Shown here: positions 1 to 64,000 of the stretch, piece after piece
How the letters are laid out: every line of letters starts with the position of its first letter
Numbering within the stretch: position 1 is the first letter of the stretch
Source of the DNA: Acidimicrobiia bacterium
GTDB lineage: Bacteria; Actinomycetota; Acidimicrobiia; IMCC26256; JAGPDB01
Assembly: GCA_018057765.1 (NCBI GenBank)
Contig: JAGPDB010000009.1
Span: forward strand, 126-64,125
Direction: 5' to 3'
Length of the DNA stretch: 64,000 bases
The notes under the pieces: model-generated
Seen by the model: the letters and a program-made list of their open reading frames with translations, nothing else
Database searches by the model: none
Told to the model about the DNA's origin: nothing
Translations under genes and position numbers: made by a program

Positions 1-1
1 G

Positions 2-1138
2 GTACCAGCACAAGCACCTGCACCTACTGAACAAGCAGCTCCAGCTCCAGCACCTGTTAGCGAACAGGCACCATCATCTTTTGCACCACCCGTACAGGCT
101 CCAGCCCCCGAACCAGCACAGGCATCTGCACCTGCTCCAGTAACTTTGAGCGAAACAGATGGTTCTAATACTCAAGGTATTTTACTTTCGCCTATCGTGC
201 GAAAAATGGCGAACGATAACTCAATTAACGTTAATTCTATTGCCGGTACAGGCGTTGGTGGACGTATAACAAAAGAAGACGTTGAAAAAGCTATAGCGCA
301 AAAGAGTTCAACACCAGCTCCAGCACCAGAAGCTCCGGCACAGGCACAGACTCCTGCTCCTCAAGCACAGACACCGGCTGCTCCTGCTCAAGCACCAGCT
401 ACACAAGCACCACAAGGTCCAGCAGGCCAAGATATAGTCATCCCATTTGATAACTTGCGTAGACGTACTGCTGAACACATGATCCGTTCAAAAGCAATTA
501 GCGCACACGTTTATACTTCTGTTGAAGTAGATTTTGAAAACGTTGCCAACGCTAGAAAAGCTGAAGGTAAAGCTTTTAAAGAAAAAGAAGGCTTCTCTCT
601 TACTTACTTACCATTTATTGTTCGCGCATTAAGTGAAGCATTGCCAGATTTTCCAAATGTAAATGCTTCAGTAGATGGAGATAATTTGGTTGTACATCCA
701 GATTTCCATGTTGGTATCGCAGTCGATCTTGATTTCAAAGGTTTATTAGTTCCAGCTGTTAGAAATGCCCAAGGCAAAAAATTAAGATTGATTGCTCAAG
801 AAATTCGTGACTTAGCTGTTCGTGCAAAAAGCAAACAACTTCGTCCCGACGAAGTAATTGGTTCTACATTTACCATTTCAAACCCAGGACCACTCGGAAC
901 ATTCATGACTATGCCTATTATCAACCAGCCTCAGGTTGCGATATTAGCAACAGATGGTATTGCTAAAAAACCAGTAGTTGTGCAAGATTCAACTGGTGCA
1001 GATCTAATTGCTATTCACCACGTTGGTATTTTGACACTCGGTTGGGACCATCGTGCATTCGATGGTGGATATGCAGCTGCATTCCTTGCTCGTGTTCGTG
1101 AAATTCTACAAACACGCGATTGGGTTGCAGAAGTATAA
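2..1138 (+). CDS. sucB: Dihydrolipoamide acyltransferase (E2) of a 2-oxoacid dehydrogenase complex; 5' partial, continues upstream of the window
   Basis: Frame +2 is open from nt 2 (VPAQAPAPTEQAAPAP...), so the TTG at 146 is not the real start. Ala/Pro-rich linkers flank a peripheral-subunit-binding domain (LSPIVRKMA...GTGVGGRITKEDVEKA). The C-terminal acyltransferase domain has the DHRxxDG signature (GWDHRAFDGG). Confidence 0.9.
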   Translation, partial: VPAQAPAPTEQAAPAPAPVSEQAPSSFAPPVQAPAPEPAQASAPAPVTLSETDGSNTQGILLSPIVRKMANDNSINVNSIAGTGVGGRITKEDVEKAIAQKSSTPAPAPEAPAQAQTPAPQAQTPAAPAQAPATQAPQGPAGQDIVIPFDNLRRRTAEHMIRSKAISAHVYTSVEVDFENVANARKAEGKAFKEKEGFSLTYLPFIVRALSEALPDFPNVNASVDGDNLVVHPDFHVGIAVDLDFKGLLVPAVRNAQGKKLRLIAQEIRDLAVRAKSKQLRPDEVIGSTFTISNPGPLGTFMTMPIINQPQVAILATDGIAKKPVVVQDSTGADLIAIHHVGILTLGWDHRAFDGGYAAAFLARVREILQTRDWVAEV

Positions 1139-1154
1139 TTCTGAATAGAGTGCT

Positions 1155-2930
1155 ATGTTAAAAGATAAACTTTATGTGAGATCACTAGGTGTTGTTGATT
1201 TCCATGAAGCTTTATCTATACAAAATGCATTTCATTCTAACGATGATGATTATCTACTTTTGCTTGAACATAATCCTATCTTTACTTGTGGCTCTGGTAT
1301 ACAAGAAGAAAATCTGCTCGATGTAAAAAATAGTGGAATCAAAGTTGTTGATATTGATCGTGGGGGAGATGTAACTTTTCATGGTCCAGGACAATTAATT
1401 GGCTACCCAATTATCACATTAGGCGAGACTCGTGGCGATTTAAGAAACACAATTGCTTTTTTACGATCTTTAGAAGAAGTAATAATAGAAGCCTTAAAAA
1501 TACTTGGTATCCAAGCAATTCGTTTCGAAAAATATACAGGCGTATGGATAGATCTTGGTCCAGAGTATAAATACAACGATCGTTATAAGAAGATAGCTGC
1601 CATTGGTTCTAAAGTTTCCAGAGGACGAACCAAACATGGTTTTGCACTCAATGTTTCTACCGATCTTAGTTACTTTGACAAAATAATTCCTTGTGGAATT
1701 GAACAATTTGGTGTCACATCACTACATGAGCTCGGTCATACAAACATAACATTTGATCAAGTGATTGATACCGTCACAAAAACATTTCTCAACGAATTTA
1801 ACTACAACGAAATCGATATCGCTTCGCATTCTTTCGACGAAAAAGAATATAACACTGATTCAGAAGACGAAGAGACCACAGCTTCTAAACGCTCGTTCCC
1901 CGCTTCGCGAAGTGCACTCGCATTTGAACCTGTAGCATCTTCATCAACACCCGATCAAGGTGACTTGTCTCGTTTTTCGGTCGAAAGCGTAAGTGCTATT
2001 CAACCTTCACTGAGATTATTAGGAAGGTTGTCGAAGGCTGGTGTGCGGGTAGATTTGGAGAAGGATCGTAGAAAACGACCCGACTGGATGAAGAACACTA
2101 TTAAACAAACTGAAGGTTTTAAAGAATTAAAAGAACTCTCAAAAGATCTGAACCTAGTCAGTGTTTGCGAAGAAGCTGGTTGTCCTAATATTTATGAATG
2201 TTGGGAATCTAAAACAGCAACATATATGATTCTTGGAGAAAATTGTACACGTGCTTGTTCTTTTTGTTTAGTAGGTACAAATAAACCAGCTCCACCTGAT
2301 ACTAATGAACCAAAAAATGTTGCAATAGCTATAAAGACTTTAGGTATAAAACATGCAGTAATAACATGTGTTGCTAGAGATGATTTAGAAGATGATGGTT
2401 CAACGCAATTTGTCAATACTGTAAATGAGGTTAGAAAAGCTTCACCTGGTACACAAATTGAATTACTGATTTCTGATAATCGTGGTCATGAAAATTCACT
2501 AGATAAAATATTTAACTCACGACCAGATATTTTGAATCATAATATTGAAACACCAATTCGTATACAAAGAGCAGTGCGACCAAGCGCGAACTATGCACGT
2601 TCGCTTGGAGTTTTAACACGAGCTAAAGAACAAGGTTTGAAAACTAAAAGCGGAATTATTGTGGGCATGGGTGAAACGAATACTGAAATATTACAAACAT
2701 TGCGTGATCTGAAAAATGCAAACATCGATATAGTAACAATTGGGCAATATTTACAACCTACACCCACACATCTCCCAGTTGACAGATTTGTTACGCCAGC
2801 AGAATTTGATGAGTTCAAAAGGTACGGGGAAAGTATAGGAATTCCTCACGTAGAATCAGGGCCACTTGTAAGAAGTAGCTATCATGCAGCAGAGGCTGTG
2901 GATAATTTAACTGAAAAGATTAAATCTTAA
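1155..2930 (+). CDS. lipB/lipA: Fused octanoyltransferase LipB / lipoyl synthase LipA (single 591-codon ORF)
   Basis: The N-terminal ~220 aa is LipB-like (RGGDVTFHGPGQLIGYPI, KIAAIG, HGFALNV). Residues ~285-591 are LipA-like (CEEAGCPNIYECW, radical-SAM CTRACSFC, GQYLQPT, RSSYHA). No stop codon lies between the domains, which are joined by a ~60-aa acidic/Ser-rich linker. Confidence 0.85.
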   Translation: MLKDKLYVRSLGVVDFHEALSIQNAFHSNDDDYLLLLEHNPIFTCGSGIQEENLLDVKNSGIKVVDIDRGGDVTFHGPGQLIGYPIITLGETRGDLRNTIAFLRSLEEVIIEALKILGIQAIRFEKYTGVWIDLGPEYKYNDRYKKIAAIGSKVSRGRTKHGFALNVSTDLSYFDKIIPCGIEQFGVTSLHELGHTNITFDQVIDTVTKTFLNEFNYNEIDIASHSFDEKEYNTDSEDEETTASKRSFPASRSALAFEPVASSSTPDQGDLSRFSVESVSAIQPSLRLLGRLSKAGVRVDLEKDRRKRPDWMKNTIKQTEGFKELKELSKDLNLVSVCEEAGCPNIYECWESKTATYMILGENCTRACSFCLVGTNKPAPPDTNEPKNVAIAIKTLGIKHAVITCVARDDLEDDGSTQFVNTVNEVRKASPGTQIELLISDNRGHENSLDKIFNSRPDILNHNIETPIRIQRAVRPSANYARSLGVLTRAKEQGLKTKSGIIVGMGETNTEILQTLRDLKNANIDIVTIGQYLQPTPTHLPVDRFVTPAEFDEFKRYGESIGIPHVESGPLVRSSYHAAEAVDNLTEKIKS

Positions 2931-3029
2931 CTAGCGATAAAACGGGTTAACGCACTGATTTCGGACATAAATATAGCTTTTTTTTGAATACTATCTTAAT
3001 AATATACTTTAAATGTCGATAAATATTAA

Positions 3030-5435
3030 GTGAAGAGACTATTTAGAGTAAATATGAAAATAATTAAGAAGGTTGTAATACTTATATTTATTATGGTTTT
3101 CGTAACTCTTTCTGGTATTTTCACCCATAACTATATTACCTCAGATGAAGAAATAACAATACGCAAAGCTTTAGATCAAAGATCAGATCAGATGGCAATA
3201 GATGCAAAGCGTGAAATTTATAGATATGAAACAGTTATTTCTACAATGGCAACTCTTTTTAACTCAAGCGATACCGTCACTAAAGATCAATTTACCGCCT
3301 TTACAAACGGATTAAACCTTGGAAATTCATACCCTGGTATTAAAGGATTAGTTTATGTACTCAAAGTGGGCAGCAATGATGCTCAAGAAGTAAATGACAA
3401 ATCGGCAGAGATTGGCAGCCCATTAAAAAGTCCAATAACATTAGATGGTACAGAAAAAGCAATTTTATATTATGTGATTCCAGCAGATGATGAGCAAGTA
3501 CCGACAGGTTTAGATGCAAATCTTATACCAGGAGGAAAAGAAGGTTTTCAGTATAGTATTAATTCAAATAGTGCTGGAGCATCACCACCTCTTAAATACG
3601 TTATCGATTCAAAACCAACTACAGGTTTTGCACTAATTTACCCTGTTAAGGGTGGAGCACCAATACATCTAGATTCTATGAAATCATCACCAAATACTGG
3701 ATGGATTCTTTCTTTTATTGATTCGAGTCTGCTTTTTGATACTCCCTTGGGAAGAGACTTTTCATTAGAAATAACTGATCATAACGATCCACAATTAAAG
3801 AGTGAAATAAAGATCGACAATCCATCAAATTATTCGACAAATTATTCTATAGATGTTGGTGGGAGAAAATTAGACTTTAAAGCAACTGCAAGTAAATCAT
3901 TTATAGAAAGTGTTAGCCCTGAAGCAAAGGCAAGGAAATATACTCTCTTTGTACTTAATGCTGAGATTGCTATTATTCTTTTAATCCTTATACTATTTAT
4001 GCAAAAAAGCAAAAAATCAAATGAAACATCTTTAGGTCATCAAATTACGCATGACACTTTAACGGGATTACCTAATAGATTGTTTCTTGAAAATTGGATG
4101 AATAATAGGATTTCGAATATTACCAATTCACCACGTAATAAAAATAATGATCGTATAGCTGTACTATTTTTAGATTTAGATGGATTCAAAGCAATAAACG
4201 ATACACTCGGGCATCAAGCCGGTGACAGATTTTTGATTTCAGTGTCGCAGAGATTGTCCAATGAAATTCGCGGAAATGATATTTTGGCAAGACTTGGTGG
4301 CGATGAATTTATTGTTGTGCTCGATAGCGTTGACCAAGAAATTCAGGCTATACGCATTGCAGAACGTTTGCTTGAAGTAGTTAGATTCCCTGTAGTGTTA
4401 GATTCTGGGCCAGTATGTGTAAGTGCAAGTATTGGTATAGCTATTTCAACTCTCGAAGTTGGAATAGATCCTGATTCTATAATTCGTTTCGCTGATTCTG
4501 CTATGTATGCAGCTAAACAAGATATACATAATCGAATACGAGTATTTGATAATAAATTAAAATCCATTGTGGAAGGTAAACACGAAGTTGAAACCTCAAT
4601 ATTGCATGCAACTGAACGTGGAGAAATCATTGATGTATTACAACCTATAGTTAATGTTAAAACCGGCGAGACTGCAGGCTATGAAGCATTATGCAGGTGG
4701 AATAATCCTAATTTTGGTGTCTTAGGTCCTGATCAATTTCTAGATGCTGCAAAGGTTACTGGTGAAATTATAAGAATCGACAGTTGGATGGTTGATAAAG
4801 CATTTACAAATGCATTAGAAATATCTGAAATTACCGGAGTTCCTTGTCGAGTTTGGGTGAACCTTTCTGTAAGACATTTACTACAAGGTGATTTCTACAA
4901 GCACGTATTAGATGTCTTGAAAAATTCTTCCGCTAAAGCTGACATGATTGGTGTAGAAATAGAAGAAAGCGTATTTAAAGTAGACAGTGGTCTTTTATAT
5001 CCTTTCCTAAATCAGTTAAGAGATTTGGGGATCCCTGTAGGTTTGGACGATTTTGGTGCTGAAGAAGCTTCTCTTCAAGCATTGAAAAAATATGATTACG
5101 ATGTGATAAAGCTTGGTAGAAATCTAATAAATGATTTTATTACTAATCCTTCAACTTCTATAATCCCAGCAGTCATTCAGTTAGCTAAAGCATCTGATAC
5201 AAAGGTTGTTGCCACTGGTGTCGAGACACCTGAAGCATTACAAAAAATCATTAATGCTGGTTGTGATTTTGTACAAGGTTATGTGTTCTCAAAACCACAA
5301 GAAATCGAAGCGTTAGTTGATGTTAGCCCCAATTTTGTATGGCAATTGCCGCTAGGTGTTAAATCTAAGGTAACAAATACTGACAATACTGACGACAATG
5401 GTGTTAGTTCAATTTTGGATAAGCAATCTTCTTAA
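3030..5435 (+). CDS. Membrane sensor with extracytoplasmic domain, GGDEF diguanylate-cyclase domain and off-consensus EAL domain
   Basis: Layout is TM helix, ~270-aa extracytoplasmic segment (CHASE-like by layout only), second TM. The GGDEF domain has RLGGDEFIVV with RGND (RxxD I-site) upstream. EAL motifs present are YEALCRW, VNLS, DDFG and QGY. ATG at 3054 is an alternative start. Confidence 0.85.
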   Translation: MKRLFRVNMKIIKKVVILIFIMVFVTLSGIFTHNYITSDEEITIRKALDQRSDQMAIDAKREIYRYETVISTMATLFNSSDTVTKDQFTAFTNGLNLGNSYPGIKGLVYVLKVGSNDAQEVNDKSAEIGSPLKSPITLDGTEKAILYYVIPADDEQVPTGLDANLIPGGKEGFQYSINSNSAGASPPLKYVIDSKPTTGFALIYPVKGGAPIHLDSMKSSPNTGWILSFIDSSLLFDTPLGRDFSLEITDHNDPQLKSEIKIDNPSNYSTNYSIDVGGRKLDFKATASKSFIESVSPEAKARKYTLFVLNAEIAIILLILILFMQKSKKSNETSLGHQITHDTLTGLPNRLFLENWMNNRISNITNSPRNKNNDRIAVLFLDLDGFKAINDTLGHQAGDRFLISVSQRLSNEIRGNDILARLGGDEFIVVLDSVDQEIQAIRIAERLLEVVRFPVVLDSGPVCVSASIGIAISTLEVGIDPDSIIRFADSAMYAAKQDIHNRIRVFDNKLKSIVEGKHEVETSILHATERGEIIDVLQPIVNVKTGETAGYEALCRWNNPNFGVLGPDQFLDAAKVTGEIIRIDSWMVDKAFTNALEISEITGVPCRVWVNLSVRHLLQGDFYKHVLDVLKNSSAKADMIGVEIEESVFKVDSGLLYPFLNQLRDLGIPVGLDDFGAEEASLQALKKYDYDVIKLGRNLINDFITNPSTSIIPAVIQLAKASDTKVVATGVETPEALQKIINAGCDFVQGYVFSKPQEIEALVDVSPNFVWQLPLGVKSKVTNTDNTDDNGVSSILDKQSS

Positions 5436-5457
5436 TACTAAAACTATACTTTTTCAC

Positions 5458-6216
5458 GTGGTCTTTACAGTATCTTCAGTTGTTCTCAGTTTTGCCTTAG
5501 GCATAATTATATCGCTTATATATATTTCGACGATGAAGACTTTAGGAAAAGGCTTCTTTTTATTAATGCATTCAATATTGATAGGTTTTGTGATATTGGC
5601 CATACTCGCAACTTCAATCAATGTTGTAATAATATTTTCAATTTTGGTTGTATTGATCAGTTTGTTATTTCTGCTTGCTTTATATAAAGAATTTATTTTA
5701 TTAAAAATAAATAATATGCAATTACAATTGGTATTTTCTATTTTTATATCTTTCTTATTAATTTTGGCCTTAATATTAGAAGTTCATAATGTGAAAAATA
5801 TAAGAAATGAAATATTAGAAATATTTAGAATCTTAATTGGAGCATTATTGTTAGGCGGTTCTCTAAACGCAATGTTATTAGGCCATTGGTATCTAGTTCA
5901 ACCTGGTTTAAATCGTATGCCAATAAAAAAGATTTGTAATTTTTTGATATTTGTACTTTTGATAGTCACACTTGGATGGTTAATAAAACCTTCAATGCTG
6001 CAAGTTTTTAGTGGGGATATCAATGATGGATGGAATGGTATGCTGGCAAATATGTGGTTGGGCTCTAGCATTACCTCTTTAGTTATCTTATTAATGGCGA
6101 GAAAAGCATTAAGTGAGAAGAGTTATAGTGCAGTTATGGCTACTACTGGGTTGTTGTATTTAGTTATTCTTATGGTCGCAGGTGTTGAGTTAATACCGCG
6201 TTCGATATTTTCTTAA
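5458..6216 (+). CDS. Polytopic integral membrane protein, function unknown
   Basis: The ORF is almost entirely hydrophobic helices with no recognised motif. The ORF-track ATG at 5398 overlaps the upstream gene; GTG at 5458, just after its stop, is the more plausible start (uncertain). Confidence 0.5.
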   Translation: MVFTVSSVVLSFALGIIISLIYISTMKTLGKGFFLLMHSILIGFVILAILATSINVVIIFSILVVLISLLFLLALYKEFILLKINNMQLQLVFSIFISFLLILALILEVHNVKNIRNEILEIFRILIGALLLGGSLNAMLLGHWYLVQPGLNRMPIKKICNFLIFVLLIVTLGWLIKPSMLQVFSGDINDGWNGMLANMWLGSSITSLVILLMARKALSEKSYSAVMATTGLLYLVILMVAGVELIPRSIFS

Positions 6217-6385
6217 AATGGATTCATTATACCTAATTGAATCCATAAAAGGTTTCGCGCCATTTCGGACGAGCCGAACCTAATATCAGACTGTCGCTAG
6301 AGATTGTTTATGTCTTCAATTAAGCATAATGGCTCTTAAATGCGTATAGAATGAATAGTATAAGAAAAATATAAAAAGGAATGTA

Positions 6386-7834
6386 ATGGTTAAAGTAACT
6401 TGGTCAAATAAGAAAAGCAAAGCTATAAAAGCTGATATTACTGTTGTAGGTATTTTTGATGGTTCTGGATCAAATGATTCAATTATTGAACACCTTGGTG
6501 CTAAATACAAAGATAATTTAAAGCGATTAAATTTTAAACCAACACTTGGCAATACATTGTTAACACAAAGCCACTCAAATGTTTTAATGGTTGTAGGTTT
6601 AGGCTCAGCAAAAGAATTGACTTTAGATACTTTACGCAGAGCATGTGCATCTGCAGCTCGTGAAGCATCTAGCTTTGGGACTGTTGTTGTAGATTTAGGT
6701 ACAACAACAACTACGGTACTTGATTCAGACATTAGCGCGAGAGCAATTTATGAAGGTTTTTGCTTAGGTCTTTATGGATATTCGAAATACAAATCTTCTA
6801 ACGAAGCTAAAGTTAAATCTGTTGTTATTTCTGACGTAACAAAAGCTTCAACAATAAAGACGCTTCAAAAGGTTGCAAAAATCTCTAATGCTGTCTTATG
6901 GGCACGAGATGCTGTTAATACACCTCCAAATGATCAAGCACCAAAAGTTTATGCGAACGAAATTGCCGCATTGTTCAAAGGCACAACAGTCAAAGTTGAA
7001 ATTCTTGATGAAGCCAGCTTGAAAAGAAAGAAAATGGTCGGAGTTGTAGCAGTCGGTCAAGGATCAGCAAATAAACCAGCATTTGTACATTTAACATATA
7101 AATCACCAGGTGCAAAAAAGACCGTTGCTCTAGTTGGTAAAGGTGTAATTTTTGATTCAGGTGGTTTGTCTATAAAAGTTGGCGATGGTATGGGCACAAT
7201 GAAATGCGACATGGGTGGTAGTGCAGCTGTTGTAGGAGCTATGAAAGCGATCAGTGGTATTAAACCAAAAGTTAATGTTGAAGCATATATACCTATAGTT
7301 GAAAATATGCCTGGTGGTAATGCATACCGTGTGTGTGACATTCTTAAATATCGAAATGGCGTTACTGTAGAAATTGGTAATACTGATGCAGAAGGAAGAT
7401 TGATTCTTGCGGATGGGCTCATCTCTGCTTCTGAAAATAAACCAGATGCAATAATTGATTTAGCAACGTTAACTGGTGCAATTGTTATTGCATTAGGGGA
7501 AAAAATTGCTGGAGCTATGTCTAATAACGATAAATTACGTACGAAAGTTATCGAAGCTTCTGAACGAGTTGGCGAAAGAATGTGGCCAATGCCACTTCCA
7601 AAAGATTACCGAAAGGCAATTGATACCCCTGTAGCCAATGTGATTAATACTGGTGAACGCTATGGAAGCTCATTGACTGCTGGTCTATTTCTACAAGAAT
7701 TTGTTGGTGATATACCATGGGTTCATCTAGATATTGCTGGACCTGCATTTATTAGAGCTAATGATGGTGAAAACACAGAGGGTGGTACTGGTTTTGGTAT
7801 CAGAACTCTTGTTGAGTTAGTTGAAACATTTTAA
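6386..7834 (+). CDS. pepA: Leucyl aminopeptidase, M17 family
   Basis: M17 signatures VGKGVIFDSGG and NTDAEGRLILAD; typical length (482 aa). Confidence 0.9.
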   Translation: MVKVTWSNKKSKAIKADITVVGIFDGSGSNDSIIEHLGAKYKDNLKRLNFKPTLGNTLLTQSHSNVLMVVGLGSAKELTLDTLRRACASAAREASSFGTVVVDLGTTTTTVLDSDISARAIYEGFCLGLYGYSKYKSSNEAKVKSVVISDVTKASTIKTLQKVAKISNAVLWARDAVNTPPNDQAPKVYANEIAALFKGTTVKVEILDEASLKRKKMVGVVAVGQGSANKPAFVHLTYKSPGAKKTVALVGKGVIFDSGGLSIKVGDGMGTMKCDMGGSAAVVGAMKAISGIKPKVNVEAYIPIVENMPGGNAYRVCDILKYRNGVTVEIGNTDAEGRLILADGLISASENKPDAIIDLATLTGAIVIALGEKIAGAMSNNDKLRTKVIEASERVGERMWPMPLPKDYRKAIDTPVANVINTGERYGSSLTAGLFLQEFVGDIPWVHLDIAGPAFIRANDGENTEGGTGFGIRTLVELVETF

Positions 7835-7854
7835 AATTAGATAAAATACTCTGA

Positions 7855-8286
7855 ATGTTTAAAACAAAATATATATCAAGACTAATTTTAATAATATTCT
7901 TATTGCTCAGTATTGGTATTATTTTTTCTTCCTGTTCAACAACGAAATCATCTGATCAAAGTGCGGCAAAAGCAAAACTAAGTAAATTACGTGCAACAAA
8001 ATTATATAAAGAGAAAAAGATAACTATTGGAGATAATTACTTCTCTCCTAAATCTTTAACGATTGAACCTAACACTATTGTTATATTCACAAATGAAGGT
8101 TTCTCTTTACATGATGTTAAAGACGATAAAGTTAAAACGAACATTCTAAATAGTGAAGTACTTAAATCGAAGAATATCTATGTTGCGCTATTTACCAAAG
8201 AAGGTGAATATGGCTATCATTGTCATTTTCATGGAGGACCAAAATTTGGTCAATACGGAACAATTATTGTAAAAGCAAAGAAATAG
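7855..8286 (+). CDS. Small cupredoxin-like lipoprotein
   Basis: Lipoprotein-type signal (LLSIGIIFSSC). Single beta-rich domain with SLHDV and a C-terminal YHCHFHG copper-site-like Cys/His motif. The usual axial Met is not seen. Confidence 0.55.
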   Translation: MFKTKYISRLILIIFLLLSIGIIFSSCSTTKSSDQSAAKAKLSKLRATKLYKEKKITIGDNYFSPKSLTIEPNTIVIFTNEGFSLHDVKDDKVKTNILNSEVLKSKNIYVALFTKEGEYGYHCHFHGGPKFGQYGTIIVKAKK

Positions 8287-8289
8287 TAA

Positions 8290-9429
8290 CTAAACCCTAC
8301 AGTATTGATCGTATTCTTTAATTACTATTTCTTTGACATCGTTGCCACAAATTTTACATTCGTCATTTTTTCTAATTTTGAAGTTCTTAAATGTCATTTC
8401 GAGTGAATCAAAAGATAGCAATCTTCCAACTAATGAATCGCCAATACCCAAAATATATTTTATTGTTTCAAGAGCCTGAAGTGAACCAACAATGCCTGGT
8501 AATACTCCAAGTACTCCAGCTTCAGCGCAACTTGGCGCTAATTCTGGTGGGGGAGGCTCTGGCAAAAAACAGCGATAACAAGGGCCATGCGCTGGATCAA
8601 AAACACTCACCTGACCTTCGAATCTAAAAATTGAACCGTGCACTACAGGTACATTTAATAAAACAGATGCATCATTTAGTAAAAATCTTGTAGGAAAATT
8701 ATCTGTACCATCTAGAACAATGTCATATTGCGAAACTATATCAATAACATTTTCTGCATTTAATCTTGTGTTGTATGTTGTAACTTTGCAATCAGGATTC
8801 AAACCAAGTATTCGCATTTTCGCAGACTCAGTTTTGTCCATTCCCATAGTTGCAATTGAATGTATTATCTGGCGTTGTAGATTAGAAGCATCAACAACAT
8901 CCATATCTATAATTCCAATATTGCCAACTCCAGAAGCTGCTAAATACATACCAGCAGGCGAGCCCAAGCCACCAGCGCCAAGTAATAATACTTTTGCATC
9001 TATAAGTTTTTGTTGTCCGACTTCGCCCACTTCTGGTAACAATAGATGTCTTGCATATCTTGACATCTGACTTGAGCTTAGAAGTTTTGGAATTTCAAAG
9101 TCATTCCCTTTATCTTTCCATCCATTGAATCCACCGATTAATGATTTTACGTTTTTGTAACCCAAATCCATAAGTGTTTTTGCTGCAAAAGCAGAGCGAA
9201 TTCCAGAGGCACAATAAATAATAATATTCTCATCTTGGTTTGGAATTTTATTTTCTATGTTAGTCTCAAGTGTACCTCGAGGGATATGAATAGAATTAGC
9301 TATTATTCCGCCTTCAATTTCTACTGGCTCTCTAACATCAAGAAATGTAACTGATTCAGAATTTACGGCATCTATTTCTATTTCTGTTATCTCTGATTTA
9401 ATTTGAGATATTAGATCTTTTGATTTCAT
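8290..9429 (-). CDS. moeB: ThiF/MoeB-family adenylyltransferase with N-terminal rhodanese (sulfurtransferase) domain
   Basis: Rhodanese active-site loop YCASGIRS lies in the first ~110 aa. It is followed by the ThiF/MoeB nucleotide-binding motif LLLGAGGLGSPAGMYLAASGVG, DASNLQRQ and two CxxC pairs (CYRC, CKIC). Confidence 0.85.
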   Translation of the reverse strand: MKSKDLISQIKSEITEIEIDAVNSESVTFLDVREPVEIEGGIIANSIHIPRGTLETNIENKIPNQDENIIIYCASGIRSAFAAKTLMDLGYKNVKSLIGGFNGWKDKGNDFEIPKLLSSSQMSRYARHLLLPEVGEVGQQKLIDAKVLLLGAGGLGSPAGMYLAASGVGNIGIIDMDVVDASNLQRQIIHSIATMGMDKTESAKMRILGLNPDCKVTTYNTRLNAENVIDIVSQYDIVLDGTDNFPTRFLLNDASVLLNVPVVHGSIFRFEGQVSVFDPAHGPCYRCFLPEPPPPELAPSCAEAGVLGVLPGIVGSLQALETIKYILGIGDSLVGRLLSFDSLEMTFKNFKIRKNDECKICGNDVKEIVIKEYDQYCRV

Positions 9430-9450
9430 TGAATTTTCCTAATGTAAATT

Positions 9451-10038
9451 TCAATCGACGACATAATTTGGCTCATGTTGCGTTTGAATTTTCTGATAAC
9501 TTAATATTGTTTCACCTATAATACTTGGATGAAGGCCACTTCTTGACAATGCAGTAAATATTTTATTTGTTTTAGTTGATTTTAATTTGAAGTTTGCACA
9601 AATAAATAGGGCTTTTTGTCTTTGGGTAGTCATAGGGTCGCTATTTAAGTTGTTAATCCACAAACTATGTTCACTTTGTAGGGATATATTGAGCTTTCTT
9701 AGATTGTTCTGCTCGATGTTAGGGATATTCGTAGGAACATAATATTTATCCTGATATTTCGAAATTAACCCGAAATAACATAATCTTTTTAAATTCTTAA
9801 CTATAGGACTAGAGTTTCCTTCTCTATTTCCTACACCTATTGATTTAGATAGATCGTTTACTTCTTGTTCCCATGGCTCTGTTTCGCATAAAGCTCTAGT
9901 CAGTAATGAATTTAGTAATAATGTTGCTGTTGGCCCAAGTATGGGTAACCAGAACGTATTGATATATGGATCGTTTGCTAAGAATGATGATGTTGAATTA
10001 TTTACGGGCTGTATTGGAATGAATATTATTGATGTCAT
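9451..10038 (-). CDS. Hypothetical protein
   Basis: Intact 195-codon ORF that exactly fills the gap between neighbouring genes; no recognised motif. Confidence 0.45.
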   Translation of the reverse strand: MTSIIFIPIQPVNNSTSSFLANDPYINTFWLPILGPTATLLLNSLLTRALCETEPWEQEVNDLSKSIGVGNREGNSSPIVKNLKRLCYFGLISKYQDKYYVPTNIPNIEQNNLRKLNISLQSEHSLWINNLNSDPMTTQRQKALFICANFKLKSTKTNKIFTALSRSGLHPSIIGETILSYQKIQTQHEPNYVVD

Positions 10039-10107
10039 GTTTCCTCCTTGTTATAACATGATAGAACAATACTACACAATAATGCGCATGTTCAAATATT
10101 TTTTAAA

Positions 10108-13100
10108 TTATATCTTCTCGCTAGAAAATTCAAAAATACCCTTAGATATAACATAAGAATCCCAATTATCTGCTGATTTTGCTTTTGAATATAAGTATCC
10201 TTGGGCATATTCGCAACCCAAAGTTTTTAGTTCAGCCAAGTGATGTGGCTGTTCTACACCTTCGGCTATGGCTTTTAGACCTAAAGAATGTGCCAGTGAT
10301 ATAACAGCTGAAACGATGGCTGTATCTTCTGTATCTGTGCCTAAACCTTCGACAAAACTTTGATCAACTTTTAATGCTTCAACTGGAAACTTCTTTAAGT
10401 ACGATAAGGAAGAATAGCCAGTTCCGAAGTCATCTACAGCAAAATGAATACCTATAGTTTTCAATTTATCTAGCATGATAATGGTTGATTCCACGTCAGT
10501 CATAAGTGCAGTTTCAGTTATTTCAAACCAAATTTTATCGGCATCTACACCAGTTCTTTCTATAATACGAAGTACCTCACCATATAGAGATGGCTCAGAT
10601 AATTGTCTTGGGGAGAGATTTATACTCATTGTTAATACTTTGGATTCTTCACTTAAAGAGTGCCATTGCTTTAACTGTTCACATGCTGTTTCAAAAACTC
10701 TCATACCGATTGGGACAATAATTCCAGTTTGTTCTGCAAGTGAAATAAATTCTTTTGGCGAGATATGGCCTTGTGTCGGATGCTCCCAGTAGACAAGTGC
10801 TTCAAAGCCAGATAGCTTTCCAGTTCTAATATCAACCGATGGTTGATAATGGGTATGAAATTCTTGCTTTGCTAATGCTCTAAACATTCCATTACCTGTT
10901 TGTAGATCGGCAACAGCGCGTACATGGGTAGTCTCATCGAATTCTTCGACACGGTTTCTACCACCTTCTTTAGCCCGATACATTGCTAAGTCTGCATCAC
11001 GCAATATAGTTTCAGACGTATCTATTACGCCAGTAGATCTTGCTATACCTATACTTGCAGTCACATATACTTCACCTTCATCTAACATAATCGGCATTTG
11101 GATATTTTCTAGAAGTCGATTTGATATCTCGTTGGTCTGCTCGTCACTAGAAATATCTTCACATAAAATTACGAATTCATCTCCACCAAATCTTGCAGTG
11201 GTATCGTTGGGTCTAACTGAATCTTTTATTCTATCTGCTACTGTCATAAGTAATTGATCACCAGCAGCATGTCCTAATGAGTCATTAATAATTTTAAATC
11301 TATCAAGGTCAATAAAAAGTACCGCAAGACTTAAACCAGTTCTTTTTGATTTTTCTATTGCAAGTGATAAACGATCAACCAGTAATAATCTATTGGGCAT
11401 ACCCGTCAAAGGGTCATGTATTGCTTGGTATTCAAGTCGCTCTGCAATTCGTCTACGCTCTGTTGTGTCCTCTATTTGAATAACATAGTATTGGAAAACT
11501 TTTTCGTCGAAAACTGGCTGGGCTGAAATTAGCCCCCATCTAGCAACACCATCTGGATGTTCAAATCTCATTTCTTCAACAACTTTATTTTCTTTAACAG
11601 AATCTAGTTTTGACCAGAGTTTTATAAATAGTGTTCGATCATCTTTTAAAATATTATCTTTTAACTCTTTTTTAATGATCTCTGAATTATCAATACCAAG
11701 AAATTCCGTCAAAGCATCATTCGTCCAAAAGCATTGACCATTTTTATGTACCAACGCAACGCCAATTGGTGCATTAGAAAGCGCATTTTCATAAAGCGCC
11801 ATAGCCTTTTTGACTTCTAATTCGGAGGTCTTTCTTTCAGAGATATCACGACTGTTACATACAATACCTCCAACTGCAGGATCATTTCTTAAATCGTTTA
11901 TAACGCATTCGAATGTGCATTCGACACCATTTTTTGTTACTACTTTTGTTTCAAATGGTTCTGGTACTATGCCCTTATTCAATTTCTTTAAAACGGAGAT
12001 AGCTTGTAGTTTTGTATTTTTTAAACTTAAGAATTTTAAGAATGGTCTTCCTATTAAGTCCGCTGTACTATAGCCAAGATTATTTTTTAATGAAGGCGAA
12101 GCAAATATTACTAAACCATTACTATCGATTACTAATGTAATATCACTCGATTGTTTTATTAACGCTGAGAATCTAGCTTCACTTTGATATATTTCTCTTT
12201 CTGCATTTAGTGATGCGAGATTCGCTCGTTTTTCGCCGAGTTGCATGATCATTAAGACTAGATAGATCATGATGGCCAAACCAATACCTGAATATAGTGT
12301 TGTTTGACGGCCAATATTCGATGCGCGTTTTTTTATAGAATAATCGTTATAATCTAAGACCATTGTTTTGTTTAATAATCTTATATTTTGTTTTCTCAAA
12401 TCTGTAATTGTTCTTTTACTGTTGATAATTGTTGTTCCAGATATTGTCTCGTCATCACCAATAGTTATTCCAAAATAGTCAAACGTATTTGCTTCATCCT
12501 TTGCACCTTCTAAAAATGAACTTATATCTATTGGTACAAATATTGTTCCTATAAAGTTTGCTCTTCGTTCAGAGACAGTTCTTGAGACAGTTCCAGCCTT
12601 AAATACAGGTATAAGAAGTAAAGCATGTTTTTTGGTATTTGAATTTGTTAATGCTTGAGAGATAAATATATTTGTAATTTGATTCTCACCGCTGTCTCTT
12701 GCTTCATTAAATTCGTCATTGCTATCGACTATTGCACTCAAGGGAATACCAGTGAGAGAATCAACGGTGAACCCCGAACTTTCAGTTATGCTTTTAGGCG
12801 CTATAGTCTCTATAGTCGGATTTCCAATCACATTAGGGACCGCGAAACCCATTTCGTAAATACCTTTATATCTAGTTGTTACCTGGGAATTTTGAACATA
12901 TTGTTCAAGCAATTCTGAACTTGTATCAAAATTCGATCTAAAAATATTGCTTGAGCCACTAGCTAGTGCGGTAATCTTAGCCATGTAATCTGATATTGAT
13001 TTTTCGGCATCCGATTTAGCAAATGCTGATGCCTTATCATTTTGTTCGTTTGCTGTTGCTAACTGTGAAAAGTACACTCCAAATGTGATCGAAAGAATTA

Positions 13101-13200
13101 TTAACAATGCGAAAATAGGCGTGATCCATGACTGTCTGATTTTTCCAAAAAAAGTATATTGAATACTTGACAGTGGCGGACCAGTCGAATTATCTCTCAC
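10108..13200 (-). CDS. Membrane sensor: extracytoplasmic domain, PAS segments, GGDEF and canonical EAL domains
   Basis: Layout is TM, ~270 aa outside, TM, then two PAS-like segments. GGDEF has ARFGGDEFVIL with RPND I-site. The EAL domain has consensus FEALVYW, EITE, DDFGTGYSSLSYL, KVDQSF, AEGVE and QGY. Confidence 0.85.
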   Translation of the reverse strand: MRDNSTGPPLSSIQYTFFGKIRQSWITPIFALLIILSITFGVYFSQLATANEQNDKASAFAKSDAEKSISDYMAKITALASGSSNIFRSNFDTSSELLEQYVQNSQVTTRYKGIYEMGFAVPNVIGNPTIETIAPKSITESSGFTVDSLTGIPLSAIVDSNDEFNEARDSGENQITNIFISQALTNSNTKKHALLLIPVFKAGTVSRTVSERRANFIGTIFVPIDISSFLEGAKDEANTFDYFGITIGDDETISGTTIINSKRTITDLRKQNIRLLNKTMVLDYNDYSIKKRASNIGRQTTLYSGIGLAIMIYLVLMIMQLGEKRANLASLNAEREIYQSEARFSALIKQSSDITLVIDSNGLVIFASPSLKNNLGYSTADLIGRPFLKFLSLKNTKLQAISVLKKLNKGIVPEPFETKVVTKNGVECTFECVINDLRNDPAVGGIVCNSRDISERKTSELEVKKAMALYENALSNAPIGVALVHKNGQCFWTNDALTEFLGIDNSEIIKKELKDNILKDDRTLFIKLWSKLDSVKENKVVEEMRFEHPDGVARWGLISAQPVFDEKVFQYYVIQIEDTTERRRIAERLEYQAIHDPLTGMPNRLLLVDRLSLAIEKSKRTGLSLAVLFIDLDRFKIINDSLGHAAGDQLLMTVADRIKDSVRPNDTTARFGGDEFVILCEDISSDEQTNEISNRLLENIQMPIMLDEGEVYVTASIGIARSTGVIDTSETILRDADLAMYRAKEGGRNRVEEFDETTHVRAVADLQTGNGMFRALAKQEFHTHYQPSVDIRTGKLSGFEALVYWEHPTQGHISPKEFISLAEQTGIIVPIGMRVFETACEQLKQWHSLSEESKVLTMSINLSPRQLSEPSLYGEVLRIIERTGVDADKIWFEITETALMTDVESTIIMLDKLKTIGIHFAVDDFGTGYSSLSYLKKFPVEALKVDQSFVEGLGTDTEDTAIVSAVISLAHSLGLKAIAEGVEQPHHLAELKTLGCEYAQGYLYSKAKSADNWDSYVISKGIFEFSSEKI

Positions 13201-13326
13201 ATTATATTATCGGCATTTAAACTAACTCCTTGATAGATTCAATGTTTTTGAGCAAGAGTGATATTTGAAATATTACAATAATTTCGCAATATGAAAATCT
13301 ATTCGCTTTATACGCATAATCTATAA

Positions 13327-13578
13327 CTAGCTTGCTTTTGCGTAATCACTTTCAAATACTAAGTCGAAATTATTAGGCATACTTGCCAATATTTGTTTAA
13401 TCATTGCAATACCAGCTAACCCTTGATTTCTTTCGGACTCACTTAATTTCCATGGCTTTTCAACACTTGCTAGTTTTGTTTTTCGCCTAGAATTAGGCTT
13501 CTTAGTTGTTGACTTGACTTTGGTGTCTGCATCTCTTTTAATGCTATTTTGCTCTAGGAGTTGTAATTGCTTATTCAT
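13327..13578 (-). CDS. Small basic hypothetical protein
   Basis: 83-codon ORF with a Lys/Arg-rich centre and no motif; coding status uncertain. Confidence 0.3.
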   Translation of the reverse strand: MNKQLQLLEQNSIKRDADTKVKSTTKKPNSRRKTKLASVEKPWKLSESERNQGLAGIAMIKQILASMPNNFDLVFESDYAKAS

Positions 13579-13667
13579 AGTTCTATTAAACCATGAGGGT
13601 GTGACAATTATTGTGTGAATGACACATTAATGCAGAAAATTCACTTTTTGTGTATTAATCTGGGGAA

Positions 13668-15611
13668 ATGAAAAATCTATCTAAATCCTTATTTATCACA
13701 CTAATTTCAATATCCTTAATTTTAGGTGCATGTACACCAAGTAGCTCGGTAAAAAAATCTGATCAAACCCCGACGAAAACTGTTGGCGGAACAGTGACAT
13801 TAGAACCATTATTTTATACAGATGGAGCAGATGGCCCAAGTGGTGGATCTAGCGAAATGGCAATTGAATTGCGCGAGACAAAATCAAAAAACATAACTGT
13901 TGCAATATCAAATGATGAAGTAAAAGGATCAGGAGATCAATGGATAGCTTCTGCATGGAACGCAATGACAGTATCAACTCTAATAACAGGTGCATCGCTA
14001 GACAAAAGACAATTTCAAGTTAGTACAACAGGGTTCATTGATGGACCAAGTGCTGGAGCATTAATGACGGTTGGTGCAATCTCATTGATTAGGGGAGATA
14101 AAATTGATAGCGATGTAACAATGACAGGAACAATTAATCCTGATGGAACAGTTGGGCCAGTTGGAGGTATTGAATACAAACTATCTGGTGCGAAAAAATC
14201 CGGAAAATCAAAAGTACTAATTCCTTCAGGGCAATTAAAAGAAGCAGATGAAAACGGCGATATTGTTAATTTAAAAAAATTAGGGTCTGATATGGGACTA
14301 GAAGTTATTGAAGTAACCAATATATATGAAGCATATAAAGAGTTCACTGGAAAAATATTGCCAAAATTTAAAGGTTTATCAAAAATAAAATTAAATAAGC
14401 CTCAGAGTAATCATTTGAAAGAAGTTGTAAATAAGTATGATGACAAAATTACAAAACTCCAAACAAGTTTTAGTATTCCAGCAAATGAACAGATATTATC
14501 TACAAATGGTTTCGACAATATTTTAGCCAGTATTCAAACTAGTAAAGATAAAGCTCAAGATTATATTAAAGAAAATAAATATGCTTCTGCGTTATCATAC
14601 ATCAGGGATTCTTATGGACAAGCATCAACTGTTGATTGGGGTTTAAAAGTCATTAATGCATTAAATGAAGGCGGAAATTCTGTTGGACTAAAAGTTGTCG
14701 ATGATCTAGATGCACTTGTTAATTCAAAATTCGATGATTTTAATGATCAGTTATCAAACATTAGTGTTAAAACATTAAATGATGCTGAACTATTAATAGA
14801 TTCTTATTCCATTTTAACAGTTGTTAAATCGTTCGAATATTCTGGAAATTCAACTCTCTCAAAAGTGCTCGACTCAAATGATGATCCAATTGTTACTCAA
14901 AATGAATATGGATATGCTCTAGGAAACGCTGCAGCTAATTTTGCTATAGGAATTGCAGGATTAGAAATCCAAAAAGATGTAATAAAAGGTATTGATGAAA
15001 GTAATGATTTAAATATTGATAAGAAACTTAATGTTGCATCAGTTGCAAAGTTTTTTAAACAAGGTGCTGATTCGAATTTAGAAGCATTTAAAACAATAAT
15101 CATACAAGAAATTATGGATTCTGCAAAGGTTGATGAAGACGGTGCTTTTGATATCCTTGCCAAAGTTGATCCAAGTGTAGAAATTATTTTTAATTCTCAT
15201 GAGGTTGAACAAAATGCTGCTGAAGTTTTTGGTAATGGCGATAATCTTGCATATGCACAATTGGGTTCAGCGGTAGAACTCTTTGCGCGTTCAAGTGAGT
15301 TAATGGCTAAATATTATTCGCTAGGTGCTCCTGATTTAGTGGATGGCGAAATACAAATTAATCAATTTCGTTCAATTAAGGCATATCAAAAAACTGCACA
15401 GCTCGCGAAAGAACAACTAGCCGGTGTTTATACCGTTCTTTCTCGACTTGGTTATAACTCCTATACAATAGTTGACGAAAATGAGCTAGGTAACATAGAA
15501 AATACCGATGATCCTGGAAGTGCTATTCGTGGATTGCGCCATTATTGGAAAGGTTATGTTTTAGGTCGGGTATATTCTTATCTCGGTGGTTTCCCTACGA
15601 AAGGCCTGTAA
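13668..15611 (+). CDS. Secreted lipoprotein with Lon-type (S16) protease domain and ~400-aa unrecognised C-terminal region
   Basis: Lipobox LILGAC. S16 catalytic Ser motif DGPSAGALMTV and Lys motif GGIEYKLSGAKKSGKSKVLIP. No AAA+ or PDZ motif seen. Confidence 0.7.
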   Translation: MKNLSKSLFITLISISLILGACTPSSSVKKSDQTPTKTVGGTVTLEPLFYTDGADGPSGGSSEMAIELRETKSKNITVAISNDEVKGSGDQWIASAWNAMTVSTLITGASLDKRQFQVSTTGFIDGPSAGALMTVGAISLIRGDKIDSDVTMTGTINPDGTVGPVGGIEYKLSGAKKSGKSKVLIPSGQLKEADENGDIVNLKKLGSDMGLEVIEVTNIYEAYKEFTGKILPKFKGLSKIKLNKPQSNHLKEVVNKYDDKITKLQTSFSIPANEQILSTNGFDNILASIQTSKDKAQDYIKENKYASALSYIRDSYGQASTVDWGLKVINALNEGGNSVGLKVVDDLDALVNSKFDDFNDQLSNISVKTLNDAELLIDSYSILTVVKSFEYSGNSTLSKVLDSNDDPIVTQNEYGYALGNAAANFAIGIAGLEIQKDVIKGIDESNDLNIDKKLNVASVAKFFKQGADSNLEAFKTIIIQEIMDSAKVDEDGAFDILAKVDPSVEIIFNSHEVEQNAAEVFGNGDNLAYAQLGSAVELFARSSELMAKYYSLGAPDLVDGEIQINQFRSIKAYQKTAQLAKEQLAGVYTVLSRLGYNSYTIVDENELGNIENTDDPGSAIRGLRHYWKGYVLGRVYSYLGGFPTKGL

Positions 15612-15639
15612 GACAAAAAATTACAAGAAGAATACAAGA

Positions 15640-15712
15640 TTACAAGGTCCGTCCTTGCAAATGCAGGGTCCGTCCTTGCAAGTGCAGGGTCCGTCCTTGC
15701 ATTCTTGCAAGG
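15640..15712 (+). repeat. Tandem hairpin repeat array (3 units, 21-bp period) ending in a terminator-like stem-loop
   Basis: GGTCCGTCCTTGCA occurs at 15646, 15667 and 15688. Each unit can fold as TGCA(A/G)GG-TCCGT-CCTTGCA. The array is followed by the perfect hairpin CCTTGCA-TTCT-TGCAAGG (15695-15712) plus CTTT. It starts 29 nt after the stop of the upstream gene. The first 22 nt are identical to 31185-31206. Confidence 0.8.
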
Positions 15713-15803
15713 CTTTAACGATGTAATACCGAGATAAACCGAAGGATATAGCATCTAAAAAGGCAATTAGTTTCATTTGATTTAATAAAACTAGAATAGA
15801 GTA

Positions 15804-16958
15804 GTGATATATTTAGATGCTGCTACAACTTTAGAACCCAATAAGGATCTTATCGCGCAAGCAAAAACATATTTAGACCATTCTTGGGGCAATGTATCTG
15901 GATCTCACAGTATTTCACGCATGGCTAAATCTGGGCTAGAAGTCGCTCGCGAGAATGTTGCGAAAACTTGTGGTGTTTCTCCAGATAATATAGTTTTTAC
16001 TTCAGGTGCAAGCGATGCATTAAATATAGTTATACAAGGTTTTGATCGCAAACATAAAGATGCAAAAATATTTTGTTCAATGACGGAACATGATGCTGTT
16101 AAAAAGACTTGTGATTTTGTTAATGAAGAAAAAGAAAATGTTATATATTTGAAAGTCGACAGTCAAGGACAAATCAATATTGATGATTTAGATCAAGTCG
16201 ATAAAGGCGACCTCGTATGTTTGATGGCCACCAATAATGAAACTGGCGTTGCTCAAGATATTGAATCTGCATCGAAGATTATTCACGAAAAAGAAGCCTT
16301 CCTTTTAATAGATGCCGTTCAATCCTATTATTCTTTTAACGCCTCCCAGATCTGTGAATATGGCGATTATGCTGTTTTTAGTGGACACAAACTTGGTGGT
16401 TTACAAGGTATTGGCCTATTAGTAATTAAAGATCGTAAATCTATCTCCTCTTTAATGTTTGGTGGCTCACAAGAATGGGAATTACGTCCAGGCACAACGC
16501 CATCTTTTTTATGTGATTCATTTTCTAAAACATTTGTTAGTAAATATGCTCAAGTAAACAGAGAGTATGAGATATCGATTGTAAATAAGCTAAATGAAAT
16601 ACTCACAAAATTGCTTTCATTGTCAATAGAGAATATTGAATTTAATTCATGTTGCGCAAAAAAATCACCACATATAAATTCTGTTCGTTTTTCAGATATC
16701 GAAGCACAAATGTTGGTTACCATGCTTGATGATAAAGGAATTTGTGTTTCTAAAGGTTCAGCATGTGCATCAGGTGCATCAACTCCTTCTAGGGTTTTAA
16801 CATCAATGGGTATGGATCAGAAAGATGCACTGTCGACTATTCGTATATCCTTATCATCGAAAAATACAGAAGAAGAACTTGTTGAAGCTGTGAATATTAT
16901 TAGTGAATGTATAAAAACATTAAGATCATTTTCAAAAAAGGATTCGGTAAGTATTTAA
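15804..16958 (+). CDS. iscS: Cysteine desulfurase (class V aminotransferase, IscS/NifS-like)
   Basis: PLP-lysine motif FSGHKLGG and active-site Cys loop SKGSACASG. It lies immediately upstream of mnmA (stop and start 1 nt apart). GTG start. Confidence 0.85.
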   Translation: MIYLDAATTLEPNKDLIAQAKTYLDHSWGNVSGSHSISRMAKSGLEVARENVAKTCGVSPDNIVFTSGASDALNIVIQGFDRKHKDAKIFCSMTEHDAVKKTCDFVNEEKENVIYLKVDSQGQINIDDLDQVDKGDLVCLMATNNETGVAQDIESASKIIHEKEAFLLIDAVQSYYSFNASQICEYGDYAVFSGHKLGGLQGIGLLVIKDRKSISSLMFGGSQEWELRPGTTPSFLCDSFSKTFVSKYAQVNREYEISIVNKLNEILTKLLSLSIENIEFNSCCAKKSPHINSVRFSDIEAQMLVTMLDDKGICVSKGSACASGASTPSRVLTSMGMDQKDALSTIRISLSSKNTEEELVEAVNIISECIKTLRSFSKKDSVSI

Positions 16959-16959
16959 T

Positions 16960-18012
16960 ATGAAAAATAAGAAAAAAGTATTAGTGGCTATGAGCGGTGG
17001 AGTCGATTCAACTGTTGCAGCATTAATTTTAAAACAACAAGGCTATGAATTAGCAGGAGTGACTTTGAAACTTTGGGGTGGTGAAACTGATTCAGGATGT
17101 TGTTCTCTAGCTGACGTTGAAGATGCTCGTCGCGTTGCTGCGCAACTTGATATTCCTCATTATATATTTAATCTAGGAGAAGAATTTAATGAGCATGTAG
17201 TTGACCCGTATCTAACTGCTCACGAAAAAATGTTAACACCGAATCCATGTATTGAATGTAATCGTCATATTAAATTTGCAGGTCTTCATGACCGTGCTAT
17301 GGCTATGGGCTATGATTTTGTTGCTACTGGTCATCATGCTCGTGTTGAATTTGATAGCGCGGAAAATGTTTATAAATTATTGCGCGGAATCGATGAAGCA
17401 AAAGATCAAAGTTATGTTTTGTCAATGGTTGCGCAAGATGTTCTCGCACACACACTTTTTCCCGTGGGTGAGATGACGAAAACACGAGTGCGTGAGCTGG
17501 CTCATGAATTCGGAATGCGCACAGCATCTAAAGCAGAGTCGATGGACGTTTGTTTTATCCAGAAAAAGGGGAGAGAAGATTTCTTGCGAAATCGTATAAC
17601 TTTACATGAAGGTGAAATCGTAGATATCGCAGGTAATGTTGTTGGTCATCATGATGGTGCGGAACTATTTACACTGGGTCAACGTCGTGGTACTGGTAAT
17701 GCTGTTGGCGAGTTAGTTGGAGAGAGGCAATATATCCTCAATCGTGATTTTGATACTAAACAAATAACAGTTGGCGATAGAGAACATTTGTTCACAAGTT
17801 CTCACGAGCTGCGTCAAGTTTCATTAACTCGTAAAATTGAATTTCCGATAAATGTTACTGTTCAACCGCGTGCTCACGGTAAAAGTTTCGAAGCTATTTG
17901 GCTAGAACCTAATCAACTAGAATTCATTGAACCTGTAATGCGTATATCACCTGGTCAAACTGCTGCATGTTATCTCGATGATGAATGTATTGGTTCAGGA
18001 ATTATTGTTTAG
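16960..18012 (+). CDS. mnmA: tRNA-specific 2-thiouridylase
   Basis: PP-loop VAMSGGVDSTVAA and catalytic Cys contexts NPCIECN and MDVCFI; typical length. Confidence 0.92.
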   Translation: MKNKKKVLVAMSGGVDSTVAALILKQQGYELAGVTLKLWGGETDSGCCSLADVEDARRVAAQLDIPHYIFNLGEEFNEHVVDPYLTAHEKMLTPNPCIECNRHIKFAGLHDRAMAMGYDFVATGHHARVEFDSAENVYKLLRGIDEAKDQSYVLSMVAQDVLAHTLFPVGEMTKTRVRELAHEFGMRTASKAESMDVCFIQKKGREDFLRNRITLHEGEIVDIAGNVVGHHDGAELFTLGQRRGTGNAVGELVGERQYILNRDFDTKQITVGDREHLFTSSHELRQVSLTRKIEFPINVTVQPRAHGKSFEAIWLEPNQLEFIEPVMRISPGQTAACYLDDECIGSGIIV

Positions 18013-18028
18013 CTGTTAAAATATACTG

Positions 18029-19099
18029 ATGTCAAATATGAACGAGAACCAAACAAAAATTCCAGTAGTTAATATTTTATATGCGGGTGGCACAATTTCA
18101 TCATTGATGCATCCAGATGGTTATCGTGAAGGTGGCCATATGCTTGATCTACTCGAAATGTTAGTTGAAAAATATCCAGACGTTAAAGAACAACAAATTA
18201 TTGGCTTAACTCAAATTGCTTATACAGGTATGAGCGAAAACATTACGGAAAATGATCTACAAGATATTTTGACAACAATCAATCAGTCGATGCTTAATGA
18301 CCCTGATGGAATTGTAATTACCCATGGTACAGATGCAATGGAACAGACAGCTCGTGCAATCCAAAAAGAATATGCAAACGTATTGTTGAAGAATAAATGT
18401 GTAATTATTTTAACTGGATCAAATGATATAACTACTGATAACAATACTGACGCATGGGATAATTTTAATTTTGCTATAAGTAGAGCGGGCGCGGGTATGA
18501 AGCCCGGTGTTTATATTGCATTTCATGATCAGATTGTTCCAGCCAATGAAATTGTCAAAGAACCTTTCAACGGTATGGATATGGAATATGCTTCAGAAGT
18601 TTCTCCTGAATATTTAGCAAAAATTGAAAAATTGAATATTAAAAGAAAAGAACTAATAGATAAACTTACAGAATATTATTCTCCAATATTACAACGTAGC
18701 GATATCATTGACTACCCTGTAAACGTAATTCGAGCTAACCACAGTAAGCTTATTGAAGATATTGCTTTAGTAAAACCGACTGCGGTGTTAATGACTACTT
18801 ATCATACGACGTGTGTAAATGGAAATTCATCACACGCTGCAATTCCTGATTTAGTTGAAAAGCTAAATGAACTTGGAATCTTAGTATTTGGTGTAACTGA
18901 AAATGGAGAATCTATAGATTTTACACAATACGATTCAACAGTAAAATTAGGCAAAGCTGGTATGATTTCTCTCGAATCAATGGACCATGATGTTGCACTA
19001 GCAAAATTACAAATGCTTGATACAAAATTAACAAAAAAAGAAATTATTGCCGAAATGATTACAGATCGTTGTGGCGAACTTGCAGGAATAACCATTTAG
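18029..19099 (+). CDS. L-asparaginase/glutaminase family protein
   Basis: Asparaginase signatures YAGGTISS (TGGTI-type) and THGTDAMEQTA (HGTDT-type). Confidence 0.7.
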   Translation: MSNMNENQTKIPVVNILYAGGTISSLMHPDGYREGGHMLDLLEMLVEKYPDVKEQQIIGLTQIAYTGMSENITENDLQDILTTINQSMLNDPDGIVITHGTDAMEQTARAIQKEYANVLLKNKCVIILTGSNDITTDNNTDAWDNFNFAISRAGAGMKPGVYIAFHDQIVPANEIVKEPFNGMDMEYASEVSPEYLAKIEKLNIKRKELIDKLTEYYSPILQRSDIIDYPVNVIRANHSKLIEDIALVKPTAVLMTTYHTTCVNGNSSHAAIPDLVEKLNELGILVFGVTENGESIDFTQYDSTVKLGKAGMISLESMDHDVALAKLQMLDTKLTKKEIIAEMITDRCGELAGITI

Positions 19100-19123
19100 G
19101 CGTATCTAGGTGTCTGGCGTCTT

Positions 19124-19139
19124 AAACGATATATCGTTT
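19124..19139. terminator. Possible bidirectional terminator palindrome between convergent genes
   Basis: Perfect 16-bp palindrome AAACGATATATCGTTT followed by T, between the stops at 19099 (+) and 19206 (-). The stem is short and AT-rich, so this is tentative. Confidence 0.25.
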
Positions 19140-19205
19140 TATAGCTCAGATATTTGCTTGTATAACATTCATTTTTATCTATACTGCTAAATGAATTAAA
19201 CTTTA

Positions 19206-20264
19206 CTATTTGTCGATCTTCTTATCACGCCATTGTGGAAGTTTCGCATCAGATTTAGGTGCAGTTTCTATACCAAGTTCTTTTTCCATTTTTAACATTT
19301 CCAGCTTCTTCGATGTTTTGCTCTGCACAACTTGATCGCTTGATGAATCTGCTTGTCCAGAATTAACATTTAGATCTTCGCTAGCCTTATGGAACCGTGC
19401 TCTAAAATATTTCTCAAATTTAACTGGGTTTACTAAAGATACAAAGAGTTCTTCTATATCTTTACGTTCAGTGCTCATGTGATTGTTCCTCACCATAAAT
19501 GAATCTGTTCTTTCACTAAGCCTTAGTTGTGTAATATTTTTTGATTTAATATTCCCAATATATTCATTATCGGGCGCTTTGTCTTTTCTAGCGTGTGATT
19601 TACGAAATTCTTTTATACTCAGAGTTTTTATATCTTTTAACTTAGATAGTGGCAATAACACAGTATCGCTAAGTGTTATAGGATCACATAAAACAATACC
19701 ATTTGGAACGACTATAACTCTGCGACGAATAAGGTTGGTTGTTGTTGCACTAAAAAACAATAAAATGATTATTGCGAAGATGAAAAAAATAGAACTCATT
19801 AACCAATTAGAATTACTAATATTTAATATAAGAAAATAAATTAGTGTCCAAAAAAAAGACCACACCAATGCCGTAAACCCAGCTATATTGCCCGGAGTTT
19901 GTAAAATAAAAATTCTTTCATTGTTCACACCTATGTCACGAGTGAGAAATTCAGTAACTCTTGGTAGAAGTAGTAAAGCCATAGTTATTGTGTTAATAAA
20001 GAAAACTGTGAAAGATCCAATATTTTCTGAATTAAGAAAACTTTGGACGTAAACAAGCGCAGTGGCATATGCAAATATTTTAATTGCCCCTATACCGCTC
20101 AAGCTCTGTAGCGCCAACGACAAACCAACAGCGCTAAGACAAAATATGCTTATACCAAAAGTTATTTTTATTGAAATATTTGAATCAATATTTTTATTTA
20201 ATACCCAAGAATTAACCCCTAGAAGTATCAATATGTAGGCCAGTAGGATAAATCGTATTTTCAC
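19206..20264 (-). CDS. Membrane protein with ~170-aa cytoplasmic C-terminal region, function unknown
   Basis: The N-terminal half is ~6 hydrophobic helices and the C-terminal half is charged; no catalytic motif recognised. Confidence 0.55.
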   Translation of the reverse strand: MKIRFILLAYILILLGVNSWVLNKNIDSNISIKITFGISIFCLSAVGLSLALQSLSGIGAIKIFAYATALVYVQSFLNSENIGSFTVFFINTITMALLLLPRVTEFLTRDIGVNNERIFILQTPGNIAGFTALVWSFFWTLIYFLILNISNSNWLMSSIFFIFAIIILLFFSATTTNLIRRRVIVVPNGIVLCDPITLSDTVLLPLSKLKDIKTLSIKEFRKSHARKDKAPDNEYIGNIKSKNITQLRLSERTDSFMVRNNHMSTERKDIEELFVSLVNPVKFEKYFRARFHKASEDLNVNSGQADSSSDQVVQSKTSKKLEMLKMEKELGIETAPKSDAKLPQWRDKKIDK

Positions 20265-20343
20265 AACAACAATCTAGTAAAACTTGATTTAAAATCTGTT
20301 AAATATCTTTGTTTTTTAATAGACAAACACATTATTAAGCTAA

Positions 20344-22389
<2,046 letters not shown>

Positions 22390-22439
22390 TTTCTGGTCAT
22401 CTTTCGATTGTTCTATATCTAAACGAATAACCTATATGA

Positions 22440-23513
22440 ATGGAAAAATTCGGGTTTGTTGGTCTTCCCAACGCTGGTAAATCAACATTATTTAATGCTC
22501 TAGCTGGTGGTGGTGCATATGCTGCCCCTTATGCATTTGCAACTATTGAACCTAATGTAGGTAATGCAAAAGTTCCAGATTCACGTCTAGATGCATTGGC
22601 GCAAATGAGCCAGACCAAAGAAACCATTTATGCTTCCGTACAATTTGTTGATATTGGCGGACTTGTTGAAGGCGCACATAGTGGCGAAGGTTTGGGGAAT
22701 AAATTCTTGAGTCATATTCGTGAAGTTGATGGTGTTGTTTATGTGCTTCGTGCATTTGATGCTGGCGTACCTGGTCCAACTGATCCCTTAGAGCATTTGC
22801 GTGTTGTCGAGCTCGAACTTGTTTATGCCGATTATGAAAGTTGTGAAAAGCAATTAGAGAAAAAAATTAAACAGGCAAGAACAGATAAAGATATCGCTAC
22901 ACAAAATGAGATTGCTTCTAAAGCGTTGCAGCATTTAAAAGAGGGTACACCACTTTATCGTTCAACTATGAGCAAAGAAGATCGTGAAGCTATTAAAGAT
23001 TATTTTCTTTTGACGAACAAGCCTTTTATGGCTGTGTTAAATATTGCGGATGATCAACTCGATCAGGCAACTGAACTTGCAAATAAAGTATCCCAAGAAT
23101 TACCTGGCGTTGAAATCGTTCCGCTTTGTGTTCAGCTTGAAGCAGAAGCAGCACAAATTTCTGATAAAGATGAGCGTGGCGAGATGCTAGAAATGTTCGG
23201 TCTTGGCGAGGGTGCAATGCCTAAATTTATACATAGCGCATTTACAATGTTGGGCCTTCGAACATATTTTACAACTGGAGAAAAAGAAACACGTGCTTGG
23301 ACTTTTAAAGCTGGCGCCACCGCTCCTCAATGTGCTGGTGTTATTCACGGAGATTTTGAACGAGGGTTTATTAAAGCAGAAGTAGTTTCTTACGAAGATC
23401 TGATTGCAGCCGGTAGCTGGTCTAAATCTCGTGATGCTGGAAAACTGCGAATTGAAGGAAAAGATTACATATTCCAAGATGGTGATGTGACCGAATTCAG
23501 GTTCAACGTTTAA
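22440..23513 (+). CDS. ychF: Ribosome-binding ATPase YchF
   Basis: G1 motif GLPNAGKSTLFNA and the conserved C-terminal YchF/TGS region (TGEKETRAWTF...GVIHGDFERGFIKAEV). Confidence 0.93.
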   Translation: MEKFGFVGLPNAGKSTLFNALAGGGAYAAPYAFATIEPNVGNAKVPDSRLDALAQMSQTKETIYASVQFVDIGGLVEGAHSGEGLGNKFLSHIREVDGVVYVLRAFDAGVPGPTDPLEHLRVVELELVYADYESCEKQLEKKIKQARTDKDIATQNEIASKALQHLKEGTPLYRSTMSKEDREAIKDYFLLTNKPFMAVLNIADDQLDQATELANKVSQELPGVEIVPLCVQLEAEAAQISDKDERGEMLEMFGLGEGAMPKFIHSAFTMLGLRTYFTTGEKETRAWTFKAGATAPQCAGVIHGDFERGFIKAEVVSYEDLIAAGSWSKSRDAGKLRIEGKDYIFQDGDVTEFRFNV

Positions 23514-23715
23514 CTTTCCCAAGGTTCTACCCACGAAGCCAAACCCGTTTGTCAAGAATTGGGTAAATCGTATAATGTAAAGCAATTGCCATAAATGCTT
23601 GATTTAATCGGACTTTTCTGCAAATATATGTTCAATCAGCCAGAATAATAATTTAACAACGATCTTATACTCATTAATTATTAAAGATTTATAGCATTTG
23701 TGACGAAAAATAAAT

Positions 23716-26700
23716 ATGTATAGACAACGCCTATTAGTTTTACTAATTATGATTTCTTTGTTGTCTTTCCCACTTTATGCATTCGCAGATAATACAGCTC
23801 CAGAATCAAATACTGGTATTGTTGCTGGTATTGGTAAAAAAGGTGCAAGTTTAGTAGGTGTTGCAACTGGTGAAAATATTTCTAACTTTGGTTTTGAAAT
23901 AGGTGAAACTACATCTTATGGAATAACGATAAAAGATAATTCTGGCTTAGCTCCTAGACCTGGGTATTACTTTGATTCAGAAATAGGAAATGATGGCAGT
24001 AGCGATGGTCAATTATACTATCCAAACGGTATTGCTATTGATATTGATGGTAATACTTATGTAGCAGACACTTACAACTCCAGAGTTGTAAAATATGATG
24101 CTCTGGGAAATTTCGTTTCTTATATTGGTTCAAATGCTGGCTATGGAACTGGTTATATGTCACAACCTATAGCAGTAGTTGTTGATGCCAGTGGAAATCT
24201 TTTTGTTGCAGATAACGGGTATGGCAAAGTTATAAAATATGGACCCTCAGGAAATTTTCTGTCTGAATTCGGGACGTATGGACAAGATCCCGGGAAATTT
24301 TATGGATTGAGTTCAATAGCTCTTGATCCGTCTGGCAACATTTATACAACTGAAAATTATAATCATCGAATACAGAAGTTCGATTCTTCTGGAATACCAA
24401 TATTACAATTTGGCTCTCAAGGTGATAGTGATGGACATTTCGATAATCCTAGTGGTATTGCCATAGATACTATTGGGAACATTTATGTAGCTGATACTGG
24501 TAATAACCGTATACAAAAATTTGATTCTACAGGTAACTTTATTCATAAATTTGGCAGTTATGGTTCCCGCGAAGGTGAATTCAATTCGCCTAGTGGTATT
24601 GCTGTTGATTCTTCTGGAAATATTTTCGTTTCAGATCAATATAATAATCGTGTTCAAGAGTTTGATAGTGCAAATAGCTTTGTAGCACAGTGGGGAAAAC
24701 TTGGTTTAGATTACTATGGCAATATGTCAGGTCAAGGGGGCACTCAGAAAGGCCAGTTTGATCAACCACAAGGTATTGCTATTGATATTAACGGAAACTT
24801 TCTGGTTGTAGATAGGGCTAATAATCGTGTTCAAAAGTTTGTTAAAACAACACTCGTTGGAGAATATGCAATATCAATATCGAATTTAGATTGTGGTACA
24901 ACATATCACTATCGTTCTTTCGCAACAAATAGTGGTGGTACGACATATGGCGAAGATGCAACATTTACTACCGAGGGTTGTAGTCCTGGCCCTACGAACT
25001 TAACCGTGACGCCTAATGCTCTAAGCGCAAATTTAACATGGGAAGATACAACAAATAGCAACCCAGATTATTTCGGTATTTTCTATAGAAAAACAACAGA
25101 TACTACTTGGATATATGCAGGGAAAAATAATCGTGTATCACTTGCCGATGTATTAACTAGTTTAGATCCTGATACTGAATATGCAGTTAGGGTCGCAGCC
25201 TTCATAAATAGTGATGAGCAAAGTGCATATTCTAATACTGTCGTGTTTAAAACTAACACGCAAGAGGTCTATCAAGTTACAAACTGTCGTCAATTTCAAG
25301 CCATAGGAGTTGATCCAGTAACACATGAACATGGTGATTTAGAAGGTAATTATGTTTTGGCGAACAATATCGATTGTACAGAATCTGCTAGTTGGACATG
25401 GGATCCTATAGCTACTAGTGACGGTGGCGAAGCACCAGTTATTGATGTACAAGGTTTCTTCCCGATATTAGATGATGTAAATCTAGAGAGTTTCAGTGGA
25501 TTTAGAGGCACATTAGATGGTGACGGTCATAGTATTTCAAATATTACTCAAGTTTCTTCTGGTTTTACTGGTATTTTTGCTATTCTTCAAAATGCTACGA
25601 TCAAGAATATAAATTTTGATAACTACCAGGCTTCTATTACTTCTATGTCCATATACTCTGGTGGTCTTGCAGCGGTTTCGTCTGGCAATACAACTATAGA
25701 CAATGTGACCATTAATGGTGATGTGCAAACAGTTCAAAATGATGCTGGGAAACAACCAGTATTTGATGGCATCACAGGTATTACTACTTCTTCTGATGGT
25801 AGGATATTTGTAGCAGATAGATATAGACAAAATATACAAGTACTTAATTCTAGTTTTGAAGTTGAGAAGAATATTAATGTACCAAGTAGTTCATATGGCG
25901 ATCGAGAATCTAGTCCAGTTGATGTAGCAGTTGATACTTCCGGAAATATATATGCTTTAGATCATTATGGAAATCAAGTTGATAAGTTTGATGCCAACGG
26001 TACCCTATTAGATGAAATTGGAAATCATAATGATGATGGCAATGACCTTTCATACGCAAATGGTTTAACAACAGATTCTGCAGGCAATATCTATGTTGCT
26101 GATACTCATAATAGTCGTATACAAAAGTTTGATTCGTCAGGTAACCATACAATGAATATTGGCAGTAATGGTAATGCTAATGGTGAACTAGACAATCCAC
26201 AAGGTGTAGCAGTCGATTCCTCAGGCAATATTTTTGTGGCAGATACCAATAATAATCGAATTCAAAAATTTGATTCTGATGGTAACTATATTTCTAAATT
26301 TGGTACTAGTGGCAATGATCCAGGCCAAATGCAATATCCTTTTAAATTAACTATTGATAGCACAGGTAATATCTACGTAGTATCTAGTCAAAGAGTTCAG
26401 AAATTTGATTCAACTGGCAACTTTATATTGCTTATACCTGGTGGGAATTATGATAACAATCAACTTACATATCCTTGTGGAGTTGCAGTTACAACGTTAG
26501 GTCATATTTTGATAACTGATAGCTATCGTAATATGATAAGGGAATACGACTCTAGCGGTACTCAGATTGGTTCCTATGGTGATCGAACTAAAGAAATGAG
26601 TATTTTTGGTGGGATGATTGGTGCATCCGGTATATTTGATGAACGTAATGGTGCTACTATTAGTAATTCGAAAGTAAATTTAAACATAACGTTTGATGAC

Positions 26701-27864
26701 CCAGGTAATACTGTCGATCTTGTATCAGTGGCTGGAATCGTCGGTTATGGAATTGCAGATATCAAAAATAGTTCTTCTAGTGGCGATATTGCTTTAAGTG
26801 GATCAAACGGTTATGTCGTTGGTGGTTTGGGTAGCATGTATTCCGGCGATAGTAGTAATTCATTTTCGACAAGCGATATTACAATAGACTCGCCAGGAAC
26901 AGCCTTAGTAGTTGGTGGCTTATTCGCTCAAGTTATGCCTCTTAGGGAAGGATCTTCGAGTAGTTCATCTGAAGATCAAGGCAACATTTCTAATTCTTAT
27001 TATAGTGGTAATATTTCAGTTCCTGCTTCTAGTGGCAATGAGGAAATGTATGTTGTTGGAGGTTTATTAGGTTACCAAATAGATGGCTCGCTAAAAAATA
27101 ACTTTAGTACAGGCACAATTAATATTATTCAACCCGTAGCTAATACTGGAACAAATAATACAATGGAAGAAAGATTTGTAGCTATTGGTTCACTTGCTGG
27201 TGTCTTAGGGATGTCCACTGAGGACATATCTAATAATCACTACGATGCGCATACTTCTGTTATTGATGGATGCGTAGCTATGATAATGGATCCTCATACC
27301 GAAGAAATACTAGAACTTAATGAAAGCAATTGTAAAGCAGTAAACATTGATGGTACACAGAATGATTATTTTAAAAATAATAATACTGTTCATCCTTTGA
27401 GTGAATGGGATTTCACAAGTATTTGGCATATAGAACAAGGTAAGCTACCACAACTAGGCGTGCTTGCACCAGTAGTGCCTGATCCTTTATTGACTCCAGA
27501 TCCAACACCAGAAAATGGAAACGGAAACGTCAGCAAACAAGACTCCTTAGTTACAATAACACCTTCAGAGTTATTTAACCCGACTACAAAAGAAGTAGCG
27601 GTATCGGACAATAAAAATGAAGAAATTAAGAAAGCTCAAGAGTCAACAATTGCGCTACCAAAAATTCCAAAGATGTCAGATATAGCAAACGTTTTAGGTG
27701 AAGTTGAAAAGAAGTCAGCTCAAAATAATAAAGCTGCATCAATAGCCACTGAAAAATCAAATACTTTTCTTTGGTCAATGTTAGGTATCTCGATCATCTC
27801 GCTTTTAGCAGGTGCATATATTTACTTTGTTAAGCGTAAGAAAGAAATAATAAGTCAAGTTTAG
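23716..27864 (+). CDS. Giant cell-surface protein: signal peptide, 2 x six NHL repeats, FN3-like modules, GLUG-type region, C-terminal membrane anchor
   Basis: Signal peptide ...PLYAFA/DN. There are twelve NHL-type repeats (e.g. GIAIDTIGNIYVADTGNNRIQKFDSTGN) and an FN3-like segment (LTVTPNALSANLTWED...YAVRVAA). GLUG-type pattern FRGTLDGDGHSISNI with GGLAA, VAGIVGYG, VGGLGS, VGGLFA and VGGLLGY. A Pro-rich stalk precedes a TM helix plus KRKK at the C-terminus. Confidence 0.85.
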   Translation: MYRQRLLVLLIMISLLSFPLYAFADNTAPESNTGIVAGIGKKGASLVGVATGENISNFGFEIGETTSYGITIKDNSGLAPRPGYYFDSEIGNDGSSDGQLYYPNGIAIDIDGNTYVADTYNSRVVKYDALGNFVSYIGSNAGYGTGYMSQPIAVVVDASGNLFVADNGYGKVIKYGPSGNFLSEFGTYGQDPGKFYGLSSIALDPSGNIYTTENYNHRIQKFDSSGIPILQFGSQGDSDGHFDNPSGIAIDTIGNIYVADTGNNRIQKFDSTGNFIHKFGSYGSREGEFNSPSGIAVDSSGNIFVSDQYNNRVQEFDSANSFVAQWGKLGLDYYGNMSGQGGTQKGQFDQPQGIAIDINGNFLVVDRANNRVQKFVKTTLVGEYAISISNLDCGTTYHYRSFATNSGGTTYGEDATFTTEGCSPGPTNLTVTPNALSANLTWEDTTNSNPDYFGIFYRKTTDTTWIYAGKNNRVSLADVLTSLDPDTEYAVRVAAFINSDEQSAYSNTVVFKTNTQEVYQVTNCRQFQAIGVDPVTHEHGDLEGNYVLANNIDCTESASWTWDPIATSDGGEAPVIDVQGFFPILDDVNLESFSGFRGTLDGDGHSISNITQVSSGFTGIFAILQNATIKNINFDNYQASITSMSIYSGGLAAVSSGNTTIDNVTINGDVQTVQNDAGKQPVFDGITGITTSSDGRIFVADRYRQNIQVLNSSFEVEKNINVPSSSYGDRESSPVDVAVDTSGNIYALDHYGNQVDKFDANGTLLDEIGNHNDDGNDLSYANGLTTDSAGNIYVADTHNSRIQKFDSSGNHTMNIGSNGNANGELDNPQGVAVDSSGNIFVADTNNNRIQKFDSDGNYISKFGTSGNDPGQMQYPFKLTIDSTGNIYVVSSQRVQKFDSTGNFILLIPGGNYDNNQLTYPCGVAVTTLGHILITDSYRNMIREYDSSGTQIGSYGDRTKEMSIFGGMIGASGIFDERNGATISNSKVNLNITFDDPGNTVDLVSVAGIVGYGIADIKNSSSSGDIALSGSNGYVVGGLGSMYSGDSSNSFSTSDITIDSPGTALVVGGLFAQVMPLREGSSSSSSEDQGNISNSYYSGNISVPASSGNEEMYVVGGLLGYQIDGSLKNNFSTGTINIIQPVANTGTNNTMEERFVAIGSLAGVLGMSTEDISNNHYDAHTSVIDGCVAMIMDPHTEEILELNESNCKAVNIDGTQNDYFKNNNTVHPLSEWDFTSIWHIEQGKLPQLGVLAPVVPDPLLTPDPTPENGNGNVSKQDSLVTITPSELFNPTTKEVAVSDNKNEEIKKAQESTIALPKIPKMSDIANVLGEVEKKSAQNNKAASIATEKSNTFLWSMLGISIISLLAGAYIYFVKRKKEIISQV

Positions 27865-27869
27865 AAAAA

Positions 27870-28358
27870 CTAAACAGTGACTCTAAAATCCCAAGTGTAA
27901 GTTTGTGGATTAATATTTTCTGACTCATCTACTTTCCAATAAATAACTTGCGCATTATGAGGACCTGCTTCAAAAAATGGAAATACTTTACCTGCGCTTG
28001 GTTGATATGTTATTTGACCTAAAGATTTAACAACAATAACTTGATCATCTGGTATAGCTTTACCATCGATTAGTAATCTCCCAGTAAAACCATCCGCTAA
28101 ATTAACGCTTACTTCAGAAGTTGGTCTTAATAAGCCTCCAGGTGTTGGGTCGACTTTTTGCACATTGACATCGCTAACAGCAATAGTATTTGTATCAGAT
28201 GAAGAAACAGAGATGACAAAAAAGATACCAGCTAGTGCTACTAGTGCAGCAACAACAGAAACTCTTATAATCTTTGTCCTGCTAGCAATTATTGTTTTCT
28301 TATTAGTTGTCACTTCAATATTATAACTTAGGGAACTAATATTGCCTAAGTTGGGCAA
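27870..28358 (-). CDS. Membrane-anchored hypothetical protein
   Basis: 162-codon ORF with a single N-terminal TM helix followed by a beta-rich domain; no motif. Divergent from the kinase gene. Confidence 0.5.
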   Translation of the reverse strand: MPNLGNISSLSYNIEVTTNKKTIIASRTKIIRVSVVAALVALAGIFFVISVSSSDTNTIAVSDVNVQKVDPTPGGLLRPTSEVSVNLADGFTGRLLIDGKAIPDDQVIVVKSLGQITYQPSAGKVFPFFEAGPHNAQVIYWKVDESENINPQTYTWDFRVTV

Positions 28359-28410
28359 ACAAATCTAACATGCACAAAAACCAGCAAAATCGCTACTAAA
28401 CTAAAACTAT

Positions 28411-30297
28411 ATGCCAAACACGATGGATCTAACAGGGCGAGTATTATCAAACCGATATCGGCTAATCAGTGGCGTCGGTATGGGTTCTTCTGGCGTTGTA
28501 TACGCAGCTACTGATGTTAATCTTAAACGCCAAGTTGCTGTAAAAGTCTTGCATCGTGGTTACAATGCAGATTTAGCTTTTTTGCGTAGGTTCAGGGCAG
28601 AAGCACAACTTGCTGCGAATTTACATCATCATAATATTGTTTCTGTTTTTGACTGGGGTGAAGACGAGGTTCCGTATTTGGTTTTGGAACTTTTAGAGGG
28701 TGGCTCATTGCGGTCAATGCTTGATGAGGGTGTCCGACTGACTCCTGCACAAGCATGCCATGTTGGTATGCAGGTTTGTGCAGCGCTTGAATATTCTCAT
28801 ACACGATCAATTGTACATCGCGATATTAAACCTGCAAATTTACTTTTTGATGAACATGGTGTTATTCGTGTTGCAGATTTTGGTTTAGCGCGTGCCTTAG
28901 CCGAAGCTAGTTTTACTGAACCTAGCGGTGCTGTTATTGGTACTGCTCGTTATGCGTCACCTGAACAGGCTAGCGGTGTTGGGTTAGATGGTCGTAGTGA
29001 TTTGTATTCTTTGGCTTTAGTTTTACATGAAGCAGTAACTGGGGAAGTTCCATTCGCGGGTGATACCATTACTTCAACTTTGGCAGCTCGTATTAAAAAC
29101 GATATTGTTGCTAATAAAAAACTTGGTGTTTTAGGTAGCGTTGTGGAACGTGCTGGTTGTGCTGACCCCGATCAGCGTTATCCTGATGCTAAAACTATGT
29201 TTAAAGCATTGAGTGATATTGCACAAGTTTTACCAAAGCCAGGCCCATTAACTTTGGTTCCTGAGGATGGTCAAGTAATTGACCCGAATCCAACAAATAT
29301 TGTTATTACTCCTACAAATCTTTTTGATCAAGAAGCTAATGGAGCTGGTAGCGAACTTTCACCCGAGCAAGTTTCTGAACAATTTCATAAACAAGAAAAA
29401 TTAGATAGACACTTTGGTCCTCGTCAATTAATCGGGGCTGGTATTTTTACTGTTATTCTCGCAATTTTAATTGCTGGTATGTTTAGTTTTATTACATCGA
29501 GTCAAGCGTCAGTAATTGTTCCTAATGTTGCTGGATTGCAAAAAGATGTTGCATCAGCAAAAATCGCCACTACTGGTTTGCGTGTTAAGTTTCAACAAGT
29601 TTTTTCTGATGATCCAGTAAGTTCTGTTATCAGTACCACCCCAAATGCTGGCTCATATGCTGATAGTTCAGGCACAGTCACTTTGGTTCTTTCAAGAGGA
29701 CCTAAACCTATTGATGCAGTTGATGTTATGAAGGAAGCAATGTCTCCTGCTGATGCGAAAACAGCTTTGGAAGCTTTAGGTTTTATAGTTGTTGAACGAC
29801 GTGAATTTAATGAAACTATCCTCAAAGATAATTTGATTTCTACAGACCCTGGTACTTCAGGAAAGCTTCCACCAGAGACGGTTATTACTCTGGTGATCAG
29901 CGACGGTCCAACGCCTATAGCGATCCCTAATGTTGCTGGCAAGACTTATGATGAAGCAGCGAACATTTTAACTGGGTCTAAATTCACGCCTGCTCGTAAA
30001 GATGAATTTTCTGATACTGTAGCTTCAGGAACTGTAATTAGTACTTCTCCTGGTAATGGTGAGAAAGCGCAAAAAGGTTCTACTATTACTATTATTGTTT
30101 CTAAAGGACCTGATCTTATAACTGTTCCTTCGCTGGTTGGTTCTGCAGTCGATGATGCATCAGCAAAATTAACAGCAATAGGTTTAGTTCCAGAAGTTCA
30201 AGGAAAATACAAACCAAAACCGACAGTTGCTGCAATGGATCCTGTTGCAGGTTCAAAAATTAAACGTGGTTCATCAGTCACACTGTTTTTAAAATAG
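28411..30297 (+). CDS. Transmembrane Ser/Thr protein kinase with four extracellular PASTA domains
   Basis: Hanks kinase motifs VAVKVL, HRDIKPANLL, DFGLARA and GTARYASPEQ. A TM helix (LIGAGIFTVILAILIAGMF) is followed by four PASTA-like units (VPNVAG..., IPNVAGKTYDEA..., VPSLVGS...). Confidence 0.9.
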   Translation: MPNTMDLTGRVLSNRYRLISGVGMGSSGVVYAATDVNLKRQVAVKVLHRGYNADLAFLRRFRAEAQLAANLHHHNIVSVFDWGEDEVPYLVLELLEGGSLRSMLDEGVRLTPAQACHVGMQVCAALEYSHTRSIVHRDIKPANLLFDEHGVIRVADFGLARALAEASFTEPSGAVIGTARYASPEQASGVGLDGRSDLYSLALVLHEAVTGEVPFAGDTITSTLAARIKNDIVANKKLGVLGSVVERAGCADPDQRYPDAKTMFKALSDIAQVLPKPGPLTLVPEDGQVIDPNPTNIVITPTNLFDQEANGAGSELSPEQVSEQFHKQEKLDRHFGPRQLIGAGIFTVILAILIAGMFSFITSSQASVIVPNVAGLQKDVASAKIATTGLRVKFQQVFSDDPVSSVISTTPNAGSYADSSGTVTLVLSRGPKPIDAVDVMKEAMSPADAKTALEALGFIVVERREFNETILKDNLISTDPGTSGKLPPETVITLVISDGPTPIAIPNVAGKTYDEAANILTGSKFTPARKDEFSDTVASGTVISTSPGNGEKAQKGSTITIIVSKGPDLITVPSLVGSAVDDASAKLTAIGLVPEVQGKYKPKPTVAAMDPVAGSKIKRGSSVTLFLK

Positions 30298-30310
30298 AAA
30301 GAAAAATAAA

Positions 30311-31162
30311 ATGGGAAAATTAGAAGGTAGAGTAGTAATGATTACTGGTGCTGGCCGTGGTATCGGTCGTGAACATGCACTATATATGGCGAGTCAAGGA
30401 GCAAGTGTTGTTGTCAATGATCTTGGCGATGTCAGCGAAGTTGTTGATGAGATTATTGCAGCCGGCGGTAAAGCGGCTGGTAATACGGATGACATCACTA
30501 CTGTTGATGGTGCAAAAAATCTTGTTGGAACTGCAATAAACGAATTTGGTGATCTGCATGCACTTGTAAATAATGCTGGTATCCTTCGTGATAAAATGTT
30601 GGTTACAATGGATGAGTCCGACTGGGACAGCGTTATCAATGTTCATTTACGCGGACATTTTTGTCCTACTCAGGCAGCTGCTCAATATTGGAGAAACAAA
30701 GCAAAAGAATCTGGCGAAGATTCCGTAAAAGCAGCATTGGTTCACACAACTTCAACTTCTGGTTTACTAGGCAATGTTGGCCAGACTAATTATGGTGCTG
30801 CTAAAGCTGGTATTGCTTCTTTTAGTCAAATCTGCGCTATGGAATTAACTCGTTATGGTGTTCGATCTAATGCTATTGCTCCAGCTGCAAGAACTCGGAT
30901 GACAGAACATACACCTGGTTTTGAAGATATGGTAAAGGTTCCAGAAGATCCTAATGCTTTCGATGCTTGGCATCCTGGTAATGTTTCTCCAATGGTTGCT
31001 TATCTAGTTAGTGAGGATTGTAAATTTAACGGTGAAACATATTTTGTTACTGGTGGTTTAATACAGAAATTTATTCCTTGGGCTATGAGCGATGTCGAAG
31101 GGGACAAGCTTTCTAAAGATGCGCGTTGGACTCTAGACGAAATCTCTGCTGCCTTTTCTTAA
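30311..31162 (+). CDS. Short-chain dehydrogenase/reductase (SDR)
   Basis: ITGAGRGIGR cofactor motif, NNAGILRD, and catalytic YGAAKAG (YxxxK). Confidence 0.85.
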   Translation: MGKLEGRVVMITGAGRGIGREHALYMASQGASVVVNDLGDVSEVVDEIIAAGGKAAGNTDDITTVDGAKNLVGTAINEFGDLHALVNNAGILRDKMLVTMDESDWDSVINVHLRGHFCPTQAAAQYWRNKAKESGEDSVKAALVHTTSTSGLLGNVGQTNYGAAKAGIASFSQICAMELTRYGVRSNAIAPAARTRMTEHTPGFEDMVKVPEDPNAFDAWHPGNVSPMVAYLVSEDCKFNGETYFVTGGLIQKFIPWAMSDVEGDKLSKDARWTLDEISAAFS

Positions 31163-31184
31163 TACACTACATCTTGACGAGGCC

Positions 31185-31206
31185 TTACAAGGTCCGTCCT
31201 TGCAAA
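31185..31206 (+). repeat. Solo copy of the hairpin repeat seen at 15640-15712
   Basis: TTACAAGGTCCGTCCTTGCAAA is identical over 22 nt to 15640-15661 and forms a CAAGG-TCCGT-CCTTG stem-loop. It lies 23 nt after the SDR stop codon. Confidence 0.75.
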
Positions 31207-31377
31207 ATATAGACAAAAGGTATAAAGCCACTTAGAGTGAAAATGTAATTCTTAATTTATAATTGAAAATACTGAAATTGCTTGTAAATATCCACCCAGT
31301 TATGTACGATATAACTATTAAAGGCGGATAAGTTACCAACGCGTATAGTGTTGGTACTTACTTTATTAGGGGTTTCG

Positions 31378-31656
31378 ATGAGGCGATTTAGAAATGGTGC
31401 AACACAACGACCAGTTTTTAAACGACCAGGTATAGCTTATGGACAATATTGTTCTGGCGCACCTGGTCCAACAAGACAAATAAAACCTTGTTTAGACATT
31501 GTTCCAGAAATGTTTATTGAAAACAGTGAACAGCCATTGCAGCAAACCTATTTTATCGATAATCGCCAAGATAGTAATAATAAAGTAAAAATAGATTCTC
31601 CGGAACTAGAAAAAATTAAATCAAAAACTATTATCGATCTTCGCGAATTTCATTAA
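31378..31656 (+). CDS. Hypothetical small protein
   Basis: The ATG at 31378 is preceded by an AGGGG Shine-Dalgarno-like sequence ~8 nt upstream. 92 aa, no motif. The ORF-track start (31348) is less convincing. Confidence 0.35.
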   Translation: MRRFRNGATQRPVFKRPGIAYGQYCSGAPGPTRQIKPCLDIVPEMFIENSEQPLQQTYFIDNRQDSNNKVKIDSPELEKIKSKTIIDLREFH

Positions 31657-31806
31657 GCTGGTAAGAATCAAAATTCATAATAGTACGAACTTTCCCGGTA
31701 TTTTCAAGATCACGATATGGAATCTCGATAAAACGATACGAAAAGATTAGGTATATTAGTAGTGCTTTTCTTGTATCCGTGCTGAGGTCGTATCTAAAAT
31801 TTTAAG

Positions 31807-32220
31807 CTAAAGAGTGATTTCTTTCAATTTCGTACTTATATCTTCAAGAAAAGGCATAGCCCCACTCGCACCAGGATTTGAAGCCATTGACATCAATTTG
31901 GCCATATTGCCTTGAACTACAACTTTGCCTTGCATCATAGCGTTCATAACTATAGCCATAGTGCCCTCAAGGAAAAGCGCTTTTGCCGTGTCATAATCAG
32001 ATTTTACTGTCACATCAGATGTTTCTTGATGAGATTCAATTAATGCAACGCTGTTTTCTCGCGCTACTATAGAGACTTGCTTGTCTCCATATGGCGTAGG
32101 TGTAACAGTGATGTTAATAGTTAGCTGCACGTCAGTTGGGTTATCGACTTCACGATCTCCAACTATTTCGTCTGCTGCTTTTTCCCATTCGGGTGATAAG
32201 AATTCAAATTTTTCGCTCAT
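31807..32220 (-). CDS. SCP2 (sterol-carrier-protein-2-like) domain protein
   Basis: 137-aa single-domain protein with the typical bacterial SCP2 layout (N-terminal FLSPEWEKAADE..., C-terminal GKVVVQGNMAKLM). Family call is by pattern only. Confidence 0.6.
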   Translation of the reverse strand: MSEKFEFLSPEWEKAADEIVGDREVDNPTDVQLTINITVTPTPYGDKQVSIVARENSVALIESHQETSDVTVKSDYDTAKALFLEGTMAIVMNAMMQGKVVVQGNMAKLMSMASNPGASGAMPFLEDISTKLKEITL

Positions 32221-32263
32221 AGTAAATATGAGTCTAGTGCGTGTTAGCTCCTAGAATGTTTAT

Positions 32264-32566
32264 ATGACACAAATTACTAAAGAAGAGGTTGTCCATGTGG
32301 CAAATTTGGCGCGATTGAGTTTGACTGATGAAGAAATTGAGAAATTTGGAAAGCAGATGAGCGCAATTTTGGAACATGCCAGTGAAGTGAGCAAGATAGA
32401 TACTCAAGGTGTTGTGCCAACTTCACATCCGCTAAAGATGGAAAATGTATTACGCGAAGACGTAGTTGGACTATCCCTAACTCAAGAACAAGCTTTAAGT
32501 GGCGCACCTAATGCACAAGAAGGTCGATTTATGGTTCCTCAAATTTTAGATGCAGAAGAGAATTAA
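32264..32566 (+). CDS. gatC: Asp/Glu-tRNA amidotransferase subunit C
   Basis: ~100-aa protein starting ...EEVVHVANLARLSLTDEEIEKF..., directly upstream of gatA. Confidence 0.9.
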   Translation: MTQITKEEVVHVANLARLSLTDEEIEKFGKQMSAILEHASEVSKIDTQGVVPTSHPLKMENVLREDVVGLSLTQEQALSGAPNAQEGRFMVPQILDAEEN

Positions 32567-32567
32567 T

Positions 32568-34043
32568 ATGGTCAATTATTTTAATTTAACAGCAAGTGAA
32601 AAAATAGAAGAATTCAAAACAAATGATATAACTGCAATTCAAATAGTTGAACATGCTTTAGACGCTATAGAAAAAACAGAATCACAACTAGATGCTTTCT
32701 TAACAGTAATGACCAATGAGGCTAAAGCGCAGGCATTAGATATTGATTCGCGTAAAGCAACTGGTGAAAGACTCGGCGCATTGGCTGGAACTGTCATTGC
32801 TATCAAAGACAATATGGCAAGCCTTGACATTAAAACTACCTGTGGTTCAAAAATTTTGGAAAACTGGATTTCTCCTTATGATGCGAGCGTTGTTACAAAA
32901 TTGAAAAATGCGGATGCAATTATTATTGGTAAAACAAATATGGATGAATTCGCTATGGGTTCTTCAACAGAAAACTCCGCATTCAAAATTACAAAGAACC
33001 CTCATGATACTTCGCGCGTTCCCGGCGGTTCATCTGGTGGATCAGCTGCGGTAGTCGCAGCTGGAGTTGTCGATTTCTCATTGGGTTCAGATACCGGTGG
33101 CTCCATACGTCAACCTGCATCATTTACTGGTTTAGTTGGGGTCAAGCCAACCTATGGTCGAGTATCTCGCTATGGTCTGGTTGCCTTTGGCTCTTCACTT
33201 GACCAGATAGGACCATTTGCTCGTAACGTGAGTGATGCTGCATTATTGCTAGATGTTATAAGTGGTTATGATGATCGTGATTCAACATCAATCCAACAAA
33301 ACTATGATGCGCTAGTTGATAAAGTTAAAGATTCTAAAGGTATTTCTGGTTTAAGGGTAGGAATTATTTCTGAACTTGCAGGCCCAGAAGGTTTTCAAAA
33401 AGAAGTTCTTGATGCTTTTAATAAAACTGTACGAGAATTAGAAAACCAGGGCGCAAAAGTAGATAGTGTTTCTATCCCATCGGCAGCTTTCGGTATTAGT
33501 GCTTATTATATAATTGCTCCTGCTGAAGCTTCATCTAATTTAGCTCGTTTTGATGGTATGCGTTATGGATTGCGTGTTGAAGAATCGACATCAGCAAAAA
33601 CAAATGAAGCAACTCGTGAAGAAGGATTTGGCGAAGAAGTAAAACGTCGCATCATGTTAGGTACTTATGCTTTAAGTGCTGGTTATTATGATGCTTTTTA
33701 CGCGCAAGCACAAAAAGTTCGCACTGTTATGATGGCTGAATTCGCAAAAGCTTATGAGAACTTTGATGTGCTGTTATGTCCTACTACACCAACAACAGCA
33801 TTTAGCGTTGGTGCTAATGATGATGATCCAATGCAAATGTATCTGAATGATCTTTGTACAATTCCAACTAATTTAGTTGGTGCTTGTGCTATAAGTGTAC
33901 CGGTCGGGGTTGACGAAAACTCTTTGCCAATAGGTATCCAAGTATGTGCTCCGCCACTGGATGAAGAAGTTATTTTTGATGTTGCGAAAGCTATCGAGAG
34001 AACTTCTAATTACTCAACAAAACCACAAGTGTATGCATCTTGA
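32568..34043 (+). CDS. gatA: Asp/Glu-tRNA amidotransferase subunit A
   Basis: Amidase signature GGSSGGSAAVVAAG and GSDTGGSIRQPA. The ATG at 32568 lies 1 nt after the gatC stop; the ORF-track start at 32550 would overlap gatC. Confidence 0.93.
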   Translation: MVNYFNLTASEKIEEFKTNDITAIQIVEHALDAIEKTESQLDAFLTVMTNEAKAQALDIDSRKATGERLGALAGTVIAIKDNMASLDIKTTCGSKILENWISPYDASVVTKLKNADAIIIGKTNMDEFAMGSSTENSAFKITKNPHDTSRVPGGSSGGSAAVVAAGVVDFSLGSDTGGSIRQPASFTGLVGVKPTYGRVSRYGLVAFGSSLDQIGPFARNVSDAALLLDVISGYDDRDSTSIQQNYDALVDKVKDSKGISGLRVGIISELAGPEGFQKEVLDAFNKTVRELENQGAKVDSVSIPSAAFGISAYYIIAPAEASSNLARFDGMRYGLRVEESTSAKTNEATREEGFGEEVKRRIMLGTYALSAGYYDAFYAQAQKVRTVMMAEFAKAYENFDVLLCPTTPTTAFSVGANDDDPMQMYLNDLCTIPTNLVGACAISVPVGVDENSLPIGIQVCAPPLDEEVIFDVAKAIERTSNYSTKPQVYAS

Positions 34044-34081
34044 ACTAATTTCTAAAATATAAACTATACCGAGGAGAAATC

Positions 34082-34516
34082 GTGTCGGATGAAAAAGTAA
34101 TAGATAAAGAAAATTTAGAAACTGAACAAAAAGAAAATAGTCCAATTCAAAATGGCAAACAAAAAAAGAAAAAACGGTTTATTGCTGCTGTAATAATAAT
34201 TGTTATTTTGTCATTGGGCGCGTTGTCGATATATTTATTGGACCCGGTCGCAAAAGTTGGATCTACTGTTTCAAAAGTAAAAGCACAAGCAAAAAAAGCA
34301 AGTGGTATCGACGAAATGCTCGATATGGAATATTATTTTAAGAGCGATGGATCTTTAGATAAAGCAAAAGTCGCTGATGTGCAATCAAAGGTGCCCCCAT
34401 TATTTAAAAACAAGATGCTAGAGGGTATGAAGAAAAGGATAGCCCTAGCAATAGAGAAAAAAGATATAACACGAAGACAAGGTGATGAACTAAGTAGTGC
34501 CCTCGGTATTGGCTGA
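34082..34516 (+). CDS. Hypothetical membrane-anchored protein
   Basis: GTG-start ORF with a Lys-rich N-terminus, a single TM helix (FIAAVIIIVILSLGALSIYLL) and a charged C-terminal part; no motif. Confidence 0.45.
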   Translation: MSDEKVIDKENLETEQKENSPIQNGKQKKKKRFIAAVIIIVILSLGALSIYLLDPVAKVGSTVSKVKAQAKKASGIDEMLDMEYYFKSDGSLDKAKVADVQSKVPPLFKNKMLEGMKKRIALAIEKKDITRRQGDELSSALGIG

Positions 34517-34568
34517 ACACAATATTGCTCGTTTGACGTAATAGTGGTTTATGTCTTAAAATAGTTTC

Positions 34569-35045
34569 ATGAGTTTGGAACCGAGAACATTAGGTTATAT
34601 TGATGATCAGAGAGTTATTCAATTAAAGAAGAATTTGAAAGAAAATAGTCCAAAATTTCGTGGAACTTTAAAAAAAGTAAAAGCAGTCATAAAACTTCTC
34701 GAAGCCTATAGAAAACACGATGGTATTGGAAATGAAGAAGAATTTAAGCCTCATTCTTTTAAGGATTTAATATCTGATTTCTCTGGTTTTAGAGCAATTT
34801 TACCAGAAGGTCAAAATGGAAAGACTAAAAGATTTGCTGGTATAGAAGCAATACTCGGCAAAGAGCTCGTATTGAAAATAGATTCAGATGCAAAAAAACT
34901 TAGCAGCATAGAAGGGTCAGCAGTTGAAATTGAAGTAAGAAAAATTTTTAGTGCTATTACAAAAGAACAAGAGTTCCAATTTTCTCGCCAAATAGATATT
35001 TTACAATCTTTGCTACCAGAGCAAGTTCAATCAGTCACCAGATAA
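34569..35045 (+). CDS. Hypothetical protein
   Basis: 158-codon ORF, Lys/Glu-rich, no recognised motif. Confidence 0.45.
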   Translation: MSLEPRTLGYIDDQRVIQLKKNLKENSPKFRGTLKKVKAVIKLLEAYRKHDGIGNEEEFKPHSFKDLISDFSGFRAILPEGQNGKTKRFAGIEAILGKELVLKIDSDAKKLSSIEGSAVEIEVRKIFSAITKEQEFQFSRQIDILQSLLPEQVQSVTR

Positions 35046-35075
35046 CCTTTTTCATAAACTTAAGCATCAAGTCGG

Positions 35076-35208
35076 TTAAACTCTAACTATGACAACAATT
35101 AAATAAAAAGCTATGAATGTCGCAACCGCTCACCTCGAAACTGGCTATGAAGCTGTTATAGGCTTGGAAGTTCACTGTGAGCTTTCTAACAACACAAAAC
35201 TTTTTTGT
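35076..35208 (+). pseudogene. gatB: Decayed remnant of the gatB 5' end (left copy of direct repeat)
   Basis: It aligns colinearly with 46992-47124, the start of intact gatB, and translates as ...ATAHLETGYEAVIGLEVHCELSNNTKLFC. The first ATG (35089) runs into TAA after 5 codons, and similarity ends abruptly at 35208. Confidence 0.8.
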
Positions 35209-35235
35209 AAAGTACCAAAAGTAAACGCTTTAATA

Positions 35236-36561
35236 TTAAAGATATTCTACGTTTTCGCCTATGAGGCAGTGACATATATCGAATACTTGATTCGAATATT
35301 CTGTTATAAGTTGACCATCTATGCAATCATGATTTACTAGTACTACCACTAGGTCAGCAGATTGAATTTGAGATTCATTTAGCTCAACCCAATTATAATC
35401 TGGATTACGATATCTCTTATCAACAAGTGGGTCATGAACATTTACATTTGCTCCTGTATCTACTAATAGCTTTGTTACCTCTTCGGCGGGTGATTCGCGA
35501 TTATCACCACAGTTTGCCTTGTATGAATTACCTATAACTAAAATATCAGAATCACTGATACAGAGCTCTTGCTTTTTTAAAGATTTTGTTATTCTGCCAA
35601 CAACGTGTGGGGGCATCTCTTTGTTTATCTCACTTGCAAGATTAGCAAATCTAAAATTGTGACCATTTTGCTCGATTGCCCAAGAAAGGTAATGAGGATC
35701 AATAGGTAAACAATGTCCACCTGCGCCTGCGCCTGGTTTAAAAGGCATGAAGCCGTAAGGTTTTGTTGAAGCGGCTTCGATGGCTTCCCAAATGTCAATA
35801 TCTAATGAGTTAGCATACATTGCTAATTCATTAATTAAACTTATATTTACATATCTAAAAGTATTTTCTAACAGTTTAGAGAACTCTGCTACTTTTGGAT
35901 TTGAAACAGGTACAGTGGTATCAATAATTGTTTCCCAAAATTTTTGTGCTTCCTTCAATGATAGATTACCTACCCCACCTATAACTTTTGGCGTGTTAAC
36001 TATATCCCATAATTTGTTAACAGGGTCTATTCTTTCTGAGCTAAAAGCTAAATGGAAATCTACTCCTGATGTTAAACCTGAAGTCTCTAAGATTGGTGCG
36101 ACTACACTTTCAACTGTGCCAGGGTATGATGTTGATTCTAGAATGACTAATGATCCTGTAGTTAGATATTTAGATATTAAATTTGATGCATCTTCTATAA
36201 AGCTAACATTAGGTTTTCCGTCTTTAAGAGGTGTAGGTACGGTTATAACTGCAACATCGAAATTTATACAATCTTGCTCGTCTTTGCTAGGAGTAAATAG
36301 CCCTGTCTTTAGAGCTGCTTTAATCTGTCCATTCGATATATCGTCTATATATGATTGTCCCGATCTTAACGACGAAACCCTTTTCTCATCAATGTCGAAA
36401 CCTACAACATTGTAACCTGCCTCAATTGCACGAATAGTAAGTGGCAAACCAACATAGCCTTGCCCAACAATAAGTAGCTTTGGAGATTTAGACTTTAGAT
36501 TTGGACCGCATGATCCAGCTAAATCTTGATAATGGTTAGATTTAATTTTTTGATTTGTCAA
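35236..36561 (-). CDS. Nucleotide-sugar 6-dehydrogenase (UDP-glucose/GDP-mannose dehydrogenase family)
   Basis: N-terminal Rossmann motif LLIVGQGYVGLPL and catalytic Cys motif GAGGHCLPIDPHYL; typical length (441 aa). Confidence 0.85.
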   Translation of the reverse strand: MTNQKIKSNHYQDLAGSCGPNLKSKSPKLLIVGQGYVGLPLTIRAIEAGYNVVGFDIDEKRVSSLRSGQSYIDDISNGQIKAALKTGLFTPSKDEQDCINFDVAVITVPTPLKDGKPNVSFIEDASNLISKYLTTGSLVILESTSYPGTVESVVAPILETSGLTSGVDFHLAFSSERIDPVNKLWDIVNTPKVIGGVGNLSLKEAQKFWETIIDTTVPVSNPKVAEFSKLLENTFRYVNISLINELAMYANSLDIDIWEAIEAASTKPYGFMPFKPGAGAGGHCLPIDPHYLSWAIEQNGHNFRFANLASEINKEMPPHVVGRITKSLKKQELCISDSDILVIGNSYKANCGDNRESPAEEVTKLLVDTGANVNVHDPLVDKRYRNPDYNWVELNESQIQSADLVVVLVNHDCIDGQLITEYSNQVFDICHCLIGENVEYL

Positions 36562-36732
36562 CCGAATTCCTTTAAATGGCTATTTAGTACCATTTTAGTC
36601 ATATATCCGTCTATTGGCAAATGTTATATTAAATTATGAGCAAAAATATGAATTTCTAGTGTATATCTGCTTAATCTCTTCTAGAGTGCCTTATAATAAA
36701 AGATCTAATAGTATCGGTTCAGGATTATAAAT

Positions 36733-37725
36733 ATGAAAATGAAACAAACACTTATTATTGGAGCAGGTCATGCAGGTCAAAACCTACACTTGAAAACCTT
36801 AAAGAAACTAGAAATTAACACTTTGGTTGGGTTCGTTGATAATAATATAATAAAAAGTATACCCGGCATAAATAGAAAAAATATTTTCAAGAATTTGTCT
36901 AGTGTTGATGGATTTCCTGCTGATTCAACAGTGGTGCACATTTGTACTCCACCACAATCTCATAAAAAAATTATAGAAGAATTACTTCAGATGGGCTATA
37001 TGAATATCATTATTGAAAAGCCGATGTCAAACAATTACAAAGATGCAATTGATATTAATACTTTGATAATAGATTCGAATTCACAAGGAACAATTTTCGT
37101 CGTGGCAAATTGGTTGTACAGTAAAGTGATCTGGCATCTGAGAGACAAATTGAGTGACACAAAACTTGCTGTGTCCACAGTTAAGATGCAACAATCAAAA
37201 CCACGTTTCGAAAAGACCACATCAAATACTTACAAAGAGTCAATTTTTGACATTGAGATGCCTCACCTTGTAGTTCTTGCAATGTATCTTTTTGGTAAAG
37301 ATCTAAAATATAATATTTCTAAATGCGGAGATATGGTATATGAAAGTATTACATATAAAAACATGGGGTGGGCTACTTTAGAAATGGTATCAAGAGAAGG
37401 TTTTATAATAAATCTTGAAACATCATTAGTGTCTAAAAAAAGATCCAGAAAATTGGAGATTACTCTCGAAGACAAAAGTAAAATGATGTGTACTTTTCCC
37501 AGTGGGGGAGATGACAATTTTATATCTGAATTTCAATCTTGGACACCAAATGGTGAATTAATAGATTCAATCACATTCCAAGATGAGACATTATCAACAT
37601 TTATTTCAATGGCGTATGGAGCATTTAATGAAGAGGGAGCGGCGTTGATCAGCAATGGTGAACTAAACTTAGAAGTATGCAAAATGTTAGAAAAGGCAAA
37701 ATCGAATTCTATACATTGTCCGTAA
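36733..37725 (+). CDS. Gfo/Idh/MocA-family oxidoreductase
   Basis: N-terminal LIIGAGHAGQNLH dinucleotide-binding motif and the family-typical EKP motif (IIIEKPMSNN). Confidence 0.7.
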   Translation: MKMKQTLIIGAGHAGQNLHLKTLKKLEINTLVGFVDNNIIKSIPGINRKNIFKNLSSVDGFPADSTVVHICTPPQSHKKIIEELLQMGYMNIIIEKPMSNNYKDAIDINTLIIDSNSQGTIFVVANWLYSKVIWHLRDKLSDTKLAVSTVKMQQSKPRFEKTTSNTYKESIFDIEMPHLVVLAMYLFGKDLKYNISKCGDMVYESITYKNMGWATLEMVSREGFIINLETSLVSKKRSRKLEITLEDKSKMMCTFPSGGDDNFISEFQSWTPNGELIDSITFQDETLSTFISMAYGAFNEEGAALISNGELNLEVCKMLEKAKSNSIHCP

Positions 37726-37757
37726 GTAGCTGGGTCTACTCATTGAGTGAATAAAAT

Positions 37758-39035
37758 ATGAAAAATAAAGATTACATCATCGAAAACATCGATATTAACT
37801 TTAAAAAAGTTGTATTCCTTAAACCATTAAACTTAAGTAAAGGAAAGATTACTGAACTTAGCGAAGCAACCGTAACTGTGAACATAGTTGATCAAAATGG
37901 TTCTCAAGCTAGTGGTATAGGTTCAGTACTGCTTTCCTATCCCTGGGCCTGGCCCGATACCGAGTTAACTAACGAAGCTTGTGACGATACTTTGCGGATG
38001 GTTCTAAAAAAGATAATTGAATTTATAGACTGCAATAATAGATTTTTAAATCCTTTAGAAATGGGAATTGCTATTGATGAGCAGCTAGATGATATATTAT
38101 CTTCATTCGAACTTAATATTCCTAGATTAGCTGGGGCTATATGTGTTGCTCCTTTAGATGCTGCAATTCATGATGCTTGGGGAAAGTTACATGGTAAATC
38201 TGTATACAAAATGTATACGAAAGAATATCTTTATAAAGATCTTTCTGCTTATATAGGAAATATTGGTAATGGGATTTATCCGAGTGACTTATTTCTTGAA
38301 CAGCAGAATAAAAGTTCACTTATTCAACATGTCGTAGATATAGGTGCAGATTTAGATGAGCTATATTCCTCGATTACTAAAGAGAATATTAGATCTTTGA
38401 AAATTAAATGCTCGGGTTCGGATCCTTTAAGTGATGCTAGGCAGATACAAGAAATATATAAAATAGCAAAGAGCGCTGTACAAGATGGTTCTTTGTGTCT
38501 TTCATTAGATCCTAACGAAAGTTATACAGATATAGAATCCCTTATAGAGCTAATTGATAGATTAAATATAGATTCACCTGAGATTTATGATTCTATCCAA
38601 TATATTGAGCAACCTTTTTTACGAACTGTGAGGTTTGAAAAAGACCAATTACAAGTTATATCTGAAAGGATACCGTTGATAGCCGATGAAGGTTATACGC
38701 ATGTATCTGATCTTCCAGAATTGATGAATGAAGGTTGGTCTGGTATTGCTTTGAAGACGGCAAAGGGCATGACTCAATCTTTGTTGTCATATTCGTTTGC
38801 AAAAATTAGTAATAAATTTATCACATTACAAGATTTAACAAATGTCAATGATTCATTGCTTCAATCAGCATCGCTTGCATCACATCTATATCTCTCGACA
38901 CAAAATATCGAATGTAATTCAAGGCAATATTTACCAAATGAAAAATATTTTGTAGAAAATATTTTGCCTGATTTTATTCATACTTCAGACGGAACTATTC
39001 GTTTTGATAAATTGGAAAATGTAGGTATATATTGA
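37758..39035 (+). CDS. Enolase-superfamily enzyme, MLE subgroup (racemase/epimerase-type active site)
   Basis: Ordered barrel motifs: KxK (LKIKCSG), metal ligands DPNES, IEQP and ADEG, and a second catalytic Lys (IALKTAKG). This is the pattern of dipeptide epimerases and N-acylamino-acid racemases. Confidence 0.75.
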   Translation: MKNKDYIIENIDINFKKVVFLKPLNLSKGKITELSEATVTVNIVDQNGSQASGIGSVLLSYPWAWPDTELTNEACDDTLRMVLKKIIEFIDCNNRFLNPLEMGIAIDEQLDDILSSFELNIPRLAGAICVAPLDAAIHDAWGKLHGKSVYKMYTKEYLYKDLSAYIGNIGNGIYPSDLFLEQQNKSSLIQHVVDIGADLDELYSSITKENIRSLKIKCSGSDPLSDARQIQEIYKIAKSAVQDGSLCLSLDPNESYTDIESLIELIDRLNIDSPEIYDSIQYIEQPFLRTVRFEKDQLQVISERIPLIADEGYTHVSDLPELMNEGWSGIALKTAKGMTQSLLSYSFAKISNKFITLQDLTNVNDSLLQSASLASHLYLSTQNIECNSRQYLPNEKYFVENILPDFIHTSDGTIRFDKLENVGIY

Positions 39036-40024
39036 TGACGGATAAAATGGTATTTCCTCGAAAGTTAAAAGAAGGTTCTCAAGTAAGGGTAATTGCCCCA
39101 TCAAGTCCATTTAATCAAGTTGATCTTTCACAAAGAAAGACTATCGAGCGCGTATTAAAAGAATTAGGGCTTACTCTAACTTATGGTAAATATGTAGATT
39201 CTCAAAACAGCGAATGTTTAGTGGACCCAATACTCAGAGCCTCTGATTTGCATGAAGCATTTTTAGATCCAGATGTAGATTGCATTTTGGCGGCCATTGG
39301 CGGCTACAACTCGAAGGATTTATTGCCATATATTAAATGGGAGGTAGTCTCACAAAATCCAAAAATATTTTGTGGATTTTCTGACATAACTTTACTGCAA
39401 AATGTGTTTACACAAAAATTAGATATTGTTACTTATTCTGGTCCAATGTTATCAACATTCGGCATGGAACATCATAATGATCAAACTATAGATTGGTTTA
39501 AACAGTGTCTTTTTGATGAGTCTCCATATACTCTTTCAGCTTCAGAAACTTATTCAGATGATGAGTGGTGGTCGGATCAAGAAGATAGAAAATTATTGCC
39601 GTCTTCTTGGTGGGTAATAAATTCTGGAGAAAGTATTATGGGCAAAATCATTGGTGGAAATCTAACCACATTAAACTTACTTTTGGGAACTGATTATTTT
39701 CCAGAATTAGATGATACAATTGTATTTGTCGAAGATGATTACGAGTCTACATTAGATATTTTCATTCGAGATATAACCTCGTTAACGCAACATAGTAATT
39801 TCAGCGGAGTTAAAGCATTGATCATAGGTAGATTTCAGAATTCTAGCAATGTCGATCGTGATGATATAGCGAGCATGGTAAAGAGTAATCAAGTATTAGA
39901 TTCTATACCAGTTTTAGCTAATGTAGATTTTGGGCACACTTATCCTATGTTCACTTTTCCTATTGGGGGTATTGCCTCAATATCTTTTGATGATAACCCA
40001 AAAATAGTTATAGTGAAACATTAA
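39032..40024 (+). CDS. S66 serine peptidase (LD-carboxypeptidase LdcA / microcin-C immunity MccF family)
   Basis: Family motifs RVIAPSSP and AIGGYNS. Catalytic Ser is in GFSDITLL, Glu in VEDDYES and His in DFGHTYP. The start overlaps the upstream gene by 4 nt (ATGA). Confidence 0.85.
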   Translation: MMTDKMVFPRKLKEGSQVRVIAPSSPFNQVDLSQRKTIERVLKELGLTLTYGKYVDSQNSECLVDPILRASDLHEAFLDPDVDCILAAIGGYNSKDLLPYIKWEVVSQNPKIFCGFSDITLLQNVFTQKLDIVTYSGPMLSTFGMEHHNDQTIDWFKQCLFDESPYTLSASETYSDDEWWSDQEDRKLLPSSWWVINSGESIMGKIIGGNLTTLNLLLGTDYFPELDDTIVFVEDDYESTLDIFIRDITSLTQHSNFSGVKALIIGRFQNSSNVDRDDIASMVKSNQVLDSIPVLANVDFGHTYPMFTFPIGGIASISFDDNPKIVIVKH

Positions 40025-41432
40025 TCTTTTTTAGATCATCTAACCATGGTCGATAAAACTCTATGCTACTGCACAACTGAAATAAACTCGGTTCGTCTCC
40101 ATGTCTTGCAATGGCTTGTAAACCAATGGGCAACCCTGAGTTCGAAAATCCACATGGTATATTTGCAGCTGGATGACCGCTCAGGTTGAAAAGCCACGTA
40201 AAAATCATCCAGTCAACAGAATTATGTCTATTGATATATTGATCAGGAACAATTGAATGGGGTTTAATAGCTGCGATAGGCGAAGTCGGAGTGATGAGAA
40301 AATCGTAGTCAAACAACATATCTTCGACTTTGCTATAAGATTCTATACGGAGGTCATTAGCAGTCTTCAAGATATCAGATGTTATTTCTTTTCCTTTGTT
40401 AATCCAATATTTTCTACCCTCATCAATTAGGTCCCACTTTCTAATATTTTTTTCTTGTTCATGTAGGCCTGCATGAGCGTGACTGAATATCACATTAAAT
40501 GCTTCTTGAAATTTTAGATCTAGTTTTGGTTCGACAATTTCGACCTCATGACCATCTTTTGTAAGCGACATGATGGCAGCATCAATTCGATCTTTAACTT
40601 CTGGCTCAGCGGTACCAAAACCTAGATCACTACAATATGCAATCTTGTATTTTGTCTTTTTGCTTCTAGGAATAGACAGCGAATCACTAATTTTCAAATA
40701 CGTATGTGTATCTCCAGTGTTATAACCTGACATAGCATCTAACATTATGGAACTATCTCTAACGCTTCTAGTCATTGGGCCAGCTGATACTATATATTTG
40801 AGTGATGGATGTACTGCAACGTTAGGTATTCTTCCAAAGGTTGGCTTTAGTCCAAATATTCCAGACATAGAAGATGGAATTCTGATTGAACCTGCTGCAT
40901 CGCTACCATGAGCTATAGTACACATTCCTAATGCAATTGCAGTTGCAGCGCCTCCACTAGAACCACCTGATGAATACCTAGTGTCAAATGGGTTTAGTGA
41001 AGAAGGCATAATTCTGTTACTCGTGTCGCCTTTATAGCCGTATTCGCTTGTATTCGTTTTTCCTAAAAAAATAGCACCAAGGTTTATTAACCTTTTGACG
41101 AATTCTGCACTATTTTTAGCTATATCATTTTTATGGAGTAATGAACCACGAGTAAATAATTCATTTTCTACTGGTGTGAGATCCTTTACCGAAAAAGAGA
41201 TTCCACATAATATATTTTTTTCACCAGCCTGTATCTGTAATTCAGCCTTTTTTGCATCTTCGAGCGCACGTTCATGTGAAACACTTATATAAGCGTTGTA
41301 GATCGGGTTTAAAAGGTCAATGCGATCAAGCAACGTTTTAGTGACATCTACTGGGGAAAGAATTTTGGACTGGTATGCTTTTGACAATTCATCTATCGAT
41401 GCATACGCAATCCAATCTTCGTTTATAGACAT
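40008..41432 (-). CDS. Amidase-signature family amidohydrolase
   Basis: SFSVKDL (Lys), GGSSGGAATAIALG and GSDAAGSIRIPSSMSG (Ser-cisSer). It is a paralogue type of GatA but stand-alone. Confidence 0.85.
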   Translation of the reverse strand: MSINEDWIAYASIDELSKAYQSKILSPVDVTKTLLDRIDLLNPIYNAYISVSHERALEDAKKAELQIQAGEKNILCGISFSVKDLTPVENELFTRGSLLHKNDIAKNSAEFVKRLINLGAIFLGKTNTSEYGYKGDTSNRIMPSSLNPFDTRYSSGGSSGGAATAIALGMCTIAHGSDAAGSIRIPSSMSGIFGLKPTFGRIPNVAVHPSLKYIVSAGPMTRSVRDSSIMLDAMSGYNTGDTHTYLKISDSLSIPRSKKTKYKIAYCSDLGFGTAEPEVKDRIDAAIMSLTKDGHEVEIVEPKLDLKFQEAFNVIFSHAHAGLHEQEKNIRKWDLIDEGRKYWINKGKEITSDILKTANDLRIESYSKVEDMLFDYDFLITPTSPIAAIKPHSIVPDQYINRHNSVDWMIFTWLFNLSGHPAANIPCGFSNSGLPIGLQAIARHGDEPSLFQLCSSIEFYRPWLDDLKKINVSL

Positions 41433-42467
41433 TTATATGTCACCTAGTGTAAGGGGTTGGCGTAGATTTTGACTTAGTTGTTGCTCATTGCCAAAGAGTA
41501 TATATGTACCACCTGTATGTAGTAAAATCACATTGGAATCTTTTACGATCTTTCCTTCTTCAATAAGTTGATTTAGCCCAAGCATAGCTTTACCCATGTA
41601 AACAGGATCAATGAGTAATCCATGGTTGCGACCAGCATCAACTACAGCTTGTACTACCTGATCATCATACTGATTATAACCTCCACATACAGCTCCATCA
41701 TGAGTTTCGAAATGTGATTGACTCCTTACAGTAGAGGGAATGTCGGCATATTTTTCTAGATCATCAAGAATAGCCAGATACTTTGATTCGAAAAAAGAAT
41801 TATCTTCTAAAACACAAATGCCTGTTAAATTCCATGGTCGATTTAACATGGTCGTCCCTGCTAATAATCCAGTATGCATGCCTCCTGATCCGGTAGGAAA
41901 AACTATGTGGTCAAAGTTTGTACCGATTTCAGCTTCTTGAGCGGCTAATTCTTTAGCCATGTCAATATACCCTAAGCTACCACGCCAATCTGATGAACCT
42001 GGTGGTAATAAGTATGGTTTTTTGCCTTCTACTTTAAGTCTTTCTACTAATTCATCTAGATGATGTTCAATGTTTGTCCACTCGCTACCTGGTAGTTTTT
42101 TGACTTTAGCTCCCATTAGCAAATCTATTAAGTAGTTTCCATTTGCTTCAGGCATAGGTTCAAAATCGCATACTATAAGTTCACATTTGATTCCAAGCCT
42201 ACGAGCATATATAGCTACTGCTTTGCATTGGTTCGAATTTGATCCGCCGGCTGTAACAACTGTGTCAGAATTCGTATTTATAACATCAGCTAATACATAT
42301 TCTAGTTTTCTTACTTTATTACCAGACGAATATGCATCTAGCTCAGACTCATATTTTATCCAAATATTTACCCCTAATTCATCAGATAGGGTATCATTTC
42401 TTTCCAAGCGTGTAGGCGCATGCGACAGAGAAAGGCGCCCAATACCATTATAAGACTGGTGCATCAT
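41433..42467 (-). CDS. PLP-dependent enzyme of the ACC deaminase / D-cysteine desulfhydrase family
   Basis: Family-defining PLP-lysine motif SSGNKVRKLEYVL. N-terminal ...APTRLER...LGVNIWIKYES and C-terminal LHTGG. Confidence 0.8.
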   Translation of the reverse strand: MMHQSYNGIGRLSLSHAPTRLERNDTLSDELGVNIWIKYESELDAYSSGNKVRKLEYVLADVINTNSDTVVTAGGSNSNQCKAVAIYARRLGIKCELIVCDFEPMPEANGNYLIDLLMGAKVKKLPGSEWTNIEHHLDELVERLKVEGKKPYLLPPGSSDWRGSLGYIDMAKELAAQEAEIGTNFDHIVFPTGSGGMHTGLLAGTTMLNRPWNLTGICVLEDNSFFESKYLAILDDLEKYADIPSTVRSQSHFETHDGAVCGGYNQYDDQVVQAVVDAGRNHGLLIDPVYMGKAMLGLNQLIEEGKIVKDSNVILLHTGGTYILFGNEQQLSQNLRQPLTLGDI

Positions 42468-43800
42468 TTGTCCAACTTCTTAAGTATTCGAAAAAATTAA
42501 GCTCTCCTACAGCAGCACTTAAAGGTAACTCTTGAAAATGAATAGATAATTCTTCGAGCTTTACTCCAGGTTTACATTCAGATACGAGTTCTATTGGCGG
42601 TCTTTCTAGCTCTAAGACTCCTGCAATCCATCCGGATCGCGTCTTTAATGTCATATCATCTAGTGCTTGGCTAGCATCATGTGCAATCATAGGAAGATAC
42701 TCATTTTGACTTGGACCCCCCAACACTTTTACGCCTGGCAATATAGATATGGCTAAAAATCCAAGAGTTAGATTTGGCATTATCTCACCATCTCTTAATG
42801 CCTTGCTTATACATTCTCTGTTAAATGGTATAGGCGCTTCTCCACGACCAAGTTCTATCAACTCATTGTTTATTAACTTTAATGGTCTGAGTCTTCCTTC
42901 TCGAATACGCCAAAAATGGTCTGTAGTATTTGGTAACGCCTTCGCATTAGCATCTGTGTGAGAGTCTTGCAGCTTCATCCATCTGCTACGGGTATCTTCA
43001 TCGAACAATAGGGTGCAAAGTTCATGTGAGTTAGTTTCTATATGTAGTGCGATTAATTCCGCCACTAATCTATCATCTGTATAGACCGGCAGCACTTCGT
43101 TATCTGTATCCCATTTTCTTGAAATTGCAGTATTTGCTGTGATAAAAGCATCTGCTGGTGAAGAAAATAGTCCTCCAAATTTACTTGATGTAAAGCTTTT
43201 TACTGTATCTTGAATTTCTTTAAATTCAGTACGGATTTTTTCAGAGAGAATGTTCTGAGCACCGTCCCACAGAAATTCAACTGCTCTTGCAGTTGACCCA
43301 ACCATCATTTTCGACATTTTATTTGAACTAATTCCAAATATACTTATTTTTTGACCATCGATATCTAAGTAACCAGGCCCAACACCTGAACGAGTTTTCA
43401 TCGTAACCGTGCTTGAAGCATTGACGAAAGTAAATCTTTGGCCAGTTCCTTTAGCTCCGATTCGTGATATGAGATTTGTAGAGAAGGTCGCGGGGTCAAG
43501 TATTAGCTGTAAGTGATCAGCTGTCTGCATCACAGGAGTCTCTCGAAACTGTTCCATTGCAACTTTTGCAGCTTTATCACCATATTGGAAAATAGCCCAT
43601 TTTTCCATAACCGTTATGAACATTTCTCTTGCATCGATTTCTCTAGATGTTGGTTCATGCCCATCATTTTCATAAAGAGATACAGCGTATTGTCCGAGAG
43701 TCATTTCTGGATTGTCGATCAAAAAATCGGCAGTGGTAGGCGATACTTCTGCCAATGCCTGTAGTCTTTTGCTCGCGTCACTACCTTCTTCATACTGCAT
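42448..43800 (-). CDS. Hypothetical protein (450 aa), no recognisable domain
   Basis: Long intact ORF with normal amino-acid composition. It overlaps the downstream PLP-enzyme gene by 20 nt and lies 13 nt after the upstream ORF, so it is in an operon. Confidence 0.6.
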   Translation of the reverse strand: MQYEEGSDASKRLQALAEVSPTTADFLIDNPEMTLGQYAVSLYENDGHEPTSREIDAREMFITVMEKWAIFQYGDKAAKVAMEQFRETPVMQTADHLQLILDPATFSTNLISRIGAKGTGQRFTFVNASSTVTMKTRSGVGPGYLDIDGQKISIFGISSNKMSKMMVGSTARAVEFLWDGAQNILSEKIRTEFKEIQDTVKSFTSSKFGGLFSSPADAFITANTAISRKWDTDNEVLPVYTDDRLVAELIALHIETNSHELCTLLFDEDTRSRWMKLQDSHTDANAKALPNTTDHFWRIREGRLRPLKLINNELIELGRGEAPIPFNRECISKALRDGEIMPNLTLGFLAISILPGVKVLGGPSQNEYLPMIAHDASQALDDMTLKTRSGWIAGVLELERPPIELVSECKPGVKLEELSIHFQELPLSAAVGELNFFEYLRSWTNDAPVL

Positions 43801-43813
43801 GTTGTACTTATTC

Positions 43814-45031
43814 CTATATCGACTTTAACCATTGGTTAAGTGTGTTGTAATGTCCTTGTGAAAATATACTTTCTTTTGAATTTAATGGCTTTTCAAATGC
43901 AGAAAAAAATGTATTTTCTATTTCATCGAATGGAATGTCTATTAGATCTGAATTTTCTCCATAATAACCGGTGAGTGTTGCTTTTGTATATGCCTCTAGA
44001 TTTTCCTTTATAGCTTTGCTTGCTTCTTCATATCTTTTAGCGCCTGGTATCACGATGTCTGCAGGTGTCAATGCAGATGATAAATTTGCAAATGTTTCAG
44101 CTATGAACTGGTCTACATTTAGTGTTTGCTCTATGGTTAATGCTCGACGATCACCTAGATCATGCATAAAAGTATTTCCTGTTCTTGTCAGTGACATATT
44201 CCCAAAATGACGGAATGGTGCTACCAGGCCACTTTTATGCATAGTGCTCATCGCGTTTGCACGTCTGGTCAATACTTGTTTCATTGGCGAAAAATTTTTG
44301 TTGGAACTTAGCTCTGTTAATGCTTCATAGTAAGGAGTATCTCTACCTGGAATCAATTCAGGTAGTCCTAAAACGACATATCCGAATTGATCACCGTCAA
44401 ATGAGCCATTTTCAAATTCACCCCAAGCAATTGCAAGCGGTACTTCGACATTTGTGCCTTCCATTCTTTTTGAGGCTTCTCTGCAAAATATGAATTCATT
44501 AACAGCTTCGCACATAGTGCAATATCCAGATGCTTCTTGCGGAAGCTGAAACCCTCGTAGGTAAGAGTCCTTGTCTGCGAAATAGTATTCAGATCTCCAA
44601 CCCACACCGCCATAACTTTTTGGTGGTACAGCTTCATCAAATACAACACCTTTTACTTGTAAAGAAACTACGGGGTTTATCGCTTTGCCGTCAAGTATAT
44701 CTATTGGTTTTTCTAAATCGAACCAGACTGATCGTGTCTCGTAGTCGGGTATACGGTTTTTACCAATTATTTCTTTTAATTTTGATTTGTCATTGGAGCT
44801 GATTTCGATTTCTTCATTTAAATAAAAGGTCGATTTTCTATCTGTGTCTAAACTCTCGTAAAGTGTGTTTACCTTAGCTTCAGCCGTTGCAGTATCTAAA
44901 TGCCAGTTCGCATGTACTGCTGGATGGAAGGAGGGGCCTCCAAAGTTGGGCATCATTCGGTCATTTATTCTTTTCATGCCAGATTGCCCTTTTTTTCGTA
45001 TATAGCTTGTTATCTCCTTAAATATTGCCAC
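43814..45031 (-). CDS. Hypothetical protein (405 aa), no recognisable domain
   Basis: Long intact ORF, first gene of the minus-strand operon. It contains a CxxC...C patch (GYCTMCEAVNEFIFC) and RHFGN...HDLGD, neither of which matches a family I can name. Confidence 0.6.
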   Translation of the reverse strand: MAIFKEITSYIRKKGQSGMKRINDRMMPNFGGPSFHPAVHANWHLDTATAEAKVNTLYESLDTDRKSTFYLNEEIEISSNDKSKLKEIIGKNRIPDYETRSVWFDLEKPIDILDGKAINPVVSLQVKGVVFDEAVPPKSYGGVGWRSEYYFADKDSYLRGFQLPQEASGYCTMCEAVNEFIFCREASKRMEGTNVEVPLAIAWGEFENGSFDGDQFGYVVLGLPELIPGRDTPYYEALTELSSNKNFSPMKQVLTRRANAMSTMHKSGLVAPFRHFGNMSLTRTGNTFMHDLGDRRALTIEQTLNVDQFIAETFANLSSALTPADIVIPGAKRYEEASKAIKENLEAYTKATLTGYYGENSDLIDIPFDEIENTFFSAFEKPLNSKESIFSQGHYNTLNQWLKSI

Positions 45032-45263
45032 AAAGTGTTGGTATTTGCAAACCAGTATTCAAAATAACCTTAAATTAATTAATATAATTCCTGGTATTCC
45101 GCAATTTGATCGGGAGTCTTGCATTAAATCTATTTTTTAGCTAAATTACTCTAATTGTTGTCAGTTATGTCCGTTAAACGTGGAATCTACAATATTACTA
45201 CTATTCTACATCAATCGTACTATTGTGATAGAATTGAAAAATGACAAAACGGATGTTAAATGT

Positions 45264-46937
45264 ATGAGTGGTAAAGTTTCCTGGCTTGAAGATATCGCAG
45301 ATCGTACCATTTCAAACATTAACCCTCAAGGAAAGACAATTATTTGTGCTTCGGGCATATCGCCCTCTGGTCACATTCATTTAGGCAATATGAGGGAATT
45401 AATGACCCCACATTTAGTGGCTGAAACAATAATCGCTAGAGGTCTTAATGCTGAACATGTTCTTTTTTGGGATGATTTTGATTCTCTGAGGAAAGTTCCT
45501 GCAGGACAACCAGATTGGCTTCATGAGCATATCGGCAGACCCTTAACTTCAATACCTGACCCTAATGGTCAATATGTATCTTATGCAGATTCGTTTATTG
45601 CAGAGTTCGAAAGAGGCATAAAAGATTTACAAATTCCGATCAGGGTAATCAGGCAATCCGAAGAATACCTGAATGGATCCTATTCTGAATTAGTACGACT
45701 TGCAATGGCTGAACGAGAAAAAATATCAAGAATTATAGATGAGAGTAAGACTGGTTTTAAACAAAAAGCTGACGCACCTTTACAACCTGAAGGAGAATAT
45801 TTCCCATTTAAACCTTATTGTGAAATCGATGATTATGCAAGCGATATAACTAGTTACAATGATGACACTTCTGAAATGACCTATTGCTGCCCAAATTGTA
45901 ACCATAATGGTACTATGTCGCTCTATGATACACCATTAAGAGGCAAACTATCATGGAAAGTAGACTGGCCGATGAGATGGTCTAAGTATGGTATCGATTT
46001 CGAACCCGGAGGAATGGATCATGCAACACCAGGTAGTAGCTTTTCTGTAGGCAAACGTCTAGTAGCCGAAATATTTGGAGGTACTCCTCCAGAGTTTGTT
46101 GGGTATTCTTTTGTCGGAAGAAAAGGTTATTCTTCTAAAATGTCAAGTTCACGTGGCGATGGGATAACACCAGATACAATTTTAAATTATATAGAGCCGG
46201 CAATGCTCCGTTGGATGTATGCCAAAAGAAGTCCGAGTAGCTCATTCGAAATTGATCTGTCAGCTGGCGGAATTCGAGGTGAATATGATAGGTGGGATGC
46301 AGCTAATAGAAAAAGCGTAAGTAATTCGGGCGCAGACGATGGTGCTATAGATTTATCTGTTAAAACTTCAGCCGGAGATGTTCCTTACTCGATACCTGCT
46401 TTACGGTTTTCTGCACTTGCTTCAACTCTAGATATGGTACATGGTGATGTTGATCGAGCATTATCAATAATTTTGCAATCTCTAAAACCTGATACAGAGA
46501 TAAAAGATATCGATTCGATAGCTATAAGAATCGATAGGGCGTTGAGATTTATTGAAGAGATTTTGCCGGCAAGTGAGAGAATTGTGGTTCAGGATGAGTT
46601 TGACCACGATTATTACGAAGGGATTTCTGAAGTTAATAGAGTCGGTTTAGCATTACTTGTTTCTGGAATTGATGAGCATAGAAATACTGTAGCTGAGCTG
46701 GAATTATTTATTTATTCAATACCAAGACTAATAAATGAGATTCCTATGGATGCTCCTAAATCAGATGAACTAAAAGTTGCTCAATCAGCATTCTTTAAAG
46801 ATGTATACCAGCTTATATTAGGTAAAGATCGAGGACCAAGACTCTCTACGTTGTTAAGTACATTAGATACAAATAAGTTGGAGTCGCTTGTTAGCTGTCC
46901 TGTAACTATATCTCCTATTTCTGCTCAGCATTTATAG
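45264..46937 (+). CDS. lysK: Class I (archaeal-type) lysyl-tRNA synthetase
   Basis: N-terminal WLEDIADR...ASGISPSGHIHLGNMRE (HIGH-equivalent HxGN typical of class I LysRS), LFWDDFDSLRKVP, and KMSKS-equivalent SKMSSSRG. ATG at 45264 is preferred over the GTG at 45180. Confidence 0.85.
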   Translation: MSGKVSWLEDIADRTISNINPQGKTIICASGISPSGHIHLGNMRELMTPHLVAETIIARGLNAEHVLFWDDFDSLRKVPAGQPDWLHEHIGRPLTSIPDPNGQYVSYADSFIAEFERGIKDLQIPIRVIRQSEEYLNGSYSELVRLAMAEREKISRIIDESKTGFKQKADAPLQPEGEYFPFKPYCEIDDYASDITSYNDDTSEMTYCCPNCNHNGTMSLYDTPLRGKLSWKVDWPMRWSKYGIDFEPGGMDHATPGSSFSVGKRLVAEIFGGTPPEFVGYSFVGRKGYSSKMSSSRGDGITPDTILNYIEPAMLRWMYAKRSPSSSFEIDLSAGGIRGEYDRWDAANRKSVSNSGADDGAIDLSVKTSAGDVPYSIPALRFSALASTLDMVHGDVDRALSIILQSLKPDTEIKDIDSIAIRIDRALRFIEEILPASERIVVQDEFDHDYYEGISEVNRVGLALLVSGIDEHRNTVAELELFIYSIPRLINEIPMDAPKSDELKVAQSAFFKDVYQLILGKDRGPRLSTLLSTLDTNKLESLVSCPVTISPISAQHL

Positions 46938-46991
46938 ATAGTTAAATATCTGGTTCCAGTCTATCTTTCATCTTTATCGCTACTTTGTCGT

Positions 46992-47124
46992 TTAAACTAT
47001 AGCCATGACAACAACACAACAAAAAGCAATGAACCAAGCTACTGCACACCTCGAAACTGGTTATGAAGCTGTTATAGGCTTAGAGGTCCACGTAGAGCTC
47101 GCAACAAACACAAAGCTTTTTTGT
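46992..47124 (+). repeat. Right copy of the gatB-5' direct repeat (functional copy)
   Basis: See 35076-35208. The shared core CACCTCGAAACTGG(c/t)TATGAAGCTGTTATAGGCTT is at 47047-47081 and 35131-35165. Confidence 0.8.
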
Positions 47125-48519
47125 TCATGTGCAAATAATTTTGGTTCTGAACCTAACACTAATACTTGTCCTGTTTGTTTGGCCTTACCTGGCGCGTTGC
47201 CGGTATTAAACGAAAAGGTTGTTGAATATGCATTGCGTATTGGTGAAGCTCTTGAATTCAATGTTCCTACACGCTCTATCTTTCATCGTAAAAACTATTT
47301 TTATCCCGATATGCCTAAAAACTTTCAGACTTCACAATACGACGAACCAATATGTATGGACGGTAAGTTAGATATTGTTACTTCGCTTGGTGAAAAAACT
47401 ATTCGTATAGAGCGCGCACACATGGAAGAGGATACTGGTAAGTCATCTCATATTGGCGAATCAGGTCGTATCCATGGTGCTGATTATTCTTTGGTTGATT
47501 ATAATCGTGCTGGTGTTCCTTTGATGGAAATCGTTTCGCGACCCGACATTTCAAATTCAGAAGAAGCTCGTGCTTATGTTTCTGAATTGCGTGCTGTTTT
47601 AAAAACTATTGGTGTTAGTGACGTGAAAATGGAAGAGGGCTCAATGCGAGTTGATGCCAATGTTTCTGTTCGGCCTATTGGTCAAGAAGAATTGGGTACC
47701 CGTGCTGAAATAAAAAATATGAATTCATTGCGTTCACTTGGTCGTGCTGTTGATTATGAAATTATGCGCCAAATCGAACGTGTTAAAAGCGGAGAAAAGA
47801 TTGTTCAAGAAACGCGTCATTGGAATGAGAATGATGGCGAGACTTCATCTATGCGTTCTAAAGAAGAAGCTAATGACTATCGTTATTTCCCAGAACCAGA
47901 TTTAGTTCCAGTTGTTCCAACAGCTGAAATGAGGAAATCTGTACACGATTCTATGCCTGAACTACCAAATGCGAAACGTGAAAGAATAGTAAACGAATGG
48001 TCAATATCGCAAGCTGATGCTCGTACTTTGATATCTAATGTTGAAATGTTTGACCTTGTTGATGGTGCTATAAAAATTGGTGGTGTTTCTATTGCTAAAG
48101 ATGCAACTAATTTTGTGATCATAGAAATTGCTTCGATTCTTAATGAGAGTGGCGAAGAATTAGATAGTCTAAAAATTACTTCTACGAATCTTTCTGATGT
48201 TTGTACAATGATTTCTAATGGCGATATTTCTCGTAATCAGGCAAAGACTTTGATTTCTAAACTTGCTAGTGATGGTGGGGATGCAAAAGTATTGGCAGAT
48301 GTATTAGGTTTGAAACAAGTAAGCGATACAGGTGCACTTGAATCAATTATAGATAGCGTTTTCGCAGAGTTTTCTGATGATGTTGCAAGTTATGCTGATG
48401 CTGATGAAGTAAAGCAAAAGAAATTGCAGGGTTTCTTAATGGGTAAAGCTATGGCTGCTTCTAAAGGTCAGGGTAATCCTCAACTCTTCAATAAAATCAT
48501 TTCTGAAAAACTTAAATAG
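47005..48519 (+). CDS. gatB: Asp/Glu-tRNA amidotransferase subunit B
   Basis: N-terminal YEAVIGLEVHVEL, CPVCLALPGALPVLN and RAHMEEDTGKS, with a C-terminal GatB/YqeY domain. Full length (504 aa). Confidence 0.95.
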   Translation: MTTTQQKAMNQATAHLETGYEAVIGLEVHVELATNTKLFCSCANNFGSEPNTNTCPVCLALPGALPVLNEKVVEYALRIGEALEFNVPTRSIFHRKNYFYPDMPKNFQTSQYDEPICMDGKLDIVTSLGEKTIRIERAHMEEDTGKSSHIGESGRIHGADYSLVDYNRAGVPLMEIVSRPDISNSEEARAYVSELRAVLKTIGVSDVKMEEGSMRVDANVSVRPIGQEELGTRAEIKNMNSLRSLGRAVDYEIMRQIERVKSGEKIVQETRHWNENDGETSSMRSKEEANDYRYFPEPDLVPVVPTAEMRKSVHDSMPELPNAKRERIVNEWSISQADARTLISNVEMFDLVDGAIKIGGVSIAKDATNFVIIEIASILNESGEELDSLKITSTNLSDVCTMISNGDISRNQAKTLISKLASDGGDAKVLADVLGLKQVSDTGALESIIDSVFAEFSDDVASYADADEVKQKKLQGFLMGKAMAASKGQGNPQLFNKIISEKLK

Positions 48520-48534
48520 TTATAGTGGTTTGAG

Positions 48535-49119
48535 TTGCTATTTTACTTTTCCATAATTGGGTCAATAGGTTCTATAGCAATTCCAATGCCGCAAGCTAAA
48601 AAGGCATATTTTGATTCCACAAAAGGTGTATCTCTAAATACATATATAGGTTTATTTTCTATCGCTGTACTTTGGATACCTCACGGAATTTTTACTCGTC
48701 AACCATTACTAACTTATAGCAATGTTATCTCATTATTTTTTTCTTTGATTATCATTTATGCAATTTCACGAGACAATAACAACTACAAAATCATGCTTTA
48801 TGCTTTTGTAGCAATGTTTGGAAGTCTGTCAATTTATCTTTTAGGTTCATTGACTATAAGAGTTTCTATTTTGATGTTTTTGACATTGTTTTTGAGAATC
48901 CCTCAGATGTACAAAGCTCTTTTCGCAAAAAACATAGAAGGTATTTCAATTTTTACATGGATAATTGCAGGTTTTGGAAATTCAATGTGGTTAGGTGCTG
49001 GTATCATAAAAAAAGATTTGGGTTTAATCATACCAACATCATTTAATGTTGCGTTTTCCATCATAATCGTACTTGTAGTTCTCTTGCGACAAAAAAGTTT
49101 AACGGTGCTGGTAGAATAG
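48535..49119 (+). CDS. PQ-loop (SWEET/SemiSWEET-like) membrane protein with two PQ motifs
   Basis: About 7 hydrophobic helices. There is a PQ motif after helix 1 (IPMPQAKKAY) and another after helix 5 (LRIPQMYKALF). TTG start. Confidence 0.55.
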   Translation: MLFYFSIIGSIGSIAIPMPQAKKAYFDSTKGVSLNTYIGLFSIAVLWIPHGIFTRQPLLTYSNVISLFFSLIIIYAISRDNNNYKIMLYAFVAMFGSLSIYLLGSLTIRVSILMFLTLFLRIPQMYKALFAKNIEGISIFTWIIAGFGNSMWLGAGIIKKDLGLIIPTSFNVAFSIIIVLVVLLRQKSLTVLVE

Positions 49120-49123
49120 AGCT

Positions 49124-50161
49124 ATGAAATATAGTTTTTTTGCAGATTATTCAGAAGGTGCGCATCCTGAAATACTTAAGTGTCTTGTTGATCATAATGA
49201 TGATCAAGATTTAACCTATGGTAATGATAAATATTGTGCATTAGCTAGTAAACGTATACTAAAGCGTTTCAATATTAAAGATGGAGAAGTTCATTTTATT
49301 TCAAGTGGCACACTCGCAAATGTTGTCGGGCTTTCTTCAATGTTAAAACCTTTTGAAGGTATCATCGCGCCTAGCACCGGACATATCAATGTTCATGAGG
49401 CCGGAGCAATAGAAGCTGTTGGTCACAAAATAATCTATTTAGATACACCAGATGGAAAACTTACACCAGATCATATAGAAAAAGCAATGCTCACATATGA
49501 GGATGAGCATACAGTAATCCCAAGAATTTTATATCTAACCCAATCTACTGAAACTGCAAACTTATATACTAAAGCTGAGTTAAAGTCTGTGATTGATCGC
49601 GCAAAATTTCACGGTTTATATGTTTTTGTTGATGGTGCTCGTTTACCTATGGCATTTGCGTCTGCAAAATCAGATATGACACCTGAAGAATTTGGCGCTC
49701 TTGGTATTGATATGTTTTATATTGGTGGAACAAAAAATGGCGGTCTCTTCGGTGAAGCAATCGTGATTACTAATCCTCTTTTACAGCCTTATTTTAGAAA
49801 TCATATGAAACAACGCGGCGCAATTTTAGGTAAAGCCAGAGCGATAGGTGCACAATTTGCACGTTTTTTTGATGAAGATGACTTGTTTATTAAAGTAGCG
49901 AAACATGCTTGTGATGGTGCAAAAAAAATGTATGACGGCTTAGTGGAACTTGGTATAGAGTTTGAAAATGAAGCACTCGTAAATCAAATATTTCCAATAT
50001 TTGAAACTGTACATCTCGATGAGTTAGAAAAGTTATATGGTTTCTATAGGTACGAGAAAATAGGAAATGATAAACAAAAGATCCGCCTTGTCATTTCTTG
50101 GGCAACTCCACAAAGTGCGATTGAAGAGTTTTTAAAAGATGTTAAAACTATCTTGGGTTAA
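49124..50161 (+). CDS. Threonine aldolase / beta-eliminating lyase family PLP enzyme
   Basis: Fold-type I PLP enzyme with an FYIGGTKNGGLFGEA lysine motif typical of this family; ~345 aa. Confidence 0.7.
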   Translation: MKYSFFADYSEGAHPEILKCLVDHNDDQDLTYGNDKYCALASKRILKRFNIKDGEVHFISSGTLANVVGLSSMLKPFEGIIAPSTGHINVHEAGAIEAVGHKIIYLDTPDGKLTPDHIEKAMLTYEDEHTVIPRILYLTQSTETANLYTKAELKSVIDRAKFHGLYVFVDGARLPMAFASAKSDMTPEEFGALGIDMFYIGGTKNGGLFGEAIVITNPLLQPYFRNHMKQRGAILGKARAIGAQFARFFDEDDLFIKVAKHACDGAKKMYDGLVELGIEFENEALVNQIFPIFETVHLDELEKLYGFYRYEKIGNDKQKIRLVISWATPQSAIEEFLKDVKTILG

Positions 50162-50994
50162 TCCATAGCGAGAGTTAGACTAACAGGGCAGTGATCCGAA
50201 CCAAATACGTCTGTGTGTATTTTAGCTTCAACAATTTTATTTTTAAGAGATGAACTACTAAGCCAATAATCTATACGCCAGCCAACGTTCTTGTCTCTAG
50301 CGCCTCCTCGTGCAGACCACCAAGAATATATATCTTTTTTATCTGGGTATAAAAAACGAAAAGTATCGACATAACCATTATCAATATAAGTTTGCATTGC
50401 GCTACGTTCAGATTCTGTAAAACCAGCTTTCCCAACATTTGGTTTTGGTCTCGCTAAATCTATCTCATTGTGGGCTACATTTAAATCACCACAAAATAAA
50501 ACTGGTTTCTTTTTTTCTAGTTTCTTAACATATTCTAAAATTGCATTATCCCAATTTTTGCGTAACTCCAAACGTTCTAAAGTATTCTTAACATTTGGTG
50601 TATACATGGTTATGAGGTAATAAGCTGCAAACTCACAAGCAATTATTCGACCTTCCTTGTTTGTGTCACCATATTTATCTTCTAAATTATATTTTGAAGC
50701 TATCTTTTGTGGAATGTCATTAATAACATTTATTGGTTCAACCTTACTAAATATTGCAGTTCCGCTATATCCTTTTTTGGTAGCACTATTAAAATAAAAA
50801 TTATATTTTGAAAATGTCTCCAATATTGTTGCTTCATCAGCTATCTGTTCTTCGTTTGCCTTAATTTCTTGTAAACAGAAGATATCTGGATCGTGTCTAT
50901 CAAAAAACTCTGTAAGTGAACCTTTTTTAGATACTGCACGAATTCCGTTAACATTCCATGAATAAAGTTTTAATGATTTTTGGGATTTTGCCAT
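50158..50994 (-). CDS. xthA: Exodeoxyribonuclease III
   Basis: SWNVNGIRA, CLQEIK and C-terminal GSDHCPVSL. Confidence 0.92.
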   Translation of the reverse strand: MAKSQKSLKLYSWNVNGIRAVSKKGSLTEFFDRHDPDIFCLQEIKANEEQIADEATILETFSKYNFYFNSATKKGYSGTAIFSKVEPINVINDIPQKIASKYNLEDKYGDTNKEGRIIACEFAAYYLITMYTPNVKNTLERLELRKNWDNAILEYVKKLEKKKPVLFCGDLNVAHNEIDLARPKPNVGKAGFTESERSAMQTYIDNGYVDTFRFLYPDKKDIYSWWSARGGARDKNVGWRIDYWLSSSSLKNKIVEAKIHTDVFGSDHCPVSLTLAMD

Positions 50995-51102
50995 ATATAA
51001 ATTCTAGCTATAATCTTTTATATTATCGTCAATTGATAGCTTTTTTGCTTTTAATCTAACATTCTGGTATTGTATCGAAATCGATATTTAAAGGAGTAAA
51101 TT

Positions 51103-51423
51103 TTGTTACTAATACCAAGTTCGAATACCCCAGCAAATATAACTGATTTTGTATCAGTAGTAGCTGGTGATGATGGATATACAGTAAGAATGACTAATAG
51201 TGAAATCATAGACCTGCTTGGAAGAGTTGTTACTAAAACTGAAGATGTAGATAACCTAACTGCGGTAGAAACTAATGGTAGTGGTTTATTCTATTCCCAT
51301 ACCACAGGAAATCATGTTTATTTTACCATTGCAGCTGCAGATAGTTCCATCGGCTTTAGCTCTGGTTACAGTGCGAAACAAGTCCCATTGACATCTACTG
51401 GCATGCCAATGGTCATTGGTTAA
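51103..51423 (+). CDS. Hypothetical protein
   Basis: 106-codon TTG-start ORF with no motif. Its 3' end overlaps the convergent GNAT gene by 4 nt. Confidence 0.3.
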   Translation: MLLIPSSNTPANITDFVSVVAGDDGYTVRMTNSEIIDLLGRVVTKTEDVDNLTAVETNGSGLFYSHTTGNHVYFTIAAADSSIGFSSGYSAKQVPLTSTGMPMVIG

Positions 51424-51944
51424 TCAAACCTATAAACATCTAGTATTGTTGGCTCTTCATCAAAATAATCTTGTATCACAACTGCTGAGTTAGATTTTTT
51501 GTAACCACATTTTTGAGCGACTTTTGCAGATGCCTTATTCCAAATCGCAATTCGCAATATCGGAGCATAACCAGCTTTACAAACTAGGTTCGTCATTTCT
51601 CCTAAAGCAAATGAGGCTATACCTTGTCTGGCGAATTCAGGAAATGTAACATAAGAGATATTAACTTCTCCTGGTCTTCCAAGCATGAATTTTTTTTCGC
51701 TTTTTTCGTCAACAAGTTCGGCACAAATAATGCCAACTAAGTGATTATTGTCATTAAATATTGTATTTCTGAAATTATACAATTCATCATCAGTGTTTAA
51801 TATCCAATTCGTGAAGAGCTTTCTATGCTTTGGCCAAGACGCTGGTAATATCGAAACATCTTTTGAAAGTATATCCCAACATATAGATATATCTTCTTTG
51901 TTTACTGAATGTAAAGAAAATTTACTTAAAGCACCATTGTTCAT
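51420..51944 (-). CDS. GNAT-family N-acetyltransferase (RimJ/RimL-like)
   Basis: The acetyl-CoA-binding region FARQGIASFAL and NKASAKVAQKCGYKK resemble RimJ/L-type GNATs. The start overlaps the argC stop by 4 nt. Confidence 0.7.
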   Translation of the reverse strand: MNNGALSKFSLHSVNKEDISICWDILSKDVSILPASWPKHRKLFTNWILNTDDELYNFRNTIFNDNNHLVGIICAELVDEKSEKKFMLGRPGEVNISYVTFPEFARQGIASFALGEMTNLVCKAGYAPILRIAIWNKASAKVAQKCGYKKSNSAVVIQDYFDEEPTILDVYRFD

Positions 51945-52960
51945 GGGTACATTCCGGAAACTAACAAGCCCGTATCTTCTTCAATATTTAACATCAGATT
52001 TGCACATTGAACTGCTTGACCACTCGAGCCTTTATATAGGTTATCTATAGCACTCATCATTATTATTTGCTCTGTTCGCTCATCTAGGTGGGCATATACA
52101 TGGACCATATTTGTGCCTAAAACTGATTTAATTTGTGGAGGAGCATCTAAAACATGAACAAATTTTTCATTATCATATTTTTCAGCAAGCATCTCATTTA
52201 TATCATTTTGCTTAACTTTTTTGTTGATAGACCCGTAAGATGTAGTTAATATTCCTCTGCTCGTAGGAATTAAATGCGGTGTGAATAAAACTTGTGAGTC
52301 AATATGTGTTTCTATTTCAGGAGTATGACGGTGATTGCTGAGTTTATACGCAAAGGTATTATCACTAATATTGCAAAAAATATTTGTTTCTGTAGGTTCT
52401 TTTCCTGCACCGGATAAACCTGAAAATGCATTGATAATTATTCTATCTTTAGAAATAAAATCTGTGTCAATAAACGGTTTGATGGCTAGTATAGATGCTG
52501 TCGGATAACAACCAGCTGCAGCAACTTTTTTTGCATCTTTTATATCATCTCTATATAATTCTGGCAATCCATAAATAAAATCTTTTAACATTTCTGGGTA
52601 CAAATGGGTTGCACCATAATATTGGTCATAGATGTCTTTATCTTTATGGCGAAAATCGCTACTCAAATCAACAATATATTTAACATCTTTGCATTGATTA
52701 ATTATATCTTGTGACTTTCCATGTGGCATACAAAAAAATAGGAGATCATTTTTATTAACTTGTTCTAGGTCAAAAGTCTCAAATTTAGACTCTTTATAAG
52801 CGCTTGCTAATGCCGGATATGTTTTAGCAATGGATTGCCCGGCATAGGAATTTGCACTTATATAGTTCACATCAAAATTTGGGTGTGTTGAAAGGATGCG
52901 AAGAAGTTCAACGCCTGTATATCCAGAACCACCAATAATACCAACATTTACTTTTTCCAT
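51941..52960 (-). CDS. argC: N-acetyl-gamma-glutamyl-phosphate reductase
   Basis: N-terminal VGIIGGSGYTGVELLR and catalytic Cys motif AAAGCYPTA. Confidence 0.92.
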   Translation of the reverse strand: MEKVNVGIIGGSGYTGVELLRILSTHPNFDVNYISANSYAGQSIAKTYPALASAYKESKFETFDLEQVNKNDLLFFCMPHGKSQDIINQCKDVKYIVDLSSDFRHKDKDIYDQYYGATHLYPEMLKDFIYGLPELYRDDIKDAKKVAAAGCYPTASILAIKPFIDTDFISKDRIIINAFSGLSGAGKEPTETNIFCNISDNTFAYKLSNHRHTPEIETHIDSQVLFTPHLIPTSRGILTTSYGSINKKVKQNDINEMLAEKYDNEKFVHVLDAPPQIKSVLGTNMVHVYAHLDERTEQIIMMSAIDNLYKGSSGQAVQCANLMLNIEEDTGLLVSGMYP

Positions 52961-53047
52961 ATATAAAGTCTAACTTGATATAAAGATATTCGGTATAAAC
53001 TGCGTCAAAATTGTATAATTAATTAGATTTTTTTATAAGGAGCTGTA

Positions 53048-54241
53048 ATGACTGTAACTGGTGTGGCTGGATTTAAAGCGATTGGTATCCATGGTGGTAT
53101 CAAACCCGAAGACAAACTCGATCTAACATATATTGGGTCACTTGACAATAAACCTGTTATGGCTGCTGGAGTTTTTACTTCCAACAAACTTTGTGCAGCG
53201 CCGGTTACGCTTACTCGTGAACATCTTGCTAAGAGTGGTGGGAATTTAGTAGGCGTGATTATAAATAGTGGAAATGCCAATGCTGCAACTGGCGAAACTG
53301 GATATATAAATGCATCAAAAATGGCTAAAGCTGTCAGCTCGACTTTAAATATTGATGTATCGCAAGTTGGCGTCTGTTCAACAGGATTAATTGGCTATCA
53401 ATTACCAATAGAAAATATTGTCAATTCAATTCCACAAGCGATAAAAGAATCAAGTGTTGATGGTGGTGAACTTGCTAGTAAAGCAATCATGACTACTGAT
53501 ACGCTAGAAAAAACTTTCCTGAAAAAATATACGGATAAAAATGGTACTGAATTCACTCTTGGTGCAATAGCAAAAGGCGCAGCGATGCTTCAACCAAATA
53601 TGGCAACTATGCTTGGATTCATTACAACTGATGCAAGTGTAAAATTAAGCGATTTACAATCAAGTCTTTCTAGTGCAGTAGGAAGAAGTTTTAATAAACT
53701 TACAGTCGACGGAGCACAGTCGACAAATGATACTGTACTTGTTTTTTCAAGTGCTAAAACAGACGAGATAAACATAGATGATTTTGCGGATGCGATGCTT
53801 GAGGTATGCCAATCTTTAGCTAAACAAATGTGTGATGATGCTGAAGGCTCTACACATACTGTATGCATAAATGTTATAGGTGCAAAAAATGATGATGAGG
53901 CAAACCATGGTGCACGAAGAGTTGCTAATTGTCAGTTAGTAAAATGCTCTTGGTTTGGTAACGATCCATATTGGGGGAGAGTTGCTTCTGAATTAGGTGC
54001 CAGTTCAATCGATTATGATTTTACGAAATTGTCGATTTCTTATGGTGATCATATAGTGTTAAAAAATGGTGAGTCTATTATTGATAATTATAGCGACGAA
54101 CAGCGTGAGAAAATTCGTGAATATATGAAAAATCGAGAAATCGTATTAAATGTAGATTTAGGCGTTGGGTATGGCACCGGATGGATATGGACTAACGATT
54201 TAACCTTTGGATATATCGAAGAAAATATGGGTACTTCCTAG
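53048..54241 (+). CDS. argJ: Bifunctional ornithine acetyltransferase / N-acetylglutamate synthase
   Basis: KGAAMLQPNMATMLGFITTDA contains the autoproteolytic A/TML site; C-terminal YIEENMGTS-type end. Confidence 0.93.
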   Translation: MTVTGVAGFKAIGIHGGIKPEDKLDLTYIGSLDNKPVMAAGVFTSNKLCAAPVTLTREHLAKSGGNLVGVIINSGNANAATGETGYINASKMAKAVSSTLNIDVSQVGVCSTGLIGYQLPIENIVNSIPQAIKESSVDGGELASKAIMTTDTLEKTFLKKYTDKNGTEFTLGAIAKGAAMLQPNMATMLGFITTDASVKLSDLQSSLSSAVGRSFNKLTVDGAQSTNDTVLVFSSAKTDEINIDDFADAMLEVCQSLAKQMCDDAEGSTHTVCINVIGAKNDDEANHGARRVANCQLVKCSWFGNDPYWGRVASELGASSIDYDFTKLSISYGDHIVLKNGESIIDNYSDEQREKIREYMKNREIVLNVDLGVGYGTGWIWTNDLTFGYIEENMGTS

Positions 54242-55320
54242 AAATCGGATAGTGCAGGTTCAGGATTGTTCAGTTCAAGAAGAGGATGTCTTTGTATTTT
54301 TTCAATAACATCTGTCATACTTGTATCATGAGTTCTATCTTGTTCTACAAAGCCATGATGGATTAGGCCATTTGAAGCTGCAGGTTCACAGATATTTGCT
54401 GGCCAAAGTACTCCTGTTGTTTCCTCAGCTACACTATAAAATCTTTTAGTTAATCTTAGGACTTCTAATGAAAAAATAATTTCTCTGTCGTGAGGTACTG
54501 AAGCCCTCGCGTTAGGGGAAATAAATGGTCGGACATATGGCATGCGACCAACTTCAGTGACTAATCCATCTCCACCAACTAAGAAATCTCGTGGATCTCC
54601 AACATTAACTAAAACATCAATTTTACATCCCGCAGGTATATAAACGCTATAAACTGGGTCTACATGGATTTCATCACCGAAGGCTAACGGAACATCTGTT
54701 ATTACTTGAATACCTGGGAATACCGCTGCTACATCTATTTCGATTTCTCCGCCATTCGCAGCGTCACCTCTAAATAATGCCATTGTACGGTTTATTGTCG
54801 ACCCTGAAAATAGATCGTCTTCTACCAAAATTATTTTTTTACCTCTAGACGCAGTGCGAATTGCATCGATCTGCTCAAATATAGGAACGCTACCCGGACG
54901 ATTTGTTAATTTAGTTGAGACTGACCCAGTACTATTAAACAATCTTGAAACAGCAAAAGGGATAGTGTCGGGGAAGTTACAAAGTGGATCCATAGTCACC
55001 ACAACACATTCATCATCACATGTACTGATGAAATCAGCAATTTTCTGATTTCTGATTTTATTGACAACGCTTGCTTCAACTACTTCAATTATTGTATTAC
55101 GAACATCAGAATTATCCTTATAAACTTTAATGAGCCCCTCCATAAATTCTTGATACGCAAGATGAAGTTGGGATCGCATTTCATCACTAAAATTATGACC
55201 TAGCGCAATGGCACGCTTTTCGAAGTCCTCTACGACCTCGACGGTGTCATCTCTAAGTAGGAACGTAAATGTATTGGGCTTCGTACTTATTACGGATTGG
55301 CTGATATCTATAGTCTGCAT
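54238..55320 (-). CDS. Phosphoribosyltransferase-domain protein with unrecognised N- and C-terminal extensions
   Basis: Central type I PRTase PRPP-binding loop KKIILVEDDLFSGSTINRT. The ~170 aa before and ~170 aa after it have no motif I recognise. Confidence 0.6.
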   Translation of the reverse strand: MQTIDISQSVISTKPNTFTFLLRDDTVEVVEDFEKRAIALGHNFSDEMRSQLHLAYQEFMEGLIKVYKDNSDVRNTIIEVVEASVVNKIRNQKIADFISTCDDECVVVTMDPLCNFPDTIPFAVSRLFNSTGSVSTKLTNRPGSVPIFEQIDAIRTASRGKKIILVEDDLFSGSTINRTMALFRGDAANGGEIEIDVAAVFPGIQVITDVPLAFGDEIHVDPVYSVYIPAGCKIDVLVNVGDPRDFLVGGDGLVTEVGRMPYVRPFISPNARASVPHDREIIFSLEVLRLTKRFYSVAEETTGVLWPANICEPAASNGLIHHGFVEQDRTHDTSMTDVIEKIQRHPLLELNNPEPALSDF

Positions 55321-55443
55321 GAATTGTCTCTTTATGGTGTCTAAAATTTTGGCAAATATTATATGCTATTTAGACGTATTTTTCCTAATCGGTTTAGTGA
55401 TGCTGATTTTGCTCTATTGGTTAATATAAGTTATTATATTTGC

Positions 55444-56364
55444 GTGGAAAATCAGATTTTTAATGAGAAATTAATAGTAAGTACAGATCCTGGTATCGAT
55501 GATATTATCGCTCTCGCACTTCTATCTAAATTGTCCCCAGTAGCAAATCATGCTTTATTGCCTTGTTTTGGTAATGGCCCAGTAGAGCTCATAGCAAAAA
55601 ATGCTGCTGAATTTATAAAATATTGTGCTCCAAATTGGCTTATGGCGCCAAATTCGGAATTACCGGAAAATGGACATATTGAGCGACCTTTTCCTGATTA
55701 TTTCCACGGACCAGATGGTGTGTGGAATATTCATATAGATAGTAATTCCTATTCTGCTAGCGAAGTACAATATTGTGAAAATTCGAATAATAATAATTTG
55801 GCTTCATATAATAGCGGAATTTCTCTTGGAACATTGAGCGCATTTTCTCATAAACACCCAATATTTAAAGATCGTATTAACCTATCAACTATTTCTATCA
55901 TGGGTGGCGTATTTAATGAACCCGGCAATGAAACAGATTATTCTGAAACTAACATTGCTTTTGATCCTGTAGGCGCAGATTCATATTTTGAACAACCTAT
56001 AAATACTACTATTCTAGTGCCATTAGATGTAACACGAAAAGTATCTTGGGGATACGAAAAAGTAGAAGCAATTAAAGTTCATGATGCAACAACCTGGTGG
56101 CTCAAAAATGCTATGCATGCCTGGTTTGAAAAATATAACCATCAACGAGAAGATACTTTATGTTTACACGACCCATTAGCAATATGGTTATTATTTAATC
56201 AATCAGATGCAAAATGGGAAGAATCTGGTGTGAGAGTCGTTTTAGATGGTCAAGAGCGAGGACGAACTGTTTTTGACAGTTCACGACCAGATTGTAATAT
56301 AGCAATGGAATTGAAAGATGCAAAACGGATTGAGGACAAGATATGGCACACTATATTTTCATAG
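55444..56364 (+). CDS. Inosine-uridine-preferring nucleoside hydrolase (IUNH) family protein
   Basis: The N-terminal Asp cluster STDPGIDDIIALA matches the family DxDxxxDD motif, with the first D replaced by S. GTG at 55444 puts this motif at the usual distance from the N-terminus. The ORF-track start is 55363. Confidence 0.75.
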   Translation: MENQIFNEKLIVSTDPGIDDIIALALLSKLSPVANHALLPCFGNGPVELIAKNAAEFIKYCAPNWLMAPNSELPENGHIERPFPDYFHGPDGVWNIHIDSNSYSASEVQYCENSNNNNLASYNSGISLGTLSAFSHKHPIFKDRINLSTISIMGGVFNEPGNETDYSETNIAFDPVGADSYFEQPINTTILVPLDVTRKVSWGYEKVEAIKVHDATTWWLKNAMHAWFEKYNHQREDTLCLHDPLAIWLLFNQSDAKWEESGVRVVLDGQERGRTVFDSSRPDCNIAMELKDAKRIEDKIWHTIFS

Positions 56365-57218
56365 ATTTAAATGGAACTTTAATTGGTGACTCTCAAAAAA
56401 ATTTAAACTTTAACCAACAACATTTAAGTGATTTTAGAAAATTAGTTGATGAACTTAAATCTAAAAAAGTTATAATAGGATTATGTTCAGACAGCCCGTT
56501 AGAGCAGCTAAAAGTATTGTCTAAACGATTAGGTCTTGATCCAACTACACCAATTTTGGCTGAAAACGGAAATCTATATTTCAATGGTAGCGAAATAATC
56601 TCACTTAAAGAATTTCCATCAAGTTTATTAGAAGTTGCTGTAACTACTGCACAGAAATTTGCTGATAGGAAAAAAATCACACGAGCGAATGATATTGTCG
56701 CTCCTGAGTTTGGTGGAGAAGAAATTGACACTAATACTCAATGGGCAATTGGCGCTAATAGAACAAACAGCTTCTCGCTCTTTGGTTCTCGCGATCTAAT
56801 TCGAATGGTTTCTGAAGAATTAACAATTATTTTTTCAAACTCAGGTGTTGAATTTGGGATAGATTGTTCACCAGAACATAATTATCTGGGATTACATCCA
56901 ATTGCAGATTTTCGAACTGGCAAACGTTTAGCACTTCAATGGGTTTTGGAAAATGATCCTTTAAAACCTGAAGGTATTTGGATGATAGGCGACTCAATGT
57001 CAGATTGGATGGGCACAGATAATCCATCTTTGCATTCCTGTTTTGTAGGAGATCCTAAAATTCTTAATGGAGAACCCAATGGCGTAGCAAAAATTACAGA
57101 TGAAGTAAATGTTGGTTCTTTTAAAGTTTCAGATTTGCCAGCATTGGAAGGTGTTAACGATATTCTTGCTGGTATTAGTGGAGTTGTTTCTCTACAAGCA
57201 CCTGTAGCCTCACTTTAG
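56343..57218 (+). CDS. HAD-superfamily hydrolase
   Basis: Motif I lies at the extreme N-terminus (YIFIDLNGTL; DxN rather than DxD). Motif IV is MIGDSMSDW. The gene overlaps the upstream gene by 22 nt. Confidence 0.65.
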   Translation: MAHYIFIDLNGTLIGDSQKNLNFNQQHLSDFRKLVDELKSKKVIIGLCSDSPLEQLKVLSKRLGLDPTTPILAENGNLYFNGSEIISLKEFPSSLLEVAVTTAQKFADRKKITRANDIVAPEFGGEEIDTNTQWAIGANRTNSFSLFGSRDLIRMVSEELTIIFSNSGVEFGIDCSPEHNYLGLHPIADFRTGKRLALQWVLENDPLKPEGIWMIGDSMSDWMGTDNPSLHSCFVGDPKILNGEPNGVAKITDEVNVGSFKVSDLPALEGVNDILAGISGVVSLQAPVASL

Positions 57219-57261
57219 TGCGTTAAGTTATAAAAAATAATACTATTTTCTATTTACTTTA

Positions 57262-58434
57262 TTAGCTAGCAACAGATTTCTTTAAAATTTCGACTGTTTT
57301 AAAAATATGTTCTTCCTTAAATGTTAATGGAGGAGCTATACGGATAGTTTTCTCGCTTGTTGCATTTATGATCAATCCGTTCTTCAACGCATTTTTAACA
57401 TATTGGTGGGCGTCGACACCAACAACATCTATATTGATATCTGCACCAATCAATAGGCCTAGGCCTCGAACTTCGGAGAATAAACCAGACTCAATCAGGC
57501 TATCTATAAATATTTTACCTATTTTATCTGTATGCGATGCAAAGCTTTCACGCTCTAAAATATCAAATACACAATTTACAACAGATAATGCCAGTGGCTG
57601 ACCACCAAATGTAGAGCCATGATCTCCAACTTCCATCAGTTTTGCAACGCTATTTTCGCTCCAACATGCGCCAACTGGAAAACCATTACCGAGTGCTTTC
57701 GCCATAGTGACAATATCTGGTTTTAGATTATAATTTTGAAAGCCAAACCATTTGCCAGTTCTGCACATCCCGGTTTGTATCTCATCAACAATCAATAACA
57801 AATCATTTTCTTTACATATCTTTTGAACATCATCAAAAAAAGCTTGATCGCTAACTCTAACTCCAGCTTCACCTTGTATAACTTCAATCATAACTGCAAT
57901 ACATTCGTCATCGATTTGGTCTTTTAATGATTCTGCATTTCCAAATTCAAAATATTTAAAATAGTCCGGCAATGGAGCAAAATTCTTGTGCTTCGCGCTT
58001 TGACCAGTCGCTGCTAATGTTGCCAAAGTACGACCATGAAAAGAATTTACTGCTGTTAAGAATTTATATTTTTTTCCTTTACCAAAACGCTTTGCAATTT
58101 TAATTGCACACTCGTTTGCTTCAGCTCCAGAATTACTAAAAAATACTTTTCCATCAGTATCTTCAAATGTCAAAGTAATTTTTTCATTGATTTTACTAGC
58201 AACACTTTGTGTGTATTCGTTTTCGAAATAATTCGAGACATGAATAAGTTTTTTGGATTGTTCAGCAATAACATTTGCAATTTCCACATTCGCGTGTCCG
58301 AGACTAACTACAGCAATTCCAGCAAGACAATCTAAATATTCATTTCCTTTATCGTCATATAAAAATACATCATTACCATTTAATAATTTAGTGTTAAAAG
58401 GTGGATATGTTGCAAGTAGATTTGAGTCATTCAT
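57262..58434 (-). CDS. argD: Acetylornithine aminotransferase
   Basis: Class III aminotransferase motifs SNSGAEANE, DEIQTGMCRTGKWF and PLP-Lys context TMAKALGNG. It lies directly downstream of argB. Confidence 0.92.
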   Translation of the reverse strand: MNDSNLLATYPPFNTKLLNGNDVFLYDDKGNEYLDCLAGIAVVSLGHANVEIANVIAEQSKKLIHVSNYFENEYTQSVASKINEKITLTFEDTDGKVFFSNSGAEANECAIKIAKRFGKGKKYKFLTAVNSFHGRTLATLAATGQSAKHKNFAPLPDYFKYFEFGNAESLKDQIDDECIAVMIEVIQGEAGVRVSDQAFFDDVQKICKENDLLLIVDEIQTGMCRTGKWFGFQNYNLKPDIVTMAKALGNGFPVGACWSENSVAKLMEVGDHGSTFGGQPLALSVVNCVFDILERESFASHTDKIGKIFIDSLIESGLFSEVRGLGLLIGADINIDVVGVDAHQYVKNALKNGLIINATSEKTIRIAPPLTFKEEHIFKTVEILKKSVAS

Positions 58435-58449
58435 AAATGTATTCGTTCT

Positions 58450-59313
58450 TTAAGGCGTTATCATTGTGCCAACACCAGTTTCGGTAAATAGTTCTAAAAG
58501 TACCGAGTGATTTTGTCGGCCATCAATTATGTGTGAACGTTCAGCTCCGCCAGCTACAGCATCTATGCATGCTTTAATCTTGGGGATCATACCCGCAGAT
58601 ATTGTATCCGATTTAGTTAATTTAGTGGCTTCTTCAACTGTCATATTGTTGATAACTGAATCCGGATCAGTAATATCTTTCATTATGCCTGGAATATTAG
58701 ACATGATAATTAATTTCTTTGCTTTTAATCCTATTGCGATTGCCGCTGCTGCCTCATCGGCATTTATATTTAGTGATTCACCATCTTCTGTAACGCCAAT
58801 AGTCGATATTACTGGTATCAGCTGTTCGCTAAATAGACGTTCGAGAATTGAAGTACGAACTTCAGTTACCGTACCAACAAACCCAAGTTTTGGATTTTTC
58901 TTTTTTGCAATCATCAATCGGCCATCTTCGCCAGTTGTACCAACACCATACCCACCATGACGGTTAATCGCTGCAACTATATCGCGACCTACCTTACCTA
59001 CAAGGACCATACGCGCAATTGTTAAAGTTTCATAGTCTGTGACTCTTAAACCTTCAATAAATTCTGGTTCTTTGCCGTAAACTTTCATCGCGTCGTCAAC
59101 TTGAGGTCCACCACCATGGACTACAACTACCTTAATACCTAAAGAGCGCAGTAAAACAATATCATCAGCAAATGAATCTAATTCGAGTCCAACTCGTAGC
59201 TGGCTACCACCATATTTTATGACTATTACTGTATCGTTAAATTCTTTAATATATGGGAGTGCTTGCATTAATGCTTCAAGACGTAGTTCCTGTGCTTCTA
59301 ATTCTTTTTGCAT
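58450..59313 (-). CDS. argB: Acetylglutamate kinase
   Basis: Amino-acid kinase motifs VIKYGGS, VVVHGGGPQV and NINADEAAAAIA. Confidence 0.93.
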   Translation of the reverse strand: MQKELEAQELRLEALMQALPYIKEFNDTVIVIKYGGSQLRVGLELDSFADDIVLLRSLGIKVVVVHGGGPQVDDAMKVYGKEPEFIEGLRVTDYETLTIARMVLVGKVGRDIVAAINRHGGYGVGTTGEDGRLMIAKKKNPKLGFVGTVTEVRTSILERLFSEQLIPVISTIGVTEDGESLNINADEAAAAIAIGLKAKKLIIMSNIPGIMKDITDPDSVINNMTVEEATKLTKSDTISAGMIPKIKACIDAVAGGAERSHIIDGRQNHSVLLELFTETGVGTMITP

Positions 59314-59411
59314 TCGTATCTTTCGTATTATAAATAGGTTGAACGTTTAATATTTTACAACAATACATCATATTTGTTCAATATGTCATAGTAGATACTA
59401 ATATTATTTAT

Positions 59412-60083
59412 ATGAAATTATTACTTACATCTAACGGTTTTACTCACGAAGTGGTTATAGCGAAATGTGAAGAGCTGGTGGGTAAGAGTCGTAGTGATAT
59501 TAACGTGGCTTTGATTAATGGAGGTTATACCGTCGAAAATGGTGACCATACTTGGCTCTTTGATGATTGGCGTCATGTCAAAGAGAATTTTGGTGGGAGT
59601 TTCGAACTTGTCAACCTTTTGGGTTTGAGTAAAGAAAAGGTTGTTGAGAGATTAAGTGTTTCTGATATTATTTTTGTTACTGGTGGTCATACCGATTATC
59701 TGATGAGTGTTTTTGATAAAACTGGTTTTAGTGATTCTTTACGTATGCTCCTTCAATCTAAAGTCTATGTCGGTATTAGTGCTGGCTCTATGGTGTTGGG
59801 TAGACGTAACTCAACAAGCGCTTATTTAGAAATATATGATGAGAGCGAAGATTACGGTGTGTCTCAATATTTAAATGTGGTTGATGTATCTATCAAGCCT
59901 CATTTAAATAGTTCTGTATTTCCTAAAACGCGTAGAGAAAATCTGTTGAAAGTTGCACAAGATTTTATTGGCACTATTTTTGCTATAGATAATTTTAGTG
60001 CAATAGTTGTTGATGGGGATCCAAAAGATTATTACCTAATAGGAAACGAGTCGTTAAAAATTGTTGATGGTATTGAGCAGTAA
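59412..60083 (+). CDS. Peptidase S51 (dipeptidase E-like) family protein
   Basis: Nucleophile motif VGISAGSMV in the S51 context (FVTGGHTDYL upstream). Confidence 0.7.
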   Translation: MKLLLTSNGFTHEVVIAKCEELVGKSRSDINVALINGGYTVENGDHTWLFDDWRHVKENFGGSFELVNLLGLSKEKVVERLSVSDIIFVTGGHTDYLMSVFDKTGFSDSLRMLLQSKVYVGISAGSMVLGRRNSTSAYLEIYDESEDYGVSQYLNVVDVSIKPHLNSSVFPKTRRENLLKVAQDFIGTIFAIDNFSAIVVDGDPKDYYLIGNESLKIVDGIEQ

Positions 60084-60084
60084 A

Positions 60085-60741
60085 CTATTTTTTGTTTGTA
60101 CTGTTCTTATATGATTTAGCTATTCCTATACCTAACGCACTTTTGAGCAGGTCGCCTATGAGGAATGGCCAGCACCCTAATGCGAATGCACTATTAGGTC
60201 CACCAAAAAACGGAGTTCCATATAGTGGATGTAGACTGTGTTGTAACCAGAAAACACCACATACGTAAGTGACTATCGTAAATATTAGAGTGCTTATTGT
60301 CATTGCAAGTATTGTTGTTTTATTTCTAATAACTAATTTACATATTATTGCAGCTAGTAGAAATCCGTAAACATATCCGATGCTTGCGCCGCTAATAAAT
60401 CCTACTTCTGATACTGGTTTTGTTAACCATGAAATTCCGTATAGTCCTGTTGTCTGTGATGCTAGGACTGGTAGTCCAAGCATTGCAAATATAATATAAA
60501 ATGATGTACTAAGAATTGCTCTATATCTTTTCATGGCGAGTATACATCCAATAGCACCGAGTGTTTGTCCGGTAATTGGTACTGGTGTGAACCAAAGAGG
60601 AATCGATATTCGTGCAGTAAGGCTAATTATTGTTGCTCCGAAAATACCAACGATTACATCCATAGCAATTACATTCTCTTTGATTTTAGAAATTATATTT
60701 ACTAGCTGGCTTTCCTTGTTGATAACTGTTGTATCATTCAT
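60085..60741 (-). CDS. bioY: Biotin transporter substrate-binding (S) component
   Basis: Family motif TPVPITGQTLGAIG and ~6 TM helices; ~200 aa. Confidence 0.85.
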   Translation of the reverse strand: MNDTTVINKESQLVNIISKIKENVIAMDVIVGIFGATIISLTARISIPLWFTPVPITGQTLGAIGCILAMKRYRAILSTSFYIIFAMLGLPVLASQTTGLYGISWLTKPVSEVGFISGASIGYVYGFLLAAIICKLVIRNKTTILAMTISTLIFTIVTYVCGVFWLQHSLHPLYGTPFFGGPNSAFALGCWPFLIGDLLKSALGIGIAKSYKNSTNKK

Positions 60742-60792
60742 TAATTAGGCTCCTAACCTGGTTGGTTGTAAATTTATTTTCTATTATAAATG

Positions 60793-61119
60793 TTAGATGT
60801 CGTTTATAGCGAATGAACAATCTTTATAAATGTATTCCATATTTGAAAGTTGCAATATTGTATCAACATGATTTCTTAGAAGATTCTCTTTTTTTGAAAG
60901 TTTAACTAATACTATTGCTTCAATTATTTCTCCGTGGTTATGTTTACGGTGGGAGATTTTTGCGCTGTAAGCATTTCTTTTTGATGACGTTACCGGGACG
61001 CTATTAAATAAAGTTAGCTCTCCAATGGTGCAACAGACACCATTATTGAGTGCATCTATTAAAAAATCGAATGGAGACGAATTATGCTTTTTCTGATCCC
61101 AAACTTCATTAGCAGTCAT
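60793..61119 (-). CDS. Hypothetical protein
   Basis: 108-codon ORF, no motif. Confidence 0.35.
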   Translation of the reverse strand: MTANEVWDQKKHNSSPFDFLIDALNNGVCCTIGELTLFNSVPVTSSKRNAYSAKISHRKHNHGEIIEAIVLVKLSKKENLLRNHVDTILQLSNMEYIYKDCSFAINDI

Positions 61120-61279
61120 ATAACCACTATACGTATTCTCGTTTTAAATATTCCGGTTTTGGTGCTTACATTTGCAAGATAGAAGTACCCAGGAGCTAGT
61201 TAGGTGGTCTGGCATCCAATATAGCAAGGCTCTTCTCTACAGGTTTATATTTATACTGTCAATGCGCTAGCATTTAAGC

Positions 61280-62977
61280 ATGCCTTTTGATCCCAAACAC
61301 CCAACAAAAATAAACTCGTATGATGTAACAGATGGTCCGAATAGGGCGCCGGCGCGCGCGATGCTCCGAGCTGTTGGTATGGGCGATAATGATTGGACAA
61401 AAGCTCAGGTTGCTGTTGCCTCGTCTTGGAATGAGGTTACACCTTGTAATATGCCTCTTGATCGTTTGGCTAAGCAGGCAAAACTTGGTGTTAAAGACGC
61501 TGGTGGTTTTCCTCTTGAATTTTGCACTATTGCCGTTAGTGATGGTATCTCGATGGGTACTGAAGGTATGCGTGGTTCTTTGGTTTCGCGTGAAATCATT
61601 GCCGACAGTGTTGAGTGTGTTATTCACTCTGAACGTCTTGATGCTCTAGTTGCTTTGGCGGGTTGTGATAAATCTTTGCCGGGTATGATGATGGCGGCTG
61701 CTCGTACTAATGTGCCGAGCGTATTTGTTTATGCGGGTTCGATTTTACCTGGTATGCATAATGGTAGAGCTATAGATATTGTTGATGTCTTTGAGGCTGT
61801 TGGCGCTAATGCTACTGGTGCTTTAAGTGACGAAGAGTTAAGTCTTATTGAACATAAAGCCTGCCCGAGTGAAGGTGCTTGTGCTGGTATGTTTACTGCT
61901 AATACAATGGCGTCTCTTGGAGAGGCTTTGGGTTTGAGTTTGCCTGGTTCTGCAACTCCTCCTGCTCCTGATAATCGTCGTGATGTTTTTGCTTTCCAAT
62001 CTGGTCAAGCTGTAATGAATTTGCTTGAACTTGGTATTCGTCCGAGAGATATTTTGACTAGAAAAGCTTTCGAGAATGCTATTAGCATGCTTATGGCTTT
62101 GGGTGGTTCAACAAATGCTGTTCTACATATTCTTGCTATTGCTAATGAGGCTCATGTTGATATAAGCATGGCTGATTTTAATAAGATTGCGGCGAGGGTT
62201 CCACATATTGCTGATACGAAACCTCATGGTAAATATCATATGATCGATGTAGATAAAATTGGTGGTATTGAAGTTGTTATGAAAGAACTTTTAGATGCTG
62301 ATCTTTTACATGGTGATGCTTTAACTGTTACTGGTAAAACTGTTGCTGAAAATATTGAGGCTGCACAACCGCGCGAGGCTGATGGGGAAGTTATCCATGC
62401 TTTGAATGACCCTATAAATGTTGCTGGTGGAATTTCTATTCTTACTGGTTCGTTGGCGCCTAAAGGAAGCGTTGTTAAGGTTGCAGGTTTGAATAAAGAC
62501 CAAATGCATTTTGAGGGTGTTGCCCGAGTTTTCGATGGTGAAGATTTGGCGATGGAAAAGATTTTGGCTGGCGGTATTAATCCTGGTGATATTCTTGTGA
62601 TTCGTTATGAAGGTCCCAAAGGTGGCCCAGGTATGCGTGAAATGTTAGCTGTAACTGGTGCGATGAAAGGTGCAGGTCGTGGTGGCGATTGTGCTCTTAT
62701 TACTGATGGACGTTTTAGTGGTGGTACTCATGGTTTCTGTGTTGGCCATGTTGCTCCCGAAGCGCTGGATGGTGGGCCAATTGCTTTTGTTGAAGAAGGC
62801 GACAAGATTATTATCGATGCTCTAGAACACACAATAGATTTGATTGTTGATGAGTCTGTGTTGGTTGAACGACGCAAAAATTGGAAACTTCCAGAACCAC
62901 GTTACACTTCAGGATTCTTAGCCAAGTACGCGAAGTTGGCTAAGGGTGCCGAGACTGGTGCGATTACTAATTTCTAA
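61280..62977 (+). CDS. ilvD: Dihydroxy-acid dehydratase
   Basis: [23 protein letters not shown] (Fe-S Cys) and [12 protein letters not shown]. Confidence 0.95.
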
Positions 62978-63323
62978 TTGTAAGATTAATTATTGATCTC
63001 ATCATGATCTAATCCCTTTCCACTAAATGTTATCATTGATATAGGTTAAGAAAAATTTATATAACGTATGTGATTACAATGTTGAATGAACAATTAAATA
63101 TGAAAATATAAAGTGGTATTTGTATGTCAAACAAAGATGAAATTAATAATACTGATAGAAAAATGTTTTAAACGCTTAACACTTTGGCGAATGCCTTTAG
63201 TATGGTGGCTATTGATTCTTGTTGGTATCCCTATCATGAAGTATGTCGGAGCGCTTCTTGGTAGCACTCTACAGAGTAGCTGGTCATTTATTCCGTATTT
63301 TATAGTTCTATATAGATGCTAAA

Positions 63324-63806
63324 TTAATCGAAATGCAACTCTTCTATATCCTTTTCTATGGAATCTGGTTTGGTGGTGGGTGAGTAGCGTTTTAATACTT
63401 TGCCTTCTGGTGATATCAGAAACTTTGTGAAATTCCATTTGATACGAGAACCAAATAGCGAACTGGTATTGCTTTTTAGATATTTAAATATTGGGTGAGT
63501 ATCAGAACCGTTAACATCGATCTTTTCGCTCAATTGAAATGTGACACCAAAATTTATTTGGCATGTCTCAACCATGTTTTCGTTGCTTTCAGGTTCTTGG
63601 CCAGCGAATTGGCTACATGGGAATCCAAGAACAACAAGTCCATCATCTTTATGTTTTTGATATAACTCTTCGAGTTCACTAAATTGTCCACGCAAACCAC
63701 ATTTTGTAGCAGTGTTAACTACTAGTACCGGTTTGCCTTCGAAATCTTTCATAGATATTTCTTCGCCGGCAGGAGTATTAAAAGATAAGTCGTATATTGA
63801 TGTCAT
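63324..63806 (-). CDS. gpx: Glutathione peroxidase family protein (Cys-type)
   Basis: VNTATKCGL (peroxidatic Cys), LGFPCSQFAGQEP and WNFTKFLI. Confidence 0.9.
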   Translation of the reverse strand: MTSIYDLSFNTPAGEEISMKDFEGKPVLVVNTATKCGLRGQFSELEELYQKHKDDGLVVLGFPCSQFAGQEPESNENMVETCQINFGVTFQLSEKIDVNGSDTHPIFKYLKSNTSSLFGSRIKWNFTKFLISPEGKVLKRYSPTTKPDSIEKDIEELHFD

Positions 63807-63883
63807 TTTTCGAGTCTAGCTATAAATTGTCCATTTATACTCTCTCTATAGGGGCCTGATTGCAATGCAACCTAAACTATTTT

Positions 63884-64000
63884 TTTAAACTCGAAAATTC
63901 TTCCACCTATTATGTCTGTAATTGTTCCCAGCGAATATAAATGAAAATAATCTATATAAATATAAATAAATATAATTACTGTCCATAGACCAGCGAGTTG
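63884..64000 (-). CDS. Possible 3' end of a minus-strand gene running off the window (hydrophobic tail)
   Basis: The reverse strand is open from nt 64000 for 38 codons (QLAGLWTVIIFIYIYIDYFHLYSLGTITDIIGGKNFRV) to a TAA at 63886-63884. It is too short to judge. Confidence 0.2.

Follow-up and report, generated by a model that had tools for sequence, protein, structure and literature searches.

An 11.8-kb gene island separating gatA from gatB in an uncultured low-GC acidimicrobial actinobacterium, bordered by a dead copy of the gatB 5′ end

The window, by which the whole analyzed stretch of 64,000 nt is meant, comes from an uncultured Acidimicrobiia actinobacterium of low GC content (36%). It carries gatC and gatA, two small, fast-evolving ORFs downstream of them, and an intact gatB at a distance:

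32264-32566, + strand: gatC (Pfam GatC, 2.4e-23)
32550-34043, + strand: gatA (Pfam Amidase, 2.8e-153; gene-caller start at about 32568, 491 aa)
34058-34071, + strand: putative partial third copy of the promoter-like gatB block (ATATAAACTATACC), directly past the gatA stop
34082-34516, + strand: orf144, small and Lys-rich, with one predicted hydrophobic helix
34569-35045, + strand: orf158, small and fast-evolving, a distant homologue of both small gap ORFs of sister species S1
47005-48519, + strand: gatB, intact, 504 codons (Pfam GatB_N, 3.6e-119; GatB_Yqey, 1.6e-31)

In the assembly collection, 57 indexed blocks contain a protein identical to the window GatB. The S1 gatA orthologue is 77% identical (aa) to that of the window over its full length; over 340 shared columns, the window protein is 82% identical to S1 and 84% to S2a. 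Searches of Pfam, PHROGs and PADLOC assigned orf144 to no family, and it has no similarity to S1 orf174. orf158, which is represented by only two clusters among 5.8 billion proteins, is 29% identical (aa) to S1 orf174 (E 7e-9) and 27% to S1 orf162 (E 2e-4).

Between gatA and gatB lies a block of about 11.8 kb with nine species-specific genes, arranged as the initial annotation described in four units of alternating strand (one gene on the minus strand, three on the plus, four on the minus and one on the plus):

35236-36561, - strand: cargo 1, nucleotide-sugar dehydrogenase (UDP-glucose/UDP-ManNAc dehydrogenase family)
36733-37725, + strand: cargo 2, Gfo/Idh/MocA-type oxidoreductase (Pfam GFO_IDH_MocA, 6e-12)
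37758-39035, + strand: cargo 3, divergent enolase-superfamily protein (racemase/epimerase-like)
39032-40024, + strand: cargo 4, S66 LD-carboxypeptidase of the LdcA/MccF family (Peptidase_S66, 2e-31; S66C, 1.9e-25)
40008-41432, - strand: cargo 5, amidase-signature enzyme (Pfam Amidase, 1.7e-93)
41433-42467, - strand: cargo 6, PLP enzyme of the D-cysteine desulfhydrase/ACC deaminase/CuyA family (PALP, 1.4e-38)
42448-43800, - strand: cargo 7 (unk450), 450 aa, rare uncharacterized family
43814-45031, - strand: cargo 8, 387-405 aa, no family assigned
45264-46937, + strand: cargo 9, class I lysyl-tRNA synthetase (lysK) of an orphan lineage (longest ORF from 45180)

Cargo 1 has the N-terminal, central and C-terminal UDPG_MGDP_dh domains of Pfam and scores 374 bits with TIGR03026, above the cutoff. 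Cargo 3, which overlaps cargo 4 by 4 nt, matches MR_MLE_C below the Pfam cutoff (7.9e-6), has weak DgcA and mucon_cyclo matches, and has no sequence relative in PDB. Cargo 5 is a distant GatA paralogue (26-39% aa identity), and the cargo 6 scores (TIGR01275, 231 bits; CuyA, 244 bits) are both under cutoff. Neither cargo 7 nor cargo 8 matched anything in Pfam, NCBIfam or PDB; the cargo 7 family has 261 representatives among 1.84 billion, with a best identity of 37-38%. Class I lysyl-tRNA synthetases are patchily distributed in bacteria. The lysK gene, ending 67 nt upstream of gatB, is recognized by tRNA-synt_1f (7e-94) and by TIGR00467 (306 bits, cutoff 147.6), has HIHLGN and KMSSS motifs, and has no match between 100% and 44% identity among 5.8 billion proteins; it may be a second LysRS or may have replaced the class II enzyme, in which case it might be the organism's sole LysRS. 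The earlier view that all nine genes are non-core is plausible, though for lysK only tentatively so. None of them occurs in the flanks (up to 10 kb fetched around gatB) of approximately 100 other loci, and with the nearest other lysK at 44% and the nearest other unk450 at 38%, the cargo appears, by sequence comparison, to be foreign to the genus.

The island is bounded by a gapless direct repeat of 138 nt, whose copies are identical at 109 positions (79%):

35071-35208, + strand: left repeat, a gatB 5′ pseudogene fragment from -18 to codon 40, comprising a promoter-like block (35071-35088), ATG (35089-35091), TAA at codon 6 (35104-35106) and a homogenized patch (35131-35165)
46987-47124, + strand: right repeat, made up of the promoter-like block of the functional gatB (TAAACT at -12 to -7) and codons 1-40
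35113-35340, + strand: spurious 75-codon ORF, gatB codons 9-40 followed by antisense read-through into the next gene

The colinear repeat of the initial annotation is thus real (blastn E 3e-29) and reaches 5 nt further left than was stated. With the left copy as query against the whole 64-kb window, the right copy is found at E = 2.8e-29 and the next best match at E = 0.13. A 35-nt stretch with one mismatch, also described earlier, lies at 35131-35165 and 47047-47081, and similarity does end abruptly, directly after TTTTTTGT at 35208 and 47124. The right copy was correctly taken as the true start of gatB, as it heads the intact 504-codon gene with both GatB domains. The left copy, reading ATG ACA ACA ATT AAA TAA, is a dead copy of about the first 40-41 gatB codons. 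Its ORF is only apparent, as had been recognized: its first codon is the internal Met9, from which it continues on the antisense strand of cargo 1, entering that gene at its 3′ end; it has a GatB_N match of 2e-5 on residues 15-36, and gene callers report it at only one of the 10 places shown. The left repeat is kept at 99-100% identity in 10 conspecific contigs, and the same junction is present in L122 and L123.

Comparison with relatives confirmed that the block is a genuine insertion between gatA and gatB. In S1 (gatB 86% identical, aa) the order is gatC-gatA-orf174-orf162-gatB and the cargo is absent, at 11 places in independent assemblies. The gatCAB genes lie side by side in three lineages at the family level (gatB 73-77% aa) and, among 80 more distant loci, in the majority of the first 30 tabulated. 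Because S1 and the window species occur together in at least two assemblies (ERZ22160067 and ERZ27239170), co-occurring related genomes could in principle have been mis-joined at the conserved gatB 5′ sequence. However, at least 21 independent conspecific contigs, drawn from several samples and from ENA, NCBI and Logan, contain both junctions (99.6-99.97% identity), the remnant corresponds to no functional gatB (stop at codon 6; 11-13% from S1), and the left junction has no shared k-mer able to cause a mis-join. A chimeric assembly, which the initial annotation had asked to be excluded, is effectively refuted, its probability being negligible. Among the conspecific contigs, cargo diversity does not differ from flank diversity, and island content does not vary within the species in 21 contigs, which gives no sign of recent mobility; the population is very homogeneous, and the island is fixed in it.

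The position upstream of gatB is occupied in this genus by five unrelated contents: the lysK cargo, orf162, an ECF sigma/anti-sigma pair, an FtsX-like permease, and a B3_4-domain gene. In the comparisons aligned, homology starts at -18/-17 of the gatB ATG, even between two strains with gatB 96% identical at the nucleotide level, and the other four contents of this junction carry no gatB fragment. Of the two options offered earlier, the best fit is an exchange of cargo through recombination in a conserved flank, as the junction at about -18 separates the five contents. A conserved block of about 18 nt abuts the gatB ATG, with TAAACT or TAGAAT at -12 to -7, and resembles a -10 box for a leaderless mRNA. 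The gatC start of the same genome shares this layout (TAGAAT-N7-ATG). A promoter consensus scan gave no match at the gatB block because it requires a -35 hexamer. The partial copy at 34058-34071 is identical at 14 of 14 positions to the block upstream of S1 gatB; an estimate from base composition makes a chance match unlikely, but the identity could mirror a shared promoter consensus, and the third copy is tentative.

The remnant resembles S1 gatB (120/138; blastn 117/132, 88.6%) more than the gatB of its own genome (109/138). Over this region, any two of the three functional gatB genes share 78-80% identity, and overall the three are equidistant; the probability of at least 117 matches in 132 given p = 0.80 is 0.006. 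On a base of only 138 nt and 23 informative sites, 17 of these unite the remnant with S1 and six with its own gatB; neighbor-joining groups remnant and S1 with 94.6% bootstrap support (99.7% with the patch left out), and the S1-only residues K5 and C30 recur in the remnant. The two copies differ at 11 synonymous and seven non-synonymous codons; this mostly synonymous difference therefore indicates two distinct alleles, each functional while they diverged. At four clustered synonymous sites (35151-35163) both window copies agree with each other and not with S1, S2a and S2b; one patch of at most 35 nt (35131-35165) was homogenized between the copies. Sliding identity along gatB has no breakpoint and no segment related differently to S1 than to S2, and gatA has the same three-way equidistance as gatB. 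The three flanking genes suggest that the window species is not specially close to S1. Exchange could also have run the other way, with a relative of the window lineage supplying the gatB 5′ end of S1. The other earlier option, under which the left copy would be a resident 5′ end in decay, is not supported by these figures, since the remnant is closer to S1 (88.6%) than the functional genes are to one another (78-80%).

The same figures bear on site-specific integration, whereby a lost or unlinked integrase would have put a circular element into the gatB 5′ end, leaving the displaced resident end as the left copy, the element's gatB 5′ mimic at the head of the working gene, and the 35-nt stretch as crossover core. 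Many islands target the ends of essential, conserved genes. Here, too, the target is such an end, direct repeats that include the 35-nt stretch with its single mismatch bound the cargo, and the junctions at about -18 are sharp in several lineages. However, a resident remnant should be about 79% identical to S1, not 88.6% (P = 0.006). A single core crossover predicts one origin for the left-5′ and right-3′ parts and another for the left-3′ and right-5′ parts, whereas the left copy is S1-like on both sides (42/47 and 35/37) and the right copy on neither. The four other contents without a gatB fragment also count against it, as does the gene content: as the initial annotation observed, no integrase or transposase is visible, and searches with Pfam, NCBIfam, PHROGs, PADLOC, ARAGORN and Rfam likewise revealed neither of these, nor any phage structural genes, defense genes, tRNAs or Rfam RNAs. 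Excisionase and relaxase genes are missing as well, and spacers of at most 190 nt leave no room for a decayed integrase. An integrase could sit outside the island or have been lost; site-specific integration is judged improbable. A search for gatA or gatB fragments beyond those described found none.

Homology-facilitated illegitimate recombination in the window lineage would instead make the remnant native and today's gatB imported, in full or in its 5′ part: incoming cargo-lysK-gatB DNA, anchored in gatB and joined at codon 40/41, would have pushed the resident first 41 codons upstream. This mechanism, which is documented and has been put forward to account for the displaced gene ends of T6SS and Rhs arrays (PMC5361080), explains in one step both the abrupt end at 35208 and the survival of an essential gene, and predicts the excess of synonymous differences expected of two functional alleles. 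We nevertheless consider it unlikely, as a native allele should show about the nt identity to S1 seen for gatA, for gatC and for the remainder of gatB (74-80%), not 87-89%, and as both the unbroken identity along gatB and the equidistance of gatA argue against an import. If, on the other hand, the island and both repeats were ancestral to the window species and S1, S1 would have lost the island by recombination between the repeats, a mechanistically easy deletion across 138-nt direct repeats, and its gatB 5′ end would descend from the left copy. Remnant and S1 5′ end would then be orthologous, explaining their grouping. However, orthologues separated since the species split should be about 79% identical or less, because one copy evolves neutrally, rather than 87-89%; no cargo trace is present in S1, S2 or family-level neighborhoods, and, despite good sampling of S1, lysK homologues above 44% are absent from the databases. 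Ancestry followed by loss is thus very improbable.

Base composition does not set the cargo apart. The initial annotation judged it more AT-rich by eye, but its GC is 0.364 against 0.362 for the window and 0.375 and 0.355 for the 12-kb flanks. GC3 of the cargo genes is 0.23-0.29 (0.19-0.33 for other tabulated window genes), and the tetranucleotide distance is inside the window's own range. A compositional deviation from the flanks, on which the insertion reading had been made to depend, is therefore missing by all three measures; the reading is kept because the comparative evidence overrides it. Flat composition fits an old or within-clade acquisition and gives no independent support for transfer.

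The event belongs to an ordinary kind, the acquisition of an island through recombination in a permissive hot spot, and is unusually well documented. The grouping of the remnant with S1, together with the patch, points to inter-species recombination with gatB as the arm rather than to resident decay. In the wider family, gatC-gatA-gatB forms one tight operon. In this genus, gatB may have gained independent transcription through its own block of about 18 nt, leaving the sequence upstream of -18 free to vary, and the gatA/gatB gap has become a recombination hot spot with lineage-specific gene content. In the donor, the cluster would already have lain beside a gatB 5′ fragment before transfer; as the pseudogene is an S1-type allele, the cluster most likely came from an S1-related donor. 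This donor is hypothetical, since the cargo has no close relative anywhere and no genome was found with it in an S1-type background. Installation was probably by host homologous recombination with gatB 5′ sequence as arm, either by a double crossover (remnant with gatB 5′ end on the left, donor gatB with gatB on the right) or by Campbell-type integration of a circle formed between the two repeats; a resident integrase would be unnecessary in either route. Later, the patch of at most 35 nt would have been homogenized by gene conversion, and the remnant would have acquired T4I, Q6stop, A11V and T34N. Taken as a whole, installation of an S1-type donor cluster through a gatB homology arm at this hot spot is the best explanation, with moderate confidence.

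Several known systems share parts of this organization. Like integrase-mediated islands with attL and attR, which target gene ends and bring a replacement for them, this one leaves its target gene intact and has cargo bounded by direct repeats of the target end; unlike them, it has no integrase, excisionase, conjugation gene, tRNA or compositional signature, and its long repeat of 138 nt has diverged by 21% and is mosaic in a pattern not produced by a single core crossover. Like other patchily distributed, horizontally transferred bacterial LysK proteins, the lysK product is a class I LysRS of full length that has motifs of the HIGH and KMSKS types and comes from a bacterium with relatives lacking it, but it is extremely isolated (at most 44% identity among 5.8 billion proteins) and lies in an island beside gatB. 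In the flexible genomic islands of ‘Ca. Actinomarinales’, content between conserved genes varies among related genomes, and its exchange is attributed to conserved-flank recombination; cassette insertions use a conserved target (tRNA genes), and islands of a ‘tRNA-direct repeat’ type are also described (PMC7771536). The gatA/gatB position resembles such islands of streamlined aquatic bacteria in its variable content between conserved genes. However, its target is the 5′ end and promoter of an essential protein-coding gene instead of a tRNA, and variation is between species and near-species of the genus, not within a species (21 contigs). Glycotype islands in Actinomarinales have a GC of 28% versus 32.5% (PMC7771536), whereas here GC does not drop and the cargo does not clearly form a cell-envelope cluster. 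Displacement scars are known as orphan modules in T6SS effector-immunity arrays and from Rhs/CDI C-terminal displacement (PMC5361080 and references therein). The gatB scar is their mirror image, with a 5′ fragment upstream instead of 3′ fragments downstream; it is single rather than part of an array, concerns a housekeeping gene rather than a polymorphic toxin, and its allele looks foreign rather than resident, which one-step homology-facilitated illegitimate recombination does not predict. As in those systems, an anchor-gene fragment lies beside DNA shifted by an incoming module, integrase-free, and the scar records horizontal transfer.

Positions 35071-35208 and 46987-47124 align without gaps over 138 nt, with 109 of 138 positions identical (blastn E = 2.8e-29, against 0.13 for the runner-up match in the 64-kb window), and the similarity ends abruptly past TTTTTTGT. 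The diverged direct repeat of the gatB 5′ end described in the initial annotation is therefore present, and its 35-nt stretch with one mismatch corresponds to 35131-35165. The right copy, covering -18 to codon 40, is indeed the true start of an intact 504-codon gatB (47005-48519), whose full-length product carries GatB_N (3.6e-119) and C-terminal GatB_Yqey (1.6e-31) domains in Pfam, as a GatB subunit should, and has orthologues of 86-88% amino acid identity in sister species. The left copy had been called decayed, and its translation, MTTIK*KAMNVATAHLETGYEAVIGLEVHCELSNNTKLFC, has a stop directly after the fifth residue; the 75-codon ORF at 35113-35340 begins at the internal Met9 and then reads antisense to the 3′ end of the adjoining gene, so that this “GatB_N” ORF should be annotated as a pseudogene. 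The fragment (-18 to +120, codons 1-40) is cut off at 35208, and the stop codon of a convergent cargo gene lies 27 nt away. A piece of a conserved anchor gene thus adjoins unrelated DNA with an abrupt boundary, as in a displacement scar.

Features between gatA and gatB in the window
orf144 and orf158: small ORFs between gatA and the left repeat
35071-35208: left copy of the repeat, gatB 5′ pseudogene (the remnant)
Cargo unit 1, (-): nucleotide-sugar dehydrogenase
Cargo unit 2, (+): Gfo/Idh/MocA oxidoreductase, divergent enolase-superfamily protein, S66 LD-carboxypeptidase
Cargo unit 3, (-): two family-less proteins (unk450, 42448-43800; unk405, 43814-45031), PLP enzyme of the D-cysteine desulfhydrase family, amidase-signature enzyme
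Cargo unit 4, (+): class I LysRS (lysK, 45264-46937), ending 67 nt upstream of gatB

Close relatives were obtained by exact-protein look-ups. Those with gatB and orf158 yielded over 20 contigs with the window's gene order, from independent assemblies in ENA, NCBI and Logan; the chimeric assembly against which the initial annotation had advised a check is excluded for practical purposes. Conspecific contigs are 99.6-99.97% identical to the window and have the same genes in 21 of 21 cases, with no content variation between strains. Ten of them preserve the remnant at 99-100% identity, and the junction recurs in two variant contigs. Cargo divergence across the 21 contigs is as low as flank divergence, and a recent sweep, sought as lower population diversity in the cargo, was rejected on this basis. 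P0002 (an 83% orf158 homologue) and P0138 proved to belong to the window's own species, with the junction unchanged. Searches of GTDB representative genomes gave at best 61% for gatB among the matches listed, where generic motifs dominated, and 600 false stretches but no relative for orf158; a clade-specific degenerate DNA pattern, AHLETGYEAVIGLEVH, had no match in genome or metagenome contigs. The comparisons draw on short metagenomic contigs for close relatives and on 64 kb of the window's own genome. In one conspecific contig (L098, 7601-8562; window ~36733-37725), the Gfo/Idh/MocA gene is broken into two ORFs (100 and 220 aa), and the 37-38-kb bin shows 3.3% local divergence in one contig vs at most 0.2% in others; some members of the population may carry a variant or decaying allele, or low coverage may have introduced an error.

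The initial annotation had seen no integrase, transposase, tRNA or phage gene in the interval, and the searches likewise gave no integrase, transposase, tRNA or phage structural protein, nor any defence protein or Rfam RNA. Scanned with Pfam, NCBIfam and PHROGs, the gatA-gatB ORFs within the 64 kb examined (orf144 outside the NCBIfam run, lysK outside the PHROGs run) showed no tyrosine or serine recombinase, and the spacers between these ORFs do not exceed 190 nt. A transposon or IS composite would be expected to leave a short target-site duplication, whereas the duplication here is 138 nt and diverged; no transposase was found with Pfam or NCBIfam, and none of the 25 longest listed inverted-repeat pairs flanks the interval. 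The supposed AT-richness of the cargo did not hold: its GC is 0.364 vs 0.362 for the window, and GC3 and tetranucleotide distance lie inside the range of the remaining window, such that no compositional deviation from the host was detected. The cargo is packed as tightly as the core genome and lacks recognisable terminators. The S66 peptidase and amidase genes are convergent with a 17-nt overlap (40008-40024), and the PLP enzyme and unk450 genes overlap by 20 nt.

Homologues of gatB fall into tiers of 100% (the window's species), 86-87% (two sister lineages, S1 and S2) and 73-77% (family level). The S1 order, gatC-gatA-orf174-orf162-gatB, was found in eleven places in independent assemblies, and two of these assemblies contain the window's species as well. 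In three family-level lineages the genes run gatC-gatA-gatB, separated by 2-15 nt, and of 80 more distant Actinomycetota loci, the first 30 mostly have gatA directly upstream of gatB or within ~1-2 kb of it. Relatives without the cargo, which the initial annotation had proposed to look for, thus exist in S1 and the three family-level lineages, and other genes lie upstream of gatB in S1, S2a and S2b. An ancestral island that was later lost is a less favoured reading of this distribution. The window's orf158 is distantly homologous to S1 orf174 (29% aa) and orf162 (27% aa), and the small ORFs are probably older than the cargo.

Features upstream of gatB in S2
S2a: gatA, then an opposite-strand anti-sigma/ECF-sigma pair, then gatB
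S2b, one contig: FtsX-like permease, ending ~40 nt upstream of gatB
S2b, second contig (L125): split B3_4-domain gene upstream of gatB, which is 96% identical in nucleotides to the first

The two S2b-type contigs, despite this 96% identity in gatB, have wholly different upstream regions. Five differing contents upstream of gatB therefore occur within the genus and gatCAB is contiguous outside it; the same core-gene position holds varying content among relatives, and the site behaves in this respect like a flexible-island hot spot. The L125 gene (170-872, (-)) encodes a B3_4-domain protein (a PheRS-beta-like tRNA-binding domain) in two overlapping ORFs (137 aa and 111 aa), which reflects either pseudogenisation by frameshift or a fault in the assembly, and is a further tRNA-related gene adjoining gatB. 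Downstream of gatB, the region 48520-61280 is also variable in comparison with L101, L110, L125 and L103. A Fic-domain gene is next after gatB in S1 and S2b and absent there in the window, and the gatB-ilvD distance is ~12.7 kb in the window (with PQ-loop, beta-eliminating lyase, exonuclease III, arg and BioY genes) vs 1-5 kb in family-level relatives.

Relative to the ATG, L125 aligns with L102 (S2b) from -18 and with L120 (S2a) from -17, and the repeat inside the window likewise starts at -18. The common block, GTCGTTTAAACTATAGCC followed by the ATG, and its TAGAAT variants place TAnnnT at -12 to -7 from the start-codon A, and TAGAAT-N7-ATG also occurs at gatC in the window. Leaderless transcripts are abundant in Actinobacteria. 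We infer that the 18-nt block could serve gatB as a compact promoter that yields a leaderless mRNA, which would explain the free content upstream of -18. With its operon broken open and the last gene under its own promoter, the gap would then serve as a genus-wide landing pad. Promoter and terminator consensus scans, and a search for further copies of the block with at most 4 mismatches, stayed at chance level. Directly past the gatA stop, ATATAAACTATACC (window 34058-34071) is identical in 14 of 14 positions to the block upstream of S1 gatB, and a similar block, TCGTTAAGCTATTCCCAATGAC, precedes orf174 in S1 (L101, 4038-4061); these may be gatB promoter copies marking earlier insertions, or plain leaderless-promoter consensus.

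The window's species, S1 and S2 lie at similar distances from one another (nucleotide identity 0.77-0.79 in gatB, 0.74-0.76 in gatA), and a recombination breakpoint inside gatB was rejected, as none was found along the gene. Over the 138 nt on which the analysis of the remnant is based, the functional genes are 78-80% identical among themselves; the remnant is 87% identical to S1 (120/138; 117/132 by blastn) and 79% to its own gatB, and the probability of at least 117/132 at an identity of 0.80 is 0.006. Informative sites join the remnant to S1 in 17 cases vs 6 for its own gatB, and neighbour-joining groups it with S1 in 94.6% of bootstraps, or 99.7% without the homogenised patch at 35131-35165. 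An in-situ tandem or segmental duplication of the gatB 5′ end was rejected, since the two copies are not each other's closest relatives (grouped in 5% of bootstraps, 0% without the patch). The S1-only residues K5 and C30 recur in the remnant, and its private changes T4I, Q6*, A11V and T34N are decay. Four of the six sites shared with its own gatB cluster at 35151-35163, where the window's states differ from those of S1, S2a and S2b, which marks a gene-conversion patch in the 35-nt near-identical stretch. The pseudogene would thus be a molecular fossil of DNA exchange between this locus and a co-occurring sister species.

The initial annotation likened the scar to attL/attR. The repeats are present, but no recombinase was found between gatA and gatB and no compositional deviation was detected, and the reciprocal mosaics predicted for one integrase-driven exchange within the 35-nt core are not seen: both left arms are S1-like and both right arms are not, and the near-identical 35 nt act as a conversion patch rather than a crossover core. 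Homology-facilitated illegitimate recombination (HFIR; PMC5361080), acting in one step in the window's lineage, accounts for the sharp junction at codon 40/41; it predicts, however, a native remnant, and the S1 grouping (bootstrap 95-99.7%, P = 0.006) argues against this unless an S1-related genome hosted the event. The most economical history, which we favour by a modest degree over HFIR in situ, integrase-mediated insertion and loss of an ancestral island, begins in an S1-related lineage, where the cargo would have been joined to a gatB 5′ fragment, possibly through HFIR. It would then have reached the window's lineage through homologous recombination, gatB serving as the arm, by either a double crossover or Campbell-type integration of a repeat-excised circle, and gene conversion, decay and fixation of the arrangement would have followed. 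The direction of exchange and the donor are inferred.

The lysK product scores 306 bits against TIGR00467 (curated equivalog cutoff 147.6) and has the HIHLGN and KMSSS motifs, which by sequence qualifies it as a class I lysyl-tRNA synthetase. Among 5.8 billion proteins, and with S1 well sampled, it has no relative between 100% and 44% identity; named matches at 39-44% include Streptomyces, Kitasatospora, Nocardia, Pseudonocardiaceae and Ktedonobacteria. The annotated window ORFs revealed no class II LysRS (~ten more ORFs of at least 200 aa lie outside this set), and an Rfam search upstream of lysK gave no riboswitch or T-box. This very isolated lineage could represent a second enzyme, a replacement or a resistance determinant. 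The closest relatives of unk450 are at 37-38% (261 representatives in 1.84 billion), and neither Pfam scans nor PDB searches by sequence and profile turned up anything for its family; AlphaFold single-sequence models of both family-less proteins were unusable (pLDDT 33-35). The sole GTDB locus with an unk450 homologue, in Pyrinomonadaceae (36%, GC 64%), was rejected as a counterpart, having no other cargo gene in common, and no cargo gene lay near gatB in the fetched neighbourhoods of ~100 other loci. As far as databases show, the cargo is specific to the window's species; either its donor lies outside the sampled diversity or so much time has passed since the acquisition that amelioration is complete.

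The orphan class I LysRS may form a functional unit with the MccF-like S66 peptidase, the GatA-like amidase, the PLP enzyme and the two unknown-family proteins, which could deal with a lysine or aminoacyl-adenylate antimetabolite, in resistance or in production with self-resistance. The ~140-nt gatB piece (leaderless promoter plus first 41 codons) may likewise be a portable homology arm in the genus; integrase-less clusters would then pass between species and land before an essential gene, with excision and integration performed wholly by host recombination between gatB copies. That both hold together, a portable arm carrying an antimetabolite unit, seems improbable to us.

Elsewhere in the window, a 1382-aa NHL-repeat protein (23716-27864, (+)) lies between ychF and a pknB-like kinase gene, at a site with small ORFs only in S1 (L113) and a family-level relative (L103); it is apparently another insertion confined to this species, ~7 kb upstream of gatC. 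A 591-aa protein (1155-2930, (+)) combines an LplA/B-type lipoyl/octanoyl transferase domain with a radical-SAM lipoyl synthase (LIAS_N and Radical_SAM), an apparent lipB-lipA fusion. Two large CHASE-(PAS)-GGDEF-EAL proteins (3030-5435, (+); 10108-13200, (-)) are encoded within 10 kb of a small, streamlined-looking genome, and a PAS-GGDEF-EAL protein also occurs near gatB in the family-level relatives L103 and L108.

The locus offers a well-controlled natural case of gene-cluster entry into streamlined uncultured bacteria without obvious mobile-element machinery. It behaves like the flexible-island hot spots of streamlined aquatic bacteria (PMC7771536) and like the displacement scars of polymorphic toxin loci. 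Unlike both, it targets an essential housekeeping gene at the promoter and 5′ end, carries an apparently foreign scar allele, and does not vary inside the species; from integrase-mediated islands it differs in having no detected recombinase, no single-core crossover pattern and no compositional deviation.

Follow-up and report, generated by a model that had tools for sequence, protein, structure and literature searches.

The seven genes at positions 36733 to 45031 of the window (the whole 64,000-nucleotide stretch of Acidimicrobiia DNA analysed) form one functional unit, a rare and horizontally spread cluster that metabolises an unusual amino acid. Synthesis of a product is its most likely function, ahead of breakdown: the cluster would make or process, in the form of an amide or peptide conjugate, an amino acid that is non-proteinogenic, beta-substituted and probably of D configuration, a tentative reading to which we assign a probability of roughly 0.45. 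Gene content, conservation, catalytic residues and co-occurrence, reported below, were observed directly. No named pathway fits the combination and two of the proteins match no characterised family, both as the earlier note had supposed.

The seven open reading frames, their motifs and the tight spacing described by that first reading were confirmed from the coordinates and by a motif check. On the plus strand, a GFO/IDH/MocA oxidoreductase gene (GFO; 36733..37725, 330 aa) opens a unit that continues with a divergent enolase-superfamily (MLE-like) protein (37758..39035, 425 aa) and a serine peptidase of family S66, MccF-like clade (39032..40024, 330 aa). The minus-strand operon opens with the orphan unk405 (43814..45031), followed by the soluble orphan unk450 (42448..43800, about 450 aa) and a fold-type II PLP enzyme (PALP; 41433..42467, 344 aa), and closes with an amidase-signature-family amidase (40008..41432, 474 aa). 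According to the coordinates, 13 nt separate unk405 from unk450, PALP and amidase abut with no spacer, and the 3' ends of the two convergent operons overlap by 17 nt; a 20-nt overlap couples unk450 translationally to PALP. The MLE-like and S66 genes are also translationally coupled; the 4-nt overlap first given for them holds with a TTG start at 39032 and shrinks to 1 nt with the ATG at 39035 chosen by gene callers, which is the likelier start. For unk405, translation probably begins at M19 (44977, the start in public gene calls, giving 387 aa) or M26 (44956), not at 45031. Taken together, the seven genes are a predicted co-transcribed set.

The genes also occur together outside this genome. 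In a Polyangiaceae MAG (L005), tblastn located homologues of the amidase, GFO, MLE-like protein, unk450, PALP and unk405 as one same-strand array, that is, six of the seven cluster genes in a different phylum. The trio of unk405, unk450 and PALP was found in four metagenome loci besides, L001, L003 and L020 among them (GC from 36 to 74% and identities of 30-47% over the full length in these three), and the PALP homologue directly follows the unk450 homologue in L001, L003, L005 and L020. Since the gene set recurs across phyla, the combination is not due to chance and represents a real cluster. Random accretion between gatA and gatB of genes without a common pathway would agree with the interruption of the gatCAB arrangement by the block (gatCA at 32264-34043, gatB from 47005), with the provenance of several members from very large families, and with regulatory signals at background level: promoter-like hits in the AT-rich region between the divergent genes for unk405 and lysyl-tRNA synthetase (LysRS) (45032..45263, no strand, read from the sequence) did not exceed shuffled-sequence expectation, and neither did terminator signals. 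Accretion was nevertheless refuted by the co-occurrence of six of the seven genes in another phylum and is scarcely credible, considering also the presence of the trio in five loci (L005 included), the overlapping or abutting genes, and the identical arrangement in ten independent assemblies, with the cluster present in 10 of the 10 listed contigs that carry an identical GatB.

Partner genes differed among the related loci. In the Polyangiaceae operon, an MFS gene matching the YdeE efflux model and an ATP-grasp gene that also matches the BacD and DdaF ligase models sit between PALP and unk405. In the metagenome trio loci there were a conserved gene for a 45-56-aa peptide (motif ...RR(L/Q)..T.M.KCG...KEPSKV), a B12 radical-SAM enzyme or, alternatively, DAO plus PhyH, and an ABC importer dependent on an SsuA-type binding protein (ATPase and permease); L003 carries in addition a TonB-dependent receptor. 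The best models for the class-B radical-SAM enzyme were the PhpK family, RiPP C-methyltransferases and ApyD. The cluster of the window itself contains no ligase, exporter, precursor peptide or transporter.

Both orphans represent unrecognised families, with no match in Pfam, NCBIfam, PDB, PADLOC or PHROGs as sequence or as profile (58 members for unk450). The unk450 family comprised 545 representatives (E<=1e-3) among 1.84 billion, with Y38, H96, G141, P142, N223, F296, W297, G361, G362, Q365 and Y368 conserved throughout. Its members are encoded in small operons of biosynthetic appearance, beside MFS pumps, GNATs, methyltransferases or an NRPS: one has a 3737-aa NRPS, 2OG oxygenases, a methyltransferase, an MFS gene and a Leu/Phe-tRNA transferase nearby, another an aminotransferase and a PPTase, a Sorangium relative has TauD and MFS neighbours, and on 147 rhizobial plasmids the relatives are accompanied by a SAM methyltransferase and a GNAT, or by MFS. 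The orphan unk405 is extremely rare: homologues formed only three clusters in 5.8 billion proteins, the window's own being one of them, and three extra homologues were located via gene context. Its invariant residues are K127, E175/E179, R274-H275, N278 and H290-D291-L292-G293-D294; their likeness to a kinase catalytic loop plus DFG was not significant. AlphaFold2 models of both orphans reached a pLDDT of only 37-38 because the alignments were too shallow.

Among the plus-strand enzymes, GFO matched Pfam PF01408 (GFO_IDH_MocA, 46.8 bits), has the dinucleotide motif GAGHAG at residue 10 and is 27% identical (E 2e-39) to its homologue in the Polyangiaceae operon. The MLE-like protein reached 26.2 bits with the Pfam model MR_MLE_C, under the gathering score of 29.4, and found no PDB match as single sequence or profile, solved dipeptide (Ala-Glu) epimerases included. 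Its motifs KIK215-217, DPNES251, IEQP283, ADEG309 and LKTAKG332 are all kept in the Polyangiaceae homologue (31% identity), with K215/K217, D251, E284, D310 and K333 conserved; judged by these motifs, it is a highly divergent protein with the residues of the MLE-subgroup two-lysine racemases/epimerases. The S66 enzyme has both Peptidase_S66 domains (N and C, Pfam) and the motifs GFSD115, VEDDYE233 and FGHT300, with Ser, Glu and His present. Its best PDB match was the MccF-like BA_5613 (4e5s, 2.8e-85), followed by peptidase S66 5usd and Lmo1638 4h1h (4.7e-83), then by MccF (1e-39) and LdcA (6e-22), and the LdcA equivalog model gave it 112 bits, with the cut-off at 378; by these comparisons the enzyme is of the MccF-like clade, not LdcA. 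Related loci contained no S66 homologue, this being the sole cluster gene without conservation there.

These results bear on the first of two readings advanced earlier, an extension of murein-peptide recycling in which an LD-carboxypeptidase and a dipeptide epimerase act first and the amidase and a D-amino-acid lyase handle the products. The coupled S66 and MLE-subgroup genes, with the S66 fold and MLE-subgroup catalytic residues known from murein tetrapeptide recycling by LdcA and L-Ala-D/L-Glu epimerase, would suit such a route, as would a PLP enzyme of a D-amino-acid-specific group. However, 60 orders of magnitude set the S66 enzyme's match to MccF-like proteins above its match to LdcA, and the related loci all lack this enzyme yet retain the other six genes. 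The epimerase cannot be recognised by comparison with solved ones even by profile, and the radical-SAM, ATP-grasp, MFS and precursor-peptide partners would have no role. Murein recycling is thus unsupported, because the S66 enzyme is specific to this genome and falls outside LdcA, and we regard it as very improbable.

The amidase scored 314.5 bits with Pfam Amidase, remained under every cut-off of the NCBIfam equivalog models, and has the motifs K83, GGSSGG156 and GSIRIP181; its homologue heads the Polyangiaceae operon (34% identity, E 3e-60). The PLP enzyme matched PALP (Pfam, 133 bits), and its best NCBIfam model was the D-cysteate sulfo-lyase CuyA (244 bits, E 1.4e-72, cut-off 450), with lower scores for TIGR01275 (231 bits, cut-off 289) and XcbE (196 bits, cut-off 450). 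In the PDB it matched D-Cys desulfhydrase (7ysk, 3e-48), it has the motif GNKVRK49, and in an alignment it keeps the equivalents of N50, K51, S78, N79, Y287 and T315 of Salmonella StDcyD. It is therefore predicted, by these similarities, to be a beta-eliminating lyase of the ACC deaminase / D-cysteine desulfhydrase / CuyA / XcbE group.

Such an enzyme would also serve a catabolic or salvage pathway whose substrate is a beta-substituted amino acid (sulfonated or thiolated, for example) in peptide or amide linkage. The S66 enzyme and amidase would release the substrate, the enolase-type racemase would convert it to the D-form, and a D-specific PLP lyase would yield the 2-oxo acid, ammonia and the beta-leaving group. 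Cysteate dissimilation by CuyB and CuyA in Bilophila and Ruegeria is an established catabolic pair of racemase and D-specific beta-lyase (PMC11193023), and the resemblance extends to the fold-type II PLP enzyme with its shared Lys, Ser-Asn, Tyr (the D-specific catalytic residue) and Thr, to CuyA as top model, and to the SsuA-family binding proteins for aliphatic sulfonates, with ABC parts, in related loci, where L003 adds its TonB-dependent receptor. Breakdown would also account for a window cluster of hydrolases without ligase or exporter, and a distant MLE-like homologue lies with a GFO enzyme in a transporter-rich, catabolic-looking cluster. In contrast, the PLP enzyme scored only about half of the CuyA equivalog cut-off, the racemase is of the enolase superfamily and not of the Asp/Glu-racemase type of CuyB (PF01177), and four more conserved genes, two of them orphans, are without counterpart in cysteate dissimilation, with no sulfite exporter here. 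The window cluster also lacks a transporter, the myxobacterial operon has an efflux-type MFS and a ligase that consumes ATP, the B12 radical-SAM methyltransferase and precursor-like peptide of related loci fit poorly, and unk450 relatives occur in NRPS-type, PPTase-containing and exporter-associated loci. On balance, breakdown is possible and less likely than synthesis.

Under the preferred biosynthetic reading, we infer the substrate, the order and direction of the steps and the roles of both orphans as follows. The trio of unk405, unk450 and PLP enzyme is an invariant core that always travels together, with unk405 as a possible ATP-using activating enzyme. To it, this genome and the myxobacterium add the MLE-like racemase/epimerase, which would set the alpha-carbon configuration required by the PLP enzyme, the GFO/IDH/MocA NAD(P) oxidoreductase, and the amidase, which may open or remove a carboxamide. 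The PLP enzyme has all the catalytic residues needed to abstract the alpha-proton from an amino acid that is achiral or D-configured and to eliminate the beta-substituent. The biosynthetic direction draws on the L-amino-acid-ligase-type ATP-grasp and efflux-type MFS pump present in the myxobacterial operon, on the pairing of the core with a B12 radical-SAM methyltransferase and a conserved precursor-like peptide in other bacteria, on the biosynthesis-like neighbours of unk450 relatives and, here, on the MccF-clade S66 enzyme, which would cleave an aminoacyl or peptidyl amide bond for maturation or self-protection.

Known systems resemble this scheme in part. Bacilysin (BacD/BacE), dapdiamide (DdaF), tabtoxin and rhizocticin are dipeptide antibiotics made with L-amino-acid ligases, and the myxobacterial operon likewise pairs its BacD/DdaF-matching ATP-grasp with an MFS pump; none of their warhead-forming enzymes is found in the cluster, and the window has neither ligase nor pump. 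In bacterial coenzyme M synthesis, the D-Cys-desulfhydrase-type PLP enzyme XcbE acts biosynthetically as a C-S lyase (PMC9457059), and its place directly behind a substrate-building enzyme is paralleled here by the fixed order unk450 then PALP; the differences are the low XcbE score and the absence of aspartase/fumarase-type XcbC/XcbD and of ComA. Against synthesis, the window cluster lacks ligase, exporter and precursor peptide, its two hydrolases and deaminating lyase read as degradative, most of the PLP family's characterised members (DcyD, ACC deaminase, CuyA) act in catabolism, and the SsuA-type importer of related loci fits uptake. In addition, GFO, amidase and PALP come from very large families and are only 27-36% identical to the myxobacterial copies, and presence in the ten GatB-identical contigs of a low-GC Acidimicrobiia host fits core nutrition no less than a secondary metabolite.

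The second earlier reading, biosynthesis plus self-protection, was partly supported by the context (ATP-grasp, MFS, GNAT, methyltransferase, NRPS and a LysRS neighbour in a second, distant locus). In its specific form, the product would be a lysine antimetabolite or would inhibit lysyl-tRNA synthetase as a Trojan horse, with the neighbouring LysRS as insensitive copy and the S66 enzyme as immunity peptidase of the type known from MccF (PMC8323819). The class I LysRS gene lies divergently beside the cluster (45180..46937, plus strand), probably starts at 45264 (557 aa) instead of 45180, and scored 305.9 bits with TIGR00467 (cut-off 147.55); an Rfam scan of 45032..45263 found no element, T-box included. 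In L003, 4.3 kb separate the unk405 homologue from a 41% identical class I LysRS gene, which follows ParA and HTH genes in an accessory-looking context; the enzyme thus adjoins the module in two distant loci, between which the cluster proteins are only 34-47% identical. LysRS1 was reported to be less sensitive than LysRS2 to lysine analogues (PMC1475646), cluster-borne aaRS, GNATs and S66 enzymes are established immunity devices in agrocin 84, albomycin, microcin C and tiarins (PMC8323819; bioRxiv 10.64898/2025.12.02.691738), and the MFS, GNAT and SAM-dependent transferase neighbours of unk450 relatives recall the mcc accessory set; the small peptide gene of related loci is a further feature in common with the microcin C system. 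On the other hand, the window LysRS is followed after 67 nt by gatB, has intact HIGH and KMSKS motifs (HLGN and KMSSS), and may be the sole housekeeping enzyme of this Acidimicrobiia genome, as in Streptomyces; no LysRS was seen in L005 or in the shorter L001, L004 and L020. The cluster also lacks a ThiF-like MccB adenylyltransferase, the heptapeptide MccA and any evident nucleotide-handling enzyme, the window lacks a precursor peptide and an exporter, and a core of unk405, unk450 and PLP lyase is not known from the mcc, agn and abm clusters. Tiarins and trifolitoxin have in common with the module and its relatives a precursor of RiPP type, an aaRS carried in the cluster as presumed immunity, GNATs nearby, an unexplained phosphotransferase (TfxG) and rhizobial replicons; their family-defining dehydrogenases TfxB/TfxC, which depend on FMN, and their conserved Gln core are absent here, and the peptide motif of related loci differs and does not occur in the window. 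A product aimed at LysRS is accordingly unlikely.

The block had also been called an island. Its base composition does not set it apart (GC 33-38% vs. 36% for the window), whereas its position between gatCA and gatB agrees with the label. The host belongs to a low-GC, marine-type Acidimicrobiia lineage.

The seven open reading frames reported for the cluster (36733-45031) were all recovered, arranged in two convergent units whose 3' ends overlap by 17 nt. The plus strand carried a GFO/IDH/MocA oxidoreductase (GFO; 36733-37725), a divergent enolase-superfamily protein of 425 aa (MLE-like; 37758-39035) and an S66 serine peptidase (S66; 39032-40024). The minus strand carried the two orphan proteins unk405 (45031-43814) and unk450 (43800-42448), a fold-type II PLP enzyme (PALP; 42467-41433) and an amidase (41432-40008), and the tight spacing described for this operon was reproduced (gaps of 13, -20, and 0 nt). 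All the motifs quoted in the earlier note were found in the window proteins, and its domain calls were borne out with one qualification: the enolase-type protein scored 26.2 bits on MR_MLE_C against a gathering score of 29.4. In public gene calls the start of unk405 is M19 (387 aa).

The window (36% GC) is ordinary chromosome, which also holds a PASTA Ser/Thr kinase, ligA, lipB-lipA, an arg operon (argC, argJ, argD, argB), ilvD, and c-di-GMP signalling proteins. The gatCAB genes were split by a block of around 13 kb, composed of two small orphan ORFs, an NDP-sugar dehydrogenase, the cluster and a class I lysyl-tRNA synthetase (LysRS; lysK, 45180-46937), that lies between gatC-gatA (32264-34043) and gatB (47005-48519); lysK stands directly before gatB on the same strand, 67 nt apart. 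The two ORFs between gatA and the NDP-sugar dehydrogenase (34082-35045; one of 144 aa, predicted to have a single membrane helix, and one of 158 aa) had no family match. Base composition gave no foreign signature for the block, and the identical arrangement occurred in ten independent assemblies with identical GatB. As these assemblies were nearly identical, dN/dS across them was uninformative, and a GatA look-up for strain variants lacking the block gave no record. Signals from the promoter and terminator scan of the region were below shuffle expectation, and the Rfam and tRNA scans gave no match.

Within a search space of 5.8 billion proteins, homologues of the orphans formed two clusters for unk450 and three for unk405, to which a further homologue search added nothing. 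Among 185,579 species genomes scanned, one locus alone was detected, in a Polyangiaceae MAG (L005); of two metagenome scans, the first, run with the unk450 profile, gave no hit, and the second only recovered the Polyangiaceae contig again. In L005 (68% GC) the order on one strand was amidase, GFO, MLE-like, unk450, PALP, MFS, ATP-grasp, and unk405, so that six of the seven window genes co-occur in a different phylum. The ATP-grasp protein resembles L-amino-acid ligases (matching the BacD and DdaF models) and the MFS protein is similar to YdeE, an efflux pump. Type VI secretion genes (two DUF2169 and one VgrG; L005 11300-19000) directly followed this operon. Four metagenome loci displayed other arrangements. 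Locus L001 (50% GC) contained unk380, a B12 radical-SAM protein, unk446, and PALP. In L003 (57% GC) a class I LysRS, a TonB-dependent receptor, small ORFs, and unk394 were followed by an ABC system (SsuA-type binding protein, ATPase, and permease), a B12 radical-SAM protein, unk457, and PALP. The same ABC system appeared in L020 (74% GC), after small ORFs and unk398, with a 292-aa orphan, DAO, PhyH, unk458, and PALP divergent from the unk398 side, and in L004 (74% GC, contig of 5.1 kb), after a small ORF and unk383 and before the contig end. The trio unk405/unk450/PALP was invariant across related loci, and these data together confirmed that the genes co-occur outside this genome. The S66 homologue was absent from all five loci (L001, L003, L004, L005, and L020), being the sole gene of the window cluster that was not conserved. 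Two further orphans were noted inside the related clusters, of 769 aa (L003 18590-20899) and 292 aa (L020 4620-5498); neither matched Pfam, PADLOC, or PHROGs, nor did the former match NCBIfam.

In each of the four metagenome loci, the unk405 homologue was directly preceded by a small ORF of 45-56 aa (L001 1345-1494, L003 9702-9869, L004 453-623, and L020 3827-3964, minus strand). The encoded peptides had in common the C-terminal motif RR(L/Q)..T.M.KCG...KEPSKV, and a six-frame search with a peptide-profile HMM found the same four loci (E from 1e-17 to 1e-25), whereas neither this search nor a regular expression detected such a gene in the window or in L005. These ORFs look like RiPP precursors or scaffold peptides. 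The peptide-associated form of the module combines the peptide gene with radical-SAM (or DAO/PhyH) and an ABC importer, and the window form combines amidase, GFO, and MLE-like with either S66 (window) or ATP-grasp and MFS (L005). The radical-SAM proteins were best matched by models of the PhpK family P-methyltransferase, RiPP C-methyltransferases, and ApyD, each time far below the cut-off. The window itself was rejected as a RiPP cluster, as no precursor peptide gene stands beside the modifying enzymes. The conserved module crosses phyla in peptide-associated and peptide-less architectures; one module in two architectures is a pattern seen when different routes make the same small molecule.

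The two large proteins that the earlier note found unrecognizable remained so: neither unk405 nor unk450 matched Pfam, NCBIfam, PDB, PADLOC, or PHROGs, as sequences or as profiles. When 1.84 billion representatives were scanned in full by HMMER, the unk450 profile matched at least 545 proteins at E<=1e-3 (a lower bound, counted at 50% identity), 195 at 1e-10, and 70 at 1e-30; the length was about 450 aa in nearly every case. Members came from Pyrinomonadaceae, Kofleriaceae, Polyangiaceae, and Sorangium under no name other than "hypothetical protein," and the range of the family covers Myxococcota, Acidobacteriota, Acidimicrobiia, and 147 rhizobial plasmids. Residues Y38, H96, G141-P142, N223, F296-W297, and G361-G362-x-x-Q365-x-x-Y368 were kept family-wide. 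A 58-member profile retrieved nothing from PDB or Pfam, and a likeness to MiD51 seen with a 3-sequence profile (E 1.2) disappeared with the 58 sequences. Located in a compact, defined operon beside an enzyme with predictable chemistry, unk450 offers a testable entry into an orphan family lacking Pfam model, structure, and name. For unk405, only six loci are known and no plasmid match was obtained; the invariant positions comprise K127 (within LQVKG), E175/E179, R274-H275-x-x-N278, and H290-D-L-G-D294. This pattern resembles the Lys/Glu/Asn/DFG set of kinase-like folds, except that an invariant Phe occupies the position of the catalytic Asp. With hhalign, the segment RH..N...HDLGD fell on the PknB catalytic loop and DFG when aligned to the window PknB (E 0.1, probability 0.6%), which was not better than with unrelated controls (E 0.28 and 0.38), and a kinase-like fold was retained as a lead only. 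AlphaFold2 models were unusable (pLDDT 37 for unk405 from a 3-sequence alignment, and 38 for unk450 from a 2-sequence alignment).

Among the recognizable enzymes, PALP belongs to the ACC deaminase/D-Cys desulfhydrase/CuyA group, with PDB matches to 7ysk (3e-48) and Salmonella DcyD (1e-40). In the HMMER alignment to 4d8t/4d97 it displayed the motifs GNK, SN, DPVY, and HTGG and kept equivalents of StDcyD N50, K51, S78, N79, Y287, and T315; in the published list of StDcyD catalytic residues, Y287 is the base deprotonating D-substrates (PMC11193023). The curated cut-off of no named member was reached (bits vs. cut-off of 244 vs. 450 for CuyA, 196 vs. 450 for XcbE, 175 vs. 429 for DcyD, 165 vs. 392 for ACC deaminase, and 231 vs. 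289 for TIGR01275), because of which PALP is placed in a separate clade within the group. Beta-elimination is the known chemistry of these enzymes; DcyD and CuyA are catabolic and a racemase works with CuyA (PMC11193023), and the C-S lyase XcbE is a biosynthetic example (PMC9457059). The MLE-like protein presented the MLE-subgroup set K215, K217, D251, E284, D310, and K333, that is, KxK at strand 2, Asp/Glu/Asp metal ligands, and a second Lys at strand 6 (strands assigned from motif spacing and not from structure), and the set was kept in the 31%-identical L005 homologue. Its scores were far below the DgcA (25 vs. 400 bits) and muconate cycloisomerase (21.5 vs. 335 bits) cut-offs. The nearest plasmid-borne relative (28% identity; Nitratireductor plasmid, L027 4305-10981) was surrounded by a GFO oxidoreductase, a sugar-phosphate isomerase, an NAD epimerase, a DHDPS-family enzyme, and a TTT transporter, and from this neighborhood the GFO plus enolase-type pair may be an older, catabolic two-gene unit. 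The amidase scored 314.5 bits on PF01425 and had the Ser-cisSer-Lys triad motifs (K83, GGSSGG156, and GSIRIP181), and reached no NCBIfam equivalog cut-off. The S66 peptidase carried the Ser/Glu/His motifs and had as nearest proteins the "MccF-like" B. anthracis BA_5613 (2.8e-85) and Listeria Lmo1638, followed by MccF (1e-39) and LdcA (6e-22); its sequence falls in the BA_5613/Lmo1638 clade, with a putative immunity role.

The combination of these genes was compared with described systems. Murein-peptide recycling, proposed in the earlier note as one reading, failed in its three components: S66 scored 111.9 bits on the LdcA equivalog NF008424 against a cut-off of 378 and was closer to MccF-like proteins than to LdcA; the putative dipeptide epimerase stayed below the MR_MLE_C gathering score and matched no enolase-superfamily structure in PDB at E<=1, even as a profile; and the pair was not kept together, MLE-like being retained in L005 and S66 in none of the five related loci. 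Microcin C requires a ThiF-like MccB and a short MccA peptide, whereas the window cluster had no ThiF domain in 36.7-45.0 kb and no small peptide gene; the sole ThiF gene of the window (8290-9429) was of the MoeB/rhodanese type. Tiarins (TFX-like RiPPs) are made with the FMN-dependent dehydrogenase pair TfxB/TfxC and a precursor with a conserved Gln (bioRxiv 10.64898/2025.12.02.691738), and no nitroreductase-type domain was found in the window cluster, L001, L003, or L020. The cluster did not show the defining features of the murein-recycling pair, microcin C, tiarins, or CuyAB, and had single components or logic in common with each of them. This indicated that the window cluster is an undescribed pathway in which known enzyme folds are combined with two orphan families, in agreement with the claim that the gene combination maps onto no named pathway.

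The neighbors of more distant unk450 relatives were also analyzed. In an NRPS cluster with a 3737-aa synthetase (L017 1372-14978), the unk450 homologue lay beside an MFS_3 pump and a homologue of Leu/Phe-tRNA protein transferase, together with HAD, a CmcI methyltransferase, two 2OG oxygenases, and an aminotransferase; the transferase hints, as a second pointer, at an involvement of aminoacyl-tRNA around the unk450 family. Another relative overlapped a class I/II aminotransferase, with a PPTase nearby; TauD, MFS, and unk464 were found in the Sorangium context, BKACE and unk463 in a further one, and one close homologue had uninformative neighbors. The 147 plasmids carrying unk450 homologues, all annotated "hypothetical protein," were from Rhizobium, Sinorhizobium, and Agrobacterium and mostly conjugative. 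There the gene formed small operons with a SAM methyltransferase and a GNAT beside traI/luxR quorum-sensing genes, or with an MFS pump (L023, A. tumefaciens pAt, 7208-10906; L025, S. meliloti pSymA, 6910-10003; L024; L026).

The comparative picture favors a specialized biosynthetic or processing pathway over murein recycling, with a probability that we put at roughly 0.45, since tailoring enzymes vary around a fixed trio, one version (L005) has a ligase and an efflux pump, another has a precursor-like peptide and a radical-SAM methyltransferase, and exporters, GNATs, and NRPS surround the unk450 relatives. Catabolism is a serious rival that we consider less likely: the PLP family is mostly degradative, the pairing of a racemase with a D-lyase is the CuyB/CuyA logic, related loci include a sulfonate-type importer, and the window version has two hydrolases and neither ligase nor pump. 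If the pathway were catabolic, an unrecognized dissolved organic nitrogen or sulfur compound would be used by this Acidimicrobiia lineage, which has been recovered in many metagenome assemblies.

The adjacent LysRS bears on a narrower proposal. It is a bona fide class I enzyme (LysRS1), with 305.9 bits on TIGR00467 (cut-off 147.55) and the HIGH and KMSKS signatures as HLGN67 and KMSSS320; its start in public gene calls is M29 (557 aa). No other LysRS was present within the 64-kb window. In L003 a LysRS1 41% identical to that of the window was found 4.3 kb from the module. The LysRS gene is normally single-copy, and because of this we estimate, with no computed statistic, that the second LysRS1 near the module is unlikely to be due to chance. 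It came almost immediately after ParA-like and HTH_36 genes (L003 2415-5737), a setting that looks more like that of an accessory or mobile gene than of a housekeeping one.

The earlier note had considered a resistant aaRS copy and an MccF-like S66 as self-protection, and the trio might make a new class of natural antimetabolite targeting LysRS, which we regard as improbable. One form would be built on a ribosomal precursor peptide with the B12 radical-SAM protein, and the other would be a free amino acid or dipeptide made with racemase, dehydrogenase, amidase, and ATP-grasp ligase; unk405 and unk450 would be two new enzyme families forming the warhead, an insensitive copy of the target would be supplied by the class I LysRS, moving together with the cluster, and S66 would be a second immunity device. 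Besides the L003 gene, the proposal is supported by the lower sensitivity to lysine analogues reported for LysRS1 (PMC1475646) and by cluster-borne aaRS copies being a known immunity device (PMC8323819; bioRxiv 10.64898/2025.12.02.691738), for which the criterion of a resistant copy is that the genome encodes, at another site, a further aaRS with the same specificity (bioRxiv 10.64898/2025.12.02.691738). In contrast, LysRS1 is the only LysRS in some Actinobacteria, the window gene stands before gatB, and no LysRS was seen in L005; a literature search found no LysRS self-resistance in biosynthetic clusters. Were the link real, lysine would join the few amino acids with natural Trojan-horse aaRS inhibitors, and there would be a physiological reason for the puzzlingly uneven occurrence of class I LysRS among bacteria.

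Elsewhere in the window, an apparent fusion of a LipB catalytic domain (lipoyl(octanoyl) transferase) with the radical-SAM lipoyl synthase LipA was observed in one 591-aa ORF (1155-2930). Two large CHASE/PAS-GGDEF-EAL signalling proteins (3030-5435 and 10108-13200) represent more regulatory capacity than an extremely streamlined marine actinobacterium, if the host is one, would be expected to have.
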